From an uncultured Clostridia bacterium (GTDB lineage Bacteria; Bacillota; Clostridia; Christensenellales; UBA1242): DNA of 64,000 bases. Shown in pieces: positions 1 through 64,000 of the stretch. The DNA lies in the NCBI GenBank assembly GCA_944372325.1, contig CALVYR010000002.1, positions 11,729 through 75,728 on the forward strand. Reading direction: 5' to 3'. The notes beneath the pieces were generated by a model. The model was given only the letters and a program-made list of their open reading frames with translations. It did no database searches and was not told the DNA's origin. Each line of letters starts with the position of its first letter. The stretch's first letter is position 1. Both the position numbers and the translations under genes were made by a program.

Positions 1-84
1 TATAGTGAAAAAATTAATGAAATTTTAGATACATTAAAAATTTCTAAGGAGGAAAATTTTGAAACAGATAATAAAGAAGATTAA
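1..84 (+). CDS. 3' end of a CDS truncated by the window edge (rbfA-like position)
   Basis: Frame +1 is open from base 1 to TAA at 82-84 (..YSEKINEILDTLKISKEENFETDNKED*). It lies directly upstream of nrnA-truB, where rbfA usually sits. Too short to identify by sequence. Confidence 0.3.
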   Translation, partial: YSEKINEILDTLKISKEENFETDNKED

Positions 85-1000
85 GACTGCAAAGACAATT
101 GCGGTCTTTTGTCATTCAAAGCCTGATCCAGATGCATTAGGTTCTCTTTTTTCCTTGACTATAGGCTTAAAAAGTATTGGAAAAAATGTTGTTGCTGTTT
201 TAGAGGAAAATGTAAAGAAAAAATATGAGTTTATCTCTGGTGAGTATCAAACTACATTTCCAGAAAACTGTGATTTATATATAAGCGTGGATGTAGCTGC
301 TCCTCATATGCTAGGGAAGTTTGAGGAAAAATTTATGGCATTAGAAAACACTATAGAAATAGACCACCACTTCAATAGAACAAGTTCCGCAAAGTTAAGC
401 TATGTTGAGGGTAAAACTTCAAGTTGTTCTGAAATTGTTTACAGGCTTTTGAAAAAATTGCATGTGAAAATAGATGCAAGGCTTGCTACTATAGTTTATA
501 CAGGTCTTGCAGGAGATACGGGTTGTTTTTTGCATGAAAACACTACTGCTGAAAGCCATGTTATTGCTTCAGAATTAATAAATTATGGAGCAAAAATATT
601 TCAAGTAAACAGAAAACTTTTTAAATCTAACACAAAGGATAAATTAAAATTGATTAATTTAGCTTTAACCAAATTTGATTATTACAAAGATACATTACTT
701 GTTACCATTTCCTATGAAGATTTTAAAAGTATAGGGTATAACCCTGAGGATGGTGTAGATTTAATAGATTTTGTTTCTAGTATAGAGGGCGTGAATTTAA
801 CAGCTTTGCTAACTGAAAGAAAGCCTAATAATTGTTCAATATCTTTTAGAAGCTCTGAAAAATATGATGTTTCAAAATTGGCAGAACGCTTTGGTGGTGG
901 AGGACATGCTGGTGCATCAGGTTGCAAAGATATTTTGGCAAATGTAGGCGATGTTAAAAGTAGGCTTGTAAAAGAAATAAAAAGTTTTATTAAGGAATAG
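59..1000 (+). CDS. nrnA: DHH/DHHA1 phosphoesterase, NrnA-like oligoribonuclease/pAp phosphatase
   Basis: 313 aa with motifs HSKPDPDALGS, EIDHH and the DHHA1 motif GGGGHAGASG. TTG start 6 nt after AAGGAGG (46-52). Confidence 0.8.
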   Translation: MKQIIKKIKTAKTIAVFCHSKPDPDALGSLFSLTIGLKSIGKNVVAVLEENVKKKYEFISGEYQTTFPENCDLYISVDVAAPHMLGKFEEKFMALENTIEIDHHFNRTSSAKLSYVEGKTSSCSEIVYRLLKKLHVKIDARLATIVYTGLAGDTGCFLHENTTAESHVIASELINYGAKIFQVNRKLFKSNTKDKLKLINLALTKFDYYKDTLLVTISYEDFKSIGYNPEDGVDLIDFVSSIEGVNLTALLTERKPNNCSISFRSSEKYDVSKLAERFGGGGHAGASGCKDILANVGDVKSRLVKEIKSFIKE

Positions 1001-1007
1001 TAAAAAT

Positions 1008-1697
1008 ATGTTAGAAGAAGATGCTCTTTTAGTTTTAAATAAGCCTGTAAATATGTCATCTTTTTTGGCTGTAAAATTGGTGAAGAAAATACTAAATGCT
1101 AAAAAAGCTGGGCATATGGGGACATTAGATCCTTTGGCAGATGGTGTTTTGGTTATTGGTTTAAATAAAGCAACAAAACTTTTTGATAAATTTCTTAATT
1201 CTGATAAAGAGTACATAAGTATATTTAAATTTGGTGAAGAAACGGATACATTAGATCTAGGCGGTGAGGTTATAAAAAAAGATGATAAAGTAATAACTGC
1301 CAAGGAGCTTAAAGAAATTTTAAAAAAGTTTATAGGAAAACAAAATCAATTGCCTCCTCTATATTCTGCTAAAAAAGTAAATGGTAAAAGGGCTTGCGAT
1401 CTAGCAAGAAGTGGTAAAGAGGTAGAGTTAAAACCTAAAGAAATAGAAATTTATAACTTAGAGCTATTAGAAGAGCTGGGTGAGAATAAATTTAAAGTTA
1501 AAATTTCTTGTTCTAGTGGAACTTATGTTAGAGCAATTGTTAGAGATGTAGCTAAAGAATTAAACATATGTGGTATGACACTTGCAATAACACGCACAAA
1601 ATGTGGTGTACTATGCATTGAAAACTCATTTTCACTGGAAGATTTAAGAAATGGCAATTATAAACTAATAGATATGAAAGAATTTACAAAGGAGTAA
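1008..1697 (+). CDS. truB: tRNA pseudouridine(55) synthase TruB
   Basis: 229 aa with the GHMGTLDPLADGVL catalytic-Asp motif typical of TruB. Confidence 0.9.
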   Translation: MLEEDALLVLNKPVNMSSFLAVKLVKKILNAKKAGHMGTLDPLADGVLVIGLNKATKLFDKFLNSDKEYISIFKFGEETDTLDLGGEVIKKDDKVITAKELKEILKKFIGKQNQLPPLYSAKKVNGKRACDLARSGKEVELKPKEIEIYNLELLEELGENKFKVKISCSSGTYVRAIVRDVAKELNICGMTLAITRTKCGVLCIENSFSLEDLRNGNYKLIDMKEFTKE

Positions 1698-1699
1698 AC

Positions 1700-2560
1700 A
1701 TGATAAGGTTTGGACCGTCTGGTAATAGCAAGATCTTTTATGATGAAGGTAATAAGGCTTCCATTCAAGCACCTGCATGGTTAAAGTCTAAGGGGCTTTC
1801 TGCTTACGAGTATTCGTTTGGTAGAGGCTATAATATGACTAAAGAAACTGCTATTAAACTTGGTGAAGAAGCTAAGAAAAATGATATAACAATTAGTGCA
1901 CATGCACCTTTTTATATAAACTTTGCTAACCCGTCTGATGAAATGGCCGAGAAGTCGTTTATGTATGTTTTAACTGGGCTTAAATTTTTAGATTGGTTTA
2001 ATGGGGAACATTTAGTTGTTCATTTGGCTACTCAAGGAAAAATGCAAAGATTTGAAGCGTTAGAGCTTACTAAAAAGAGGCTAATTAATACTGTTGAAAG
2101 GTTAAAAGGCTTAGAATTAAATTTAGATAACAAATATATTTGTCCTGAAACAATGGGAAAGTTCTCACAAATAGGTTCAGCAGAAGAGATTATTGAATTT
2201 TGTACGCTAGATCCAATGCTTATCCCAACCTTTGATTTTGGTCATTTAAATTGCTTAAGCGCTGGAAGCTTTAAAAATAAGGATGCTTATAAAAAAGTTT
2301 TTGATCTATCTTTTGAAAAGCTTGGAGAATTTAAAACTAAGCATTGCCACATACATTTTTCAAAAATTCAATATTCTGACAAGGGTGAAATTAGACATTT
2401 AAATTTTGATGATGAACTATTTGGTCCTGATTTTCAGCCACTTGCAGAGGTGCTACTTGAATATAATTTGGAGCCTACAATAATTTGCGAATCTGCAGAT
2501 TTTATGGCTGAAGATGCTATAAAAATGTTAAATATTTATGAAAATGCAAAAAAACACTAG
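1700..2560 (+). CDS. Endonuclease IV-like (xylose isomerase-like TIM barrel) protein
   Basis: 286 aa. The pattern HAPFYINFA .. VVHLAT .. PETMGK .. FDFGHLN resembles the metal-ligand blocks of the Nfo/AP-endonuclease 2 family. Exact activity is not assignable. Confidence 0.5.
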   Translation: MIRFGPSGNSKIFYDEGNKASIQAPAWLKSKGLSAYEYSFGRGYNMTKETAIKLGEEAKKNDITISAHAPFYINFANPSDEMAEKSFMYVLTGLKFLDWFNGEHLVVHLATQGKMQRFEALELTKKRLINTVERLKGLELNLDNKYICPETMGKFSQIGSAEEIIEFCTLDPMLIPTFDFGHLNCLSAGSFKNKDAYKKVFDLSFEKLGEFKTKHCHIHFSKIQYSDKGEIRHLNFDDELFGPDFQPLAEVLLEYNLEPTIICESADFMAEDAIKMLNIYENAKKH

Positions 2561-2615
2561 ACAGATTTTTCTTTTTCGTTTATACTAAATTAGATTTTTA
2601 TTTTAAGGAGTTTTT

Positions 2616-3176
2616 ATGATAACAGCAGGAGATTTTCGTAAAGGTGTAACTTTTGAAATGGATGGTGCAATATATTTAGTTGTAGATTTCTTACATGTTA
2701 AACCAGGCAAAGGTTCACCATTTGTTAGGGCAAAAATTAAAAATATTGTTACAGGCCAAGTTCAAGAAAGAACTTTTAACCCATCAGACAAATTTAAGGT
2801 TGCAGTAATTGAAAAGAAAGAGATGCAATATCTTTATAACGAGGGTGGATTATATTATTTCATGGATATGGAAACATATGATCAAATTCCTCTTAACAAA
2901 TCACAAGTAGAAGATGCATTAAATTTTATTACTGAAAATATGATGGCAACTCTTCAATTTTATAATGGTGAAGCTTTCAGTGTTGAGCCACCAACCTTTG
3001 TTGAACTTACAGTAACCGAATGTGAACCTGGCATACAAGGCGATACTTCAAAAGCAGGTTATAAGCCAGCTAAACTTGAAACTGGATATACGCTTAGCGT
3101 TCCACTCTTTGTAAACCAAGGTGATAGAATTAGAGTTGATACTCGCGATGGCTCATATATGGAAAGAGTTAAATAA
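2616..3176 (+). CDS. efp: Translation elongation factor P
   Basis: 186 aa starting [17 protein letters not shown], with KPGKG containing the modified-Lys loop. AAGGAG RBS. Confidence 0.95.
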
Positions 3177-3190
3177 TTAATAAAATGTCA

Positions 3191-3229
3191 AAAAATACAA
3201 TATCTTCGGGTATTGTATTTTTTTTTGCG
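3191..3229 (+). terminator. Intrinsic terminator after efp
   Basis: Stem AATACAATATC/GGTATTGTATT with a TTCG loop, followed by a run of 9 T. Confidence 0.75.
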
Positions 3230-3283
3230 CTTTTGTTATGTATAAGCATTTTGCAAAATAATTTACTTCAAAAGAGGTGAATT

Positions 3284-4192
3284 ATGCTTAGTGATGTTTT
3301 AGGAGAAAAATTATATTTGATTATTACTACAAAGTTTAACTTTGGCTTTTTAAATGAACTCAGATTAAGGGTGAATAAGCCTATTGTTGCTTTTGTAAAA
3401 GGACAAGCTTATTTTCTAGGAAATAACGGGCTTGTAACTTCTGAAGAGAACGCTATAATTGCTACAAAGCAAATGATAGAGGATATCATTTTTCGTGCAA
3501 GTGAATTTTCTGTCTATTCAATAAACGAAGAATTAAAGAAGGGTTTTATAGTTTTAAAAGGCGGTGAAAGGTTAGGTATTTCTGGAACCTTAGTTTGTGA
3601 AAATGGTCAAGTGAAAACTTTAAATAACTTTACAAGCATAAACATTAGAATACCTCATGAAATAAAAAATTGTTCCTTAGATGCTTTCTCTTTTTTAGTG
3701 GATGAAGATGGAGTAAAGAACACTCTTATCATTTCTCCACCAGGAGCTGGAAAAACAACTTTTATAAGAGATTTTGTTAATCAACTCTCAATTAGAAATT
3801 TATCCTATAATGTTTTGATCATAGATGAGAGGGGAGAGATTGCTGGAGATAATTGTGAACTTAGCGTTGGAAAATTTGCTGATGTTCTTTCCTTTAGCGA
3901 CAAAAAAACAGGATTTATGCAAGGTATCCGCGCAATGAATCCACATATTATTGTCACGGATGAAATAGGCGGAGAAGAGGATGTTAAAGCGGTAAAATAT
4001 GCAGGAAATTGTGGCGTAAAAGTTATTGCTACAATTCATGCTGGGAGCTTAGAAGAATTAAAGGCCAAAGATGGTTTTACAGATTTAAAAAACACCTTTG
4101 AAAGATATGTTCTTTTATCTAAAAGAAATGGTCCAGGAACTATAGAAGGCGTTTATAGTGAAAATTTTTCTCGTTTAGCCATTTGGAGGTAA
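3284..4192 (+). CDS. spoIIIAA: Stage III sporulation protein AA (ATPase)
   Basis: 302 aa with Walker A PPGAGKTT. First gene of an 8-gene cluster with spoIIIA order and sizes. AGAGGTG RBS. Confidence 0.85.
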   Translation: MLSDVLGEKLYLIITTKFNFGFLNELRLRVNKPIVAFVKGQAYFLGNNGLVTSEENAIIATKQMIEDIIFRASEFSVYSINEELKKGFIVLKGGERLGISGTLVCENGQVKTLNNFTSINIRIPHEIKNCSLDAFSFLVDEDGVKNTLIISPPGAGKTTFIRDFVNQLSIRNLSYNVLIIDERGEIAGDNCELSVGKFADVLSFSDKKTGFMQGIRAMNPHIIVTDEIGGEEDVKAVKYAGNCGVKVIATIHAGSLEELKAKDGFTDLKNTFERYVLLSKRNGPGTIEGVYSENFSRLAIWR

Positions 4193-4194
4193 AT

Positions 4195-4686
4195 ATGAAA
4201 TTTGTTCTACTAGGCGTTATAGTTTTCATTTGCGGTTATATTGGCTATGGACTTTCTAGATATTATTTTTCTAGAGTAAAACTTTTTATGAGTTTGATAA
4301 ATTTTACAGAAAAACTAGATACAGATATAAACTTTGGGAAAGCAAAACTTTTAAAAATTATTGAAGATTTTAAATGTGAAAGTAAAGATTTAAAAAAGAT
4401 TTTAAATGGTTACATCTTGTGTTTAAATGAGGGTAAATCTTGCACAGAAGACATGGTTTTTAAAGATATAAAAATTCTTAAAGATGAAGAAAAGAATGTT
4501 ATTTTAAACTTCCTTTTAGAGCTGGGAAAACTTGATGTTTTTAATCAGACAAAACAGATAGAAAACAGCAAGCTTAGGTTTAAAGAAATTCTTGAAGGAT
4601 GCAATGAAGAAAAAAAGAAATATGGAAATCTCTATTTAAAGCTAGGAATAATCTTGGGGTTACTTATTGCTTTAATTTTATTTTAG
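4195..4686 (+). CDS. spoIIIAB: Stage III sporulation protein AB
   Basis: N-terminal TM helix followed by a soluble helical domain; second position in the cluster. I prefer ATG 4195 (5 nt after GGAGG 4185-4189) over the ORF-track TTG at 4183. Confidence 0.7.
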   Translation: MKFVLLGVIVFICGYIGYGLSRYYFSRVKLFMSLINFTEKLDTDINFGKAKLLKIIEDFKCESKDLKKILNGYILCLNEGKSCTEDMVFKDIKILKDEEKNVILNFLLELGKLDVFNQTKQIENSKLRFKEILEGCNEEKKKYGNLYLKLGIILGLLIALILF

Positions 4687-4696
4687 GAGGTGAATT

Positions 4697-4891
4697 ATGG
4701 GAATAGACATCATCTTTAAAATAGCTGCTGTTGGTATTTTAACAGCAGTAGTAGGGCAAGTGTTAAAACACACAGGTAAAGATGAAATAGCCATGATTAC
4801 AACTTTGGCGGGGCTTATAATAGCACTTTTAATGGTTCTAGATTTGATAGTGCAACTTTTTGATACTGTTAAAACACTTTTTAACTTTTAA
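4697..4891 (+). CDS. spoIIIAC: Stage III sporulation protein AC
   Basis: 64-aa two-TM hairpin protein in third position. GGAGGTG RBS. Confidence 0.75.
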   Translation: MGIDIIFKIAAVGILTAVVGQVLKHTGKDEIAMITTLAGLIIALLMVLDLIVQLFDTVKTLFNF

Positions 4892-4899
4892 AGGAGATT

Positions 4900-5283
4900 A
4901 TGGAACTATTTAAAATTGTGGGTATAGGGCTTATCACTTGCATTGCATGCTTAATAGTAAGACAGGTAAAACCTGATGTAGCGTCTATTATTATGATAGC
5001 AGGTGGGGTAGTAATACTTTTGATGGTCGTCGATTATGTCGCCCAAATTTTTGATGTGTTCAAGGTTATAATAGATAAAACTGGTCTTACTTCTAATTTA
5101 TTTAGTATTGTTTTAAAAATAGTTGGCGTAGGCTATCTTACTGAGTTTGCTGCAAACATTTGTTCAGACACTGGTTGTAATAGTTTGGCAGATAAAATTT
5201 TGCTGGCTGGGAAAATTTTGATCTTAGTTATGAGTCTTCCTATTGTTACAAATATTGTTGAAATTGTGGTGGGCTTGCTATGA
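4900..5283 (+). CDS. spoIIIAD: Stage III sporulation protein AD
   Basis: 127-aa polytopic membrane protein in fourth position; size and topology fit SpoIIIAD. Confidence 0.75.
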   Translation: MELFKIVGIGLITCIACLIVRQVKPDVASIIMIAGGVVILLMVVDYVAQIFDVFKVIIDKTGLTSNLFSIVLKIVGVGYLTEFAANICSDTGCNSLADKILLAGKILILVMSLPIVTNIVEIVVGLL

Positions 5284-6467
5284 AGAAGTTGATAATTATT
5301 CTAGGTATAGTTTTTATATTTTCCTTGCCTTTGTTTAGTTATTCTGGAGTTGCATATGCAGACACTTCAGAGGAAGAACTTATAGATCAAATTGAGGAAA
5401 GCGTTAATGGTCAGCTAGAAGATCTTGACTTAAGCGGGCTTGAAAGCATTTTAAATAATTTAAACAAAGAGCAAAGTGAAATGTTTGGCTCTGGAACATT
5501 TATAGAAAAATTGCAGAGCATTTTAAGTGGAGAATTTTCAGACAATGCGGGAAGTGTTTGGGAAGCTATACTTGGACTTATTTTTGATGAACTTTTAAAT
5601 TTCTTACCACTAATTGCTACAATAATTGCTGTTGCAATACTTTCTGGTATGATTGGGGATTTAAGGGGAGCAAATTCTAAATCGATTGCAGACATAACGC
5701 ATTTTGTGTGCTATGGTGTGATAATTATTCTAGTAGTGAGTGCTTGCACGAGCATTTTAACTTTAACCTCAAACACCTTGCAGGGGCTTAAAAATCAAAT
5801 AGATGTAGCTTTTCCAATTTTGTTAACAATCTTAACTGCTATAGGTGGTACAAGTTCTGTAAGTGTATATCAACCAGCGGTAGCGCTATTTTCAGGAACT
5901 ATAATGCAGATATTTACATTAGTTCTAATGCCATTATTTATATTTTCTTTGGTGTTTACTGTAATTTCTAATCTGTCATCATCTGTAAAACTAGAAAAAT
6001 TTTCAAGTTTTTTTAATAGCCTTTTTAAATGGATAACTGGCGCGGTTTTTACAATTTTTATGGGCTTTTTAATTATTCAAGGAATAACAGCAGGGAGTTT
6101 AGATACTGTATCTATCAGAACAGCCAAATATGCTATAAGAAGCTATATTCCTATTCTTGGTGGCTATCTTTCTGAAGGTTTCAATGTTATTATGGCAAGT
6201 TCAATACTCATTAAAAATGCTATTGGTGCAAGCGGGCTTTTACTTATGTTTTCTAGTGTTATAGTCCCAGTGGTGGAAATTGTTCTTTTAATGCTATGCT
6301 TAAAATTAACTGCAGGAATTTTAGAGCCTCTTACAGATAGTAGAATTTCTAATTTTATAAGTGGAGTGGCAAAAAGTTTGATAATGCCAATTGTACTTAT
6401 AATTGGGGTGGCTTTTATGTATCTAATTTTTATGGGACTTATAATTTGTACAGGTAATTTTATATAG
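5280..6467 (+). CDS. spoIIIAE: Stage III sporulation protein AE
   Basis: 395 aa: signal peptide, acidic soluble segment, then multiple TM helices. ATGA overlap with the upstream gene. Confidence 0.8.
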   Translation: MKKLIIILGIVFIFSLPLFSYSGVAYADTSEEELIDQIEESVNGQLEDLDLSGLESILNNLNKEQSEMFGSGTFIEKLQSILSGEFSDNAGSVWEAILGLIFDELLNFLPLIATIIAVAILSGMIGDLRGANSKSIADITHFVCYGVIIILVVSACTSILTLTSNTLQGLKNQIDVAFPILLTILTAIGGTSSVSVYQPAVALFSGTIMQIFTLVLMPLFIFSLVFTVISNLSSSVKLEKFSSFFNSLFKWITGAVFTIFMGFLIIQGITAGSLDTVSIRTAKYAIRSYIPILGGYLSEGFNVIMASSILIKNAIGASGLLLMFSSVIVPVVEIVLLMLCLKLTAGILEPLTDSRISNFISGVAKSLIMPIVLIIGVAFMYLIFMGLIICTGNFI

Positions 6468-6475
6468 GAGGTAAA

Positions 6476-6952
6476 ATGACAGGTTGGATATTGTCTATAG
6501 CTGGTGTTACAATTCTTTCTGTACTTGTTGACTTAATAATGCCAAATGGACAGACTGCAAAATATATAAAAAATGTCTTTGCCTTCATGATGATTTTGGT
6601 AATAATTTCACCCTTGCCATCACTATTAAAAGGGAACTTTGATATTGGTGATATATTTCAAAATGAAGAGATAGTAATTCAGGAAGATTTTGTATATCAG
6701 GTGAATAGAGATAAACTAACTGCGCTAGAAGATAGTATCAATAAGACTCTGGAAGAAGAGGGGCTAAAAAATGTTATTGTTACTATTAACGCGGACATTT
6801 TTCAGATAGAGATGCAAATAAAAGAAATTAATGTCGATTTATCTGATTTAGTAATAGATGGAAATTCTGGACATATAGATATAGAGAAAGCGATAACAGA
6901 TATAATCGTTGAGCTTGTCGGAGAGGAGGTGATTATCATTTTCAATGAGTAG
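6476..6952 (+). CDS. spoIIIAF: Stage III sporulation protein AF
   Basis: 158 aa with two N-terminal TM helices and a soluble C-domain; sixth position. AGGAGG RBS. Confidence 0.65.
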   Translation: MTGWILSIAGVTILSVLVDLIMPNGQTAKYIKNVFAFMMILVIISPLPSLLKGNFDIGDIFQNEEIVIQEDFVYQVNRDKLTALEDSINKTLEEEGLKNVIVTINADIFQIEMQIKEINVDLSDLVIDGNSGHIDIEKAITDIIVELVGEEVIIIFNE

Positions 6953-7346
6953 CTTTTTTGAAAAAATTTTTAAAAAACTTAAAAGTATAAAGCATATTGA
7001 AATTATAGTCGCCGTGCTATTTGGTATAATACTTCTAACTTTGTATTTAACAACTATTAATAACGGAAATGCTTATAATGAATCGTCTGGAACAGGTTAT
7101 GCTTTTGAAGTTGAAAGTAGGTTAAGTAATGTGCTTTCTCAAATTGACGGTGCAGGCAATGTTGAAGTAATGGTTATGCTTGAAGAAGGTTCTGAGTTAA
7201 ATAGTGAAGTGGTACCAAAAGTAAATTCCGTTATAGTTGTGGCGGGCGGAGCAAAAGATTATAAAGTTAAGCTTGAAATTTTAAAGGCGTGTGAAGCCTT
7301 ACTAAATTTACCTACTACTAATATTGAAGTATTAGTTGGGAAATAA
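6945..7346 (+). CDS. spoIIIAG: Stage III sporulation protein AG (unusually short)
   Basis: 133 aa. One TM helix, then a ring-building-like core (LSNVLSQIDGAGNVEVMVML .. VIVVAGGA .. IEVLVGK); seventh position. Confidence 0.55.
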   Translation: MSSFFEKIFKKLKSIKHIEIIVAVLFGIILLTLYLTTINNGNAYNESSGTGYAFEVESRLSNVLSQIDGAGNVEVMVMLEEGSELNSEVVPKVNSVIVVAGGAKDYKVKLEILKACEALLNLPTTNIEVLVGK

Positions 7347-7363
7347 AAATAAAGGAGTGTGTT

Positions 7364-7837
7364 ATGTTAAAAAAGAGGACAAAGATTATTATTTTGGTTG
7401 CGATGGTTGTTTTATTAGGGGTTACTGGATATTTAAACATTGCTTTAAACAATAGGGTTGTTGATGCGGGAGCAAATACTATAACTTCATATAATTATTT
7501 CGATAGTTATAGAACGGATAGAGCTCTTGAAAGGGAAGAGATGATTGCAGAATATGATGCAATTTTAGCAAGTGCAGATTCTAGTGAAGAGGCTAAATTA
7601 AACGCTGAAAATGCAAAACAGGCATTAATTGAAAAAATGGAAGCAGATTTAGCTTTAGAGTATTCTATAAAAGCTTTAGGATACGCAGATGCAGTAGTAA
7701 CAACCTCCACTAATTATATTAATGTAATAGTTAAATCTGGTGAAATGACTGTTACACAAGCAAACCAAATACAAAAATTGGTTTACGATTCCACAGATTA
7801 TAATTACAATCAAATTAAAGTAATTCCAGTAGAATAA
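7364..7837 (+). CDS. spoIIIAH: Stage III sporulation protein AH
   Basis: 157 aa. N-terminal TM anchor and a C-terminal YscJ/FliF-like domain ending NQIKVIPVE; eighth position. AAGGAG RBS. Confidence 0.6.
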   Translation: MLKKRTKIIILVAMVVLLGVTGYLNIALNNRVVDAGANTITSYNYFDSYRTDRALEREEMIAEYDAILASADSSEEAKLNAENAKQALIEKMEADLALEYSIKALGYADAVVTTSTNYINVIVKSGEMTVTQANQIQKLVYDSTDYNYNQIKVIPVE

Positions 7838-7868
7838 AAATTGAGGCTTTAAGCCTCATTTTTATTTT
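7838..7868 (+). terminator. Intrinsic terminator after the spoIIIA operon
   Basis: GAGGC/GCCTC stem (7843-7857) followed by a T-rich tract. Confidence 0.65.
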
Positions 7869-7875
7869 AAAACAC

Positions 7876-7905
7876 TTGATTAAAATTTTTTGAATATGCT
7901 ATAAT
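7876..7905 (+). promoter_or_regulatory. SigmaA-type promoter for asp23-nusB-xseAB
   Basis: TTGATT (7876-7881), 18-nt spacer, extended -10 TGcTATAAT (7897-7905). Confidence 0.5.
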
Positions 7906-7922
7906 CATAACAAGGAGATTTT

Positions 7923-8294
7923 ATGGCAGAGATTAAAAAAGATTATACAAACAAAGGCAAAATTACATGTAATAAGAATATTTTACTTTCTATAATAAAT
8001 CTTGCCACAAAGGAAATTAGTGGAGTGGCTTCTCTTACTAATAAGTTTAAAAACCCAATTGCAAAACTTTTTTCTAAAAAAGATTTTGATGGCGTGCGTG
8101 TTAATTTCGATCAAAATGATGGGCTTTTAATTGATATTTATATAAAAGTTTACAATGGTTTTAGCATACCAGATATAGCTTATAGAGTTCAAGAAAATGT
8201 TAAAAACAACATAGCTTCTATGGTTGATATGAGAGCTTCTAAAGTGAATGTCCATGTTGTAGATGTAGAGTTTAAGGAAGAGGTAGCTATTTAG
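7923..8294 (+). CDS. Asp23/Gls24 family envelope stress (alkaline shock) protein
   Basis: 123 aa. The N-terminal ILLSIINLATKEISGVASL segment and overall size are typical of Asp23/DUF322 proteins. Confidence 0.75.
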   Translation: MAEIKKDYTNKGKITCNKNILLSIINLATKEISGVASLTNKFKNPIAKLFSKKDFDGVRVNFDQNDGLLIDIYIKVYNGFSIPDIAYRVQENVKNNIASMVDMRASKVNVHVVDVEFKEEVAI

Positions 8295-8303
8295 GGGGAT
8301 AAG

Positions 8304-8696
8304 ATGCGTACAGATGCGCGCGAGTTTGCTTTTAAAATGATTTTTGAAAAACTTTTTAAAGACGGAGATGAAACTCTGTCTTTTAATGCTATAAGCGAGG
8401 ATAAAGCTTTAAATGAAGTTGATCTAAAGTTTTATGAAGAGCTTTTTAATTCTTTTAAGGAAAATCAAGATGAAATTGAGGCGATAATAAAAAGTAATTG
8501 TGAGGGCTATGATTTAGATAGAATCTATAAGGTAGATTTAGCCCTTTTATATCTTGCTGCAGTTGAACTTAAATTTATTAAAACGCCTCCTCAAGTAGTA
8601 ATAAATGAGGTTTTAAATATTTCTAAAAAATATTCTACAGACAAAAGTGGAGGTTTTATAAACGGCGTGCTTAGTAAGGTTGTAAAAGTTTTATGA
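8304..8696 (+). CDS. nusB: Transcription antitermination factor NusB
   Basis: 130 aa starting RTDAREFAFKMIFE and ending with a FINGVL motif; upstream of xseA as in other Firmicutes. Confidence 0.85.
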   Translation: MRTDAREFAFKMIFEKLFKDGDETLSFNAISEDKALNEVDLKFYEELFNSFKENQDEIEAIIKSNCEGYDLDRIYKVDLALLYLAAVELKFIKTPPQVVINEVLNISKKYSTDKSGGFINGVLSKVVKVL

Positions 8697-9805
8697 TAGA
8701 AGAAAAGGCAATTTCTGTTACGCAGATTTCAACATATTTTAAACAAATCTTTGATGCAGAGGAACTTCTTCAAAATATAAGTGTTTTTGGAGAGGTTTCT
8801 GATTTTTCTATTTCTAGAGGTATTGCTTATTTTAGCCTAAAAGATGAAAATGCACTTTTATCCTGTGTATGTTTTGATAGTAATAGTTTAAGTTCAGTTA
8901 GAAATGGTGATATGGTTATTGTTAAAGGTTCGCCTAGATATTATGTTAAGGGTGGAAGGCTTAACTTTAATGTAACTAAAATAACTCCATATGGAATGGG
9001 AAATTTATTTGAACAGTTTTTAAAACTTAAACAAACTTTAGAAGAAGAGGGCCTTTTTGATACAAAATATAAAAAGCTGATTGATCCTAAAAAAATAAAG
9101 AGGATAGGTGTAGTCACCTCGGAAACAGGAGCTGTAATACAAGATATTATCAATATCACTAAAAGAAGAAACCCAAATGTAGACATAGTTTTGTATCCTG
9201 TAAAGGTTCAAGGGGCTATGGCTGAACTTGATATTGTGAAGGGCATAAAATTTTTTTCTGATTATGATGATATAGATGTGGTTATAGTGGCTAGAGGAGG
9301 TGGTTCACTAGAAGATCTTCAACCTTTCAACACAGAAGTTGTGGCTAGGGCGGTATTTGCTTCTAATAAGCCAATTGTTTCTGCTGTTGGCCATGAAACG
9401 GACTTTACCATTATTGATTTTGTATCTGATCTAAGAGCCCCAACGCCTAGTGCTGCAGCTGAATTAGTAACTGAAAATATAATGTCTAAAAAATATAGTT
9501 TGCAGGATAAAATTTTTAGGCTTATTAGGGCTGTAGAAAATATACTTTACATTTCTAAAACTAAAATTTCGCATGATATTAAAAGCTTATATAGAATATC
9601 TGAAAGCTTTTTAAATGAAAGAGAATATATGCTATCTTTAAAACAGGCAAAGCTAACAAAACTAAGCCCACTAGAAATAATGAAGCTTGGATATGCTAAG
9701 GTTAGTAAGGGAGATAGTGTAGTAGTAAGCGTAAATGATACAGTTCAGGGTGATGAGTTAGAACTTCAGTTTATAGATGGAAAAATAAAAGTAGTAAGGA
9801 GATAA
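8693..9805 (+). CDS. xseA: Exodeoxyribonuclease VII large subunit
   Basis: 370 aa with an N-terminal OB-fold, then VARGGGSLEDL and HETDFTI motifs. Confidence 0.9.
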   Translation: MIEEKAISVTQISTYFKQIFDAEELLQNISVFGEVSDFSISRGIAYFSLKDENALLSCVCFDSNSLSSVRNGDMVIVKGSPRYYVKGGRLNFNVTKITPYGMGNLFEQFLKLKQTLEEEGLFDTKYKKLIDPKKIKRIGVVTSETGAVIQDIINITKRRNPNVDIVLYPVKVQGAMAELDIVKGIKFFSDYDDIDVVIVARGGGSLEDLQPFNTEVVARAVFASNKPIVSAVGHETDFTIIDFVSDLRAPTPSAAAELVTENIMSKKYSLQDKIFRLIRAVENILYISKTKISHDIKSLYRISESFLNEREYMLSLKQAKLTKLSPLEIMKLGYAKVSKGDSVVVSVNDTVQGDELELQFIDGKIKVVRR

Positions 9806-9810
9806 GTGTT

Positions 9811-10014
9811 ATGACATTTGAAGAGGGAAATAAGGAATTAGATGATATAATTGAAAAACTAGAAAGCGGAAAGGTTGGACTTAAAGAGGGGACAAAACTC
9901 TTTGAAAGAGGCAGTGAAATATCTGAAGCGCTATATAAAGAGTTTAATGAAAGCAAGGGTAAAATTTTTGTTATTAGAGATAACCTTGAAAAGTTAATGG
10001 GAAGTGAAGAATAA
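9811..10014 (+). CDS. xseB: Exodeoxyribonuclease VII small subunit
   Basis: 67 aa starting MTFEEGNKELDDIIEKLESG; helical hairpin protein directly after xseA. Confidence 0.9.
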   Translation: MTFEEGNKELDDIIEKLESGKVGLKEGTKLFERGSEISEALYKEFNESKGKIFVIRDNLEKLMGSEE

Positions 10015-10015
10015 T

Positions 10016-10044
10016 TTGCATTTAATTTGATAATGTGATATAAT
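10016..10044 (+). promoter_or_regulatory. SigmaA-type promoter in front of the large ncRNA
   Basis: TTGCAT (10016-10021), 17-nt spacer, extended -10 TGaTATAAT (10036-10044). Predicted start is near G10051. Confidence 0.6.
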
Positions 10045-10050
10045 ATATTT

Positions 10051-10629
10051 GCGAAGGTGTAGTATCCTAGTCGATGAACTCTACTTAGAGGGTGATGAAA
10101 CAAGCACCAAAGGGCATAACGATGAAGTTTCTGGTGTCAGTTTTGGTTGCCCAAATTGGGACTGATGCTGGGAGTTAAGATTTTTGGACGCATTGTAATG
10201 GCATACAATATCCGTTCCAATTATCGCGGAGACCCAATCAGGTGGAAAATTCCACTTCTTGGGAGAGAAACCTGCAAGGCGACGCAAAAGTTGTGTGCAG
10301 TGTAGCCTGCTTTGAGTGACATCTTAGGGATTCGGTGTTAAAGGTCTTGCTCATGTTTTTGGCCAGGCATAGCAATGACAAGCTGATGAAATTTGTGTTG
10401 CAAAACTAAGCTAAGAGTAGAGCTAGTCGTTAAGGAAAGCTTCTAGGCTATTGCAAAGGAGTTTGCAGTTATATTGGGGATTATAGTGTGATCTTAGTGG
10501 CGATTCGGTGCAAGATTCTGCGTAATAGGAAACTTCCTCGGCGGTGACGCCGGGGTTACGGAATTTGGGAAATCCAACCGAACCTATGTCGCAAGGTTTA
10601 CCTAATATAATGCCTTCGCCTATTTTTTT
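10051..10629 (+). ncRNA. ole: Large structured ncRNA, most likely OLE (ornate, large, extremophilic) RNA
   Basis: About 580 nt, ORF-free and visibly GC-enriched in an AT-rich genome, with its own promoter. 5' GCGAAGG (10051-10057) pairs with CCTTCGC (10613-10619), followed by a T-run. It lies between xseB and a 4-TM DxxxD protein, upstream of argR-recN, which is the published OLE/oapA context. No RNase P, tmRNA or SRP signatures. No covariance model was run. Confidence 0.75.
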
Positions 10630-10683
10630 AATAATTCTTTAAAAGGTTTAATATATAAAATAGTAAAAACATAAAATAGTATT

Positions 10684-11418
10684 ATGAAAAAAGATGATAA
10701 TCAAAATCAGGAGAAGAATAAAGATAAGAAGAAAGTAAAGGCGCAAGCCAAAGAGAAACCATGGTATATTTGGCCTATAAAAATTTTCTTTTTAGCTCTA
10801 GCGTTATCTTTAAGTTTTAGCATTTTAAGTGAGCTAGCTATGAGTAATGCAAGCATTATAGTTTCTATAATTGTAGTGTTAGTGTTTATATCTATTAGCG
10901 TAATAACAGACATGATAGGCGTAGCCGTAGCATCATGCACAGAAGAGCCGTTTAAAGCTATGGCCTCAAGAAGGGTTAGAGGAGCAAAAGAGGCTTTGTT
11001 TTTAGTCAAAAATGCAGATAGGGTAGCTTCACTATGTGCCGATGTGCTAGGTGATGTATGTGGAATTCTTGCAGGAGCTGGAGGTGCATCAATTCTATAT
11101 CATATAGTAACAAGTTCATCTTCTGAGGCCTTTGAAATTGTTATGGCGTCCGTTGTGTCTGCAGTTATTGCTGGACTTACAATTTTTGGAAAAGCAATTT
11201 TTAAACGATATTCCATGGAAAATTGTAATAAGGTTATATTAGCGTTAGGTAAGTGTTTGAGTATCTTTACTAGAAACAAAAAAGATAAAAAGAAAACTAA
11301 AAAAGAGGACACCTTAAAAGCTGAGGTAAAGGTAACTAAACTAGAAAACGAAAAAGAAATAGAGCCTGATTTAAAAGAGGATATAGATAATAAGGAAGAT
11401 AATAAGGTTACAGATTAA
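10684..11418 (+). CDS. oapA: OLE-associated membrane protein A-like (4 TM, DxxxD)
   Basis: 244 aa with four predicted TM helices and DVLGD (DxxxD) in the third hydrophobic segment. Lys/Glu-rich N- and C-terminal tails. Immediately downstream of the ncRNA. No obvious SD. Confidence 0.65.
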   Translation: MKKDDNQNQEKNKDKKKVKAQAKEKPWYIWPIKIFFLALALSLSFSILSELAMSNASIIVSIIVVLVFISISVITDMIGVAVASCTEEPFKAMASRRVRGAKEALFLVKNADRVASLCADVLGDVCGILAGAGGASILYHIVTSSSSEAFEIVMASVVSAVIAGLTIFGKAIFKRYSMENCNKVILALGKCLSIFTRNKKDKKKTKKEDTLKAEVKVTKLENEKEIEPDLKEDIDNKEDNKVTD

Positions 11419-11433
11419 GCTGTAATCTTTTTT
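11405..11433 (+). terminator. Intrinsic terminator after oapA
   Basis: 8-bp stem GGTTACAG/CTGTAATC (one G-U pair) spanning the stop codon, followed by TTTTTTT. Confidence 0.65.
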
Positions 11434-11502
11434 TATTGGTAAGGGAGAGTACTCCTTTTTATTAACTACAAAATGCATAAGAGTGTATTTTTATAAATAT
11501 GA

Positions 11503-11636
11503 AATGCAAAATAATTCAAAAGCTAAATTTTTATGTAAAAATGCGTGAATATTTATGCAAAAATCGCTTGCATAAATATAAATTTTAATGTATAATAATC
11601 ACACTAAAGGGAAAAATGTTTGAATTTTTATAAATT
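11503..11636 (+). promoter_or_regulatory. argR promoter with four ARG-box-like operators
   Basis: Four sites match TGAATwwwwATTCA: TGCAAAATAATTCA (11505-11518), TGAATATTTATGCA (11546-11559), TGCATAAATATAAA (11569-11582) and TGAATTTTTATAAA (11621-11634). Promoter: TTGCAT 11568-11573, 17-nt spacer, TGTATAAT 11589-11596. Confidence 0.55.
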
Positions 11637-11702
11637 TATAATTATTCAAAAATGGCTACAACCCGCTAAAATAAAGAGATTGAGGGAGGTTAGGGTTTAG
11701 AA

Positions 11703-12158
11703 ATGGCGCGTTCAGCTAGACAATCTAAAATACTTGAACTAATATCCACAAAGGAGATTGAAACGCAAGATGAACTTGTGGCTGCTCTAAGAGCTGCTAG
11801 TTTTGATATAACTCAAGCCACCATCTCAAGAGATATAAAAGAGCTTGGCCTCATTAAAATTTTAAGCGCTGAAACTGGCAAATACAAATACTCTATTGTG
11901 GATAATGGAGAGCAAGCAGTATCTAATAAGTACATAAATGTTTTCAAAGAGGCTGTTATATCAATTAAGACCGCGCAGAATTTATCTGTAATAAAAACTA
12001 TAAAAGGAATGGCAGGAGCAATTTGCGGACTGATTGATAAGCTAAACCTAGATGGGGTTATGGGCTCTGTATCTGGCGATGATACTGTAATGGTTATTTT
12101 ACCAGATTTAAAAATGGCACAGAATGCAACTGAAACACTTTTAAAATTATCGGTGTAA
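11703..12158 (+). CDS. argR: Arginine repressor ArgR/AhrC
   Basis: 151 aa starting RQSKILELI..QDELV..L...G..ITQATISRDIKELGL (wHTH), with C-terminal GDDTVMVI (arginine-binding core). Confidence 0.9.
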   Translation: MARSARQSKILELISTKEIETQDELVAALRAASFDITQATISRDIKELGLIKILSAETGKYKYSIVDNGEQAVSNKYINVFKEAVISIKTAQNLSVIKTIKGMAGAICGLIDKLNLDGVMGSVSGDDTVMVILPDLKMAQNATETLLKLSV

Positions 12159-12159
12159 T

Positions 12160-13857
12160 ATGATTCAAACTTTAAAGATAAAAAATGTAGCGTTAATAAA
12201 AGAATTAAGCCTTGACTTTACTCAAGGCTTTAATGTGTTGTTGGGTGAAACTGGTGCTGGTAAGAGCATTATAATTGATTCTTTAAATTTTGTACTAGGT
12301 GATAAACCATCAAAAGCTATGATAAGAACGGGTGAAGACTTTATGAAAGTTGAAGCTTCATTTGTTGAATACGGAAAGCAAACTTCAAATATCTTACAAG
12401 AATTGGGAATAGATGATGAAGGCATACTTCTATTTTCTAGATTGTTTAGTTTAGATGGAAAATCTGAATGTAGAATAAATGGTATACAATATCCATTAAA
12501 TATGCTAAAACAGATTTCTTCTACTTTAGTAGATTTCTATGGTCAACATGAAAATCAAGTGCTTCTTAGAGCTAAAAATCATTTAGCGTTATTAGAAAGC
12601 TATAAGCCTGAACTTTTTATAGAAAATAAAAAAAGCTTGTTAGAGGCTTTAAATTCTTTAAAAGAAGTTAGACAAGAAAAAGAAAGCCTTGGTGGAAATT
12701 TTGAAAATAGAGAAAGGATGATAGATTTACTTAGTTATCAAATTGCTGAAATAGAGAATGCTGGACTTAAGGAAAATGAAGATGAAGAACTAGAAAGTGA
12801 AATGAAAGCTTTTGCTGGTTCTGAAAGAATAACTGAAGCTTTGAAAACAGTTTTAGCTTCATTTGAGTCCTCAAATGGTGTGCTTTCTGGGGTAAAATCT
12901 AGTATACATAGTTTGCAAAGTATTTCAACTTACAGCACAAAATTTTCTGAGTTGGCAGAAAGGCTGAATAGCTCAATGTATGAATTAGAAGATATATTAG
13001 ATGAAGTTAAAACACTTTCAACTGAATTTATATTTGATGAAGTAAAAATGAATGCTGTAGATGAAAGGTTAGATTTAATTAAAACTTTAAAAAGAAAGTA
13101 TGGGCCAACACTTTCTGATGTTATGGGCTTTTTAGAAAAGTCAAAACTAGAACTAGATAATTTAGATGATGCAGGGGTAAAATTAAAAGAACTTACTGAA
13201 AAAGAACGAGGCTTAGAAGAGAAAGCTTTTGCTGTTTCTAAAAATCTATCTTTAAAAAGGCGAGAGTTAAGCAAAGAAGTGGAAAGCAAGATCTGTAACG
13301 AATTATCTGAGCTAGGTATGAAAAATGCCAGATTTAAGGTTTTCTTTAATGATATGCCAGAATGTTATACTCAAGATATTACTAGACAAGGCTTTGATGA
13401 TGTAGAATTCCTATTTTCCGCCAATTTAGGAGAAGATTTAAAACCTCTTTCAAAAACTATTTCGGGTGGAGAGATGAGCAGGTTTATGCTTGCAATGAAG
13501 AATATTTTAGCAGATAAAGATGGGGTTGGAACTTTAGTGTTTGATGAGGTAGACTCTGGGATTAGTGGCGTTATTGGAAACGCTGTTGCTGAAAAAATTG
13601 CAAAACTTTCGAAAAACTTTCAAGTGCTGTGTATAACTCATCTTCCTCAAGTTGCTTCCATGGCGGATAGTTATATTTATGTAACAAAAAATTCTGCAAA
13701 TAACTCTACTCAAACTAGTGTAGAAAAACTTAATGGTGAAAGAATTTTAGAGCAGATAGCTCAACTTTCAGGTGGAAATTTTAACACTGAAGCTTCAATA
13801 GCTCATGCAAGAGAACTAAAAGAAAACAGTGAAAAATTTAAAAAGAAAATTTCATAA
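12160..13857 (+). CDS. recN: DNA repair protein RecN
   Basis: 565 aa with Walker A GETGAGKS, a long coiled coil, the signature SGGEMSR and Walker B LVFDEVD. Confidence 0.9.
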   Translation: MIQTLKIKNVALIKELSLDFTQGFNVLLGETGAGKSIIIDSLNFVLGDKPSKAMIRTGEDFMKVEASFVEYGKQTSNILQELGIDDEGILLFSRLFSLDGKSECRINGIQYPLNMLKQISSTLVDFYGQHENQVLLRAKNHLALLESYKPELFIENKKSLLEALNSLKEVRQEKESLGGNFENRERMIDLLSYQIAEIENAGLKENEDEELESEMKAFAGSERITEALKTVLASFESSNGVLSGVKSSIHSLQSISTYSTKFSELAERLNSSMYELEDILDEVKTLSTEFIFDEVKMNAVDERLDLIKTLKRKYGPTLSDVMGFLEKSKLELDNLDDAGVKLKELTEKERGLEEKAFAVSKNLSLKRRELSKEVESKICNELSELGMKNARFKVFFNDMPECYTQDITRQGFDDVEFLFSANLGEDLKPLSKTISGGEMSRFMLAMKNILADKDGVGTLVFDEVDSGISGVIGNAVAEKIAKLSKNFQVLCITHLPQVASMADSYIYVTKNSANNSTQTSVEKLNGERILEQIAQLSGGNFNTEASIAHARELKENSEKFKKKIS

Positions 13858-13904
13858 AATCTAATTCTTGTAATATTATTTTTAAAACTGCAAATTATAA
13901 ACCT

Positions 13905-15125
13905 ATGAGAAAATTTTTATTAAAATCTATAGGTGTAATTTTAGCAGTTTTTTTTGTTATAGTAGCTTTAAATGTTCAGGTGGTAAGCATTATTTCTCTT
14001 CCGGATGAAGCTGTGGTTACTTTTGATGATATTAAAGATATAAACGAGCAGGGTATATTTGGAAAGTTTGTTTCTGCTGGCGTGCATAGTGAAAATGTAA
14101 ATGCGGGAGGAGAAAAACAAACTAAAACTAAACTATCCTTTAAGCTATTTGGTTTTATTCCTTTAAAGACAATAGATGTCGATGTTTCAGATGGGGCTAA
14201 AGTTTATGTCGGTGGAATTCCACTTGGTTTTTCTCTTAAAACAAAGGGGGTTATAGTAGTTGGTGAAAATACAGTTCAAACAGATGAAGGCAATAAATCA
14301 ACTTTAAAAAACAGAGCTATTAAATCTGGCGATGTATTATATAAAATTGATAATGTTGAGATTTATGATGTAGAGCAAATCCCTGATATTTTAGAAGATA
14401 GTAATGGTGAAAGAACTATTTTGACGCTTCTTCGTGATGATAAGGAAATTCAAGTTGAAGTTGTGCCAGAATTAGATGTTAGTGTAGGTGAATATAAACT
14501 AGGTTTGTGGGTGAGAGATGATGCTTCAGGGGTAGGAACACTTACATTTGTAAATAGTGAAAATAATAGATATGGTGCATTAGGACATCCTATAACAGAT
14601 TTTGAAACTGGAATTGAAGTTCCAGTCCAAGAAGGAAAAATTTATAAATGTAATTTAATAGGAATAACAAAAGGCGAGAGAGGAAAGCCTGGTGAACTAA
14701 GGTGCCTATTTATGCAAGGAAATAATTATAAGGGCACAGTGGATACAAACTGCGCCTATGGTGTTTATGGTGATGCTACTAACCTAGATGGACTTGTGGA
14801 TAATAATCTTGCTGTAGAGATTGGTAGTAGAATGTGTGTTAGGTCTGGTAAAGCTAAGCTTGTAAGCTCTGTAAGTGGGGTTAGAGAGGAATATGATATT
14901 GAGATAATAAAGGCTTCATACCAACCAAAATCTAGTGATAAAAGCATGGTTATTAGGGTTACAGATTCAAGACTTCTAGCTTTAACAGGTGGAATAGTTC
15001 AGGGTATGAGTGGAAGTCCTATTCTTCAAGATGGAAAACTTGTAGGAGCGGTAACTCATGTTTTCTTATCTGACCCAACAAAAGGTTATGGGGTGTATGT
15101 AGATTGGATGCTAGAGAATGCTTAA
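13905..15125 (+). CDS. spoIVB: SpoIVB signalling serine peptidase (S55)
   Basis: 406 aa. TM anchor, PDZ-like segment, GALGH and GMSGSPIL catalytic blocks; follows recN as in Bacilli and Clostridia. Confidence 0.85.
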   Translation: MRKFLLKSIGVILAVFFVIVALNVQVVSIISLPDEAVVTFDDIKDINEQGIFGKFVSAGVHSENVNAGGEKQTKTKLSFKLFGFIPLKTIDVDVSDGAKVYVGGIPLGFSLKTKGVIVVGENTVQTDEGNKSTLKNRAIKSGDVLYKIDNVEIYDVEQIPDILEDSNGERTILTLLRDDKEIQVEVVPELDVSVGEYKLGLWVRDDASGVGTLTFVNSENNRYGALGHPITDFETGIEVPVQEGKIYKCNLIGITKGERGKPGELRCLFMQGNNYKGTVDTNCAYGVYGDATNLDGLVDNNLAVEIGSRMCVRSGKAKLVSSVSGVREEYDIEIIKASYQPKSSDKSMVIRVTDSRLLALTGGIVQGMSGSPILQDGKLVGAVTHVFLSDPTKGYGVYVDWMLENA

Positions 15126-15739
15126 ATTATTAAAATAGTTCTTGCGTTTAAAAGAATTAGAAGTAGAGTTTCAATTAAGTTTAGTAATATTAATATAATT
15201 AGCATTACAAAGAAAAGTTTTAAAAATTTAGGTTTTTCACAATATCCAAAACGCTTTCTTTGAATTGCTCTATCTATCATTAAACAGAAATATACTATGA
15301 ACAGAAAGGTTAAAGCAATTTGGCATGGTATTATTATAACTATGCTTGTAAACATTCCAGAAAAGCCAAATAAAACAATAAGAAGTGTACAATTGAAACC
15401 TATTAAATAGCCTCTATAAATAAACAATAGGTATGAAATAGGTAATAAAAATATACTGAGTGAACCAAGACTTATAACTGCTATAACAACTATATGAGAT
15501 AACATTCTGGTAAAAAAGATATCAAAGCTAAATATGTTTCCATTTGCGTAAATAGATAAGTTATAACCTTGAATGTTGGAGATGTCTACGCCACATTTTA
15601 AGGCGGTGAATATGCCAGTTAAAGTACCTAAAATGGCTAAAAAAATTAAAACAAAAATCTTAATTTTGTTTTGTCTGAAAAAACCTGTAACGCCATAGCG
15701 TATATTGGATATTCTATTAATTCGACTATAAGTTTGCAC
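15122..15739 (-). CDS. spoIIM: Polytopic membrane protein, SpoIIM-like
   Basis: 205 aa with about 5 TM helices. Size and topology fit the SpoIIM family, and the neighbours punA and a dacF-like gene mirror the B. subtilis spoIIM..punA-dacF region. No diagnostic motif verified. Confidence 0.45.
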   Translation of the reverse strand: MQTYSRINRISNIRYGVTGFFRQNKIKIFVLIFLAILGTLTGIFTALKCGVDISNIQGYNLSIYANGNIFSFDIFFTRMLSHIVVIAVISLGSLSIFLLPISYLLFIYRGYLIGFNCTLLIVLFGFSGMFTSIVIIIPCQIALTFLFIVYFCLMIDRAIQRKRFGYCEKPKFLKLFFVMLIILILLNLIETLLLILLNARTILII

Positions 15740-15835
15740 ATTTTATTTTATTCGACACCTTAGTTAAAAAGAACTTATATAAAATTTTGTTTTAAAGTGT
15801 TTTGTTTTAAGGTTTGAATGTGGTATACATAAAGT

Positions 15836-16615
15836 ATGGATAGAATAGAAGAAATTGTAAATCAAATTAATGATAGGGCAGAAATAGCCATAGTTTTAGG
15901 CTCGGGTTTTGGAGGTGCTTTACCTGCTCTTCGCAATGTGCATGAAGTAACATATACCAGTGTTGGTATAAAATATAACCATGTTGAAGGGCATGCTAGA
16001 AAATTTGTTTTTGGAGATTTTAAAGACAAAAGAATTGTTGTATTCAATAGATTGCATTACTATGAAAGTGGCAGTTTAGATAATATTAGGCTTCTTTATA
16101 AAATAATAGCAAAGCTAGGTGTTAAAACTATACTTATGTCTACCGCAGTAGGGGCTGTAAATAAGGAACTTAAGCCTACAGATCTTGTGCTTATTCACGA
16201 TCATATCAATTTAACCGGGCAAAACCCATTAATTGGTGAAACGCCAATTAGATTTATAGATTTAAAAAATGTTTATGATGCTAAACTATTAAATTATGCA
16301 GAAGAGATAGGTTTAAAACATAATTTAAATTTAAAGAAGGGTGTTCATTGTCAGTTGACTGGGCCTACATATGAAACTCCATCTGAAATAAGAATGTTAA
16401 GGACCTTAGGTGTTGATACTGTTTCTATGAGTCCAGTATTAGATGTAATAATGGCATACAGTTTAAATATGAAAATATTCCTTATAGCAGGGGTTACCAA
16501 TAATGCCTGCGATGTTGATGGTGAGCCGATAACGCATGAAGAAGTACTAAAAAATGGTGGGATAATGTCTAGCAAACTAAAAGTTTTGTTTGAAGAAATT
16601 ATTTTAAAATTATAA
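15836..16615 (+). CDS. punA: Purine nucleoside phosphorylase (trimeric PNP family)
   Basis: 259 aa with blocks GSGFGG, MSTAVGAVN and GPTYETPSEIRMLRTLGVDTVSMS. Confidence 0.8.
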   Translation: MDRIEEIVNQINDRAEIAIVLGSGFGGALPALRNVHEVTYTSVGIKYNHVEGHARKFVFGDFKDKRIVVFNRLHYYESGSLDNIRLLYKIIAKLGVKTILMSTAVGAVNKELKPTDLVLIHDHINLTGQNPLIGETPIRFIDLKNVYDAKLLNYAEEIGLKHNLNLKKGVHCQLTGPTYETPSEIRMLRTLGVDTVSMSPVLDVIMAYSLNMKIFLIAGVTNNACDVDGEPITHEEVLKNGGIMSSKLKVLFEEIILKL

Positions 16616-16675
16616 CTTATGCATAAAATTTAAAAATTATCAAAAACTAGAGCTAGAAAATATGTGAGGTGATAA

Positions 16676-17827
16676 GTGAAAAAGTTTTTGATAACTATAT
16701 GTTGTGTACTATGCATTTGCATAATACCATTAAGCGGTATTACTCAAGGAGAATTCGCAAAAGCAGATGAGGCTTATACGGCTAAGTCTATCATTTTAGT
16801 AGATTATAATTCTGGTGAGGTATTAAAGGAAGATAATGCAGATGAAAAGCTTCCAATTGCAAGTATGGTCAAGATGATGACTTTACTTCTTACCTTTGAA
16901 GAAATGGATAAGGGCAACCTAACCTTGGATACAAAAATTACTACTACTGAAAATGCTTCTGGTATGGGTGGCTCTCAAGTGTTTATAGACCCTTATGTAA
17001 CATACACTGCAGAGCAGATGATTAAAAGTGTAATAATGGCATCTGCCAATGATGCTAGTGTTGCTTTAGCAGAACATATTTCTGGCTCAGAAGATACCTT
17101 TGTAAAGAAAATGAATGAAAGAGCAAAAGCTCTTGGGATGACAAACACATTATATGCCAATTGCACAGGGCTTCCTGAGCCAGAGCAATATTCTTCAGCA
17201 AGAGATGTTTCAATATTAATGAAAGAACTTTTGAAACATGACATATATTTTAATTATAGCACAATTTGGATGGATGAACTTGTACATCCGTCTGGTAGAA
17301 AAACAGAGCTTGTAAATACAAATAAATTAACTAGGTATTATAAAGGCTGTGATGCTGGTAAAACAGGTTCTACAAGCGAGGCTGGTTATTGTTTGTGTGC
17401 ATCTGCTAAGCGCGATGATATGAGGTTAATAAGCGTAGTTATTGGGTCAAAAACAGGTCAAGACAGATTTAACGAAAGCGCTAGTTTGTTTAACTATGGT
17501 TTTGCAAACTTTGAAAATAAAAATATTATCTCTAGCACTACTCCGTTAGGGAAGATTGAAGTAAAGAGAGCAAAGATAAATGAAATCGAATATTATGCAG
17601 AAAAGCCTTTTTATGGCTTGTGTAAAAAGGGAGAAACCGATGCTTTTAAAACAGAAATTGAATTAGATGATTCTATTTCTGCGCCAATAAAGGCAGGTGA
17701 AAAGATTGGTACAATTACTGTTATAAAAGATGGGCAGGTTAAAGAAGAAATAGCTATAGTTGTAAAGGAAGATGTAAAGGTTCTATCTTATGGCGAAAGT
17801 ATTAAAAAAATAGCTTCAAACTGGTAA
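16676..17827 (+). CDS. dacF: D-alanyl-D-alanine carboxypeptidase (S11), DacF-like
   Basis: 383 aa with a signal peptide, SMVK (SxxK), SAND (SxN) and KTGST (KTG). GTG start after GAGGTGA. Follows punA as dacF does in B. subtilis. Confidence 0.6.
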   Translation: MKKFLITICCVLCICIIPLSGITQGEFAKADEAYTAKSIILVDYNSGEVLKEDNADEKLPIASMVKMMTLLLTFEEMDKGNLTLDTKITTTENASGMGGSQVFIDPYVTYTAEQMIKSVIMASANDASVALAEHISGSEDTFVKKMNERAKALGMTNTLYANCTGLPEPEQYSSARDVSILMKELLKHDIYFNYSTIWMDELVHPSGRKTELVNTNKLTRYYKGCDAGKTGSTSEAGYCLCASAKRDDMRLISVVIGSKTGQDRFNESASLFNYGFANFENKNIISSTTPLGKIEVKRAKINEIEYYAEKPFYGLCKKGETDAFKTEIELDDSISAPIKAGEKIGTITVIKDGQVKEEIAIVVKEDVKVLSYGESIKKIASNW

Positions 17828-17832
17828 AATTA

Positions 17833-17860
17833 AAGGGCAAAAAATTTGCCCTTTTTCTTT
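17833..17860 (+). terminator. Intrinsic terminator after the dacF-like gene
   Basis: AGGGCAAA/TTTGCCCT stem followed by TTTTCTTTT. Confidence 0.7.
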
Positions 17861-17932
17861 TAAATAAGGCGTTTTATTTATTGACAAAAGGAATTTTTTT
17901 GTTTTATAATAACTTCAAGGAGAAAAACTTTT

Positions 17933-18706
17933 ATGAGTCAAACATTAAAATTCTTGGGCAGAGGTTCTGCTTTTAATAAATCAGAAGTGAATAACTGTGC
18001 TTATTTCAAAAAGGGTAGTGTACTTGTTGTTATAGATTGTGGAAATGGCGTTTTAGATGCTATTAAAAGATCTGGAATTATGAAAGGGGTAAAAAAGGTT
18101 TACCAAATTGTTACTCATTTTCATGATGATCATGTAGCAGATCTTCCAGCTTTCTTTGATTATTGCAATGATGAATTAAAAATTAAACCAAACCTTTTAA
18201 ATACCATTAGTTTAGAGGGTAGTAAAGTTGAAAAACTAGGTTTAAAAGAGGGGAGAGATTTCAATTTTGTTGAACCATTATCTAAAAACTTTAAATGGGT
18301 TAATGTGCTTTTAGTTCCTCATGCAAAGAACATGGATACTATTGCTTTGGAAATAAACTTTAATAATAAAAAGATATTCTATAGTTCAGATTGTAGCAAT
18401 ATTCCTTTTGATATTCCTAACTATGATGAATATTACCTTGATTGCTCAGAGTCGGGTAATAAACTTCATATGGATATAAATAAAGTTAAGGAAATAATTA
18501 AGAAAAATAAAATAAAAAAGCAACAGGTTTTCTTAATGCATATAGAAAGCCAAAGAACGCTTGAAATAGCAAGAGAGGAAGGTCTAAAAGTTGTTGAACC
18601 AGTTGTTTCACCTGAAAGAAATAAAATTCAAAACATAAAGAAAGAACTAAAAGTAGAGCGTTCAAAAGAAATTAAAAATACTAAAGATAAGGAACAGGGA
18701 AAGTAA
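17933..18706 (+). CDS. MBL-fold metallo-hydrolase with Lys/Glu-rich C-terminal tail
   Basis: 257 aa with THFHDDH (HxHxDH). Preceded by TTGACA (17881-17886), TATAAT (17905-17910) and AAGGAGA. Confidence 0.65.
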   Translation: MSQTLKFLGRGSAFNKSEVNNCAYFKKGSVLVVIDCGNGVLDAIKRSGIMKGVKKVYQIVTHFHDDHVADLPAFFDYCNDELKIKPNLLNTISLEGSKVEKLGLKEGRDFNFVEPLSKNFKWVNVLLVPHAKNMDTIALEINFNNKKIFYSSDCSNIPFDIPNYDEYYLDCSESGNKLHMDINKVKEIIKKNKIKKQQVFLMHIESQRTLEIAREEGLKVVEPVVSPERNKIQNIKKELKVERSKEIKNTKDKEQGK

Positions 18707-18713
18707 TAAAATT

Positions 18714-18741
18714 AAAACAGGCTTTTTTATAGCCTGTTTTT
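18714..18741. terminator. Bidirectional terminator between the convergent MBL gene and lexA
   Basis: ACAGGCT/AGCCTGT stem flanked by an A-run upstream and a T-run downstream. Confidence 0.65.
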
Positions 18742-19355
18742 TAAAACTTTTTTATAACACCTATTACTTTTCCTAAAATTTCAAGCTCAAGAGTGTATAT
18801 AGGGAAGTGTAGAGGGTTTTGAGGTTGAAGCCTAAAACCATTTCTTTCTCTATAAAATTTTTTTACCGTTGTTCCGCTATCTAGCCTTGCAACAACTATA
18901 TCACCATCTTCAGCTGTATTTTGCACTTTTGCAATGATTGTATCGCCGTTGCTAATACCAGCATCTTTCATACTATCTCCAACTACTTTTAAAAGGAATA
19001 AATCTTGATCTGTTCCAAAAAAGTTTTTAGATATAGAATAAGTTTCAATTAAATTTTCTTCTGCCATTATGGGCTGACCGCCAGCAATTTTACCAAGAAG
19101 AGGAAGTCTAACCATTTCCATGCTATTTTTAAGCATCTTTGTTTCATCTACAATTTCAATAGCACGCTTTTTTAAAGGATTTTTTCTAATTAGCCCTCTG
19201 TTTATAAGTTTGTTTATATAATAATCTACCGTATTTACAGATTTTAAATCTAAATAACTTTGCATTTCTCTGTAGCTTGGAGTGTAACCATGCTGACATT
19301 GATAATTTTTTAAATAAGTTAAAAGTTTTGCAAGGTTTACTTCACTCTTTTTCAT
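18741..19355 (-). CDS. lexA: LexA repressor
   Basis: 204 aa. N-terminal wHTH (GYTPSYREMQ), S24 autopeptidase Ser (GDSM) and Lys (TVKKF). Confidence 0.9.
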   Translation of the reverse strand: MKKSEVNLAKLLTYLKNYQCQHGYTPSYREMQSYLDLKSVNTVDYYINKLINRGLIRKNPLKKRAIEIVDETKMLKNSMEMVRLPLLGKIAGGQPIMAEENLIETYSISKNFFGTDQDLFLLKVVGDSMKDAGISNGDTIIAKVQNTAEDGDIVVARLDSGTTVKKFYRERNGFRLQPQNPLHFPIYTLELEILGKVIGVIKKF

Positions 19356-19391
19356 AGGTAACTCCTTAAATTAAATTGCTCTCTTTGTTTT

Positions 19392-19431
19392 AAAATACCA
19401 TAAAATTAAATATTTGTCAAACATTTGTTTT
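19392..19431 (-). promoter_or_regulatory. lexA promoter with an overlapping degenerate SOS (Cheo-type) box
   Basis: Minus strand: TTGACA (19415-19420), 17-nt spacer, TGgTATTTT (-10 at 19392-19397). The palindrome AAAACAAATGTTTG (19418-31) has the form AAAC-N4-GTTT, against the consensus GAAC-N4-GTTC. Confidence 0.45.
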
Positions 19432-20461
19432 AATTTCTTAATTTTACAATCTCTGCTACTGAGCGTCTTTTATCTTCGCTTATGGCTGCATAATGCTTTT
19501 TGGTGGTGTTTACATCTTTGTGACCTAAAACATCTGCAACTATGTAAATATCTCCAGTTTCTCTATAAAGATTTGTACCATATGTACTTCTAAGTTTATG
19601 TGGAGATATTTTTTTAAGTGGGGTTACAGCTCGTGAATATTTTTTAACTAAATTTTCAACTGCGCGAACTGTAATTCTGCGGTTTTGAAGAGAAATAAAA
19701 AGAGCTTTTTCTTCTGGAGGTAATTTCTTTTGCTCGCGCACCTCAAGCCATTTTAAAAGCGCTTCTTTTACTTCTTCGCTAAAGTATAGGATAACTTGAT
19801 TTCCTCCTTTTCGTGTTACTTTAAAGGCGTTATTATCAAAATCGATATCCTCAACATTTAAACCTACACATTCGCTAACACGAATACCAGTGCCTAAAAA
19901 TAGTGTGAGCATTGCCACATCTCGTTCTTGGGTGTGTTTGTTAAAACCTTGTTGTTGCTTGGTTAGCAAATTTGGGTTTTCTGCTTGGTTTATAAGCTTT
20001 CCAACCTCATCAACCTCTAGCCTTAAAATATCCTTTTGATGAATTTTAGGTGTGCTTACTTTGCTGGCTACATTTGAAGAAAGTTTTTCTTTATTGAAAA
20101 GATACTTAAACAAACTCCTTATGCTAGAAAGTTTTCTTGCTTTACCTTTCTCACCATTTTTATAATTTTTCCCATTAAATGTATAATAGGAAAGGTAGCT
20201 TAGATATGAACTTATGTCATCCGCCGTCACTTTGTTTAATTGTTCGAGAGTTAATTCTTCAGGTTTACACACAAATTTAAATCTTGCTAAAAAATCAAAA
20301 AACACCCTTAAATCCATGGCATAGTTAAGCCTTGATAATGTTGATGTATAAGGTTCTAAATCTAAAAAATAATTAAAACAAAACTTAGGAAGGCTTTCCA
20401 TATACCTAGAAAGCTTTTCTATATTACTTCTATCTCTATCTTGAAAATAATTTGAACTCAT
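19430..20461 (-). CDS. Tyrosine recombinase (XerC/XerD-like integrase family)
   Basis: 343 aa. The C-terminal catalytic blocks HKLRSTYGT and LGHKDVNTTKKHY give the R-H-R-Y signature. Upstream of lexA in the same orientation. Confidence 0.75.
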   Translation of the reverse strand: MSSNYFQDRDRSNIEKLSRYMESLPKFCFNYFLDLEPYTSTLSRLNYAMDLRVFFDFLARFKFVCKPEELTLEQLNKVTADDISSYLSYLSYYTFNGKNYKNGEKGKARKLSSIRSLFKYLFNKEKLSSNVASKVSTPKIHQKDILRLEVDEVGKLINQAENPNLLTKQQQGFNKHTQERDVAMLTLFLGTGIRVSECVGLNVEDIDFDNNAFKVTRKGGNQVILYFSEEVKEALLKWLEVREQKKLPPEEKALFISLQNRRITVRAVENLVKKYSRAVTPLKKISPHKLRSTYGTNLYRETGDIYIVADVLGHKDVNTTKKHYAAISEDKRRSVAEIVKLRN

Positions 20462-20489
20462 AAATATATTTTAAACTCTTTTAAAAAAG

Positions 20490-20518
20490 TTGTCAAAAGA
20501 TTTCTGTTGTGATATATT
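20490..20518 (+). promoter_or_regulatory. SigmaA-type promoter of serS
   Basis: TTGTCA (20490-20495), 17-nt spacer, TGaTATATT (-10 at 20513-20518). Only about 30 nt of leader before AAGGAGA-ATG. Confidence 0.45.
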
Positions 20519-20551
20519 TATTTTTAATAAATTGTTTATAAAGGAGAAATT

Positions 20552-21826
20552 ATGTTAGACCTAAATTTAATTAGAGAAAACCCAAAATATGTGCATGATG
20601 CATTAAAAAAGAAAGGGTGGGATGTAGACTTTTCTAATCTTATCAAACTTATTGATACTAGAAGAGAGCTTATAGTTAAAGTAGATGCTTTAAAGAATGA
20701 GAAAAACAAGTTGTCTGCTTCCGTTCCAGTTGTAAAAAAACAAGGTGGCGATGTAAACGCTATCTTTGCTAAGGTAAAAGAATTAAATGCTGATATAGAA
20801 AAACTAGATGAGGACTTAAAAAACTGTGAAAAAGAGATAGATGATTTTGTAAGCCCACTGCCAAATATGCCAGATGAAGATTTACTTCCTGGCGAAAAGG
20901 AAAATAATAAAGTTATAAAAACTATTGGCGAAAAGCCTAAGTTTAATTTTAAACCAAAGGATCATGTTGAACTTTGTGAAAAACTAGGAATTATAGACTA
21001 TTCTCGTGCTGCTAAAATTAGTGGCAGGGGAACTTGGATATATAAGGGGTTAGGAGCAAGGTTAGAGTGGGCACTTATAAACTACTTTATATCTGAACAT
21101 TTAAAAGACGGTTATGAATTTATTTTGCCACCACATATTTTAAATTATGAATCTGGGTATGTTGCAGGGCAATTCCCTAAGTTTAAAGAAGATGTATTCT
21201 GGCTTGAAAATCAAGAGCCTAAAAAGTTTATTTTACCAACAGCCGAAACAGCTTTAGTAAATTTGCACAGAAATGAAATCTTAGAAGAGGATGAGCTTCC
21301 TAAAAAATATTTTGCTTATACTCCATGCTATAGGTGTGAAGCAGGTAGTTATAGAACAGAAGAAAGAGGAATGATAAGAGGCTATCAATTCAATAAAGTT
21401 GAAATGGTTCATTATGCTACAGAAAAGAATTCTAAGCAGAGTTTTGAAGAACTTGTAAATAAGGCAACGAGCCTAGTAGAAAAACTTGGGCTTCATTTCC
21501 AAATATCTAAACTTGCAGCTGGAGATTGTTCTCACTCTATGGCAAGAACTTATGATATTGAAGTTTGGATACCAAGCATGGAAGTTTACAAAGAAGTTTC
21601 TTCTGTAAGCAATGCTAACGACTATCAAGCTAGACGCGGTGCAATTAGATATCGTGATAAAGAAACTCATAAAACAAAATATTGCCATACTTTAAATGCT
21701 TCTGGTCTTGCTACTTCAAGGCTTTTCCCAGCCATAATAGAGCAATATCAAAATGAAGATGGAAGTGTAACAGTTCCTGAAGTGTTAGTTCCATTTATGG
21801 GTGGTATAAAAGTTATTAGACCTTAA
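20552..21826 (+). CDS. serS: Seryl-tRNA synthetase
   Basis: 424 aa with an N-terminal coiled-coil arm and a class II core (TAE..L, YRCEAGS.., NASGLATSR). Confidence 0.9.
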   Translation: MLDLNLIRENPKYVHDALKKKGWDVDFSNLIKLIDTRRELIVKVDALKNEKNKLSASVPVVKKQGGDVNAIFAKVKELNADIEKLDEDLKNCEKEIDDFVSPLPNMPDEDLLPGEKENNKVIKTIGEKPKFNFKPKDHVELCEKLGIIDYSRAAKISGRGTWIYKGLGARLEWALINYFISEHLKDGYEFILPPHILNYESGYVAGQFPKFKEDVFWLENQEPKKFILPTAETALVNLHRNEILEEDELPKKYFAYTPCYRCEAGSYRTEERGMIRGYQFNKVEMVHYATEKNSKQSFEELVNKATSLVEKLGLHFQISKLAAGDCSHSMARTYDIEVWIPSMEVYKEVSSVSNANDYQARRGAIRYRDKETHKTKYCHTLNASGLATSRLFPAIIEQYQNEDGSVTVPEVLVPFMGGIKVIRP

Positions 21827-21836
21827 AAGGAAGTAT

Positions 21837-22778
21837 ATGGGTGTTTTTGATAAGCAAACTATAATTGGTTTTACTGAGCCTATTAACTATGAGATAATAG
21901 AAGAGAATTATTCTAGATTACTAGAGATTCTCTCTTCTGTTATGTCTGACCTCAGTAAAAGAAATGCTGTAATAAACCCAGACGCAGAAGTTTTGCCAAT
22001 AAATGAATTTGCAAGTGGTGCTATAACCCCAATTTCAAATTTAGATGTATTTCTAGTAATTAAAAGCCCTCAAATAGAATTGAATACGGTAAAGATTACA
22101 AAAAACAAATTTAGGTCGTTTTGGGAGCGTTTAAAGCTTGCATGGAAAAGGTCTAGAATTAAGAAAAAAAGAAAAAGAAGAAATAAAAAATTAAACGATC
22201 AAACAACTTTGACCTCTCAAATCAAAGGGAAATATGATATAAATGATCTTTGTTTAGACCTTGTAAATAACATATCAAATTATATTACTCCATTAACAAT
22301 AGTTAGTTTAACTAATGCTATAGTAAATATAACAGGTGACGACTTTACCTTTCCTGTAAATATTTTTCCTGCAATAAAAAAGGGGAATGTCTATTCTGTA
22401 TACAATAAAATTTTAAATAAATTCTATGATTACGATTTTACACAAAGATTTGAAAACTTAAGAAGGGTAGCTTTTGGAAAAGAAGAAAAAGTTTTAAACT
22501 TAATTAAAATTTATAATATGCTCTATTTCAATTTATATAACAAACATTTATATCAACCCTTTGTTGAAAGTTTAATTTATAATCTTCCAGAAAACACTTT
22601 TGATAGTGATGATATTTATGAAATTTTTATTAGGTCTATAAACTTTTTAAATAATGCTCGATGGCAAGATTGTGTATCTATTTTAGATAACACATTGCCA
22701 ATGTTTAAAGATCAAAGATTAAACATGAATTTATATGAAACTTTAGATTTTATAAAGAATGTTAAAAATAATTTATAG
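21837..22778 (+). CDS. Hypothetical protein, degenerate Pol-beta/CD-NTase-like nucleotidyltransferase fold with poly-basic insert
   Basis: 313 aa. ASGAITPISNLDVFLVI resembles hG[GS]x9-13DhDh with the first Asp replaced by Asn. FPVNIFPAI resembles the hDhhPa strand with Asp replaced by Asn. Insert WKRSRIKKKRKRRNKK. C-terminal helical region follows. 10-nt and 9-nt gaps to serS and cmk. Confidence 0.35.
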   Translation: MGVFDKQTIIGFTEPINYEIIEENYSRLLEILSSVMSDLSKRNAVINPDAEVLPINEFASGAITPISNLDVFLVIKSPQIELNTVKITKNKFRSFWERLKLAWKRSRIKKKRKRRNKKLNDQTTLTSQIKGKYDINDLCLDLVNNISNYITPLTIVSLTNAIVNITGDDFTFPVNIFPAIKKGNVYSVYNKILNKFYDYDFTQRFENLRRVAFGKEEKVLNLIKIYNMLYFNLYNKHLYQPFVESLIYNLPENTFDSDDIYEIFIRSINFLNNARWQDCVSILDNTLPMFKDQRLNMNLYETLDFIKNVKNNL

Positions 22779-22787
22779 GAGAAGGTT

Positions 22788-23447
22788 ATGCTAAGTGTTG
22801 CTATTGATGGCCCAGCTGGGGTGGGAAAAAGTACGGTTTCAAAACTGGTGGCAAAAAAATTAGGTTGGCACTGTTTGGATACAGGAGCTCTATATAGGGC
22901 AATAGCAGTTGCTTGCCAAAGGGCTAAAATTGACATCAATAATATAGATGAAGTAAAAGCTTTATTAAAAACAATTGAAATAGATGTAAAGTTTAAAGAT
23001 GGTTTACAGCATACTTATTTAAATGGTGAAGATGTAACAAAATATTTAAGAACAGAAGAAATAGATATGCTTGCTTCTGTAACTTCAGCTTATAAGGAGG
23101 TTAGAGATAGCATTATAGACCTGCAAAGAAATCTTGCTAAAAAAGAAAATCTTGTGGTTGAGGGAAGAGATATAACCAGCAATGTTTTAAAGGATAGTAA
23201 AAATAAATTTTACCTTGACGCTTCTCCAGAAGAAAGGGCAAACAGAAGATATAAGGAAAGATTAGCTAGAGGAGAAGAAGTTGATTATCAAGATATCTTA
23301 GAGGATTTAATACAAAGAGATAAAAATGATATGACAAGAAAAATTGCGCCACTTGTTTGCACAAGTGACTCAATTAGAATTGATACTACTAAGCTTACAA
23401 TAGATCAAGTTGTAGATAAAATGCTTGAAAATATTAAGCTTAATTAA
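22788..23447 (+). CDS. cmk: Cytidylate kinase
   Basis: 219 aa with the P-loop IAIDGPAGVGKST and LDTGALYR. Confidence 0.9.
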   Translation: MLSVAIDGPAGVGKSTVSKLVAKKLGWHCLDTGALYRAIAVACQRAKIDINNIDEVKALLKTIEIDVKFKDGLQHTYLNGEDVTKYLRTEEIDMLASVTSAYKEVRDSIIDLQRNLAKKENLVVEGRDITSNVLKDSKNKFYLDASPEERANRRYKERLARGEEVDYQDILEDLIQRDKNDMTRKIAPLVCTSDSIRIDTTKLTIDQVVDKMLENIKLN

Positions 23448-24168
23448 TTCCGCCGTCAACTCCAATAACTTGACCAGTTATATAACTAGAGTTAGCTAAA
23501 AACAGTGCAAGCTCAGCAACATCACTTGGAGTTCCAAGTTTGTTTAAGCTTGTATTTTCTTTAAATGCATGGATATCTTCACTAGAAATATTATTATTTA
23601 TGTCCGTTTGTATAAAGCCTGGAGCTATGGCGTTGACAGAGATATTCATTCTGCCATATTCTTTTGAAAGCGCCTTTGTAAAGCCTATGCAGGCAGATTT
23701 TGATGCAGAATATAGTACTTCACAAGAGCCTCCAACTAAACCCCAAATAGAGGAAATATTTATTATTTTTCCTTCTTTAAATTTGAGCATATTGTTTAAA
23801 ACAGCTTTTGTTGCAACTACCATGCTTTTAAAGTTGGTATTAAAAATATAGTTATAATCTTCCTCATTACAATCTATAAATAATTTTTGTAATGCAACGC
23901 CTGCATTATTTATCAATACATCTATTTTTTTAAATTTTAAAATCACGCTGTCAATAAAGGCTTCAAGTTCGCTTTTATTACTCACATCGGCCTTTTGATA
24001 GTAAACAGTTGCACCTAATTTTGTAAGCTCTTCATTTAATTGGTCTGCTTGTTTATTAGATCTATTATAGCAAAATGCAACATTATAGCCATGCTTTGCA
24101 AAAGTTCTTGCACATTCAGCTCCAATACCTCTTGAAGCGCCTGTTATTAAAACGGTTTTTTCTTTCAT
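23440..24168 (-). CDS. SDR-family oxidoreductase (FabG-like)
   Basis: TGASRGIG cofactor motif, NNAG and the YSASK catalytic motif. I prefer the internal ATG at 24168 (MKEKTVLITGAS) over the ORF-track start at 24213, because a TTGACG-17-TAAAAT promoter lies inside the extension. Confidence 0.75.
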   Translation of the reverse strand: MKEKTVLITGASRGIGAECARTFAKHGYNVAFCYNRSNKQADQLNEELTKLGATVYYQKADVSNKSELEAFIDSVILKFKKIDVLINNAGVALQKLFIDCNEEDYNYIFNTNFKSMVVATKAVLNNMLKFKEGKIINISSIWGLVGGSCEVLYSASKSACIGFTKALSKEYGRMNISVNAIAPGFIQTDINNNISSEDIHAFKENTSLNKLGTPSDVAELALFLANSSYITGQVIGVDGGIN

Positions 24169-24255
24169 AAAACATATTTTACTACAAAAAGTTTTATTCG
24201 TCAAACAAATCAAAATCCTTGATTTAATTTAAGAAATATTATATACTAAATAAGT

Positions 24256-24921
24256 ATGATTTACTTTTTATTTGCATTAAGTTCAGAGCTGAGTGTTTGG
24301 GAAATATTGGCCTTTGTGCTTGCATATTTTTCAGCTGTTTGCATTGGTATGTCTGCACATGAGTTTTCTCATGCATTTGTTGCAACAAAAATGGGTGATG
24401 ATACTCCAAGACTGCAGGGCAGGCTAACGCTTAATCCGTTTGCACATGTTAGCGTGCTTGGAATGCTTTGTTTCTTACTTGTAGGCTTTGGTTGGGCAAA
24501 ACCAGTTGAAGTAAACCCACTTAAATTTAAAAGATTTAGAGCTGGAATGGCTTGGGTTTCAATTTCTGGTATTTTAACTAATATTATCCTAGCCTTTGTG
24601 TTTAGTGGACTATTTTACTTTAGTTTATTATTAAACCCAACTAATTTATTTTTCTTTTTCTTACAATATTTCTTATTATTCTGTTTTTCTATAAACATAG
24701 CACTTGCAATCTTTAATTTGCTTCCAATTTATCCATTAGATGGCTTTAATTTTATAAAAAGTTTTTGCAAGTATGACAATAAGTTTGTTGTTTTCATGGA
24801 AAAGTATGGGTCTATAATTATGTTAATAATTTTAATTACACCCATTTTTGACTTATTCTATTCCTATGTTGTTGGAGGAATTGAAACATTATTTTTTGGC
24901 TTTTGGGGGCTATTTCTATAA
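24256..24921 (+). CDS. Site-2 protease family (M50) membrane metalloprotease
   Basis: 221 aa, polytopic, with HEFSH (HExxH) and NLLPIYPLDG (NxxPxxxLDG). Confidence 0.75.
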   Translation: MIYFLFALSSELSVWEILAFVLAYFSAVCIGMSAHEFSHAFVATKMGDDTPRLQGRLTLNPFAHVSVLGMLCFLLVGFGWAKPVEVNPLKFKRFRAGMAWVSISGILTNIILAFVFSGLFYFSLLLNPTNLFFFFLQYFLLFCFSINIALAIFNLLPIYPLDGFNFIKSFCKYDNKFVVFMEKYGSIIMLIILITPIFDLFYSYVVGGIETLFFGFWGLFL

Positions 24922-25664
24922 TGGAAGAGAACGTTCAGGAAAATATGTTTGACGACAAATATAAATTTAAGCTGGATAATTTTCAAGGTCCACTTGATTT
25001 ATTGTTGCATTTAATTAAAGAAGCCAAAATGGATATAGCCGATGTAAAGCTTGCTGATATTACAGAACAATATCTAGACTATATGCAGGGCTTAGAAGAA
25101 CTAGACATGGAAAGAGCAACTGAATTTATAACAGTTGCAGCCACACTTATAGAAATAAAATCTAAAAGTTTACTTCCAAGACCTGAGGAAAATCTTCCAG
25201 ATGAAGTGGATGAAGAGAAATTACTTCTTGAGCGCTTAAAGGAGTATCAAATTTTTAAAGAGGCCAGCCAAGACTTAAAGAAGATAGAAGATATAGATAA
25301 ATTGTATAAAGCGCCAGACTCTAGTGTTGGAGCACCTAGGTTCGTGCTTAAAGATATGGTTTTAGATAAACTTTTAGATGCTTTTGTAGCAATACTTGCT
25401 AGAACTGACGAAAAGGTAATGAAAGATGAACCTAAAAAGATAGAGAAGGATAGATTTACCGTTGCAGAAAAAATTATATCCATAAAAAATTTGATAAGAG
25501 AAAACAAACATTTAAAGTTTTCAGAACTTTTTGAGGAAGATCAAACAAAAAGTGAATTGATAAACATCTTCTTAGCCGTTCTTGAACTTTTAAAACTTCA
25601 AATAATAAAAGCCGTTCAAACATCGCCATTTGCGGAAATAGAAATTTTTGAAAATGAAAAATAG
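24921..25664 (+). CDS. scpA: Segregation and condensation protein A
   Basis: FQGPLDLLLHLI motif. I prefer ATG 24921 (TAATG overlap with the upstream stop) over the TTG at 24903. Confidence 0.85.
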   Translation: MEENVQENMFDDKYKFKLDNFQGPLDLLLHLIKEAKMDIADVKLADITEQYLDYMQGLEELDMERATEFITVAATLIEIKSKSLLPRPEENLPDEVDEEKLLLERLKEYQIFKEASQDLKKIEDIDKLYKAPDSSVGAPRFVLKDMVLDKLLDAFVAILARTDEKVMKDEPKKIEKDRFTVAEKIISIKNLIRENKHLKFSELFEEDQTKSELINIFLAVLELLKLQIIKAVQTSPFAEIEIFENEK

Positions 25665-25672
25665 GAGCATAC

Positions 25673-26356
25673 ATGATAAAAAATTTAAAAGAGATTATAA
25701 AAGCAACACTATTTGTAGCTGGTGAGGGTATACAGCTTTCTGCTTTTAGTACGCTTGAAGATTGTGATATTAAAGAGGTAAAAAAAGCAGTTGAAGAACT
25801 AAAAAAAGAATTGAATGATGAAAATGGTATTCATATAATTGAATATAAAGATAAAATCCAGTTATGTTCAAACCCTGTATATTCTAGTTATATATCTGAA
25901 ATTTTAAATCCTATTAGAGAAAAGGCTTTAACTAAAGCAGCGCTAGAAACTTTGGCAATAATTGCCTACAAACAGCCTGTAACAAAGCTTGATATAGAGG
26001 AAATTAGAGGTGTAAATTGCGATTATACCGTACAACTTTTAACAGAACATAAAATGATAGAAGTTGTTGGTAGAAAAGATGCTGTTGGTAAGCCATTATT
26101 GTTTGGAACAACAGATGAATTTTTAAAGAGGTTTGATTTAAAGGATATAGATGAACTTCCAAATTATGAAGAACTTTTGGAAAGAATTGCTTTAATTAAA
26201 ACAGAAGATGAAAACACTTCAGATAGTTTGTATAACGATTTTAAATTGCCAGAGGAAGAGGAAGTGCCAGAGTTCTTGCAGGGTGAAGATGTAGAGATGT
26301 TTACAAGTGGTGATGAAAATTTAGATCAAGGAGTAAATCATGGAGACGCAATTTAA
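25673..26356 (+). CDS. scpB: Segregation and condensation protein B
   Basis: 227 aa with tandem wHTH domains (LETLAIIAYKQPVTKLDIEEIRGV) and an acidic tail; follows scpA. Confidence 0.85.
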   Translation: MIKNLKEIIKATLFVAGEGIQLSAFSTLEDCDIKEVKKAVEELKKELNDENGIHIIEYKDKIQLCSNPVYSSYISEILNPIREKALTKAALETLAIIAYKQPVTKLDIEEIRGVNCDYTVQLLTEHKMIEVVGRKDAVGKPLLFGTTDEFLKRFDLKDIDELPNYEELLERIALIKTEDENTSDSLYNDFKLPEEEEVPEFLQGEDVEMFTSGDENLDQGVNHGDAI

Positions 26357-27371
26357 TTTAGAAGAAATAGACAAATCTTTTCAAACCTATTCTGCGGGTA
26401 AAATGGTAGAAGGTGTTGTAATATTAAAGCGTGAAGATGGTGTTATATTCAACATTGGTGGTAAGCGTGATTCATTTATACCTAAGGATGATTTTTCAAA
26501 TTATGAACAAGTTAAAATAGGGGATAGATTCAAAGTTGTAATAACAAATAAAAAGAGTGAAGAGGGAATGATAATAGCCTCTAAGGCCCAAGCAGATGAC
26601 ATAATCATAGGTTCACAAACGGCAGAAAAAATTAAGCTTGGCTCTAAATTCACTTTTGTGGTATCATCTATTAAAGATGGCGGACTTTGTTCAAAGCTAG
26701 GGGAATATGAAATATATGTTCCAGCGGACGAGGTATCAAGCAAAGAAATAGGTTATGTTGGTAAATTAAAGAATAAGCAACTTGAAGCCATAGCTATAGA
26801 AATAAATAGAGAAAAGAAGACTATTATAGCCTCTGTAAAAATGCTTTCAGACCAAATTGAAGAGCAAAATCAAAAGGCTTTTTGGTCAAGTATATTTATA
26901 AATAAGGTTGTAGAGGGAACTGTAGTTAGAATAGTTCCTTTTGGTGCCTTTGTGAATGTTGGAGGAATAGATTGTTTGCTTCACATTTCAGATATTTCAT
27001 ATGATAAAATAAATAGTGCTGACGAAGTTCTAAAAGTTGGAGAAACTAGGCAATTTAGAGTAATTAAAGTTGATAAAGAAAATAAGAAGGTATCTCTTGG
27101 TTTAAAGCAACTTTACGATAATCCTAAAATTGCGCATATAAAGGAACTTAAAGTTGGAGAAAAATATAAAGGCGAAGTTATAAAAATTTTGGCATTTGGT
27201 GCGATTATTAAATTAGAAAATGGCGCAGAAGGCTTATTGCATATATCTGATGCTACAACAAAAAATGATGCGAGGATATATCAAATAGTTAAACTTGGTC
27301 AAATTTTAGAAGTTGCAGTTAAAAATGTTGATATAGAAAAGGGAAGATGCAACTTTAGTTTAATTGACTAA
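26340..27371 (+). CDS. S1 RNA-binding domain protein (four S1 repeats, RpsA-like)
   Basis: 343 aa with repeated G.V.G.V....GA.V motifs (e.g. VEGTVVRIVPFGAFVNVGG, YKGEVIKILAFGAIIKL). AAGGAG RBS. Confidence 0.75.
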   Translation: METQFNLEEIDKSFQTYSAGKMVEGVVILKREDGVIFNIGGKRDSFIPKDDFSNYEQVKIGDRFKVVITNKKSEEGMIIASKAQADDIIIGSQTAEKIKLGSKFTFVVSSIKDGGLCSKLGEYEIYVPADEVSSKEIGYVGKLKNKQLEAIAIEINREKKTIIASVKMLSDQIEEQNQKAFWSSIFINKVVEGTVVRIVPFGAFVNVGGIDCLLHISDISYDKINSADEVLKVGETRQFRVIKVDKENKKVSLGLKQLYDNPKIAHIKELKVGEKYKGEVIKILAFGAIIKLENGAEGLLHISDATTKNDARIYQIVKLGQILEVAVKNVDIEKGRCNFSLID

Positions 27372-27980
27372 TAACCAAAATTTAATATTTTCGTTTTGTT
27401 CAGCCCTTGTTGAAGCTCTTCCATGGCCTGGATATAAATTATTAAAATTTAAACTGTCAAGCCTTTTTAGGCTTGATTTTTGTTCTAGGCGGGAAGAAGT
27501 CGGAAGGTCTGTTCTTCCGACTGTATCTGCAAATAATGTGTCGCCACTAAACAGATTATTGTCTATTAAAAAACAACTGCTACCTGCAGTATGACCAGGA
27601 GTTAACAGGCATGTCATTGCTAAATTTCCAAATTTTATAATTTCATTATCTTCAAAAGTCTCTAAATTTTCTAAGTTTGTATTAAATTTAAAGACCTTGC
27701 CAAAAATTATAGCTAAGTTTAATTTGCTACTATATAAAGCCTTTTCATCGATTTTTGATACATATACAGGGCAATTAAAAAAAACTTCTATTTCATTTAA
27801 AAATAGAATGTGGTCATAGTGAGCGTGGGTGAGAAGTACAGCATCTAATTTTTTTGTATATTTTTTTAGCTCATCCAAACTAATTCCTGCATCTATTAAA
27901 ATGCAAATATCATTATCTATTACTAAATACGAGTTTTGTTCAATTACATTTTTTCTATCATTTAAAGTTAAAATTTTCAT
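27360..27980 (-). CDS. MBL-fold metallo-hydrolase (glyoxalase II-like)
   Basis: 206 aa with THAHYDH, PGHTAGS, GDTLF and PGHG. Confidence 0.75.
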   Translation of the reverse strand: MKILTLNDRKNVIEQNSYLVIDNDICILIDAGISLDELKKYTKKLDAVLLTHAHYDHILFLNEIEVFFNCPVYVSKIDEKALYSSKLNLAIIFGKVFKFNTNLENLETFEDNEIIKFGNLAMTCLLTPGHTAGSSCFLIDNNLFSGDTLFADTVGRTDLPTSSRLEQKSSLKRLDSLNFNNLYPGHGRASTRAEQNENIKFWLLVN

Positions 27981-28085
27981 GAAGTTATATTATCATAAAA
28001 AAGAATAGGTTGTAAAGCGTTTATTTGTTTAAATTGTATAAATAAAAGCGTAACACATACTATATATAGTGCATTACACCAAAAT

Positions 28086-28793
28086 TTATTTGTCAAGTTG
28101 TTTTGTGTCATACATTTCTAATGGTAACAATTTTATATTTTGTGGCAAATAGTCTGTATTCTTTTTAAATATTTCACTTTCTCTAGCATGGTCTATTTCA
28201 AAACAGAATTCAAAGAATGATTCTAAAAAGGTTTTCAATTCTTCTCTGTCTATGCTTTGTTTTGAATTGTCCTGAGGTTTTACTACTATGAAAAGTTTAT
28301 CTACAATGTCTTTTCCTTCTTCTAAAGGTGGCTGAAAGTAGTTAAAATCAAGCTTTTTTAACCCATTCTTTTTCCAAAAAGAGAAGTAATATCTGTCATC
28401 AAGTCTTCTATACTTAGGATCATCGATTTCACAAAATAAATATTTAAAGGTCTTTCCGTCTTTTTCCGCATCTTGCTTTAAAATTTTTAAAACTTCAGAT
28501 AATATTAGCTTTCCCGTTCCTCTTTGTTGTAGAGTTTTATCAACAAATATGTATTCAATTATGCCAGAGCTTATTTTAGATAAATAATCAAAAATTGCGC
28601 CACCAACTATAACATTATCTCTTTTCAATACTAGAATGTGATATTTGTTTTTATCATCTTTTTTTAAAAGATAGTAGGTTAAATTAGCCAAACTTTCTCT
28701 CTCATTATCATCGGGAAAAGCTTGACTATATAACTTATAAAACTCCTTTAAAAGAAGTTTATCGTTTGGTTTTAGAATAATAAATTTATCCAA
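28086..28793 (-). CDS. GNAT-family N-acetyltransferase
   Basis: 235 aa with the acetyl-CoA motif VDKTLQQRGTGKLIL (Q/RxxGxG). TTG start 9 nt after AAAGGA; 17 nt after the HD gene. Confidence 0.7.
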   Translation of the reverse strand: MDKFIILKPNDKLLLKEFYKLYSQAFPDDNERESLANLTYYLLKKDDKNKYHILVLKRDNVIVGGAIFDYLSKISSGIIEYIFVDKTLQQRGTGKLILSEVLKILKQDAEKDGKTFKYLFCEIDDPKYRRLDDRYYFSFWKKNGLKKLDFNYFQPPLEEGKDIVDKLFIVVKPQDNSKQSIDREELKTFLESFFEFCFEIDHARESEIFKKNTDYLPQNIKLLPLEMYDTKQLDK

Positions 28794-28810
28794 ATGTTCA
28801 ATTCCTTTTA

Positions 28811-29839
28811 CTAAAATTTGAAATTTAAATGGATGTAACCATCCATATTGTAAGAAAGGTTTTTGTCTATAATTTTCTCGGCTATTTTACAGCATTCAGA
28901 CATCCTTGTTCCTTTAAAAAGTGGATCAATATATCTAACTTTTGCACCATGATGAACGAAGTAAACATCTTTTGGTTCAGTTTTAGAAATAAATATTTTT
29001 TTTGCATTTTTCCAAGTTTTGAAAACATCTTTATATTTAGAATTCTCAATTATTTTAATAACTTCTGTTTCTTTCAGATGATATAAATCCTCAATTGAAA
29101 TTACTTTTTCTTCATTGAGCTTTTTTAATATGTCTGCTAAAAATTGCATGGAAAATCTAGTTCTATTTTCACGATAAATTATTGATAGCTGACTTGTAAG
29201 CTTAACAAAAGTTCTTGCAATTTTTTTAGTTTTAAAGCCTAGTTCAATTTCATTTTCTTCGTTTAGTTCTATCTCTATATCATTATATATTTCTTTAATT
29301 TCATCTAAGGTTCTTAGCCTATAAGTAAATAGGGCATTAGAAAGAGAATATTCCAGCCTATCAGAAGATAATTTAGGTGTATCATTGTCTGCAATAGGGT
29401 AGAGATGATAGTTATCTACCTCAAGAATTTGAATATTATCTCTTTTTAATAGAGCCATAATTTCTGGAGAATTCTTTAAAATTTTTGTTGTTAAATCTTC
29501 TGTGCTTTCTTGGGTCATATAATCGCCATTTAAAAAGTCTATACAATGCTTAAATGCTGGCGTTGCTATATCATGAAAAAGCCCAGAAAGCGTTTGTTTT
29601 TTATCATGAGTAAAGTGCCAAATTATTAAAGCAACAGCCACTGAATGGTCTAAACTTGAAAAGAAAAATTTACTTTCAAATAGTGTGGAGTATATTGTTC
29701 CGCAGGTTACGCTAATATTTTTTTGAAATAGTAACTCCTTTGTGTCTATGTATTCATTAAGCCAATCAGGGAAGTCTGGTTCTAAAACCTTAAAATAATC
29801 TTTTATTTCATTATCTAAGCTTTGGTAATATTTACTCAT
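28811..29839 (-). CDS. HD-domain phosphohydrolase (SAMHD1/dGTPase-like motif set)
   Basis: 342 aa. LDHSVAVA .. LFHDIATPAFKH .. SSDRLEYS matches the H..HD..PFxH..DRLDY pattern of COG1078-type HD hydrolases. Confidence 0.55.
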   Translation of the reverse strand: MSKYYQSLDNEIKDYFKVLEPDFPDWLNEYIDTKELLFQKNISVTCGTIYSTLFESKFFFSSLDHSVAVALIIWHFTHDKKQTLSGLFHDIATPAFKHCIDFLNGDYMTQESTEDLTTKILKNSPEIMALLKRDNIQILEVDNYHLYPIADNDTPKLSSDRLEYSLSNALFTYRLRTLDEIKEIYNDIEIELNEENEIELGFKTKKIARTFVKLTSQLSIIYRENRTRFSMQFLADILKKLNEEKVISIEDLYHLKETEVIKIIENSKYKDVFKTWKNAKKIFISKTEPKDVYFVHHGAKVRYIDPLFKGTRMSECCKIAEKIIDKNLSYNMDGYIHLNFKF

Positions 29840-29957
29840 TTTTTCTCCAAAAAATTTAAGTTATGCTATGAATTCCAAACCCTTCATCCAGGTTTGCATT
29901 TGCTGTCTCCTTAGGTTTTAAAGATTAATTTCCTCATCTAAATATTGAATATTAATT

Positions 29958-30033
29958 TGGAGCTACTGGCGGGACTCGAACCCGCGACCTGCTGATTACG
30001 AATCAGCTGCTCTACCAACTGAGCCACAGTAGC
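29958..30033 (-). tRNA. tRNA-Thr (anticodon CGU)
   Basis: The 76-nt reverse complement folds as a perfect cloverleaf: GCTACTG-TG-GCTC-AGTTGGTA-GAGC-A-GCTGA-TTCGTAA-TCAGC-AGGTC-GCGGG-TTCGAGT-CCCGC-CAGTAGC-T-CCA. Encoded CCA; anticodon loop U-U-CGU-A-A. Confidence 0.95.
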
Positions 30034-30047
30034 ACTATAACTATGTT

Positions 30048-30076
30048 AGTATAACATAGACGCAAATTATTTTCAA
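30048..30076 (-). promoter_or_regulatory. SigmaA-type promoter of tRNA-Thr
   Basis: Minus strand: TTGAAA (30071-30076), 17-nt spacer, TGtTATACT (-10 at 30048-30053). The tRNA 5' end is 14 nt after the -10. Confidence 0.6.
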
Positions 30077-30156
30077 GAAAAGTAATTAAATTATTGCTAA
30101 AAAAATTTAACTATGCTAAACTACTTTAGTTTAAACAATATTATAAGGATAGTTTT

Positions 30157-31863
30157 ATGAAAATATCAAAGTTAGTAGGGGAAAGAACAAAGGAAGTTCC
30201 TTCTGGAGTGATTGCTAAAAGTCATGAATATCTTTTAAGAGCGGGTTACATAAAACAGGTGTGTAACGGTGTTTTTTCATTGCTTCCTCCAGCTTTAAGG
30301 GTGCAAAAAAAGTTAGAAAAAATCATCCGTGAAGAAATGGATAAAATTGGCGGGCAGGAGGTTTTATTTCCTGTTTTAATGCCAAAAGAGCTTTGGGAAG
30401 AAAGTGGAAGATATTCCTCTATTGGCAGTGAAATGTTTAGGCTTAAAGATAGGGCAGATCACGATATGGTTCTTGGCATGACGCATGAAGAGGCATCTGT
30501 TCATATGGTAAGAAATATTATTAAAAGTTATGATCAATTGCCTTTCATGATTTATCAAATTCAAACAAAGCTTCGTGATGAACCAAGGGCTAGAGCAGGG
30601 CTTATACGCGTGCGTGAGTTTATAATGAAAGATGCCTATTCTTTCCATACAAACAAAGAAGATTTAGATAACTATTATGAAATAGTTAAACAAGCATACT
30701 TCAATATTTATAAACGAATGGGAATGAAAAATGTAGTTAGCGTAAAAAGCGACTCTGGCATGATGGGTGGAAAAATTGCCGATGAATTTATGCTAATAAC
30801 AGATATAGGTGAAGATAGTTTAGTTGTGTGCGACAATTGCGATTACAGTGCAAATATGGAAGTTGCAGAGGCTATTTTAGACACTTATGAAAGCAAAGAA
30901 GAGCCTACAGAGCTCATTAATACTGGTGAAAATAAAACCATTGAAGATGTATGCAACTTACTAAAAATTGAACCAAATCAAACCTGTAAAGCAGTTTGTT
31001 ATTATTTGTCTAAGAGTAAGAAGTATGTAATAGCATTCATCCGTGGAGATTTAGAAGTAAATGAAATAAAGCTTAGAAATCTTTTAAAAGAAGAGGTAGT
31101 AGCAATTAGCATTGACCATCCTAAAATTGTTGCAGGATATATCGGACCAAAAGATTTTAATGAAGAAGATATTATAACGCTTTATGACATTTCTTTAAAA
31201 GGTGCTAAAAACCTTGTAGTAGGAGCAAACGCTGAGCCTTTTCACATTGCGCATTTTTCTTTTGAGAGAGATTATATTCCAGAAACTTTTGTAGATATCT
31301 CAAAGGTTAAAGAAGGGCAGAAGTGTAAAAAATGTGGGTGTGGTCATGTTAAAATAGTTAGAGGAATAGAAATAGGAAATATTTTCCAACTTGGAAACAA
31401 GTATACCAGCAGTATGCATATGACAGTTCACGATAGCAACGGAGAGGAAATCAACCCAATAATGGGCTGTTACGGCATTGGAATAGGTAGATGTCTTGCT
31501 AGCATTGTAGAAGAGAGTTCAGATGAAAAGGGCATTATTTGGCCAATTGCTGTTGCGCCATGGCAGATTTATCTTTGTCCATTAAGATTAGACGATGAAA
31601 ATGTAGCGAAATCCACAGAGGAAATAAACAAGCTTTTAGAAGAATCAGGTTATGAAGTTCTTTTTGATGATAGAAATGTGTCAGCTGGAAGTAAATTTGC
31701 AGATAGTGAACTTATGGGGATACCTATTAGAATTGTTGTTAGCCCTAGGTCGTTACAAAATAATGAAGTAGAAATTACTTTACGAAAAACAGGTGAGAAG
31801 ATCATGTGTAAAAAAGGGGAGTTAATAAAAAAATTAGAAGAGCTAGTAAAAATTTTAGGGTAG
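30157..31863 (+). CDS. proS: Prolyl-tRNA synthetase (bacterial type with editing insertion)
   Basis: 568 aa with class II motifs (FRDEPRARAGLIRVREF, GCYGIGIGR), a central INS domain and a C-terminal anticodon-binding domain. Confidence 0.9.
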   Translation: MKISKLVGERTKEVPSGVIAKSHEYLLRAGYIKQVCNGVFSLLPPALRVQKKLEKIIREEMDKIGGQEVLFPVLMPKELWEESGRYSSIGSEMFRLKDRADHDMVLGMTHEEASVHMVRNIIKSYDQLPFMIYQIQTKLRDEPRARAGLIRVREFIMKDAYSFHTNKEDLDNYYEIVKQAYFNIYKRMGMKNVVSVKSDSGMMGGKIADEFMLITDIGEDSLVVCDNCDYSANMEVAEAILDTYESKEEPTELINTGENKTIEDVCNLLKIEPNQTCKAVCYYLSKSKKYVIAFIRGDLEVNEIKLRNLLKEEVVAISIDHPKIVAGYIGPKDFNEEDIITLYDISLKGAKNLVVGANAEPFHIAHFSFERDYIPETFVDISKVKEGQKCKKCGCGHVKIVRGIEIGNIFQLGNKYTSSMHMTVHDSNGEEINPIMGCYGIGIGRCLASIVEESSDEKGIIWPIAVAPWQIYLCPLRLDDENVAKSTEEINKLLEESGYEVLFDDRNVSAGSKFADSELMGIPIRIVVSPRSLQNNEVEITLRKTGEKIMCKKGELIKKLEELVKILG

Positions 31864-31889
31864 TTGATTTACTACCCTTTTATTTTTTT
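31858..31889 (+). terminator. Intrinsic terminator after proS
   Basis: GGGTAG/CTACCC stem overlapping the stop codon, followed by TTTTATTTTTTT. Confidence 0.7.
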
Positions 31890-32028
31890 GAAAAGTTATA
31901 TTTAATGAGGTTAATAAAATTATGACTAGATCCTTTTGCAATAGTACTCTGAAATTTAAAGTTAATAGAAATTTTATGATAGGGGAAGAAAATAACTTCT
32001 CTACTTTTTAAATTTTTAGTTAAAAAAT

Positions 32029-32107
32029 GAGTCCATAAACTATTCGCAAAAGACAGCTTTTGCGAATAGTTTGGGCTATTAAAAGCAGTTTGTTTAATTT
32101 TGGACTC
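32029..32107. other. Nested inverted repeats (possible small structured RNA or operator cluster)
   Basis: Outer GAGTCCA-TAAAC (32029-32040) pairs with GTTTA..TGGACTC (32092-32107). Inner perfect 13-bp hairpin CTATTCGCAAAAG-acag-CTTTTGCGAATAG (32040-32069). Confidence 0.3.
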
Positions 32108-32197
32108 AATTTTATAATTGCTCGGCTTTATAATTTTATCAGCTTGTTTTTAATTTAATTAGTTTAAAAAATGCTTTAAATGCCGTATAAAATCTAG

Positions 32198-32261
32198 GTA
32201 CTATGCAAATTTTTTAAGTACTATGCAAATGCTTGACTATAAGATTTTTTTTTGCTATTAT
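32198..32261 (+). promoter_or_regulatory. Promoter of the PadR-like gene, preceded by a tandem 13-nt repeat
   Basis: GTACTATGCAAAT occurs at 32198-32210 and 32218-32230 (20-nt period), abutting TTGACT (32233-32238), a 17-nt spacer and TATTAT (32256-32261). Confidence 0.5.
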
Positions 32262-32351
32262 CTTTTTAGAGTTAAAAATCTTTGTTTAAACAGTTTTTTA
32301 AAAATTTTTATATATAACTCTTCATCAAATTTTATTAGGAAAAGGTTTTGT

Positions 32352-34145
32352 ATGGAAATTAAGGAAATTCCAAGAGGTCAACTTTCGACAATAATTTTAT
32401 CTACATTATTAGATGGAGATAAATACGGCTATGAGATTATAAAAGATATTGAAACCAAATCTGGCGGTAAAATAAAAATTAAACAGCCAAGTCTTTATAG
32501 CAGTTTAACCAGAATGGAAAATCAAAAATTGATTTCATCTTATTGGCGAGATAGCGACATCGGTGGAAAAAGGCACTATTATAGATTAACAGATTTTGGT
32601 AGAAAACAGACAGAACAATGGCAAAATGACTTTATAAATTCAAATTCTGTAGTATCAGGGCTTTTTAAAGATGGTGAAAATGGCGAAAACTTTAAACTTA
32701 AAGAAGAACCTGTAAAAGAAGAAAAACAAGAAGAACCAAAATTTTTACAACAAGAAAACTTGTTTTCTCAAATTAATAAAACAGAAAAAAAGCAAGAAGA
32801 AACTACTTCTCAAACTCCCCTTATGCCAGATCAATTAGATATTTTTGAACTAGCTAATAAGGTTATGGAGGAAGAAAAGAAAAAGAACGAAAAGGTTGAA
32901 ATACAAGAGGAATTTGTTCCGCCACCAGAAAAACATTATAATGTTTATCAAGAATTAAATCAGCTTAGAAAACAAAATGAAATTTCAAGCTTTGCTGAAA
33001 ATATAAAAGAAGATTACGATGATGACGCCGATGATGTCGAAGAACTTAATGAAATTCCATTTAATAAATCTTTTGCTGAAAGTTTAAAAAGTGATACTAA
33101 TGAAACTCTGGTAACAAATTCTAATGGCCCTCAGCAAGATGAAAAAACAAATGTTGCTGTTGAAACTACATATCATGAAGAAAAAATAGAAGACAACAAT
33201 CAAGAAGAAAACTTAAACTATATTCAAAATTTTGATGAATCTGAAGATGATATAAATTTTGCTGAAATTTATAACGAACCTTTACATGAAGAACAACCTG
33301 AAGAAGACACGATAGTTAAAAACACATATAACTTAAGTAATCAAAACCAAGATCCTTCAGAAATTATAATTGAAGAAAAACAGGATAAGAAAGATTATAC
33401 ATATTCAAAACAAGAGAAAGATGAAGGTATTTTTATAACAGAAACGCCAGATCCTAACAGCTTGCCAAAAGTAAAAAAAATAGAACCTGCCAGATTTACA
33501 ATTGTTGGCGAAAGTCCCCTTTTTAAATTTTCAAATGTTGAAAATCAATATAATGAACTTGTAGAAGATTTATATAAAAAAGGCTTTAATGACAAATCTT
33601 CTGAAGGATATCTAACTTACTCCGCACTTAGTGAGCATTATAAGAAGAATGGTTTAAAATTTTATCCGTATGAATCTAAAGAAATCTCTTCGCAAAATGA
33701 AAAATTAGTGAAGAAAGTAAATAATGATTTTGTTCCTATAAACAAAATTAACTTTTATAAATCAATTATTTATCTGGCATTAATTTTAGTTGAAACTTGG
33801 CTATCTTACACAATTTTAAGCGTTTTAGGGGCCCAGCCTCAACAATTATTCTTATATATAATAGTCACTGTTTTAGCATTTTGTCCTGCTGTTTATACTG
33901 GAATTATGTTTTATAAAAATCCAGACAAACAGTTGCCAAAAGAGATACAGGAATTTAAACAATTTCTTATAAATTTAGGCATTGCTGTATTAGGAATTTT
34001 ACTTGTATTTTCTTTCAATGTACTATTTGGCTTTAACGGAGAAAATTTTTCAAACTACGCAACTACAATTGTATTGCCTTCGGTGTTATTATTGAATGTT
34101 CCTATTTCTTATTACATTTCAAAAGAATTTATGAAAAGGTTTTAA
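32352..34145 (+). CDS. PadR-family wHTH regulator fused to an acidic linker and a C-terminal 4-TM domain
   Basis: Starts at ATG 32352 (MEIKEIPRGQLSTIILSTLLDGDKYGYEI..LYSSLTRME..YYRLTDFG, a PadR signature). About 370 aa of Glu/Asp/Asn/Gln-rich linker follows, then four hydrophobic helices at the C-terminus. The ORF-track N-terminal extension covers the promoter and is rejected. Confidence 0.7.
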   Translation: MEIKEIPRGQLSTIILSTLLDGDKYGYEIIKDIETKSGGKIKIKQPSLYSSLTRMENQKLISSYWRDSDIGGKRHYYRLTDFGRKQTEQWQNDFINSNSVVSGLFKDGENGENFKLKEEPVKEEKQEEPKFLQQENLFSQINKTEKKQEETTSQTPLMPDQLDIFELANKVMEEEKKKNEKVEIQEEFVPPPEKHYNVYQELNQLRKQNEISSFAENIKEDYDDDADDVEELNEIPFNKSFAESLKSDTNETLVTNSNGPQQDEKTNVAVETTYHEEKIEDNNQEENLNYIQNFDESEDDINFAEIYNEPLHEEQPEEDTIVKNTYNLSNQNQDPSEIIIEEKQDKKDYTYSKQEKDEGIFITETPDPNSLPKVKKIEPARFTIVGESPLFKFSNVENQYNELVEDLYKKGFNDKSSEGYLTYSALSEHYKKNGLKFYPYESKEISSQNEKLVKKVNNDFVPINKINFYKSIIYLALILVETWLSYTILSVLGAQPQQLFLYIIVTVLAFCPAVYTGIMFYKNPDKQLPKEIQEFKQFLINLGIAVLGILLVFSFNVLFGFNGENFSNYATTIVLPSVLLLNVPISYYISKEFMKRF

Positions 34146-34177
34146 AAAAATCACGGACTCAAAATCCGTGATTTTTT
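34144..34177. terminator. Bidirectional intrinsic terminator between the convergent PadR-like gene and rny
   Basis: ATCACGGA/TCCGTGAT stem (34150-34172), loop CTCAAAA, flanked by A7 upstream and T6 downstream. Confidence 0.8.
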
Positions 34178-34188
34178 ATAATTTTCAT

Positions 34189-35775
34189 TTATTTTGCTAT
34201 AGCTGTAAAACGAGATTCTCTAATAACATTAACTTTAATTTGACCAGGATAATCCATTTCTTTTTCTATCTTTTTAGCAATATCGTTAGCAAGGAAAACG
34301 GCCGTTTCATCTGAGATTTCAGATGGTTTTACCATGATTCTAACTTCCCTACCAGCTTGAATTGCATAAGATTTTTCCACGCCTTTAAAGGAGTTAGAAA
34401 TTTCTTCAAGCTTTTCTAGCCTCTTTACATAGTTTTCAAGAGATTCTCTTCTTGCGCCAGGTCTTGAGCTTGAAATTGCATCTGCAACTTGTACAAGTAT
34501 TGCTTCAACGCTATTGAATTCCACATTAAAATGATGGGCTTCAATACAGTGAATAACAGCTGGGCTTTCTTTATATTTCTTAGCTAAATCTACACCTATA
34601 GTGACATGAGTACCTTCTACTTCATGGTCTAAAGCTTTACCAATATCATGTAGCAAACCACCGCGTTTAGCAACTTTAACATCTGCACCAATCTCTGCTG
34701 CAAGTAAACCTGCTATATATGCAGTTTCTAATGAATGCTTTAAACAATTTTGACCATAACTTGTTCTAAATTTAAGTCTACCTAAAATTTTAACAAGCTC
34801 TGGGTGCATACCATATATTTCTGCTTCTTCAACAGCTTGCTCACCCGCTTCTTTAATTGTGCTTTCAACATCACGGGTAACTTTGTCTACAATTTCTTCT
34901 ATTCTTGTAGGATGTATTCTACCATCTAAAATTAGTTTTTCAAGAGATAACCTTGCTATCTCTCTTCTAACTGGATCAAAACTAGAAAGTGTAATTGCTT
35001 CAGGAGTGTCATCAACTATTAAATCTACACCTGTAGCATTTTCAATAGCTCTTATATTTCTTCCTTCACGGCCAATAATTCTACCTTTCATATCATCATT
35101 AGGAATTGTTACTACAGATACAGTTGTTTCAGATGTAACATCGGTAGCACATTTTTGAATAGCTAGAGCTACAATATCTTTGGCAATTTTTTGACCATCT
35201 TCGCGTGCTGTATTTTCAATTTCTTTTACTGTTTTAGCTGCGCTAATTTTGGCTTCTTCTGTAAGAGCATTTATAATTAAGTTTTTAGCTTCTTCCTTTT
35301 TTAGCCCAGAAACTTTTTCAAGCTCTTTAACCATGTTGTCTTTAACTTCTTTTTGCTCGTCATACAACTTTTCAAGATTTGCCTGTTTGTCTAGTAAATC
35401 TTGTTTTGCCTGTTCAAGAGCTTCAGATTTTTTATCTAGCGCAAGTTCTTTTTTATCTATAAATTCCTCACGCTGTAATATTCTATCCTCAGACTTTTGA
35501 ATTTCAAGCTTTTTTTCTTTTTGTTCTTTTTCAAAATCAAGCCTTAAATTTTGAATTTCATTTTTAGCTTCAAGCAATGCTTCCTTCTTTACTGTTTTGG
35601 CTTCAGCATAAGCATCCTCAATAATTTTTAGTGCTTGTGCTTTGTTTTTACTTGTCTTTTTGCCTATAAAAAATGTTTCAATCCAAATTCCTGCAACTAC
35701 GCCAATAATTGCAGTGGCTAAGCTTACCAAAACAACTACATAAGGAGCAACGCTTAACAATAAACTGTTGCTCAT
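34189..35775 (-). CDS. rny: Ribonuclease Y
   Basis: 528 aa. N-terminal TM anchor, coiled coil, KH domain ([11 protein letters not shown]) and HD domain (LLHDIGKA). Confidence 0.9.
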
Positions 35776-35902
35776 TATTTCACCTCTTATAAAAATTTAA
35801 ACTTATCACAAAAGGGGCTATTAGCCAAGTTTCTCTATATCACAATAAGGTTTAGCGAAAACTCGCTAACTTCCTCTTTAATTAATAAATTTACTTTATA
35901 AG

Positions 35903-35949
35903 TTTAAAATAAATCTTCAAACAAGTCAACTATTTTTGTTTGAAGATTT
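35903..35949 (-). terminator. Probable terminator after thiI
   Basis: Perfect 13-bp stem AAATCTTCAAACA/TGTTTGAAGATTT (35911-35949) with a 13-nt loop, followed on the - strand by ATTTTAAA. Confidence 0.45.
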
Positions 35950-36025
35950 AAGTTTTTTTGAAAAAATATATTATGCAAATTATAGAACACTATATATTGT
36001 GTATTATGCAAAAGAATACACACAA

Positions 36026-37183
36026 TTATTCAATAACTTCTAAGTTATTGATAGCTTCTTCTATTAGATATTCTAAGTTTATTTTGTCCTCCTCTAAAGT
36101 AGCTTTTTTAATGGTAGGTTTGATTACAGGGTTTTTAGGAAGAAAAACTGTACAACAATCTTCGTAAGGAAGAATTGAAGTTTCATAAGTGCCTAAATCG
36201 TTAGATATCTGCATTATTTCACTTTTATCCATACCAATAAGTGGTCTAAAAACTGGTAAATCTTTTACAACACTATTGGTTACTGTAATACTTTCTAAAG
36301 TCTGACTTGCTACCTGACCTAAACTTTCCCCTGTTATTATAGCACCACAGTTATATTTTTTAGCTACTCGTTCTGCTATTCTAAGCATTATTCTTCTCAT
36401 TATAGTTATTATATACTCTTCATAGCAGTTTATGTGTATAGCTTCTTGTATCTTTGTAAACGGCACTACAAAAAGCTTGATTTTACCTGTAAAATCTTCC
36501 AATATCTCCTTTAATTTAAACACCTTTTCTTTAGCCTGCAAGCTTGTGTAAGGAAAGCTGTGAAAGTGTATAGCGCTTAAGCTTAAGCCTCTTTTAGCCA
36601 TCATGTAACCAGCTACAGGGCTATCTATTCCACCTGAAAGCATAAGCATACCCTTACCTGCTGTTCCTACTGGCATGCCTCCGTGTGCATAGATTATTTT
36701 AGTAAGTAAATAAGTTTGTCCATTTTCTCTTATTTCTATTATTATATTGGTATCTGGATTATGTAGGTCTACTTTAAGGTTTGGATTCGAGTTTAATATG
36801 ATTTCACCAATTTTTGCGGAAAAATCATCAGATTTAATTGGAAATTTTTTATCAGCTCTTTTTGTACTTATTCTAAAAGTTCCAGTAAGTTCCTTTCCAA
36901 GTTCTTGACATTTTAAAGTTATATCATCTATATTAGTAGGAAACTCAAAAGCTGGGCTCATAGACACAAGCCCAAAAACCCTTTTTAATTTTTCTATTAT
37001 CATATTGTAGTCATAATCATTATAGCCAGTGATTACATATCTTCCAGAAATCTTTTTTAATTCAAATGTAAAATCTTTTAAAGAGTGTTTTATATTTTTT
37101 ATAAGTACGTTTTCAAAAAACGCCCTATTATTTCCTTTTAAATAGAGTTCTCCATATCTCAAAATGATTACATTTTCTTTCAT
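36026..37183 (-). CDS. thiI: tRNA 4-thiouridine(8) synthase ThiI (no rhodanese domain)
   Basis: 385 aa with an N-terminal ferredoxin-like/THUMP region and the PP-loop SGGIDSPVA. Confidence 0.85.
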   Translation of the reverse strand: MKENVIILRYGELYLKGNNRAFFENVLIKNIKHSLKDFTFELKKISGRYVITGYNDYDYNMIIEKLKRVFGLVSMSPAFEFPTNIDDITLKCQELGKELTGTFRISTKRADKKFPIKSDDFSAKIGEIILNSNPNLKVDLHNPDTNIIIEIRENGQTYLLTKIIYAHGGMPVGTAGKGMLMLSGGIDSPVAGYMMAKRGLSLSAIHFHSFPYTSLQAKEKVFKLKEILEDFTGKIKLFVVPFTKIQEAIHINCYEEYIITIMRRIMLRIAERVAKKYNCGAIITGESLGQVASQTLESITVTNSVVKDLPVFRPLIGMDKSEIMQISNDLGTYETSILPYEDCCTVFLPKNPVIKPTIKKATLEEDKINLEYLIEEAINNLEVIE

Positions 37184-37189
37184 AATTCC

Positions 37190-38293
37190 TCACTGTAAAC
37201 TTACGAGTTGTTTTGCAAAATCGTTTAACTTTTGAGTAACAATTTTTGCCTCTTCTAAAGTGTTATATCTAGAAAAACTTAATCTTATACTGCTAGTTAC
37301 ATATTCCTTTTCTAATCCCATTGCAGTTAATATTCTATTTCCTACTTTAGAGCCAGAACAAGCGCTTCCTCTACTTATTAAAATATCTTCAGCTTCTAGC
37401 ATATGCACGAGCGTTTCTCCGTTTAAGCCTTTATAGCTAAGAGATAGTATATAAGGCGAAGTGTTTTCTCCATTAACTTTAAAATTCTTATCTAGATTAG
37501 CTATTATATATTTTTTTATGTCTGCTATTTGAGTGTTATAGTCTATTTCTTCTATAGCCCCCATAAAGCCCATAATTCCAGCCACATTTTCTGTACCTGA
37601 ACGAAGATTATATTCTTGTCCGCCACCAAAAATTATAGGGCTTAACTTAGACTTATTTTTAACATAAAGCGCACCTACACCTTTCGGACCATGTATTTTA
37701 TGGGCACTTATAGAATATAGATCTATATTTGGGTTTAATGTGTATTTAATTTTTCCAAATGCCTGCACCCCGTCTGAATGAAATATGGCATTAGGGCAAA
37801 TTTTATTTTTGATGTCTAAAAGTTTATCTAAATCGTTTATAGCACCAGTTTCGTTGTTTATATGCATAATAGATATAAAGCTTGTATCTGGCGTAAGCTT
37901 TTGGTTAAAGTCTTCAATATCAACTGAGCCATTACTATTAAGCTTTATAAATTCTACATTATAACCCTTATTTTTTAAATCTAGAGCAGTATTATAAACG
38001 GAAGGATGCTCACCTTCTGAAAATATTAGTTTTTTAAAATTTTTACGAAGTGTTCCATTTATAGCAAGGTTATTTGCCTCTGTAGCAGAACCTGTAAAGA
38101 TTACATTGTCCTTAAACTCAACGCCAAGCGTTTTGGCGATCAACTTTTTGCAAACAGTGAGTTGATTTTTATTTTCAATTCCTTGTTTATAAATTGATGA
38201 CGCATTAAAAAACTTATCTGTTAGATAAATATTACTATATCTAACAGATTTTTCACATGGTTTTGTTGTGCTTGCATTATCAAAATATATCAT
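37190..38293 (-). CDS. Cysteine desulfurase (class V aminotransferase, NifS/NifZ-like)
   Basis: 367 aa with the PLP-Lys block SAHKIHGPKG and the catalytic Cys loop SRGSACSG; directly upstream of thiI. Confidence 0.8.
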   Translation of the reverse strand: MIYFDNASTTKPCEKSVRYSNIYLTDKFFNASSIYKQGIENKNQLTVCKKLIAKTLGVEFKDNVIFTGSATEANNLAINGTLRKNFKKLIFSEGEHPSVYNTALDLKNKGYNVEFIKLNSNGSVDIEDFNQKLTPDTSFISIMHINNETGAINDLDKLLDIKNKICPNAIFHSDGVQAFGKIKYTLNPNIDLYSISAHKIHGPKGVGALYVKNKSKLSPIIFGGGQEYNLRSGTENVAGIMGFMGAIEEIDYNTQIADIKKYIIANLDKNFKVNGENTSPYILSLSYKGLNGETLVHMLEAEDILISRGSACSGSKVGNRILTAMGLEKEYVTSSIRLSFSRYNTLEEAKIVTQKLNDFAKQLVSLQ

Positions 38294-40698
38294 CTGAGTT
38301 TTGCCCCAAATTTATATTCACAATCTTTTAAAATTTTATTCATTGAAGAATTAACTTCCTCTTCTGTAAGAGTTTTGTCTTGTGATGACAACACTATATG
38401 AAGAGCTATACTCTTTTTGTTTTCGCCTAAACTTTTATTTCTATAGATATCAAATATGCTAGCTGAATAATATAGGTTTCCAGCAGACTTTTTAACAGAT
38501 GAGAGCAGTTTTTCTGCAGTTATCTCTTCATCTACAATAACTGCTAAATCTCTTTCAACATAAGGGAATTTAGAAATTGGTTTAACTGTAACTTTATTTT
38601 CTTTAAAGCTTAAAAGTTTGTCTATATAAATTTCTGCATAAAGAGTTTTTTCTGGAAGTTCGAAATTTGCACATACTTTTGGATGAACAACACCAAAGGT
38701 ACAAATTATTTCTTGAGAAGCTCTGTCTATAATATCAGCACTCATTCCTGGATGCATATATGGAAGCGAAGAATATTTTAATTCATATTTAAAGTTAAAG
38801 TAAGATAGTAGTTTTTCAATTGTGCCCTTTAAAGTGTAGAAATCTATATTTTCATCTATAGCTCCAATGCTAAGCATATTGATTTCCTCTGGTTGTTCAT
38901 TTAAAGGAAGTTCCTTTGGAAGATAAATTCTTCCCGCCTCAAAAAATCTTAAGTTTTTATTTCCGTGCTTAACATTATAAGAAAGTGAATTTAACATAGA
39001 GAATACCATGTTTGTTCTTACACAGGAAAGCTCATCACTTATAGGATTCCCTAGCTTTATCATATTATAGTTTTTGTGCTCAGGGGTTAGTAAAACCAAG
39101 TCACATGCATTTGGTGGACAGAATGTATAGTTTAAAGTTTCATAGTATCCGTCATCACATAGAATATTTTTTAATTTGTTTTGCATATGAAGTAGCGGAT
39201 TAAATTTACCTATAGTGTAAGCTGAATCCTTTAATGCTGGAACATCTAGGTTATCATATACATCATAGCCATATAACCTAATAATCTCTTCTGCTATATC
39301 TGCATCGTTTTCAATATCTGTTCTAAAGATAGGTACTACGCATTTAAGAACATCGCCATTAATTTCTGGCTTTAAACCTAAACAAGAAAGGATATTTAAA
39401 ATTTCCTTATTTTCAACTTTGATGCCTAAAATTTTAAATATTCTCTTTAAAGAAAAAGTAAGTTCTCTCTCTTTTGGCTCATAGCTTTTTACATCTATCA
39501 TTCCACTTACTATAGTGCCTGCCTGAAGTTTGTAAACTAAACTTAATGCAGTTTGCATGCCCTGAATTGGAGAACCAATATCAACCCCCTTTTCAAATCT
39601 GGCAGTGCTATCCGTTCTAACACCAATTGCCCTGCTTGTTGAACGGATGTTCGCCCTTTCAAAGCAAGCTGCTTCTAATACGCTTATCGTTGTGTCATCT
39701 GTGACAGAGGAGTTAACGCCACCAATAATTCCTGCAATTACATTTGGTTTAACCGCATCTGCAACCACATTAAAAGATGGTTTTAATTCATAGGTATTTC
39801 CATTTAAAACACTTATCTTTTCACCGCTTACTGCGTTTCGTATTATAATCTTGTTGCCTTCAATATATTTTTCATCAAAAGCGTGCATAGGTTGACCTTG
39901 CTCAACTAAAACATAGTTAGTTATGTCGACAATGTTGTTTACGCACTTAATTCCCACTGCATTAATGCGCTTTTTAAGCCACATTGGGCTTTCTTTTATG
40001 GTTATATCTTTTACAACGGTGGCAATATACCTAGGGCAAAGATCAAAATTTTTAACCTCTACTGAAACATAGTTTTTTACATCGTCAGTTTTGTCTACCT
40101 CATAGTAAGGGTCTTGTGAAATTAATGGCGTCTTTAAAATTGCACTAATTTCCCTTGCTATTCCAACAACACTCATGCAGTCTGGACGATTTGGAGTTAT
40201 GTTGATGTCAAATATAACATCGTCCAGGCCTAAAGCTGTTTCTATTTTTTCGCCTAAATCATGCTTTTCATTTAAAACTAAAATGCCGTATATATTTGCG
40301 CCCTTATAGTAGTCCTCTGTTATGCCAAGTTCTTCACCAGAACAGAACATACCCTCAGACACCTCTCCACGAAGATTAGATTTCTTAATTTTAACTCCAT
40401 TCACTAAATCTGCACCATCAAGAGCTACAGGAACATAATCACCTTCTCTAATATTTTTAGCAGCTGTTATAATTTGAAGTTTTCTATCTCCTAAATCAAC
40501 TTGACAAACATCTAATTTTTCAGCATTAGGATGTTTTTGTATACTTAGAATTTTACAAACATAAACATCGTGCAAATGTTTATTTTGATACTCTATCTCT
40601 TCCACTTCCAAACCAGCATTTGTGAGTTTATCTGCTAACTCTTCTGGTGAAATATCTATCTTAACAAATTCTTTTAACCAATTTAATGTTACTTTCAT
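38290..40698 (-). CDS. pheT: Phenylalanyl-tRNA synthetase beta subunit
   Basis: 802 aa starting MKVTLNWLKEF, with tRNA-binding, B3/4, B5 and FDX-ACB domain order. Confidence 0.9.
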   Translation of the reverse strand: MKVTLNWLKEFVKIDISPEELADKLTNAGLEVEEIEYQNKHLHDVYVCKILSIQKHPNAEKLDVCQVDLGDRKLQIITAAKNIREGDYVPVALDGADLVNGVKIKKSNLRGEVSEGMFCSGEELGITEDYYKGANIYGILVLNEKHDLGEKIETALGLDDVIFDINITPNRPDCMSVVGIAREISAILKTPLISQDPYYEVDKTDDVKNYVSVEVKNFDLCPRYIATVVKDITIKESPMWLKKRINAVGIKCVNNIVDITNYVLVEQGQPMHAFDEKYIEGNKIIIRNAVSGEKISVLNGNTYELKPSFNVVADAVKPNVIAGIIGGVNSSVTDDTTISVLEAACFERANIRSTSRAIGVRTDSTARFEKGVDIGSPIQGMQTALSLVYKLQAGTIVSGMIDVKSYEPKERELTFSLKRIFKILGIKVENKEILNILSCLGLKPEINGDVLKCVVPIFRTDIENDADIAEEIIRLYGYDVYDNLDVPALKDSAYTIGKFNPLLHMQNKLKNILCDDGYYETLNYTFCPPNACDLVLLTPEHKNYNMIKLGNPISDELSCVRTNMVFSMLNSLSYNVKHGNKNLRFFEAGRIYLPKELPLNEQPEEINMLSIGAIDENIDFYTLKGTIEKLLSYFNFKYELKYSSLPYMHPGMSADIIDRASQEIICTFGVVHPKVCANFELPEKTLYAEIYIDKLLSFKENKVTVKPISKFPYVERDLAVIVDEEITAEKLLSSVKKSAGNLYYSASIFDIYRNKSLGENKKSIALHIVLSSQDKTLTEEEVNSSMNKILKDCEYKFGAKLR

Positions 40699-40710
40699 TT
40701 TATAACTCCA

Positions 40711-41730
40711 TTATTTTATCTGTGATAAGAACTTTATGTCATTTTCAAACATCATTCTAATAGATGGCACTTTATATTCCGTGATAGCAAAACGATCTAC
40801 GCCAAACCCAAAGGCAAGTCCAGAATACTTTTTAGAATCTATTCCACAATTTTCTAGAACTTTTGGGTTTACCATGCCTGCGCCTAGAAGTTCCATAAAG
40901 CCAGAACCTTTACATCTTGGACACCCCTTTCCTCCACACATTGGACAAGTTGCATCGACTTCAACGCTTGGTTCTGTGAATGGGAAGAACGATGGCCTGA
41001 ATCTAATTTGAGTGTTTTCTCCAAATAGCATTTTTAAAAGTTTTGTAAGCAAAGCTTTTAAATCTATCATGCTAATGTTTTCATCTACAACTAAACCTTC
41101 TAATTGATGGAACACAGGAGAATGGGTTGCATCACTATCTGCTCTATAAGTTCTACCTGGGCTAACAATTTTAATTGGTGGCTTCATTGCTTCCATAGCT
41201 CTTATCTGCATTGCAGAAGTCTGAGAGCGCATAATGAGGTTTTGGGTAATATAAAATGAATCTTGCATATCTCTTGCTGGATGATCTTTTGGAATGTTTA
41301 GTGCTTCAAAATTATAGTAGTCTGTTTCTATTTCTGGACCATCAACAACAGTAAAGCCCATTTCTACACAGGCCTCCATAAGTTTATTCATAACTTTATT
41401 TAATGGATGAATTTGACCTCTTTCTGTATTTTTTGCAGGTTCAGTAATATCAATCTTTTCTTCAGTTAGCTTTCTTTCAAGTTCCTTTAAGTTAAGCTTT
41501 TCTTCCGTCTCTTCAATGATATTTTCAAGCCTTTCTCGAACACTATTTATAATAGCTCCAAATTTAGGCCTGTCTTCTGCTGGTATCTCTTTCATTCCTC
41601 TAAGCAAAGCTGTGAACTGGCCTTGTTTTCCTATATATTTTACTTTAAAATCTGCTAAAGTTTTTAAATCTTCTATTTTTACAAGTTCTTTTAATGCTTC
41701 TGTTTCAAGCAATTTAACCTTTTCTTCCAT
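40711..41730 (-). CDS. pheS: Phenylalanyl-tRNA synthetase alpha subunit
   Basis: 339 aa with class II motifs HPARDMQDSFY, FRPSFFPFTEPS and GFGVDR. Confidence 0.9.
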   Translation of the reverse strand: MEEKVKLLETEALKELVKIEDLKTLADFKVKYIGKQGQFTALLRGMKEIPAEDRPKFGAIINSVRERLENIIEETEEKLNLKELERKLTEEKIDITEPAKNTERGQIHPLNKVMNKLMEACVEMGFTVVDGPEIETDYYNFEALNIPKDHPARDMQDSFYITQNLIMRSQTSAMQIRAMEAMKPPIKIVSPGRTYRADSDATHSPVFHQLEGLVVDENISMIDLKALLTKLLKMLFGENTQIRFRPSFFPFTEPSVEVDATCPMCGGKGCPRCKGSGFMELLGAGMVNPKVLENCGIDSKKYSGLAFGFGVDRFAITEYKVPSIRMMFENDIKFLSQIK

Positions 41731-41820
41731 ATTTACTCCTAACTTAAAAAGTTTATCATATTACTAAAATTATAGTCAAGCAATTGACAATTTTTTGAAA
41801 AATTTTTACTTCAAAATATA

Positions 41821-41842
41821 GTACTATGCATTTGCATAGTAC
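41821..41842. promoter_or_regulatory. 22-bp near-perfect palindrome upstream of pheS (operator or plsC terminator hairpin)
   Basis: GTACTATGCA-tt-TGCATAGTAC (10+10 bp). The half-site is identical to the tandem repeat at 32198-32230. It lies 21 nt after the plsC stop and about 90 nt before the pheS start. Confidence 0.4.
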
Positions 41843-41862
41843 ACAATATTTTGTATTACTAT

Positions 41863-42453
41863 TTATTTTTCTAAACTATCTTTTAAAGAAAGCATAGCAT
41901 CTGTTAGCTTTTTACCAATTTCATCTAACAGTTCATTTGAAAGCTTTTGCCCTGCATATGCTTCCATAGAGATAGGCTCTCCAACTATTAGCCTATTCTT
42001 TTTAAATGCCCTAGGCCTTTTTTCAAGCCACATTGGCACAATTGGGGCTCCAGATTTTACAGCTATCATCCCCGCCCCATTCTTTATTTCAAGCAAGGCT
42101 TCCTCTGTTTGATTTCTTGTACCCTCTGGAAATATTGTTAAGAGTTTATCTTCTTTTAAAACTTTCAAACATGCTTTTATAGCTTTTAAATCTACTGCAT
42201 TTCTATCTATTGGTATTGCACTCATTTTCCTTAAAAACCAAGAATTAAACTTTTTGCTAAAGAGCTCCTTTTTAGCTAAAAAATGTTGTTTTCTAAAAAT
42301 TGTGGTTCCAAGAACAACAACATCTGAGTTGCTGTGGTGATTGCAAACAAGTATTGCTTTACCTTTTGGTATATTCTTTTTACCTATCAACTTTATTGGA
42401 TGAAATAACCTGTAAAATGGCCAAACTATTATTTGAATAATTTTATAAAACAT
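41863..42453 (-). CDS. plsC: 1-acyl-sn-glycerol-3-phosphate acyltransferase
   Basis: 196 aa with NHHSNSD (HX4D) and FPEGTR motifs. Confidence 0.8.
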   Translation of the reverse strand: MFYKIIQIIVWPFYRLFHPIKLIGKKNIPKGKAILVCNHHSNSDVVVLGTTIFRKQHFLAKKELFSKKFNSWFLRKMSAIPIDRNAVDLKAIKACLKVLKEDKLLTIFPEGTRNQTEEALLEIKNGAGMIAVKSGAPIVPMWLEKRPRAFKKNRLIVGEPISMEAYAGQKLSNELLDEIGKKLTDAMLSLKDSLEK

Positions 42454-42462
42454 CTTTGCCTC

Positions 42463-43170
42463 CTATATCCTACTTAAATATAATAATTCATCAGCATTTA
42501 GTTCTTTATACTTTCCTCTAGCAAGCCCGCCTAGTTTAATTTCACCTATTCTAACCCGCTTTAAAAGTATGATAGTTTTACCTATGCAATCAAACATTCT
42601 TCTAACTTGCCTGTTTTGCCCTTCGTCTATTCTAACCGAAAGCCTTGTTCTATCCTTTAAAACTTCTATTACATCCACTTTAGCTTCAGGCATACGAACA
42701 CCCTTTTCCACAACACCTGCTCTTAATACAGCGCATTCACTCTCTTTAATTTTACCCTCTATTACAACTATATATTCTTTCTCTACTTCATAGGTTGGGT
42801 GTGATAATTTATATGCTAAACTTCCATCATTTGTAAGTAAAATTAAACCTTCCGTATTGTAGTCTAATCTACCAACGGAAAAAAGACGCGATTTTGCGTC
42901 TGGAATTAAATCGTATATAGTCTTTCTTCCCTTTTCGTCATGTGAGGAACAGATATATCCTTTTGGTTTATTCAGTTTTAGATAAACAAATTGAGATACT
43001 GGTTTTACAATTTTTTCGTTTACTAAAACTACATCTTTTTTCTCATTTATTTGATAAGAAAGTTCAGTAACAACTTTTCCATTTACTTTAACTTTTCCAT
43101 CTACTATAAGTTCTTCAACTTTTCTTCTTGAACCTAGGCCGGCCTGCGCTAAATATTTATTTATTCTCAT
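42463..43170 (-). CDS. rluB: Pseudouridine synthase, RluB/RsuA family
   Basis: 235 aa with an S4 domain (MRINKYLAQAGLGSRRKVEELI) and the catalytic GRLDYNTEGL. Confidence 0.8.
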   Translation of the reverse strand: MRINKYLAQAGLGSRRKVEELIVDGKVKVNGKVVTELSYQINEKKDVVLVNEKIVKPVSQFVYLKLNKPKGYICSSHDEKGRKTIYDLIPDAKSRLFSVGRLDYNTEGLILLTNDGSLAYKLSHPTYEVEKEYIVVIEGKIKESECAVLRAGVVEKGVRMPEAKVDVIEVLKDRTRLSVRIDEGQNRQVRRMFDCIGKTIILLKRVRIGEIKLGGLARGKYKELNADELLYLSRI

Positions 43171-43191
43171 GATATTAATTTAAGATTTTTT

Positions 43192-44334
43192 TTAAGCAAT
43201 GTCAAGAAAATTTGTATTCCAATTTCTTATTATTTCTTTAATGTTATCAAAAAAGTTCACAGATTTAACTTCTTCCATTGCATAAACCTCTTCTGAAAAT
43301 AAAAGTTTATTACCTAAATAAATATTAAATTTTCCCACAATGCTATCCTTTTCTATAGGAGCTTCAATGTTTTCTGGAATATCATACTCATAAATAAGTC
43401 TGTTTTGCTCCTCTTCTGTTAGTGGATAGGAAAAGCCTTTTCTTGAATATACTTTTAAGCTTTCCTCCTTTCCATCAATAACTCCAACTCTTCTAATATA
43501 ATTATATGGTGGCACTATTTCAATTAATTTATATTCTTTAAATGCTTCCTCTAAAAGAGTTGCACATTCTTCAAACATAGGCCCACAATTAAATATAACA
43601 CAAACAAATTCAGTTCCATCTCTTTCAGCTGAACCTACAAAACATCGCCCAGCATCGTCTGTAAAGCCTGTTTTAACGCCTGTAGCCCCCTCAAATGAAT
43701 TAAGAAGTTTATTTTTATTTTTTAAATATCTAACTGGAGCTTTTTCATTTTTTGAAATTTTGTATTCCCTTGTACTTACAATTTCAGCAAAGGTCTGGTT
43801 TGAAAGCGCTTTTGCAGTTATTAAAGCCAAATCGTGAGCTGTTGTGTAATGTCCCTCTTCGTCCAAACCATGTGGGTTAGAAAATGAGGAATTAGTAGCC
43901 CCTGCTCTTTTGGCAGTTTCTAACATTAAAGCACAGAAAGCTTCTATACTATCTGAAATATGGTATGCAAGAGCTGTTGCAGCATCATTACCAGATACTA
44001 GCATCATGCCATACAATAGCTCTCGTACTGTAAGTTTTTCTCCTTTAATTAAATATATAGAAGTGCCAGGCACGCCAATTGCCCTGTCGTCTACATTTAC
44101 AATCTCATCTAAATTATCACAATTTTCAAGCACAGTTAGAGCTGTAACAATTTTTGTTGTGCTAGCCATAGCAAGTTTCTCATCTGAATTTTTAGAGTAT
44201 ATAACTCTTCCTGTAGTTTTTTCAATTAGTTCCATAGCCTTAGCTGAGGTTTGAAAATTTGCAATTGCAAAACCTTTAGGAATAAATACATTAATAGCAA
44301 GGAGTAATGCTAAGAATATAATTAGTTTTTTCAT
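43192..44334 (-). CDS. dacB: D-alanyl-D-alanine carboxypeptidase (S11), DacB-like
   Basis: 380 aa with a signal peptide, STTK (SxxK), SGND (SxN) and KTGFT (KTG). Adjacent to rluB and sporulation genes. Confidence 0.6.
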   Translation of the reverse strand: MKKLIIFLALLLAINVFIPKGFAIANFQTSAKAMELIEKTTGRVIYSKNSDEKLAMASTTKIVTALTVLENCDNLDEIVNVDDRAIGVPGTSIYLIKGEKLTVRELLYGMMLVSGNDAATALAYHISDSIEAFCALMLETAKRAGATNSSFSNPHGLDEEGHYTTAHDLALITAKALSNQTFAEIVSTREYKISKNEKAPVRYLKNKNKLLNSFEGATGVKTGFTDDAGRCFVGSAERDGTEFVCVIFNCGPMFEECATLLEEAFKEYKLIEIVPPYNYIRRVGVIDGKEESLKVYSRKGFSYPLTEEEQNRLIYEYDIPENIEAPIEKDSIVGKFNIYLGNKLLFSEEVYAMEEVKSVNFFDNIKEIIRNWNTNFLDIA

Positions 44335-44717
44335 TCTTTTTTCTCTCCTATTTTATCTACAATAGTGTTTAAAATATTTAAAAATGTTTGATATGCTGTC
44401 TTATTTTCAATATCAATAAACTTATAACTACCATGACTTTCTATTAAAAAACCAACTGGAGATACGCTCATACCTCCTCCGCTACCACCTGCCATTGGAT
44501 AATGTTTTGCTACCCTTCTAGAACTTTTATCTGAATATTCGCCCCCACCTACTATAAAGCCTACACTTACTTTTGATATAGGAATAATAATAGTTCCGTC
44601 TGGAGCTATAACTGGATCACCAATTATTGTGTTGGTTTCCATTAAAGATTTGATATTTGAGATGCTCTCGTCAATTAGATTATTGATATTAGATGTGTTT
44701 TCATCAAAGATTTTCAT
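44331..44717 (-). CDS. ytfJ: Sporulation protein YtfJ (GerW family)
   Basis: 128 aa with IIIPISKVSVGFIVGGGEY and GGSGGGMSVSPVGFLI blocks typical of YtfJ. Confidence 0.8.
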   Translation of the reverse strand: MKIFDENTSNINNLIDESISNIKSLMETNTIIGDPVIAPDGTIIIPISKVSVGFIVGGGEYSDKSSRRVAKHYPMAGGSGGGMSVSPVGFLIESHGSYKFIDIENKTAYQTFLNILNTIVDKIGEKKE

Positions 44718-44726
44718 ATACTCTCC

Positions 44727-45302
44727 TTAATTTTTTACTGATAAATAGCCCTTTTTACTGTCACTCTTTTTCACAATTATACTTGCCATAATAAATGAAT
44801 AAAGCGTATCAAAAATCGATATAGAAATTCTACCTAAAAGGCTAATTTGAAAGACTTTTTCCTTATATTCTGTATGATTAACAATGCCTATTTGAGCAGT
44901 ATCCTTTTGATTTTTTATATACCCCCAAACCATGCTAACAATAATTGAAATGCCCGCGCTCAACATTGCACTTTGAAAGGCATCTCCAGTTCCTATTTTG
45001 CTATGAAATTCAAGCTTTTTAACCTTAATTTTATCTTTTATTTGAACGGTAAATTGTTCTAAAAGCTTGATTTCTGGACCTGCTAGAGAAATTTCAATTT
45101 GTTTTGCATTCTTTTTTGTTCTAATTATCAAATTTTTACCTTTTATTTTAAAAGTTAATAACTTTATTCTTATAAACCATAATTTTAACGACAGCGTGCC
45201 CATGTTTTTATAGATGTTATAAGAAAGTCTAACTTCAAATAATATTGGTAATATTAATAATATAAACAAAAATAGAGGTATTAAAAGCCATAGACTTTGC
45301 AT
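44727..45302 (-). CDS. ytfI: DUF2953-like sporulation protein YtfI
   Basis: 191 aa with an N-terminal TM helix; sits immediately upstream of ytfJ, as ytfI does. Confidence 0.55.
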   Translation of the reverse strand: MQSLWLLIPLFLFILLILPILFEVRLSYNIYKNMGTLSLKLWFIRIKLLTFKIKGKNLIIRTKKNAKQIEISLAGPEIKLLEQFTVQIKDKIKVKKLEFHSKIGTGDAFQSAMLSAGISIIVSMVWGYIKNQKDTAQIGIVNHTEYKEKVFQISLLGRISISIFDTLYSFIMASIIVKKSDSKKGYLSVKN

Positions 45303-45334
45303 ACCTCTATTATTTTTTATTTTTAATTTTTTAT

Positions 45335-46015
45335 TCAGTTTTTTGGAACTAAGTTTAACATTTCATCCAATTGATTGGAATTTAAATATGTATCTGGAAT
45401 TTTACCCTGTATTATACTTTCAGTTAATAGAACTTCTGTTGTAGTAGATATCACCTTTGTATCTGTGGGCAAAATTAAACTAACATCTGTTTGCACATAT
45501 AAGTAAATGCTATGATTTGTTTGATTTATCCCAGCAGAGGTAAATTCTGAATGAAATCTTGTATAAATTGTTCCTATAGGAGATAGTTTAAGGCTTACTT
45601 TTGGCCCTTTGTCAGTAAAAAGAGTGATTCCTGTAAATGTACCTATACCTATTTCTATTCCCTGCTCACCTAAAGTAGTTAAATTATTCTGTGCAGAATT
45701 TAATATTTCTTTTGAAAGCAAATTTATTTTATAGGCATTTGCTGAAATCATTTTAATATCATTGTTAGAATCTTTAATTATTTCAATAAGGTCTGAATAT
45801 AGATATTCATCTTTAATCACATCATAAACTGCGCTCTCTACTGCAGACTGAGTTAAAGAACGCACTTTTGCTTCTGAGGCATCAATAATTATAGGGTTTA
45901 CCACATAATGCAAATATAAAAGTATGGAAATTATAATAAGTAAAATTATAGTAAAAACTATAATTAATTTCTTCTTAGTGGATACTTTCTTTTTTTTATA
46001 CTCATATTTTACCAC
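45335..46015 (-). CDS. yunB: Sporulation protein YunB
   Basis: 226 aa with an N-terminal TM anchor and the C-terminal block FHSEFTSAGINQTNHSIYL typical of YunB. Confidence 0.75.
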   Translation of the reverse strand: MVKYEYKKKKVSTKKKLIIVFTIILLIIISILLYLHYVVNPIIIDASEAKVRSLTQSAVESAVYDVIKDEYLYSDLIEIIKDSNNDIKMISANAYKINLLSKEILNSAQNNLTTLGEQGIEIGIGTFTGITLFTDKGPKVSLKLSPIGTIYTRFHSEFTSAGINQTNHSIYLYVQTDVSLILPTDTKVISTTTEVLLTESIIQGKIPDTYLNSNQLDEMLNLVPKN

Positions 46016-46037
46016 ATATATTTATATGCAAAAAATC

Positions 46038-47453
46038 TTAAAAGAAATCATATTTTTTCTTTATAATTTCATCTATTCTATCATTGTAGTCAGTTAAAAA
46101 CTTAGGGTTAGCCAAACGCTCTATTCTATTATCATCATAAAAAACTCTTTTAGAAATGGCTCCTGCACCACATGCTATAATGCTATTTGTTTCTTCCATG
46201 CTATCTATATTGAAAGTGCAAGCTTTGCCTTTTTTAGTATAGCCTATGTTTTCTAACCCTTCTATTTGATTTTTTTGCCTATATAAGTAGTATGGATTAT
46301 ACCCATCCGCCGTCAGCTTTTCATAGGCATAATCAACCATTTTTACTACATTGACATCTGTGTCTGGAGGGTTATTAAATAACAGCGAGCCATGTTTTAA
46401 AGAAAGCGTATGAATTGTTATGTTATCTGGTGATAGTTCTAGTGCGGTATTTACGCTCTTTTTAAAGGTTGGAAGCTTTTCTCCTGGCAGTCCTGCTATA
46501 AGATCCATATTCACTGAAAAATCGTATTTTAAAGCAAGTTTATAAGCTTCAAGTACATCTTTAACAGTGTGATTTCTGCCAATTAATTTTAAAGTCTTTT
46601 GGCAAAATGTTTGAGGGTTAATTGAAATTCTGGTAACCTCAGCTTCTTTTAAAGTTTTAAGTTTTTCTTCTGTAATTGTATCAGGCCTGCCACACTCAAC
46701 CGTAAATTCAGATATCGGATAGTTTATCTCATTAAATATCATTTTAAACTGCTCTGAAGTTAAAATGCTAGGTGTTCCACCGCCTATATATACCGTTCTA
46801 ATAACATAAGCCTTATCACTAACTATTTTTTGAACGGCTTTTAATTCTTTTACAAGATTTTCTAAATACTTTGGCAAAATATTTTTTACTTTATCATATT
46901 CAGAAGATATGAATGAACAATATGAACACCTAGATGGGCAAATTGGTATGTTTATATAAAGGTCTACAAGCTTTTCATTTCTAATAATTGAAGTTTGATT
47001 TCTTATAACTCTAGCTACTATTTTTGCCTTTTGTTCGCTTACAAGATAATTCTTCATAAGCATCTCTTTAATAAAATATACTGGAACGCCTTCATCTAAA
47101 AGTTCATAGCCAATTTTTGTAGGCCTTATACCTGTTAAACTACCCCAAGGCATTGTTTTGCCTGTAACTTGAATTAACAGTTTATATAATGATAGTTTTA
47201 TGTGCCTTTTTATATATCTTTTCTTTTTAAGCTGTGTTCCTCTAAGTTCTGGTTTGAATTTGGGAAGCTCTTGAGTATCTATAGAGGTCTTTCCGTTTAT
47301 ATCAAAAAAGTTTTCTTCACTACTATCTGTTAGCGTTAATTTATGATTTAAAACGACCCCATCTTCTTCGTTTAAAATAAGGTCTGGATAAAATAGGTGC
47401 ATCATGTCGTAGATATCATTTTTAAATTCTTCAGTATTCGTGTTAATTATCAT
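46038..47453 (-). CDS. Radical SAM enzyme, HemN/HemZ-like (coproporphyrinogen dehydrogenase family)
   Basis: 471 aa with CPSRCSYCSF (CxxxCxxC) and YIGGGTPS blocks. Confidence 0.65.
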   Translation of the reverse strand: MIINTNTEEFKNDIYDMMHLFYPDLILNEEDGVVLNHKLTLTDSSEENFFDINGKTSIDTQELPKFKPELRGTQLKKKRYIKRHIKLSLYKLLIQVTGKTMPWGSLTGIRPTKIGYELLDEGVPVYFIKEMLMKNYLVSEQKAKIVARVIRNQTSIIRNEKLVDLYINIPICPSRCSYCSFISSEYDKVKNILPKYLENLVKELKAVQKIVSDKAYVIRTVYIGGGTPSILTSEQFKMIFNEINYPISEFTVECGRPDTITEEKLKTLKEAEVTRISINPQTFCQKTLKLIGRNHTVKDVLEAYKLALKYDFSVNMDLIAGLPGEKLPTFKKSVNTALELSPDNITIHTLSLKHGSLLFNNPPDTDVNVVKMVDYAYEKLTADGYNPYYLYRQKNQIEGLENIGYTKKGKACTFNIDSMEETNSIIACGAGAISKRVFYDDNRIERLANPKFLTDYNDRIDEIIKKKYDFF

Positions 47454-47456
47454 AGC

Positions 47457-49526
47457 TCACCTAAATACATCAACTACACCTTTAATTTGTTTTAACTTTT
47501 TAATTAGTGCAGTTAATTCCTCTTTCTTTTTTACTTCAATTTTTATTGTGGCATTAGAAGTTGTGCCTTTCGTGTGTGAATCCATACTTTTAACTTTAAA
47601 GGTTTCTAACTCTTTAATTACTAAAGAGATTAAGTTAGGACAGTCTTCGGCTAAAATTTTAATAGTCGCAACAAATGGTTTTTCAGAATTTTCATCCCAA
47701 GTTGCTTGTATCAATCTTTCCTTTTCAAGATATTTTAAGTTTGGGCAGTTATCTCTATGAATTGTAACGCCCTTTCCTCTTGATATATACCCTACAATGC
47801 CATCACCTTGAACTGGTGAACAACAGCCAGCAAATCTTATTAAAAGCCCGCTAGAGCCATCTACAAGTATGCCATCCTTATTTCTTTGCAAGGTTATTTG
47901 ATGTACTTCTACATCTTCTTTATTTTTTGTTATGGTCTTTTCATATTCTTGAATTAGTTTAGACACCACAACTTTAGATGGTAAGCTACCATAGCCAACA
48001 GCAGCATATAGCTCATCTAAATTTGCAACGGAATATTTATAGAACACCTCATCTAAGAACTTATCTTGGAAGAGCTTTTCCGTGGTAAAGCCCTTATCCT
48101 TTATAGCTTCCTCTAAAATAGTTTTGCCTTTCTTTATGTTTTCTTCTTTTAGTTCTTGCTTGAAGTAAAGTTTAATTTTTTGTCTAGCGTCTGCCGTCTT
48201 TACAATATTTAACCAATCTCTAGATGGACCTTTAGATGAAGCAGAGGTTAAAATTTCCACTATATCGCCATTTGAGAGCTTAGTGTCTAAAGGTCTTATC
48301 TTGTTGTTGATTTTACCGCCCACACAGGTATTTCCCACTTCAGTGTGAATAGCATAGGCAAAGTCTATTATAGTTGCCCCTTCTGGGAATTCTAAAACTT
48401 TTCCTTTTGGAGTCTGAACAAATATCACTCCACCATAAAGGTTGGTTTTTAAAGTCTGGATAAAGTCTTTAGAACTCATATCCTTGCCCATTTCCATAAT
48501 CTCTCTAATCCAACTCAGCCTTGAATCTAAAGAGCTCTTTTTTGTGCGTTTTTCCTTATACATCCAATGCGCAGCAACACCATATTCAGAATTTTTATGC
48601 ATCTCTAAAGTTCTTATTTGAATTTCTAGAGGCCTGTTATTTTCAGCGATGACCGTTGTATGGAGGCTTTGATAGCCGTTGGCTTTAGGGTTTGCAATGT
48701 AATCTTTAACTCTACCTGGCATTGGCCTATAAATTGCATGAATTTTTCCAAGAATAGCGTAGCAATCTTCTATGTTATCTACTATCACTCTAAGCGCAAT
48801 TAAATCGTAAATTTTAGCAAGTGGAAGATGTTTAGACTGCATCTTTTTATAAACACTTGAAAAGTGCTTTTGCCTCGCCATAATTTGACCTTTAATTCCA
48901 AGCTCTTTTAATATATTTTCAAGCTTAGATTTGGTTATTTCTATTTGCTTTTGGTTCTCATCACGCTTTAAATTTACATTGTTTAAAAGAGAATTATAAA
49001 CGCTGGGCTCTAAAAGCTTTAAACATTCATCCTCCATTTCAGACTTTATAACATTTAAACCCAATCTTTCTGCAAGCGGAGCAAAAATATCTCTAACTTC
49101 TACTGTTAAATTTTTTTGTTCTGCAGTTAGTGGTAAAGAATAGCTTTTTAGCTCATATAAGAGGCAATAGAGCCTAATTATTAGTACCCTCAAGTCTTTA
49201 CTCATGGCAACTAGCATTTTCCTTAAATTCTCGGCTTCTTCCGTTCTAGTTTGAGTGTGTAAAGATTTGATTATTTGTAAATTTTGAAAAAGTTCTAAAG
49301 TTTCTTCATCAAAGGCGGTTTTAATTTTATGTTCATCTAACTCTGTCTTCTCAACTGCTTGGTCGAGCAAAAATGCACATATGGTTTGATAATCTAGTTT
49401 CAAATTTACTAGTTCATCTATAATTTTGCAACATTTTTCCTCATCTAAAAATGGAGCTAAATTATTAAGAAGATCTAATTGCTCCTTTTTTGGCTTAAAA
49501 TTTTTTTCAATTTTTTCTAAAATCAT
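47457..49526 (-). CDS. relA: Long RelA/SpoT homologue: (p)ppGpp synthetase with degenerate hydrolase domain
   Basis: Synthetase blocks YRPMPGRVKDYIANPKANGYQSLHTTV and LEIQIRTLEMH..GVAAHWMYKE, followed by TGS and ACT-like C-terminal domains. The N-terminal HD residues are substituted (see findings). I prefer ATG 49526 (GGAG 5 nt upstream) over the GTG at 49532. Confidence 0.8.
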   Translation of the reverse strand: MILEKIEKNFKPKKEQLDLLNNLAPFLDEEKCCKIIDELVNLKLDYQTICAFLLDQAVEKTELDEHKIKTAFDEETLELFQNLQIIKSLHTQTRTEEAENLRKMLVAMSKDLRVLIIRLYCLLYELKSYSLPLTAEQKNLTVEVRDIFAPLAERLGLNVIKSEMEDECLKLLEPSVYNSLLNNVNLKRDENQKQIEITKSKLENILKELGIKGQIMARQKHFSSVYKKMQSKHLPLAKIYDLIALRVIVDNIEDCYAILGKIHAIYRPMPGRVKDYIANPKANGYQSLHTTVIAENNRPLEIQIRTLEMHKNSEYGVAAHWMYKEKRTKKSSLDSRLSWIREIMEMGKDMSSKDFIQTLKTNLYGGVIFVQTPKGKVLEFPEGATIIDFAYAIHTEVGNTCVGGKINNKIRPLDTKLSNGDIVEILTSASSKGPSRDWLNIVKTADARQKIKLYFKQELKEENIKKGKTILEEAIKDKGFTTEKLFQDKFLDEVFYKYSVANLDELYAAVGYGSLPSKVVVSKLIQEYEKTITKNKEDVEVHQITLQRNKDGILVDGSSGLLIRFAGCCSPVQGDGIVGYISRGKGVTIHRDNCPNLKYLEKERLIQATWDENSEKPFVATIKILAEDCPNLISLVIKELETFKVKSMDSHTKGTTSNATIKIEVKKKEELTALIKKLKQIKGVVDVFR

Positions 49527-49528
49527 CC

Positions 49529-51883
49529 TCACTCCGTTACATTTTTTAATAGTTTTGCCATATTATATACGCTAGATTTATTTAAATCTGTTTTTATACT
49601 ATCATTTATTATAAGTTTTGTTAAACCATTTTCAATATAAGTATCTATTATGTGAAGTTCTGCAAAGGTTAAATAACAAATCAAAAAGGTTTCATAGTTT
49701 TGTGTTAGTTTAAGTTTATTATATAGGTCCTCTTGGCATACAAAGCCCGCTTTAAACCTTTTTATACTATTATAAATTCTTCCAAAAGTTTGCCTAGATA
49801 AATCTATATTTTTAAAGTTAGCTGAACCTTTTTTATTTAAAGGTAAATAAACCTTTGCATCGCTTAGTTTATTTATCCTGGCTATATAGCCTCCATCCAA
49901 AACAGGACTTAAAAATACAAGCTTTTCAAAGTGCCTACAAAAATCTATTGTTTCAGGACATAGAAAAAGTGTGTTGAACCCCTTACTTTCATTTCCGTCA
50001 AATATGTTTAAGTTTACAACTTTATCCATATTGTAGTTAGATACAAAATCGTTGTAGTCGTTCATATTAAAGGCGATAAAAGCCGTTCCGAAGTTAGACG
50101 GAGAACTAACAAAATTTATTAAATCTTGTTCAGAATAATAATCGTAAACTCTTGGAGTTTTTTCTGAACAATATTTTAAAGTTTGAATATTTCCAAAATT
50201 AAAATTTTTATTAAAGTTAAGAGGATAATCAAAATGGTTTCCTCTAACAATGCCCTTTAAGGCTTGTTGATAAGAGTCGCTTTGTAGTTCAAAAATAATA
50301 GATTTATTTTTACAGTATTTTAGTTTATTATGATCATGCACATAGTTGAATTGAACAAAGTTTATTTTATTTTGCATTTTAATTTGACAATGGTAATTAA
50401 AATTCTTCATAGGAAGAATATCAAGCTTATCTATAGAAATTTTAAACTTTGGGTTGGAATTGGCAAGCCCAAAAGGTTCAAGCTTTTGCATACTTTCTAA
50501 CAAAGCCTTATTTAAATCTTTAGGAGTAACCTCAATGTCGTAGTATTGCACTGGAGAAAAAACTTCATCATTGATATTGTTTACAATATATTCGTTTACC
50601 TTCTGCTTGAAAATTGGCAAGTTTTCTTTTTTTATAGTAAGCCCCGCTGCTACTGTATGACCGCCAAAAGTTTCCAGCATATCTTTCATAGAGTTTAAAA
50701 GCAGATGCACATTTATTTCAGGTATACTTCTAGCCGAGCCTTTAGCATCCTCTTCTAACTCAGAAAATAAAAATACTGGTCTGTTGTATTCTTCAACAAG
50801 TCTTGCACAAACTATGCCAAGTATGCCCTGATCCCACTTTTTAGAAGACAATATTATACACTTATTTGTGCTCATATTTTCATCTTCTAACATACGCTTG
50901 CAATCTTCATATACTTTAGCGCATAGTTCTTGCCTTCTTTGATTATGTTTTGCAACCTTTTCTAAAAGCTTTTTTATTTCAACTGGATCCGTTTCAAGGT
51001 AAAGTTTTAAAGAATCGCCAGCGTCACCCATTCTTCCAGAGGCGTTTATTTTAGGCGCTATTTTATATGAAATATCTTTAGAGTTTGCCTTGGAAAGTGG
51101 CATTTTTTGCTCTTTAAATAGCATTTTAAGCCCTATTGGCAAATAGGCATCTAAAAGTTTTAAACCTCTATAAACTATAGTTCTATTTTCATCCACTAAG
51201 GGTACGATGTCGGCTATTGTAGCAATGCTTGCTATTGGCAAAAATTGTTCCGCCTCTTTTCCAAGCAGAGCCTCTGAAATTTTATATGCAAGCCCAGTTC
51301 CACACAACTCACGAAAAGGATACTCCTGCCCTTCTATTTTAGCATTCAAAACTATTCCGCTAGGCAAAATTTCTGGAATTTCATGGTGGTCTGTAACAAT
51401 AATTTCTATACCTAGAGTTTTGGCATAATCTACTTCTTTATAGCAGGATATTCCGCAGTCTACGGTTATAATTAAATTAGGAGAATACTTTTCCTTAATT
51501 TTATCTATTACAGCGCAAGTTAGACCATAACCATCTATAAATCTATTAGGCAAGTAATATTTTGGCTTTACACCTAAAATATTTAAAGTTTTTATCATTA
51601 TTGCTGTAGCACTTATGCCATCAACATCATAATCACCAAAGATTAATATCTTTTCTTTTTTTGTTATAGCTTCCTTTACTCTGCTTACGAGCTTGTCCAT
51701 ATTTCTTATAGAAAAAGGATCATGAGTAGTTGCGGGTTTTAAAAAGCTTTCAACTTTTTCTATAGTGTCGTATCCGCGTGAAACAATAAGCTCTGCTATA
51801 ATTTTAGAGAGCCCAAATCTCGCCATAATTTCTTGAACAAAAGAAGCACTTATGCTTCCGTTAAAGTACTTTAATAATTTCAT
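49529..51883 (-). CDS. recJ: Single-stranded-DNA-specific exonuclease RecJ (long C-terminal extension)
   Basis: 784 aa with DHH motifs DYDVDGISA, TVDCG and VTDHH, plus DHHA1 GGHTVAAG. Confidence 0.85.
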   Translation of the reverse strand: MKLLKYFNGSISASFVQEIMARFGLSKIIAELIVSRGYDTIEKVESFLKPATTHDPFSIRNMDKLVSRVKEAITKKEKILIFGDYDVDGISATAIMIKTLNILGVKPKYYLPNRFIDGYGLTCAVIDKIKEKYSPNLIITVDCGISCYKEVDYAKTLGIEIIVTDHHEIPEILPSGIVLNAKIEGQEYPFRELCGTGLAYKISEALLGKEAEQFLPIASIATIADIVPLVDENRTIVYRGLKLLDAYLPIGLKMLFKEQKMPLSKANSKDISYKIAPKINASGRMGDAGDSLKLYLETDPVEIKKLLEKVAKHNQRRQELCAKVYEDCKRMLEDENMSTNKCIILSSKKWDQGILGIVCARLVEEYNRPVFLFSELEEDAKGSARSIPEINVHLLLNSMKDMLETFGGHTVAAGLTIKKENLPIFKQKVNEYIVNNINDEVFSPVQYYDIEVTPKDLNKALLESMQKLEPFGLANSNPKFKISIDKLDILPMKNFNYHCQIKMQNKINFVQFNYVHDHNKLKYCKNKSIIFELQSDSYQQALKGIVRGNHFDYPLNFNKNFNFGNIQTLKYCSEKTPRVYDYYSEQDLINFVSSPSNFGTAFIAFNMNDYNDFVSNYNMDKVVNLNIFDGNESKGFNTLFLCPETIDFCRHFEKLVFLSPVLDGGYIARINKLSDAKVYLPLNKKGSANFKNIDLSRQTFGRIYNSIKRFKAGFVCQEDLYNKLKLTQNYETFLICYLTFAELHIIDTYIENGLTKLIINDSIKTDLNKSSVYNMAKLLKNVTE

Positions 51884-51937
51884 AAAACCTAATATGCAAA
51901 TAAAAAATTTGCTACCTTATGATTTTATTATAATATT

Positions 51938-51972
51938 AAAAAAAGAATAATGCAAATAATTTTGCACTATTC
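51938..51972 (-). terminator. Intrinsic terminator after secF
   Basis: On the - strand: GAATAGTGCAAA-atta-TTTGCATTATTC (12 bp, one G-U pair) overlapping the TAG stop, followed by T7. Confidence 0.7.
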
Positions 51973-52905
51973 TTTAATTTCTTCAACTTTTTCAGCTTTA
52001 TTATCCTTATCCTTTTTAGCTCTAATTCTTCTTCTATAAGCCATTGCCCAAAGATGAGGTACAAGCATTTGTGAAGTATAAAGGCAAGCAATAAAGCCAA
52101 GAGCTAGTGAAACTGAAGTAGATAGATTATAGAAAGCAAAAGCACCTATTGCTATTAAACAAGTAAGAGAAATAAGTATTAGTGTATGAGCAAAAGATTG
52201 TTGTGTAGATTTAATTACTTCCTCATTTGATGCCTTCAACATAGTTTCCTCTTTACTATTATCAACAAGTTTGCTATAGAATAGAGTATTTAAAACAATT
52301 GAGAATATTGCTGTTCCTACAATTGCAATACCATAATGAGATGTTATTGGCAATCTGCAAATTAGAGTAAGAGATATCATTAAAAGTGTATCTAAAATAA
52401 CTGATAAAACTACGCTAAACGCATTTGCAACACTGTGTCTTAAAGCAATATAAACAAATATTCCAACAAGGCCAATAATTATAGCTAGCCCAGTTCCTGC
52501 AAAGGTCATCCCTATGTTTTGAGGCTCTATAAAGCCACTAACCTTAATATATGTTTGCTCTATAAGCGAACTTTCATCATAACCAAAAGCTTCATAAAGT
52601 TCATCTTTAATGTTCTCTTCAAGTTCTTGGGTATTTGTTACAGTAGTTGTAAACTTGATGGCTATAACATTACCATAGTCATCTTTTTCTAAACTATATT
52701 CTTTAATATCAATCTCTTTTCCTTCAAGTACTCCATCAATTTTTTCTAGTGAGTCAGATAAAGTGTTATCATTTATATTTACTTCAATTAAATGATAGCC
52801 ACTTAATTCTAAAGACTTATTAAAGCCTACAGTAAAGAATAACACTATTCCCAATATTAGTATTAAAGCAGGAGTAATTATTTTTAACCAAAAATTAGAT
52901 TTCAT
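51967..52905 (-). CDS. secF: Protein translocase subunit SecF
   Basis: 312 aa. N-terminal TM helix, periplasmic-type loop and a C-terminal 5-TM bundle; follows secD. Confidence 0.8.
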   Translation of the reverse strand: MKSNFWLKIITPALILILGIVLFFTVGFNKSLELSGYHLIEVNINDNTLSDSLEKIDGVLEGKEIDIKEYSLEKDDYGNVIAIKFTTTVTNTQELEENIKDELYEAFGYDESSLIEQTYIKVSGFIEPQNIGMTFAGTGLAIIIGLVGIFVYIALRHSVANAFSVVLSVILDTLLMISLTLICRLPITSHYGIAIVGTAIFSIVLNTLFYSKLVDNSKEETMLKASNEEVIKSTQQSFAHTLILISLTCLIAIGAFAFYNLSTSVSLALGFIACLYTSQMLVPHLWAMAYRRRIRAKKDKDNKAEKVEEIKE

Positions 52906-54229
52906 TTACGTTCTCTCCCCTTTTAAAACCAAGTTTTTTTGCATTCGAGCTGTTTATTGGAAGATACCATTTCATAAATGCTCTAGTTACTAAAAGAGAG
53001 GTAAACATTCCAATTGCACAAGAAATTGTAAGAATGATACCAAAGCTCATAGTAAACACATCTCCTAAGAACCACATTACGAATGAGGCAATGATTGCTA
53101 CAACATTTATGTCAACTATTGGCAAAATTGATTTTTTATATCCAGCTTTTACTGACAAGTGAATTTTCTTTCCATAAGAATATTCTTTTGAAATGTTATT
53201 AAACATTATTGCGTGAGATATGAAAAGTAAAGCAAGACCTAGCGCAAGAGCTATAAAGCCACCAAGTGTTAGAAGAACTAATGGTATTGCTTGCATAAAG
53301 AATACAACTAAAATTACATAGATTAGTAAACTTAAAAGTGAAAGCCAACCAAAATCTTTAAACTTTATTACCATTAAAACTACAAATATTATTGCAAGTA
53401 TAGCAAGAGCTACACAGCCAAATATCATGAAATTACCACCAAGTGTTGCTGGAATTTCTATTACAGAATTTGGAGCTTGTGAAAGCTTTGTTTCAAGAGT
53501 GCCAACTAAAACTCTTAGTGCAAACTGATTTGCAGTTTCTTGAGTAGTTATACCTCCACCAGATAGGAAAAGCACACCATTAGTTTGAGCCTCTGATATA
53601 CCTCCTATTGATTGGTACAATTCATCATCCATGTAAATATAAATTGTATTTCCGCTTGAGCTAACAGTTGAAGTTAATTCCTCATATTTTTCTGCACCAG
53701 ATTTTCCTGTTGAACTAGTTTGAGTAAACTCTATCATAACGCCCCAAGAAAACTCTGTTTCAGAGGTTTGAAGCCTAGTTGCATAGACATTTGAAATATC
53801 TTCGCCTATTATATCACTATCAGATTCATCTGTGGTTTCTGAACTTTTAATTCGAATATCTCCAGCACTACCAAGTGTGCTAATTAAAAGTTCAGAATTA
53901 TTATTTTTAGATACAGTTAACCTAATTTGGTTATCACCTTGTTTTGTTACAATTGCATCTGTATAGCCTTGCCTTGCAAGAACATCACTTATAAACTGCA
54001 CTGAAGAATCTATTTCTTCATCTAAAGATTTGCTATCATCCTCTAAAACTATGTCGTAAACAGCAGAATAACCTCCTGCCACATCTAAACCAAGAGGTAT
54101 TGAATTTGCAAAGCCATTAAAATTTACAGTTGTAAAAGGAATTGCAAAACTACAAACTGAAAGAAAAATTCCTAGTGCAACTGCTATGCAAACAAATATA
54201 TATTTAATTATACTAGATTTTTTGGTCAT
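52895..54229 (-). CDS. secD: Protein translocase subunit SecD
   Basis: 444 aa. TM1, a large extracytoplasmic domain (LGLDVAGG) and a C-terminal 5-TM bundle. Confidence 0.8.
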   Translation of the reverse strand: MTKKSSIIKYIFVCIAVALGIFLSVCSFAIPFTTVNFNGFANSIPLGLDVAGGYSAVYDIVLEDDSKSLDEEIDSSVQFISDVLARQGYTDAIVTKQGDNQIRLTVSKNNNSELLISTLGSAGDIRIKSSETTDESDSDIIGEDISNVYATRLQTSETEFSWGVMIEFTQTSSTGKSGAEKYEELTSTVSSSGNTIYIYMDDELYQSIGGISEAQTNGVLFLSGGGITTQETANQFALRVLVGTLETKLSQAPNSVIEIPATLGGNFMIFGCVALAILAIIFVVLMVIKFKDFGWLSLLSLLIYVILVVFFMQAIPLVLLTLGGFIALALGLALLFISHAIMFNNISKEYSYGKKIHLSVKAGYKKSILPIVDINVVAIIASFVMWFLGDVFTMSFGIILTISCAIGMFTSLLVTRAFMKWYLPINSSNAKKLGFKRGENVNEI

Positions 54230-54269
54230 TTCCTATCGCCCTTTAATATTTTTAGTTAAACACTTAGGT

Positions 54270-54298
54270 AGTATAGTAAAAACAGCGCTCGCTGTCAA
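54270..54298 (-). promoter_or_regulatory. SigmaA-type promoter of secDF
   Basis: Minus strand: TTGACA (54293-54298), 17-nt spacer, TATACT (54270-54275). Confidence 0.5.
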
Positions 54299-54394
54299 AT
54301 GTTTTTTTAAATATTGACAAAAAAGTTGAATTTAATTCATGAGTTTTAAAGAATATAACGAGTAAAACTCTCATATTGTACATTGGGGGTAAGT

Positions 54395-54814
54395 ATGGAA
54401 AAATTGAAAAAAAAAGTAAAAGAACATCCAGGAGAAAGCTCATTTTTCCTAAACACTTTAAAAGGTTCACTTATAGCTCTTTGCGTATCACTAATAGGAA
54501 TACTTATTTTTGCATTTATTATAAGGTTTGTATCAGTGCCAGATAGCGCAATATCACCAATAAATCAAGTTATTAAAGGCATTAGCATATTAATAGGCTG
54601 TTTTATAGGACTTAAGAAGTCTAACGAGATGGGCTTTATTTCTGGACTAGTGATAGGAATATTTTACACAGCACTTGCATTTGTTACCTTTTCAATTTTA
54701 GATGGTCAGTTCGTATTTTCTAAAACCCTATTAAACGACCTGTTATTTGGGGGAATTATTGGTGCTATATGCGGAATAATAGCTGTAAACTTTATTGGTA
54801 AGAAAAAAGCATAG
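54395..54814 (+). CDS. Small 4-TM membrane protein (YrzE/TIGR04086-like)
   Basis: 139 aa from ATG 54395 (GGGGG 5 nt upstream). Four glycine-rich TM helices; the only + strand gene in the right half. Confidence 0.5.
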   Translation: MEKLKKKVKEHPGESSFFLNTLKGSLIALCVSLIGILIFAFIIRFVSVPDSAISPINQVIKGISILIGCFIGLKKSNEMGFISGLVIGIFYTALAFVTFSILDGQFVFSKTLLNDLLFGGIIGAICGIIAVNFIGKKKA

Positions 54815-54820
54815 TTTAAA

Positions 54821-55357
54821 CTATGCTTTTTTGTTTTGCTTTTTAGATTTTGAAGTTTTATTAGTTTTCTTTTCCTCTTTAACTTCTTCTACTGGTGCTG
54901 ACTCTTCAGGAACCTTTTCAGAATTTGCCTTTTCTTCAACTACTTCAGCTTCAACTTTTTCTTCAGGTTTCTGCTCTTTAGAAGTTTTATCCTCTTTCTT
55001 TTCTTCTATAACTGGTTCGCCATCTGTGCCAAAGATTTTATCTTTGTTGTCTGTGAAAGAATAAACTGCATCTATAGTTACACAAACATATCCGCTGTTT
55101 TTTCCCTCACCTGTTTGGATTGTTAGAAATTTTCCATTTTGTTTTTCTAAAATTTCAACAACTTTTCCCATAATACCTGAATAGGTTATTACATAGTCAC
55201 CTTTACGAATTGTTTCATAAAGTTCTGTCCTCTTTTCCTTATCTTTTTTGTTTCTAATGTACATAAACACAGGGTAAAGAATAAGAAGTGCTGCCACAAC
55301 TACTATTAAAGTAATTTGCGCTGCATCAATAAACATTAGATTTGATAGATTAAACAT
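54821..55357 (-). CDS. yajC: Preprotein translocase subunit YajC with long Lys/Glu-rich C-terminal tail
   Basis: 178 aa. One TM helix plus the YajC core (IRKGDYVITYSGIMGKVVEI), then an ~80-aa EKKEDK-type tail. Confidence 0.8.
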   Translation of the reverse strand: MFNLSNLMFIDAAQITLIVVVAALLILYPVFMYIRNKKDKEKRTELYETIRKGDYVITYSGIMGKVVEILEKQNGKFLTIQTGEGKNSGYVCVTIDAVYSFTDNKDKIFGTDGEPVIEEKKEDKTSKEQKPEEKVEAEVVEEKANSEKVPEESAPVEEVKEEKKTNKTSKSKKQNKKA

Positions 55358-55369
55358 TAAATTCTCCTT

Positions 55370-55450
55370 TTAAATAGACATTCCAAAAATTACGATTGCA
55401 ATTAAAACGCAAATTGGAATAATAATATTTGAGACAGAAATAAGTAACAT
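55370..55450 (-). CDS. Candidate 26-aa hydrophobic small protein
   Basis: MLLISVSNIIIPICVLIAIVIFGMSI*. ATG lies 5 nt after GGAG. Preceded by TTGTTT-17-TGcTAGAAT and located between tgt and yajC. Below the ORF-track size cutoff. Confidence 0.35.
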   Translation of the reverse strand: MLLISVSNIIIPICVLIAIVIFGMSI

Positions 55451-55518
55451 ACTTGCTCCATGTCAAAATTCATTCTAGCATAATTTTTGAAAAAAACAAA
55501 TGAATTTATGACGAAATT

Positions 55519-57275
<1,757 letters not shown>

Positions 57276-57312
57276 GATTAAACTCTATCAAAAATTTTTT
57301 GTTTTGTCAATA

Positions 57313-58347
57313 TTAAAGTAATAACATTGCATCACCAAAGCTAAAAAAGCGATATTTTTCTTTAACCGCAAGGTTATATAGACCCAATGTTTCATCTAAG
57401 CCACAAAACGCAGATACAAGCATTATAAGTGTAGATTCTGGCAAATGGAAATTTGTGATCAAATGGTCTACCGCTTTAAATTTATATGGCGGATATATAA
57501 ATATTTTTGTTTCTCCAAAGGCTGGTTTTAAAACACCATTTTGGTCTGCGCAGGTTTCCAAAACTCTAACAGAGGTTGTTCCAACTGCTACAATTTTGCC
57601 ACCAGCACGCCTAGCCTCGTTTATAATATTTGCATTTTCTTCTGAAAGTTTATAATACTCTGAATGCATATCATGTTTTAAAATATCATCTTCCTTAACA
57701 GGTCTAAAAGTACCTAAACCAACATGAAGCAAAACTTCTACTATCTTTATTCCCTTAGCTTTAATTTTCTCTAAAAGTTCTTCGGTGAAATGAAGCCCAG
57801 CTGTAGGCGCTGCGCTTGAACCATCAACTTTTGAATATACGGTTTGATACCTCTCTTTATTTTCAAGCCTCTTTTTTATATAAGGTGGAAGTGGCGCCTC
57901 GCCAATTTCAGATAGTATCTCTTCAAAGTGACCATCATATATAAACTCTATATCGCATTCACCATATTCATATTTTTTAGTTATAGTGCAAGCAAGTTTA
58001 TCTGAAAAAACTACTTTAGTTCCCTCTTTAAGGCGTTTAAAGGGTTTTGCTATTACATTCCAACGCTTTAAATCTAATCTTTTTTGAAGTAAAATTTCAA
58101 TATTTGCACCTGTATCTTCTTTTTTACCATAAAGCCTTGCTGGCAAAACACGAGAGTTATTTACTACAAGCACATCGCCTGCATTTAGAAAATCTATTAC
58201 ATCATAGAAGTGTTTATGTGATATTTCCTTAGTTTTTCTATCGTAAACTAAAAGCCTTGAACTATCGCGTGGCTCTATTGGTGTTTGAGCTATTAGTTCT
58301 TCTGGCAGATAATAGTTATAAGAGCTTTTCTTTGTGTAATCTATCAT
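57313..58347 (-). CDS. queA: S-adenosylmethionine:tRNA ribosyltransferase-isomerase
   Basis: 344 aa starting [25 protein letters not shown], with PLPPYI and TAGLHFT blocks. Confidence 0.95.
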
Positions 58348-59393
58348 TCTATATCTCCGCTTGTTTCATATATTGATAGTGCATTTATTTGGGCTTTAGT
58401 AAGTGGTAAGTTTAAGTGATCATAAGCCCCTTTTAAAGCTATGCGTCCGCGAGGCGTTCTTGCTATGAAACCTAGTTGTATTAAATATGGCTCGTAAACA
58501 TCCTCTATGGTCGTAGCGTCTTCACCAGTAGCAGAAGCAAGTGTATCAAGGCCTACTGGTCCACCACTAAATTTATTTATGATGTTTAATAAAATCCTTC
58601 TGTCTATATGGTCTAAACCCAGTTTATCTATTTCTAGAAGTTCAAGAGCTTTATTGGTTAGCTCTTTGGTGACTGTGCCATTGCCATATACCTCTGCATA
58701 ATCTCTAACACGCTTTAAAATTCTATTTGCAAGCCTTGGAGTTCCTCTACTGCGCTTAGCTATCTCCAAACTTGCATCTGGCTCTATTTTTATATTTAAA
58801 ACATTAGCTGAGCGCTCTACAATTTCTTGAAGTTCCTTTTCATTATACATTTCAAGACGGCATAAAACGCCAAAACGGTCGCGTAAAGGACCGGTTAGCA
58901 TTCCTGCTCTTGTTGTGGCTCCAATTAAAGTAAAAGGTTGAATTTTAAGCCTCATGTTTTTAGCAGATGGACCTTTACCTACTATGAAATCTAGTGCAAA
59001 ATCTTCCATGGCAGGGTATAAAATTTCTTCTACAGATTTATTTAATCTATGAATTTCATCAATAAATAAAACATCATTTCGTTGAAGGTTTGTAAGTATG
59101 GCAGCAAGGTCTGCAGCATGCTCAATTGCTGGGCCAGAGGTTATTTTTATTTGGCTTCCTAGTTCATTTGCTATAATGTGAGATAGCGTTGTTTTTCCAA
59201 GCCCTGGTGGGCCATATAAAAGCACATGGTCTAAGGCTTCCTTTCTTTTTTTAGCTGCTTGAATATAAATTGAGAGCTTCTCTTTAATCTTTTCTTGCCC
59301 CACATATTCAAGCATGCTTGTAGGACGCAGTGAATTTTCAATCTCTGCGTCAGTTAAGGACTTTGAACTAGAAATAAATCTGTTATTTTCCAT
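58344..59393 (-). CDS. ruvB: Holliday junction helicase RuvB
   Basis: 349 aa with Walker [10 protein letters not shown], Walker B LFIDEIH and RGTPRLANR. Confidence 0.95.
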
Positions 59394-59395
59394 AT

Positions 59396-59986
59396 TTACC
59401 TACCCATATTTCTTAGCACGCTTGCTATAATTTCCTCAGCCGTGCTATTTTCATTAGCATTTTGTCTAGCAAGCCTTAAAGCCTCATTTTTAGATAGACC
59501 TAATGATATTAAGGCTTCACAAGCATCGTCAAGCACATTTTCATCTAATTCTAAAATTTTATCTTCAATTAAAACTCCGCCAACAGGAGTAAGCTTATCT
59601 TTTAGTTCTAAGCAAATTCTTTCTGCAGTCTTCTTACCTAGCCCCTTTATTCTTGAAAGCGCCGTGGTATCCTCTTTTAAAATGCTTACAATTAAATCTG
59701 AAATATTCATTCCAGAAAGAATTGTAATAGCCATTTTAGGGCCAACACCGCTAACTGAAATTAATTTATAGAAAAGCTCTCGCTCATCTACAGTGGTAAA
59801 GCCAAACAAACTAATTCCATCCTCCTTAACTTGTAGATAAGTGTAAATTTTACACTCTTCACCAGCAAGTGGAAGCGTGGAAAGAGTGGCTGTAGAAGTT
59901 TGAATTTCATAGCCCATGCCATTACAATTTATTACTACGCCATTTTCTGACTTTTCTTCTAGCGTTCCAATTATAAACGAAATCAT
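59396..59986 (-). CDS. ruvA: Holliday junction DNA-binding protein RuvA
   Basis: 196 aa with an OB domain, HhH motifs ([22 protein letters not shown]) and domain III. Confidence 0.9.
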
Positions 59987-59995
59987 ATTTTCCCC

Positions 59996-60490
59996 TTAAA
60001 TTCTGTTTGTATTTAATGCAGAGTTTATCTGGCTATGAGTTATTGCAATTGCTAATGCGTCTGCCGCATCATCTGGTTTAGGAATTTTTTCTAACCCTAA
60101 AAGTGTTTTGACCATATATTGAATTTGATATTTTTCCGCTCTTCCTATGCCTGTTAGCGCCTGTTTTACTTGAAGCGGAGTATATTCAAAGACATTATTT
60201 TCACAGAGCTTTCCGCATATATGAACTATAACTCCTCTTGCCTCAGCTACGGGAATAATTGTCTTTTGGTTTTTAAAATAGAATAGCTCCTCTATTGCAA
60301 TTTGGTCTGGTTTATAGTTATTTATAATTTGCGTTAAACAATCTGCTATAATATTTAATCTTACAGGCAATGTATCTTCTTTGGGCGTAGTAATAACGCC
60401 ATAATCTATCACCTTTAAATTATAGCCATCACTTTCTATAATTCCGTAACCAACTATCCCATAGCCTGGGTCTATTCCTAAAATTCTCAA
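59996..60490 (-). CDS. ruvC: Holliday junction resolvase RuvC
   Basis: 164 aa starting MRILGIDPG, with the EE..F and DAADALA catalytic acid blocks. Confidence 0.9.
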   Translation of the reverse strand: MRILGIDPGYGIVGYGIIESDGYNLKVIDYGVITTPKEDTLPVRLNIIADCLTQIINNYKPDQIAIEELFYFKNQKTIIPVAEARGVIVHICGKLCENNVFEYTPLQVKQALTGIGRAEKYQIQYMVKTLLGLEKIPKPDDAADALAIAITHSQINSALNTNRI

Positions 60491-60499
60491 GAAATTATC

Positions 60500-61219
60500 C
60501 TACTTTACATTGTGATATACATTTTGAACATCATCTAAATCTTCAAGAGCATCTAGCATTTTTTCAAACTGAGCTTGCTTACCTTCATCTAGCTCTACAT
60601 ACATATCTGGAACAAGCATAGATTCGTATTCACTAACCTCAATTCCATTATTTTTTAAGCTTTCAACAACGCTGTTTAAATCTTCTGGAGCAGTTTCAAT
60701 AGTGAAAGAATCTTCATCCTCAAGAACATCTTTTGCTCCAGCCTCTAGGGCTTGCATTAAAATTTCATCGCTATCAATGTTATCTTTTTTTTCTAAAATA
60801 ATAATGCCCTTTCTCTTAAATAGATAAGATACGCAACCGCTTGCGCCTAAACTTCCGCCATGTTTATCAAAGGCGTGACGAACATCGCCAGCCGTTCTAT
60901 TTTTATTGTCTGTTAAACATTCAACAATCACTGCTGAACCGCCTACGCCATAGCCTTCATAGGTTGTATTTTCATAGTTTACATTAGAAAGTTCCCCAGT
61001 AGCCTTTTTAATTGCCCTTTGAATTGAATCGTTAGGCATATTATTTTGTTTTGCTTTTGCTATAATATCACGAAGTTTGGAGTTAGACACTGGGTCTGCT
61101 CCACCTGCTTTAACTACAACAGCTATTTCTCTACCAATTTTTGTAAATATTTTTCCTCTTTGGGCATCACTTTTGCCCTTTCTTGCTTGTATATTGTGCC
61201 ATTTACTATGTCCTGACAT
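60500..61219 (-). CDS. yebC: YebC/PmpR family DNA-binding regulator
   Basis: 239 aa starting [27 protein letters not shown]. Confidence 0.9.
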
Positions 61220-61223
61220 AAAA

Positions 61224-61949
61224 TCATCTCCTTGAATATATTTGATACATTATTATACTTCCTGCTACAGAAGCATTTAAGCTTTCAAGCCCGTTAGCCA
61301 TAGGTATGGCTACAGCTTGCGTGCAAACCTTTCTTAGTTCTTTACTTACACCGTTTCCTTCATTTCCAACAACAACACCAATGTTTTTTGGAAATTTTGT
61401 TTTATAAACATTATCTCCAAACATGTCGGCATAGCACATATGTAGCCCTGAACACATGTTTAAAAATTCATCTTTAGAGCATTCATAAATATTTAATTTA
61501 AAAATTGCTCCCATTGAACTTCTAACAACCTTATCACTTGATACCCTAGCAGAATTTAAAAGATATACATCTTTAAAATTCGCTCCAAGAGCGGAACGAA
61601 GCAAGGTCCCAACATTTCCAGGATCTTGAAGTTCATCTAAAACTAAGAAGTCTGCTTGTGGCTTTTTTAAAGTCTTCTTTCCGTACTTTAAAATACCTAT
61701 AAGCCCTTGTGAATTCACAGTTTGAGAAAATGATTTAAAAACACTTTCTGAAACTACTACATTTTCTCCCCCATAGTCTGTTTTGCCGTTATATGTTTCA
61801 TTAATCAAAAGATAGTCTATATTGAAACCAGCCTTTTTTGCTTCTACAATAAGTTTTGGATTATCTAAAAACATATAGTTTTTATCTTTTAAAAGTATCT
61901 TTAATAGTTTTATTTTTTTATTTTGTTTTGAAGTAATAGGTTCAATCAT
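61224..61949 (-). CDS. SpoU/TrmH-family RNA 2'-O-methyltransferase
   Basis: 241 aa with [20 protein letters not shown] and [11 protein letters not shown] knot motifs; downstream of rplT. Confidence 0.8.
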
Positions 61950-62002
61950 ATAGTTATTATAAATATATTTAAAAAATTTTGCAACTTTTTAAAGAGTTAT
62001 AT

Positions 62003-62029
62003 AAAAAAACTTATCCGAAGATAAGTTTT
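62003..62029 (-). terminator. Intrinsic terminator after rplT
   Basis: On the - strand: AAACTTATC-ttcg-GATAAGTTT followed by T-rich sequence. Confidence 0.75.
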
Positions 62030-62042
62030 AAAATTTTAGCTA

Positions 62043-62396
62043 TTATGCTATAGCCTTTTTAGCTGTAACTACAAGCTCGCTAAAAGCTTTTTCATCACGA
62101 GCTGCAAGCTCTGCAAGTACCTTTCTGTTTAGGTTTATGTTAGATTTCTTTAAACCATACATAAATTTGCTATAAGAAATTCCATTAAGTTTACAAGCTG
62201 CAGATATTCTTGTTATCCAAAGGCTTCTAAAATTTCTTTTTCTTTGTTTTCTTCCAATGTAAGCATATTGTCCGCTCTTCATAACTTGTTGACGAGCAAC
62301 GCGATATAACTTACTTTTTGCTCCGCGGTAGCCTTTTGCTTGTTTTAAAATGGCTCTGCGTTTTTTAAGTGCTGTAACTGATCTTTTAATTCTCAT
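62043..62396 (-). CDS. rplT: 50S ribosomal protein L20
   Basis: 117 aa containing KGYRGAKSKLYRVARQQVMKS..YIGRKQRKRNFRSLWITRI. Confidence 0.95.
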   Translation of the reverse strand: MRIKRSVTALKKRRAILKQAKGYRGAKSKLYRVARQQVMKSGQYAYIGRKQRKRNFRSLWITRISAACKLNGISYSKFMYGLKKSNINLNRKVLAELAARDEKAFSELVVTAKKAIA

Positions 62397-62410
62397 ATTC
62401 TCTCTCCTTA

Positions 62411-62605
62411 TTAACCTTGAACCATCTTCTTGATGTTCTTAGCTTGCTTGCCTGAAAGGTAAGCACCCTTTCTTAATTTTCTTTTTCTTGAAGGTCTTTT
62501 TTCTGTTAAAAAGTGTCCGCGGTCTGTTTTAGCCATTTTAACTTTGCCATTAGAATTTATTTTAAAACGCTTTTTTGCTCCGCTGTGTGATTTTAGTTTT
62601 GGCAT
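62411..62605 (-). CDS. rpmI: 50S ribosomal protein L35
   Basis: 64 aa starting MPKLKSHSGAKKRFK. Confidence 0.95.
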   Translation of the reverse strand: MPKLKSHSGAKKRFKINSNGKVKMAKTDRGHFLTEKRPSRKRKLRKGAYLSGKQAKNIKKMVQG

Positions 62606-62617
62606 AATCTTTCTCCT

Positions 62618-63127
62618 TTAATTCTTTTTAGGGTTTACAATTAAGATAACATTTCTTCCAACAACTTCGGGCTCTTTATCGTAAGTTCCATTTACTTCGA
62701 GCATGGAATAGAATTTTTTTACAACTTCAACAGCATTAGCTTTATAAGCTTGTTGTCTACCCTTCATTCTAAGCACAACTTTAACCTTGTTACCTTCTTG
62801 AAGAAACCTGTTTCCATGTTTTGCTTTAACTTCCATATCGTGAGTGTCTATGGTCATTGAAAGCTGAATTTCTTTAAGTTCGGTAACCTTTTGATTCTTT
62901 CTAAGCTCTTTTTCTTTCTTTATAGAATCAAATTTATACTTTCCATAATCCATTAATTTACAAACGGCTGGATTTCCTGGGTTTAATAAGGCAAGGTCTA
63001 GCCCACGCTTGTCAGCCTCGCTAAGTGCCTCTTCTAAACTCATAATGCCAAGTTGCTCCCCTGTTTCAGCAACTAGCCTTACGCTTTCTGCACGAATTTG
63101 TTCGTTTATAGGTAGTTCCTTAAAAAT
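62618..63127 (-). CDS. infC: Translation initiation factor IF-3 (ATT start)
   Basis: IF-3 homology begins at FKELPINEQIRAESVRLV. An in-frame ATT at 63127 lies 7 nt after AAGGGGGA. The ORF-track N-terminal extension runs through the leader terminator and is rejected. Confidence 0.85.
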   Translation of the reverse strand: MFKELPINEQIRAESVRLVAETGEQLGIMSLEEALSEADKRGLDLALLNPGNPAVCKLMDYGKYKFDSIKKEKELRKNQKVTELKEIQLSMTIDTHDMEVKAKHGNRFLQEGNKVKVVLRMKGRQQAYKANAVEVVKKFYSMLEVNGTYDKEPEVVGRNVILIVNPKKN

Positions 63128-63286
63128 GTTTTTATCCCCCTTACATAAAAAATTGGTGAAAGCATAAAGCCCCACCAAATTTTGATAACAAAATTTTTAA
63201 ACCTAATCTAAGCTTTGCTTGACTGGTGAGAAGTGGTCTTCTGCTTTTACGAATGGCATTCTAACACAAACACTTCACATTGTCAA
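63128..63286 (-). promoter_or_regulatory. infC-rpmI-rplT promoter plus L20-type attenuator leader
   Basis: Minus strand: TTGACA (63281-63286), 17-nt spacer, TGtTAGAAT (-10 at 63258-63263). About 120 nt of leader ends in a TTGGTG..CACCAA hairpin (63153-63178) plus T6 (63147-63152), just upstream of the infC SD. Confidence 0.55.
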
Positions 63287-63308
63287 GCATTTTAAAAAAA
63301 TTTTTAAA

Positions 63309-63668
63309 TTATTTCTTTTGGAATTTTCCATCTTTTTTATACACCACAAAATTTGCATCTTGGCTGTCGCTTAATTCCTTAACGCGCTTTAATGCTTCTT
63401 CCTTTGTTGCACGGCTATCTATAATTCTTTTAGCGCCGTCTTTCTTTATGTTCCAAACCTTAGTTTCTTTGTTATAAATAACTCTGTAAACAGATTTTCT
63501 TGCCTTTTCTTCCTTTGCCACTTCCTCTTTTTCCTCCACTTTGGTTTCCTTAGCTTCAGCTTTTTTAGGTTCTTCCTTAGTTTCAGTTTCTTTAACTGCA
63601 GGTTTTTCTTCTACCTTTTCTTCTTTAGCTTTTTTATCTTCTTTTTTCTTACGCTTAAAAAAACACAT
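63309..63668 (-). CDS. DUF2188-like small protein with Lys/Glu-rich N-terminal half
   Basis: 119 aa. The C-terminal YRVIYNKETKVWNIKKDGAKRIIDSRATKEEALKRVKELS..VVYKKDG resembles DUF2188. The N-terminus is a KEEK repeat-like segment. Confidence 0.5.
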   Translation of the reverse strand: MCFFKRKKKEDKKAKEEKVEEKPAVKETETKEEPKKAEAKETKVEEKEEVAKEEKARKSVYRVIYNKETKVWNIKKDGAKRIIDSRATKEEALKRVKELSDSQDANFVVYKKDGKFQKK

Positions 63669-63722
63669 AAAATTTCTCCTTTAACAAAGTTATTTTAACA
63701 TATGTTAAAAAATTTTTCAAGG

Positions 63723-64000
63723 TTAATTTAAAACTTTATCATCAATTTCTTTTTTAATTCTATTTATGAAATCTTCAAGTTTAAGCCCGCTAACATTTTC
63801 ATTTCTTCTGCCTCTTAAAGAAATGGTGTTAGAATTAATTTCTTCTTCTCCAATTATTATCATATAAGGAATTTTCATAGAAGATGCGCTTCTAATTTTA
63901 TAGCCTATCTTTTCGTCTCTATCATCCACTTCAACCCTTATGCCATATTTTTCAAGTTCAGCTTTAACTTCATTGCATCTATCAATAAATTTTTCGCTTA
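63723..64000 (-). CDS. thrS: Threonyl-tRNA synthetase, 3' part (5' end beyond the window)
   Basis: The C-terminal anticodon-binding domain DDRDEKIGYKIRSASSMKIPYMIIIGEEE..ISLR is typical of ThrS. The reading frame stays open to the window edge. Upstream of infC as in most bacteria. Confidence 0.8.
   Translation of the reverse strand, partial: SEKFIDRCNEVKAELEKYGIRVEVDDRDEKIGYKIRSASSMKIPYMIIIGEEEINSNTISLRGRRNENVSGLKLEDFINRIKKEIDDKVLN

Follow-up and report, generated by a model that had tools for sequence, protein, structure and literature searches.

The 64,000-nucleotide stretch of DNA that was analysed (hereafter, the window) comes from an uncultured gut Clostridia bacterium and carries a genuine pair of ole and oapA of an already described kind. 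Coordinates are those of the window, and all features lie on the forward strand unless stated otherwise. Upstream of the pair are nusB (8304–8696, Pfam NusB), xseA (8693–9805, Exonuc_VII_L), and xseB (9811–10014, Exonuc_VII_S), and downstream are argR (11703–12158) and recN (12160–13857), both also assigned by Pfam. The xseB stop at 10014 is separated from the next credible coding start, at 10684, by 669 nt, and the RNA accounts for approximately 567–595 nt of this gap. The preliminary description of this DNA had placed about 580 nt without a credible ORF after xseB. The absence of a credible ORF is confirmed; the figure, however, corresponds to the RNA rather than to the gap. Only short ORFs of 47–68 aa are found there, and a coding reading was rejected in view of the RNA-type covariation across the region. 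The G+C content reaches 0.41–0.45 over 10000–10600, compared with approximately 0.26–0.35 in the flanks and 0.317 in the whole window, so the GC enrichment noted earlier is real.

The non-coding region is an OLE RNA, as had been proposed. The Rfam covariance model RF01071 matches it with 358.5 bits and an E-value of 1.1e-101 over model positions 1–616 of 616, without truncation; the gathering threshold of the family is 50 bits, and the score is thus about seven times the threshold. The match extends from 10038 to 10632 and includes flanking nucleotides, and the RNA itself, counted from its predicted start to the last nucleotide of P1, spans 10051–10617 (about 567 nt). When the Rfam consensus pairs are mapped onto the locus RNA, 135 of 148 (91%) are canonical. 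The molecule is closed by the terminal helix P1, in which GAAGGU at 10053–10058 pairs with GCCUUC at 10612–10617. The additional P1 pair 10059/10611 was dropped from the structure, as it clashes with the last P12 pair of the Rfam consensus. A second long-range helix, formed by the UAG..CCUAG strand at 10060–10070 and its partner at 10443–10450 (CUAGGCUA), encloses P4a to P10. The P4a hairpin (10091–10108, GGUGAU-GAAACA-AGCACC) is recognized by the covariance model and the alignment and departs from the consensus GGCGGG-CCUAAAAAU-CCGCC, with another loop and a stem that is two pairs shorter. In the cryo-EM work of Kretsch 2025, P4a is the proposed docking site of OapA.

P4a is followed by the J4a/5 strand CGAUGAAG at 10120–10127, which is assigned to a k-turn according to Lyon 2022 and Kretsch 2025, and by the long P5/P5.1 hairpin (10128–10174), a covariance-model match with 20 bp and a GCCCA loop. 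In H. halodurans, this k-turn, defined in the same two studies, and the P5 region constitute the binding region of OapC (YbxF). Judged by sequence, the nucleotides of a putative OapC site are present, with the J4a/5 strand complemented by GGAGAC at 10227–10232 (J6/7), and none of the 39 aligned sequences deviates from the core nucleotides U-GAAG and GGAGAC. P6 (10179–10225) has an internal loop and a conserved AAUGGCAU loop region. P7 (10233–10263) has only 31 nt, with 13 consensus positions deleted, and no sequence in the aligned set has a shorter P7 than the locus RNA and its closest relatives. P8 (10272–10300) is a full-length hairpin of 29 nt, and its helix is 92.8% paired across the 39 sequences. 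The P9 to P9.3 arm (10309–10411) also has its full length of about 100 nt and ends in a loop with the palindrome GGCC (10361–10364), a candidate kissing loop for dimerization. Among relatives, this tetranucleotide alternates between GGCC, GCGC, GUAC, and GAUC, all of which are palindromes. The palindromic P9.3 loop is the dimer kissing loop (bridge B3) of the cryo-EM structure, and the switching of palindromes has been described (Kretsch 2025).

The 3′ domain (10468–10611) comprises P12, P12.1, P12.2, P14, and P14.1, as indicated by the covariance-model match and by pairing in the alignment. P12 (10468–10478 with 10601–10611) closes this domain separately, and P12.1 (10487–10491 with 10589–10593), P12.2 (10504–10509 with 10577–10582), and P14 (10513–10520 with 10559–10566) follow inside it. 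P14.1 (10535–10543 with 10548–10556) is capped by a GUGA tetraloop at 10544–10547. This loop fits the GNRA pattern, and the preceding G, the first loop G, the last loop A, and the closing C are invariant in 39/39 sequences.

The fold is well supported by the comparison of related RNAs. The 39 OLE sequences give 6036 pair cells, of which 86.3% hold standard pairs, compared with 41–43% in slid controls, and none of 500 shuffles reached this value. Compensatory change on both sides is seen at 119 of the 162 pairs. P1 is paired in 100% of the cells and 5 of its 6 pairs change on both sides, with forms such as GAAGG/CCUUC, GGUGG/CCACC, and GACGG/CCGUC among relatives; the long-range closing helix suggested earlier from this one sequence is therefore upheld. 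The second long-range helix is likewise 100% paired and has two covarying positions, with C-G replaced by U-A in 3 sequences and U-A by C-G in 14. Helix lengths and motif conservation were taken from a MAFFT alignment of the 39 sequences, and a measurement based on anchor motifs, in which several sequences were misplaced, was set aside.

The gene oapA (10684–11418) starts 67 nt after P1 and encodes a protein of 244 aa. The product is a typical OapA with a predicted CNNM/CorB-like fold. The four transmembrane segments and the DVLGD motif claimed in the preliminary description are borne out, with hydrophobic 19-mers at residues 34–52, 56–74, 114–132, and 150–168 and the motif at residues 120–124. 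The positions D120, G123, and D124 are invariant in 30 homologues, which share the motif DVxGD. In the AlphaFold2 model, the helices coincide with the four hydrophobic segments and the core has a pLDDT of 80–93; the tails have low confidence. The only Pfam family matched is CNNM (PF01595), with 21.5 bits, which is below the cut-off of 28.4. NCBIfam holds no OapA model and returned a lone chance-level match to a five-transmembrane family. Since a sequence search of the PDB gave nothing meaningful (SepL, E 0.24), a fold comparison was used instead. The top five PDB matches of the AlphaFold2 model in Foldseek were MtCorB (7M1T/7M1U) and CorC (7CFG/7CFF), with probabilities of 0.82–1.00 and E-values from 5e-3 to 0.4; the CorB matches are weak by E-value (5e-3, TM 0.45). 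The published OapA of H. halodurans behaves in the same way: it has four transmembrane helices, DxxxD in helix 3, a sub-threshold Pfam CNNM match, and MtCorB and CorC as its best structural matches. Unlike the CNNM/CorB/MpfA Mg2+ transporters, the present OapA has no cytosolic CBS or CorC_HlyC domains and carries low-complexity tails rich in Lys, Glu, Asp, and Asn, the length of which varies among relatives. Here, the N-terminal tail has 26 aa and the C-terminal tail 49 aa, both rich in Lys, Glu, and Asp. The Lys/Glu-rich tails pointed out earlier are thus present, but they are not distinctive, as low-complexity tails of variable length are common on OapA relatives.

A near-consensus extended −10 promoter had also been claimed, and it is indeed found in front of the RNA. 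The sigma-70-type promoter at 10015–10044 consists of a −35 element TTTGCA (10015–10020), an 18-nt spacer, and the extended −10 element TGaTATAAT (10036–10044), with 10 of 12 consensus matches and the TG extension. Most of 31 relatives have an equivalent TGnTATAAT box, placed 6–9 nt ahead of P1. This fixed distance agrees with the proximal promoter that was demonstrated experimentally in B. halodurans, where 5′ ends map to the start of P1 (Wallace 2012, PMC3413148). Transcription would accordingly be expected to start near 10051, 2 nt before P1. A tract of seven U (10622–10628) lies 4 nt past the end of P1 and may act as a partial stop; it is kept in some relatives (L009, L010, L013, and L018) and absent in others (L004 and L005). 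At the other end, a hairpin of 10 pairs followed by a T run (11404–11438) overlaps the oapA stop codon. It resembles a terminator by consensus match only, and it is likely to mark the end of an ole-oapA transcript.

In its general organization, the RNA resembles the full-length OLE RNAs (RF01071; H. halodurans and C. acetobutylicum). The order of P1, the long-range 5′ helix, P4a, the k-turn, P5–P12, P14/P14.1, and P15 is the same, and the invariant nucleotides, the palindromic P9.3 loop, the proximal promoter at P1, and oapA immediately downstream are shared. It differs from them in three respects, which are its sole structural departures from the OLE consensus: P13 is lost, P7 is 13 nt shorter, and P4a is remodelled as described above. 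The loss of P13 was not among the points of the preliminary description. At the P13 site (10510–10512), the nucleotides GCA join P12.2 directly to P14; the covariance-model alignment makes a local end that skips 21 model positions and inserts 2 nt. The hairpin with its GNRA loop and bulge is therefore missing, and the four-way junction has become a three-way junction. The corresponding alignment columns (543–563) are empty in 22 of the 39 sequences, including the locus RNA, and hold a GNRA-capped hairpin in the other 17. The remodelled P4a occurs in the same 22 sequences that lack P13, and the alignment shows that an OLE RNA can do without P13 and the canonical P4a loop at the same time. The P13 hairpin is thus a mark of the full-length form and not of the OLE family.

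P13 is the primary, high-affinity site of OapB (Yang 2021), and OLE variants without the OapB site, together with clades lacking OapB, have already been published (PMC11332333). In particular, variant 1 is described as having a shorter P7, P8, and P9 than full-length OLE and as lacking the OapB-binding nucleotides of P13, and it is commonest in the TANB77 clade (Fernando and Breaker 2024, PMC11332333). The locus RNA resembles variant 1 in the missing P13 nucleotides, the short P7, and the low-GC uncultured gut Clostridia host. It appears to differ in P8 (29 nt) and the P9 arm (about 100 nt), which match in length those of Caldicoprobacter and other OLEs that contain P13. The host also differs from the clade given there as typical, as it lies near Ca. 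Caccopulliclostridium in the GTDB order 4C28d-15, family UBA1242. Membership in TANB77 was considered and rejected, since the closest genome with a name is placed in 4C28d-15/UBA1242.

Taken together, the interval 10015–11438 is best explained as an ole-oapA transcription unit, in which a promoter-driven RNA with the canonical OLE fold and its OapA partner form a reduced particle without P13. We give this joint explanation a probability of roughly 0.93. By analogy with the systems studied so far, it could work as follows. The strong housekeeping-type promoter would start transcription about 2 nt before P1, and the transcript of about 567 nt would adopt the canonical OLE fold, with P1 closing the molecule, the second helix enclosing P4a–P10, and P12 closing the 3′ domain. 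Two OLE RNAs may dimerize, among other contacts, through the GGCC loop of P9.3, as in H. halodurans and C. acetobutylicum. The RNA pair would dock on OapA dimers. OapA, a CNNM-like membrane protein with four helices, is the product of the very next gene, and read-through transcripts probably serve for its translation. Such a membrane-bound particle might help the cell under stress, such as that from Mg2+, alcohol, cold, or poor carbon sources. In this lineage, the particle would be reduced, and OapB would either not be needed or have only the weaker GNRA loop of P14.1 to bind.

The role of OapB is the point at which another mechanism for the same RNA competes most seriously. OapB might still be a regular partner that binds through the invariant P14.1 tetraloop, and the particle would then not be reduced at all. 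The GUGA loop has the GNRA form with its key positions unchanged in every aligned sequence, and P14.1 is a weak secondary OapB site in H. halodurans (Yang 2021). Since this loop is kept and invariant, independence from OapB is not proven. Nevertheless, high-affinity binding in H. halodurans depends on the loop and bulge of P13 together with the backbone of P12.2 (Yang 2021), and OapB and OapC are largely missing from the clades whose OLE is trimmed (PMC11332333). Moreover, no OapB or L7Ae-family gene is found in the 64 kb, where it should be kept in mind that such genes are normally unlinked to ole. We regard the retention of OapB as a minority reading, unlikely and yet to be taken seriously. 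A still more tentative proposal is that the trimmed form of the 22 sequences, with P13 deleted, P7 short, P4a remodelled, and P8/P9 intact, is a distinct subtype apart from variants 1 and 2, in which OapA reads the altered P4a and the particle works with OapA alone, perhaps together with ArgR. If this doubtful suggestion were true, sister genomes that have oapA in the compact locus and no adjacent ole (e.g., L023) would be natural experiments on RNA-free OapA.

Two further readings concern the nature of the region itself. The approximately 670 nt could be merely a long, structured 5′ leader of oapA that acts in cis, without a free-standing RNA. In the window, no separate terminator hairpin divides OLE from oapA, co-transcription of the pair is probable, and oapA has no obvious promoter of its own and no Shine–Dalgarno sequence before its start codon at 10684. 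Set against this, the whole OLE architecture is conserved with covariation, clear hairpin terminators separate OLE from oapA in five relatives (L007, L011, L012, L019, and L054), and the two are 2–5 kb apart in four others (L026, L039, L074, and L077). In B. halodurans, OLE is a single, stable, and abundant RNA (PMC3413148). A mere leader is, for these reasons, highly improbable. Equally remote is the idea of a decaying OLE remnant in a reduced genome: the deleted P13 and truncated P7 could be seen as steps to gene loss, and in some related genomes (L023, L008, and others) no OLE accompanies the oapA homologue, but the great majority of mapped pairs are canonical, the score far exceeds the family threshold, the promoter, k-turn core, P9.3 palindrome, and P14.1 GNRA loop are intact, and compensatory change continues among the 22 sequences, drawn from different species-level genomes, that retain the trimmed form, a within-clade covariation that already suggests purifying selection on it.

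The transcription unit, read as an OLE RNA with its OapA partner, also lies in the expected surroundings. The gene order by Pfam is asp23-nusB-xseA-xseB-OLE-oapA-argR-recN-spoIVB, in accordance with the OLE-type neighbourhood recognized in the preliminary description (xseA/xseB upstream; oapA, argR, and recN downstream). OLE is located directly upstream of an OapA homologue in approximately 70 of 83 loci. As no text listing of the neighbour genes of ole was found in the literature, the extended order was read directly from Caldicoprobacter oshimai (L065), where it runs nusB, a TsaD-like gene, folD, xseA, xseB, ispA, DUF212, OLE, oapA, dxs, tlyA, nadK, argR, and recN. Both clusters lie on one strand, with nusB, xseA, and xseB upstream and oapA, argR, and recN downstream. 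Unlike that of C. oshimai, the compact cluster contains no folD, ispA, DUF212, dxs, tlyA, or nadK, nor do these occur elsewhere in the 64 kb, and its direct neighbours are the spoIIIA operon, asp23, and spoIVB. None of ispA, dxs, tlyA, nadK, and folD occurs in the window, and no Pfam match to polyprenyl synthase, DXP synthase, FtsJ/TlyA, or NAD kinase was obtained among the 66 annotated ORFs. The window has 67 ORFs of at least 70 aa; 61 were scanned with Pfam, five (16676–21826) were covered by the Pfam annotation of the matching contig L001, and the one outside this set, of 110 aa, lies on the minus strand over xseB and OLE. The absence of ispA, dxs, tlyA, and nadK stated earlier is therefore confirmed, and none of the inserts of the C. 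oshimai cluster is present. The arrangement is not special to the window, however, because it recurs in related gut metagenome-assembled genomes, at least nine of them at species level, which lie near Ca. Caccopulliclostridium (GTDB family UBA1242); the compact order is thus a trait of the lineage.

The locus is of a known kind, can be found with standard tools, and adds little beyond the published OLE types. A survey across GTDB has listed 2,822 Bacillota genomes that carry OLE and includes trimmed variants lacking the OapB site. Nevertheless, OLE is among the largest bacterial non-coding RNAs of still-unknown biochemical function, so each well-defined representative has some comparative value. 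In the present locus, ole and oapA make up a compact unit of about 1.4 kb that is self-contained, including a promoter and a terminator-like hairpin of its own. In this arrangement, argR now directly adjoins oapA. Two ARG-box sites lie upstream of argR; over the whole window, 8 such sites were counted against 3.9 ± 2.5 expected, which is not significant. The comparison of loci also points to related genomes having oapA without an adjacent ole, among them L023, in which the compact locus is kept.

The 669 nt that separate the xseB stop codon (10014) from the next credible coding sequence (start at 10684) contain only ORFs of 47–68 aa. Every element of the preliminary description, which had given this gap as about 580 nt with no credible ORF, is in place. 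It had also noted the GC enrichment of this gap, and the G+C content is indeed 0.41–0.45 over 10000–10600, compared with approximately 0.26–0.35 in the flanks and 0.317 in the whole window. The proposal that the gap encodes an OLE RNA came with a covariance-model search as its check, and the outcome is decisive. The Rfam model RF01071 matches 10038–10632 on the plus strand over 616 of 616 model positions, with 358.5 bits (gathering score 50) and an E-value of 1.1e-101. After the Rfam consensus structure is mapped onto the window, 135 of the 148 pairs are canonical. The OLE reading is supported, and the locus is a standard, tool-detectable member of the known class with a typical OapA.

The conservation of the fold was assessed with related loci; a single scan for OapA homologues in 185,579 species-representative genomes supplied them. 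With nhmmer, OLE was detected next to the OapA homologue at about 70 of the 83 loci, and 39 OLE RNAs chosen from such loci were aligned. When the Rfam pairs are counted together with two added long-range helices, standard pairs occupy 86.3% of 6036 cells; shifting the 3' partners by 1–3 columns lowers the value to 41–43%. Changes on both sides occur at 119 of 162 pairs, and none of 500 shuffles reached any of the observed measures.

The helices, all on the plus strand, take their names from published work on B. halodurans and C. acetobutylicum. The long-range closing helix noticed earlier is P1 (10053–10058 with 10612–10617), which closes the whole molecule and is paired in all 39 sequences, with five of its six pairs covarying (GAAGG/CCUUC, GGUGG/CCACC, GACGG/CCGUC). 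A second long-range helix (10060–10062 and 10066–10070 with 10443–10450) encloses P4a to P10; it is 100% paired and has two covarying positions. Inside it lie P4a (10091–10108), the k-turn strand CGAUGAAG (10120–10127), P5/5.1 (10128–10174), P6 (10179–10225), P7 (10233–10263), P8 (10272–10300), and the P9 to P9.3 arm (10309–10411). P10 and P11 are located between this arm and the 3' domain, P12/12.1/12.2/14/14.1 (10468–10611). Neither the k-turn core nor the P14.1 GNRA loop (GUGA, 10544–10547) varies in any of the 39 sequences. The P9.3 loop holds GGCC at 10361–10364, and this tetranucleotide alternates among the palindromes GGCC, GCGC, GUAC, and GAUC in the relatives. Kretsch et al. relied on this kind of palindrome switching to argue that the OLE dimer forms an intermolecular kissing loop.

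The RNA departs from the consensus at three helices. The P13 hairpin is absent: the covariance-model match leaves out 21 consensus positions where P13 would stand between P12.2 and P14, and these two helices are joined by GCA alone (10510–10512). In the alignment, the P13 block is empty in the window and 21 relatives, and the other 17 RNAs carry a GNRA-capped hairpin. OapB binds with high affinity to P13 of B. halodurans, a hairpin with a GNRA loop and a bulge (Yang 2021). P4a, the proposed OapA docking site in the cryo-EM work (Kretsch 2025), is two pairs shorter than the consensus (GGUG-AUGAAACAAG-CACC versus GGCGGG-CCUAAAAAU-CCGCC). The remodelled form, with a GAAAYAAG-like loop in place of the consensus loop CCUAAAAAU, occurs in all 22 P13-less sequences and in no others (alignment columns 44–63), which suggests that the two changes arose together. 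P7 is 13 nt below the consensus length and among the shortest of the set. Fernando and Breaker (2024, PMC11332333) describe a "variant 1" OLE with shortened P7–P9, often without the P13 OapB site, reported in many clades and commonest in TANB77, in organisms that largely lack OapB and OapC. The window RNA fits that account in part, as the P13 site is missing and P7 is short, but P8 and P9 have their usual lengths. It probably belongs to an already-described trimmed type. The remaining novelty is whether P13 loss with P4a remodelling constitutes a subtype of its own, together with the meaning of oapA loci without ole.

Such loci are represented by seven species-level genomes (L023, L008, L036, L057, L059, L063, and L072), in which no OLE was detected within 3.5–6 kb on the upstream side of the DxxxD OapA homologue, either at the Rfam gathering threshold or with an nhmmer profile built from the 39 OLEs. 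L023 retains the rest of the compact locus (xseB-oapA-argR-recN-spoIVB). Its xseB and oapA are only about 130 nt apart (5872–6000 of that locus); both a promoter-like box and a terminator-like hairpin lie in this gap, which looks as if ole had been excised.

The near-consensus extended -10 promoter reported before the RNA was recovered at 10015–10044 (TTTGCA, 18 nt, TGaTATAAT). Transcription is predicted to start near 10051, 6 nt beyond the end of the -10 box and 2 nt before P1. Nearly all of 31 relatives have a -35-like box and TGnTATAAT 6–9 nt upstream of P1, although their upstream sequences are otherwise unrelated. This placement agrees with B. halodurans, where a proximal promoter of ole was shown experimentally, with 5' ends at the start of P1 (Wallace 2012, PMC3413148). 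A U7 tract follows P1 (10622–10628), no separate terminator hairpin occurs between the RNA and oapA in the window, and a terminator-like hairpin follows oapA (11404–11429). From these signals, we infer a single ole-oapA transcription unit with a possible partial stop after the RNA. Such a unit might be read as the RNA being a mere oapA leader, but this is disfavoured because in some relatives a hairpin terminator, or a distance of kilobases, lies between the two genes. In L026, L039, L074, L077, and L014, a distance of 0.8–4.7 kb separates oapA from the OLE upstream of it; therefore, both genes can be uncoupled. In the window, the oapA ATG (10684) has no Shine-Dalgarno sequence ahead of it (region 10660–10686), and the 25 nt before it are only A/T-rich. 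The closest relatives, L004 and L005, likewise lack one, and L007, L009, and L013 have AGGA or GGAG.

The protein encoded downstream has 244 aa, four hydrophobic segments, and DVLGD at residues 120–124, which bears out the description of a four-TM DxxxD protein. A large protein collection yielded 252 relatives at E ≤ 1e-3, none with a functional name. Among 30 aligned relatives, D120, G123, and D124 of the DxxxD motif never vary, nor does the D-M-x-G part of the TDMIGVA stretch. The only Pfam match is CNNM, which is sub-threshold (21.5 bits versus a cut-off of 28.4). The AlphaFold2 model has a mean pLDDT of 72 (core 80–93, tails below 50), and its five best PDB matches are MtCorB (7M1T, 7M1U) and the CorC transmembrane domain (7CFG, 7CFF); the same structural result, including 7M1U, has been published for H. 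halodurans OapA. The Lys/Glu-rich tails singled out earlier are present (26 aa and 49 aa; low-complexity, low-confidence, and also rich in Asp and Asn). They are not special to this copy because tails in the 30-sequence alignment range from absent to longer than the window's.

Pfam confirmed the expected neighbourhood, in the order Asp23, NusB, XseA, XseB, gap, ORF, ArgR, RecN, SpoIVB. Three ENA metagenome contigs carry the exact OapA sequence in an identical gene order. Among named genomes, the closest is Ca. Caccopulliclostridium gallistercoris, with 85% OapA identity, placed by its describers in GTDB order 4C28d-15, family UBA1242, with the genus under Clostridia incertae sedis in the NCBI taxonomy. 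On this basis, the host is an uncultured, low-GC, spore-forming gut Clostridia bacterium. The compaction of the cluster is real, but it is a lineage trait rather than one of the window alone, since tblastn with the window proteins found spoIIIAH-asp23-nusB-xseA-xseB-OLE-oapA-argR-recN-spoIVB-pnp in related genomes (L004–L006, L009, L010, and L013) and the downstream half in L007, L008, and L019. In Oscillospiraceae, Caldicoprobacter, Thermoclostridium, and others, xseB-OLE is about 1 kb longer and oapA-argR about 3.5 kb longer. Caldicoprobacter oshimai, unlike the window, has ispA and DUF212 in the former slot, dxs, tlyA, and nadK in the latter, and a TsaD-like gene and folD between nusB and xseA. 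The window has 67 ORFs of at least 70 aa; 61 were Pfam-scanned and five (16676–21826) were covered by a precomputed table of the matching metagenome contig, L001. None of these insert families occurs among the 66 ORFs, in line with the reported absence of ispA, dxs, tlyA, and nadK.

In the best-supported account, the sequence shows an RNA with its own strong promoter that folds into the OLE architecture closed by P1. By extension from other species, it may then form dimers through its conserved loops, that of P9.3 with GGCC among them, and dock on the CNNM-like membrane protein OapA, itself a dimer and encoded next door. The membrane-bound particle may aid stress adaptation, a role of the OLE particle shown genetically in H. 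halodurans. The sequence shows that this lineage has discarded the high-affinity OapB site along with P13. This probably leaves a simpler particle made up of OapA, perhaps OapC at the intact k-turn, and perhaps ArgR, a partner according to unpublished work of the Breaker laboratory.

The 285-nt oapA-argR gap contains two ARG-box-like AT-rich palindromes, TGCAAAATAATTCA (11505–11518) and TGAATATTTATGCA (11546–11559), adjoined by a promoter-like TTGCAT...TGTATAAT before argR, which suggests ArgR autoregulation. The pattern occurs eight times in the whole window against 3.9 ± 2.5 expected, which is not significant. A metallo-beta-lactamase-fold protein (17933–18706) matches Pfam Anti-Pycsar_Apyc1 and adjoins a LexA-like repressor (18741–19355, minus strand) and a tyrosine recombinase (19430–20461, minus strand), an arrangement shared by contigs L001 and L002; these genes may be ordinary housekeeping ones (RNase Z-like enzyme, LexA, XerC/D). 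Five ORFs of 191–444 aa have no Pfam match at 1e-4 (44727–45302, 52895–54229, 56625–57275) or 0.01 (21837–22778, 28811–29839). In a 640-aa protein (32223–34145), Pfam sees only an N-terminal PadR domain (residues 58–131), and the other ~500 residues are without a match. No T-box or ribosomal-protein leader reaches the Rfam gathering score in the window, despite the presence of serS, proS, pheST, and infC-rplT. The sole Rfam match besides OLE in the 64 kb is a tRNA (29961–30033, minus strand), whose anticodon loop, read by eye, is UUCGUAA (CGU, Thr).
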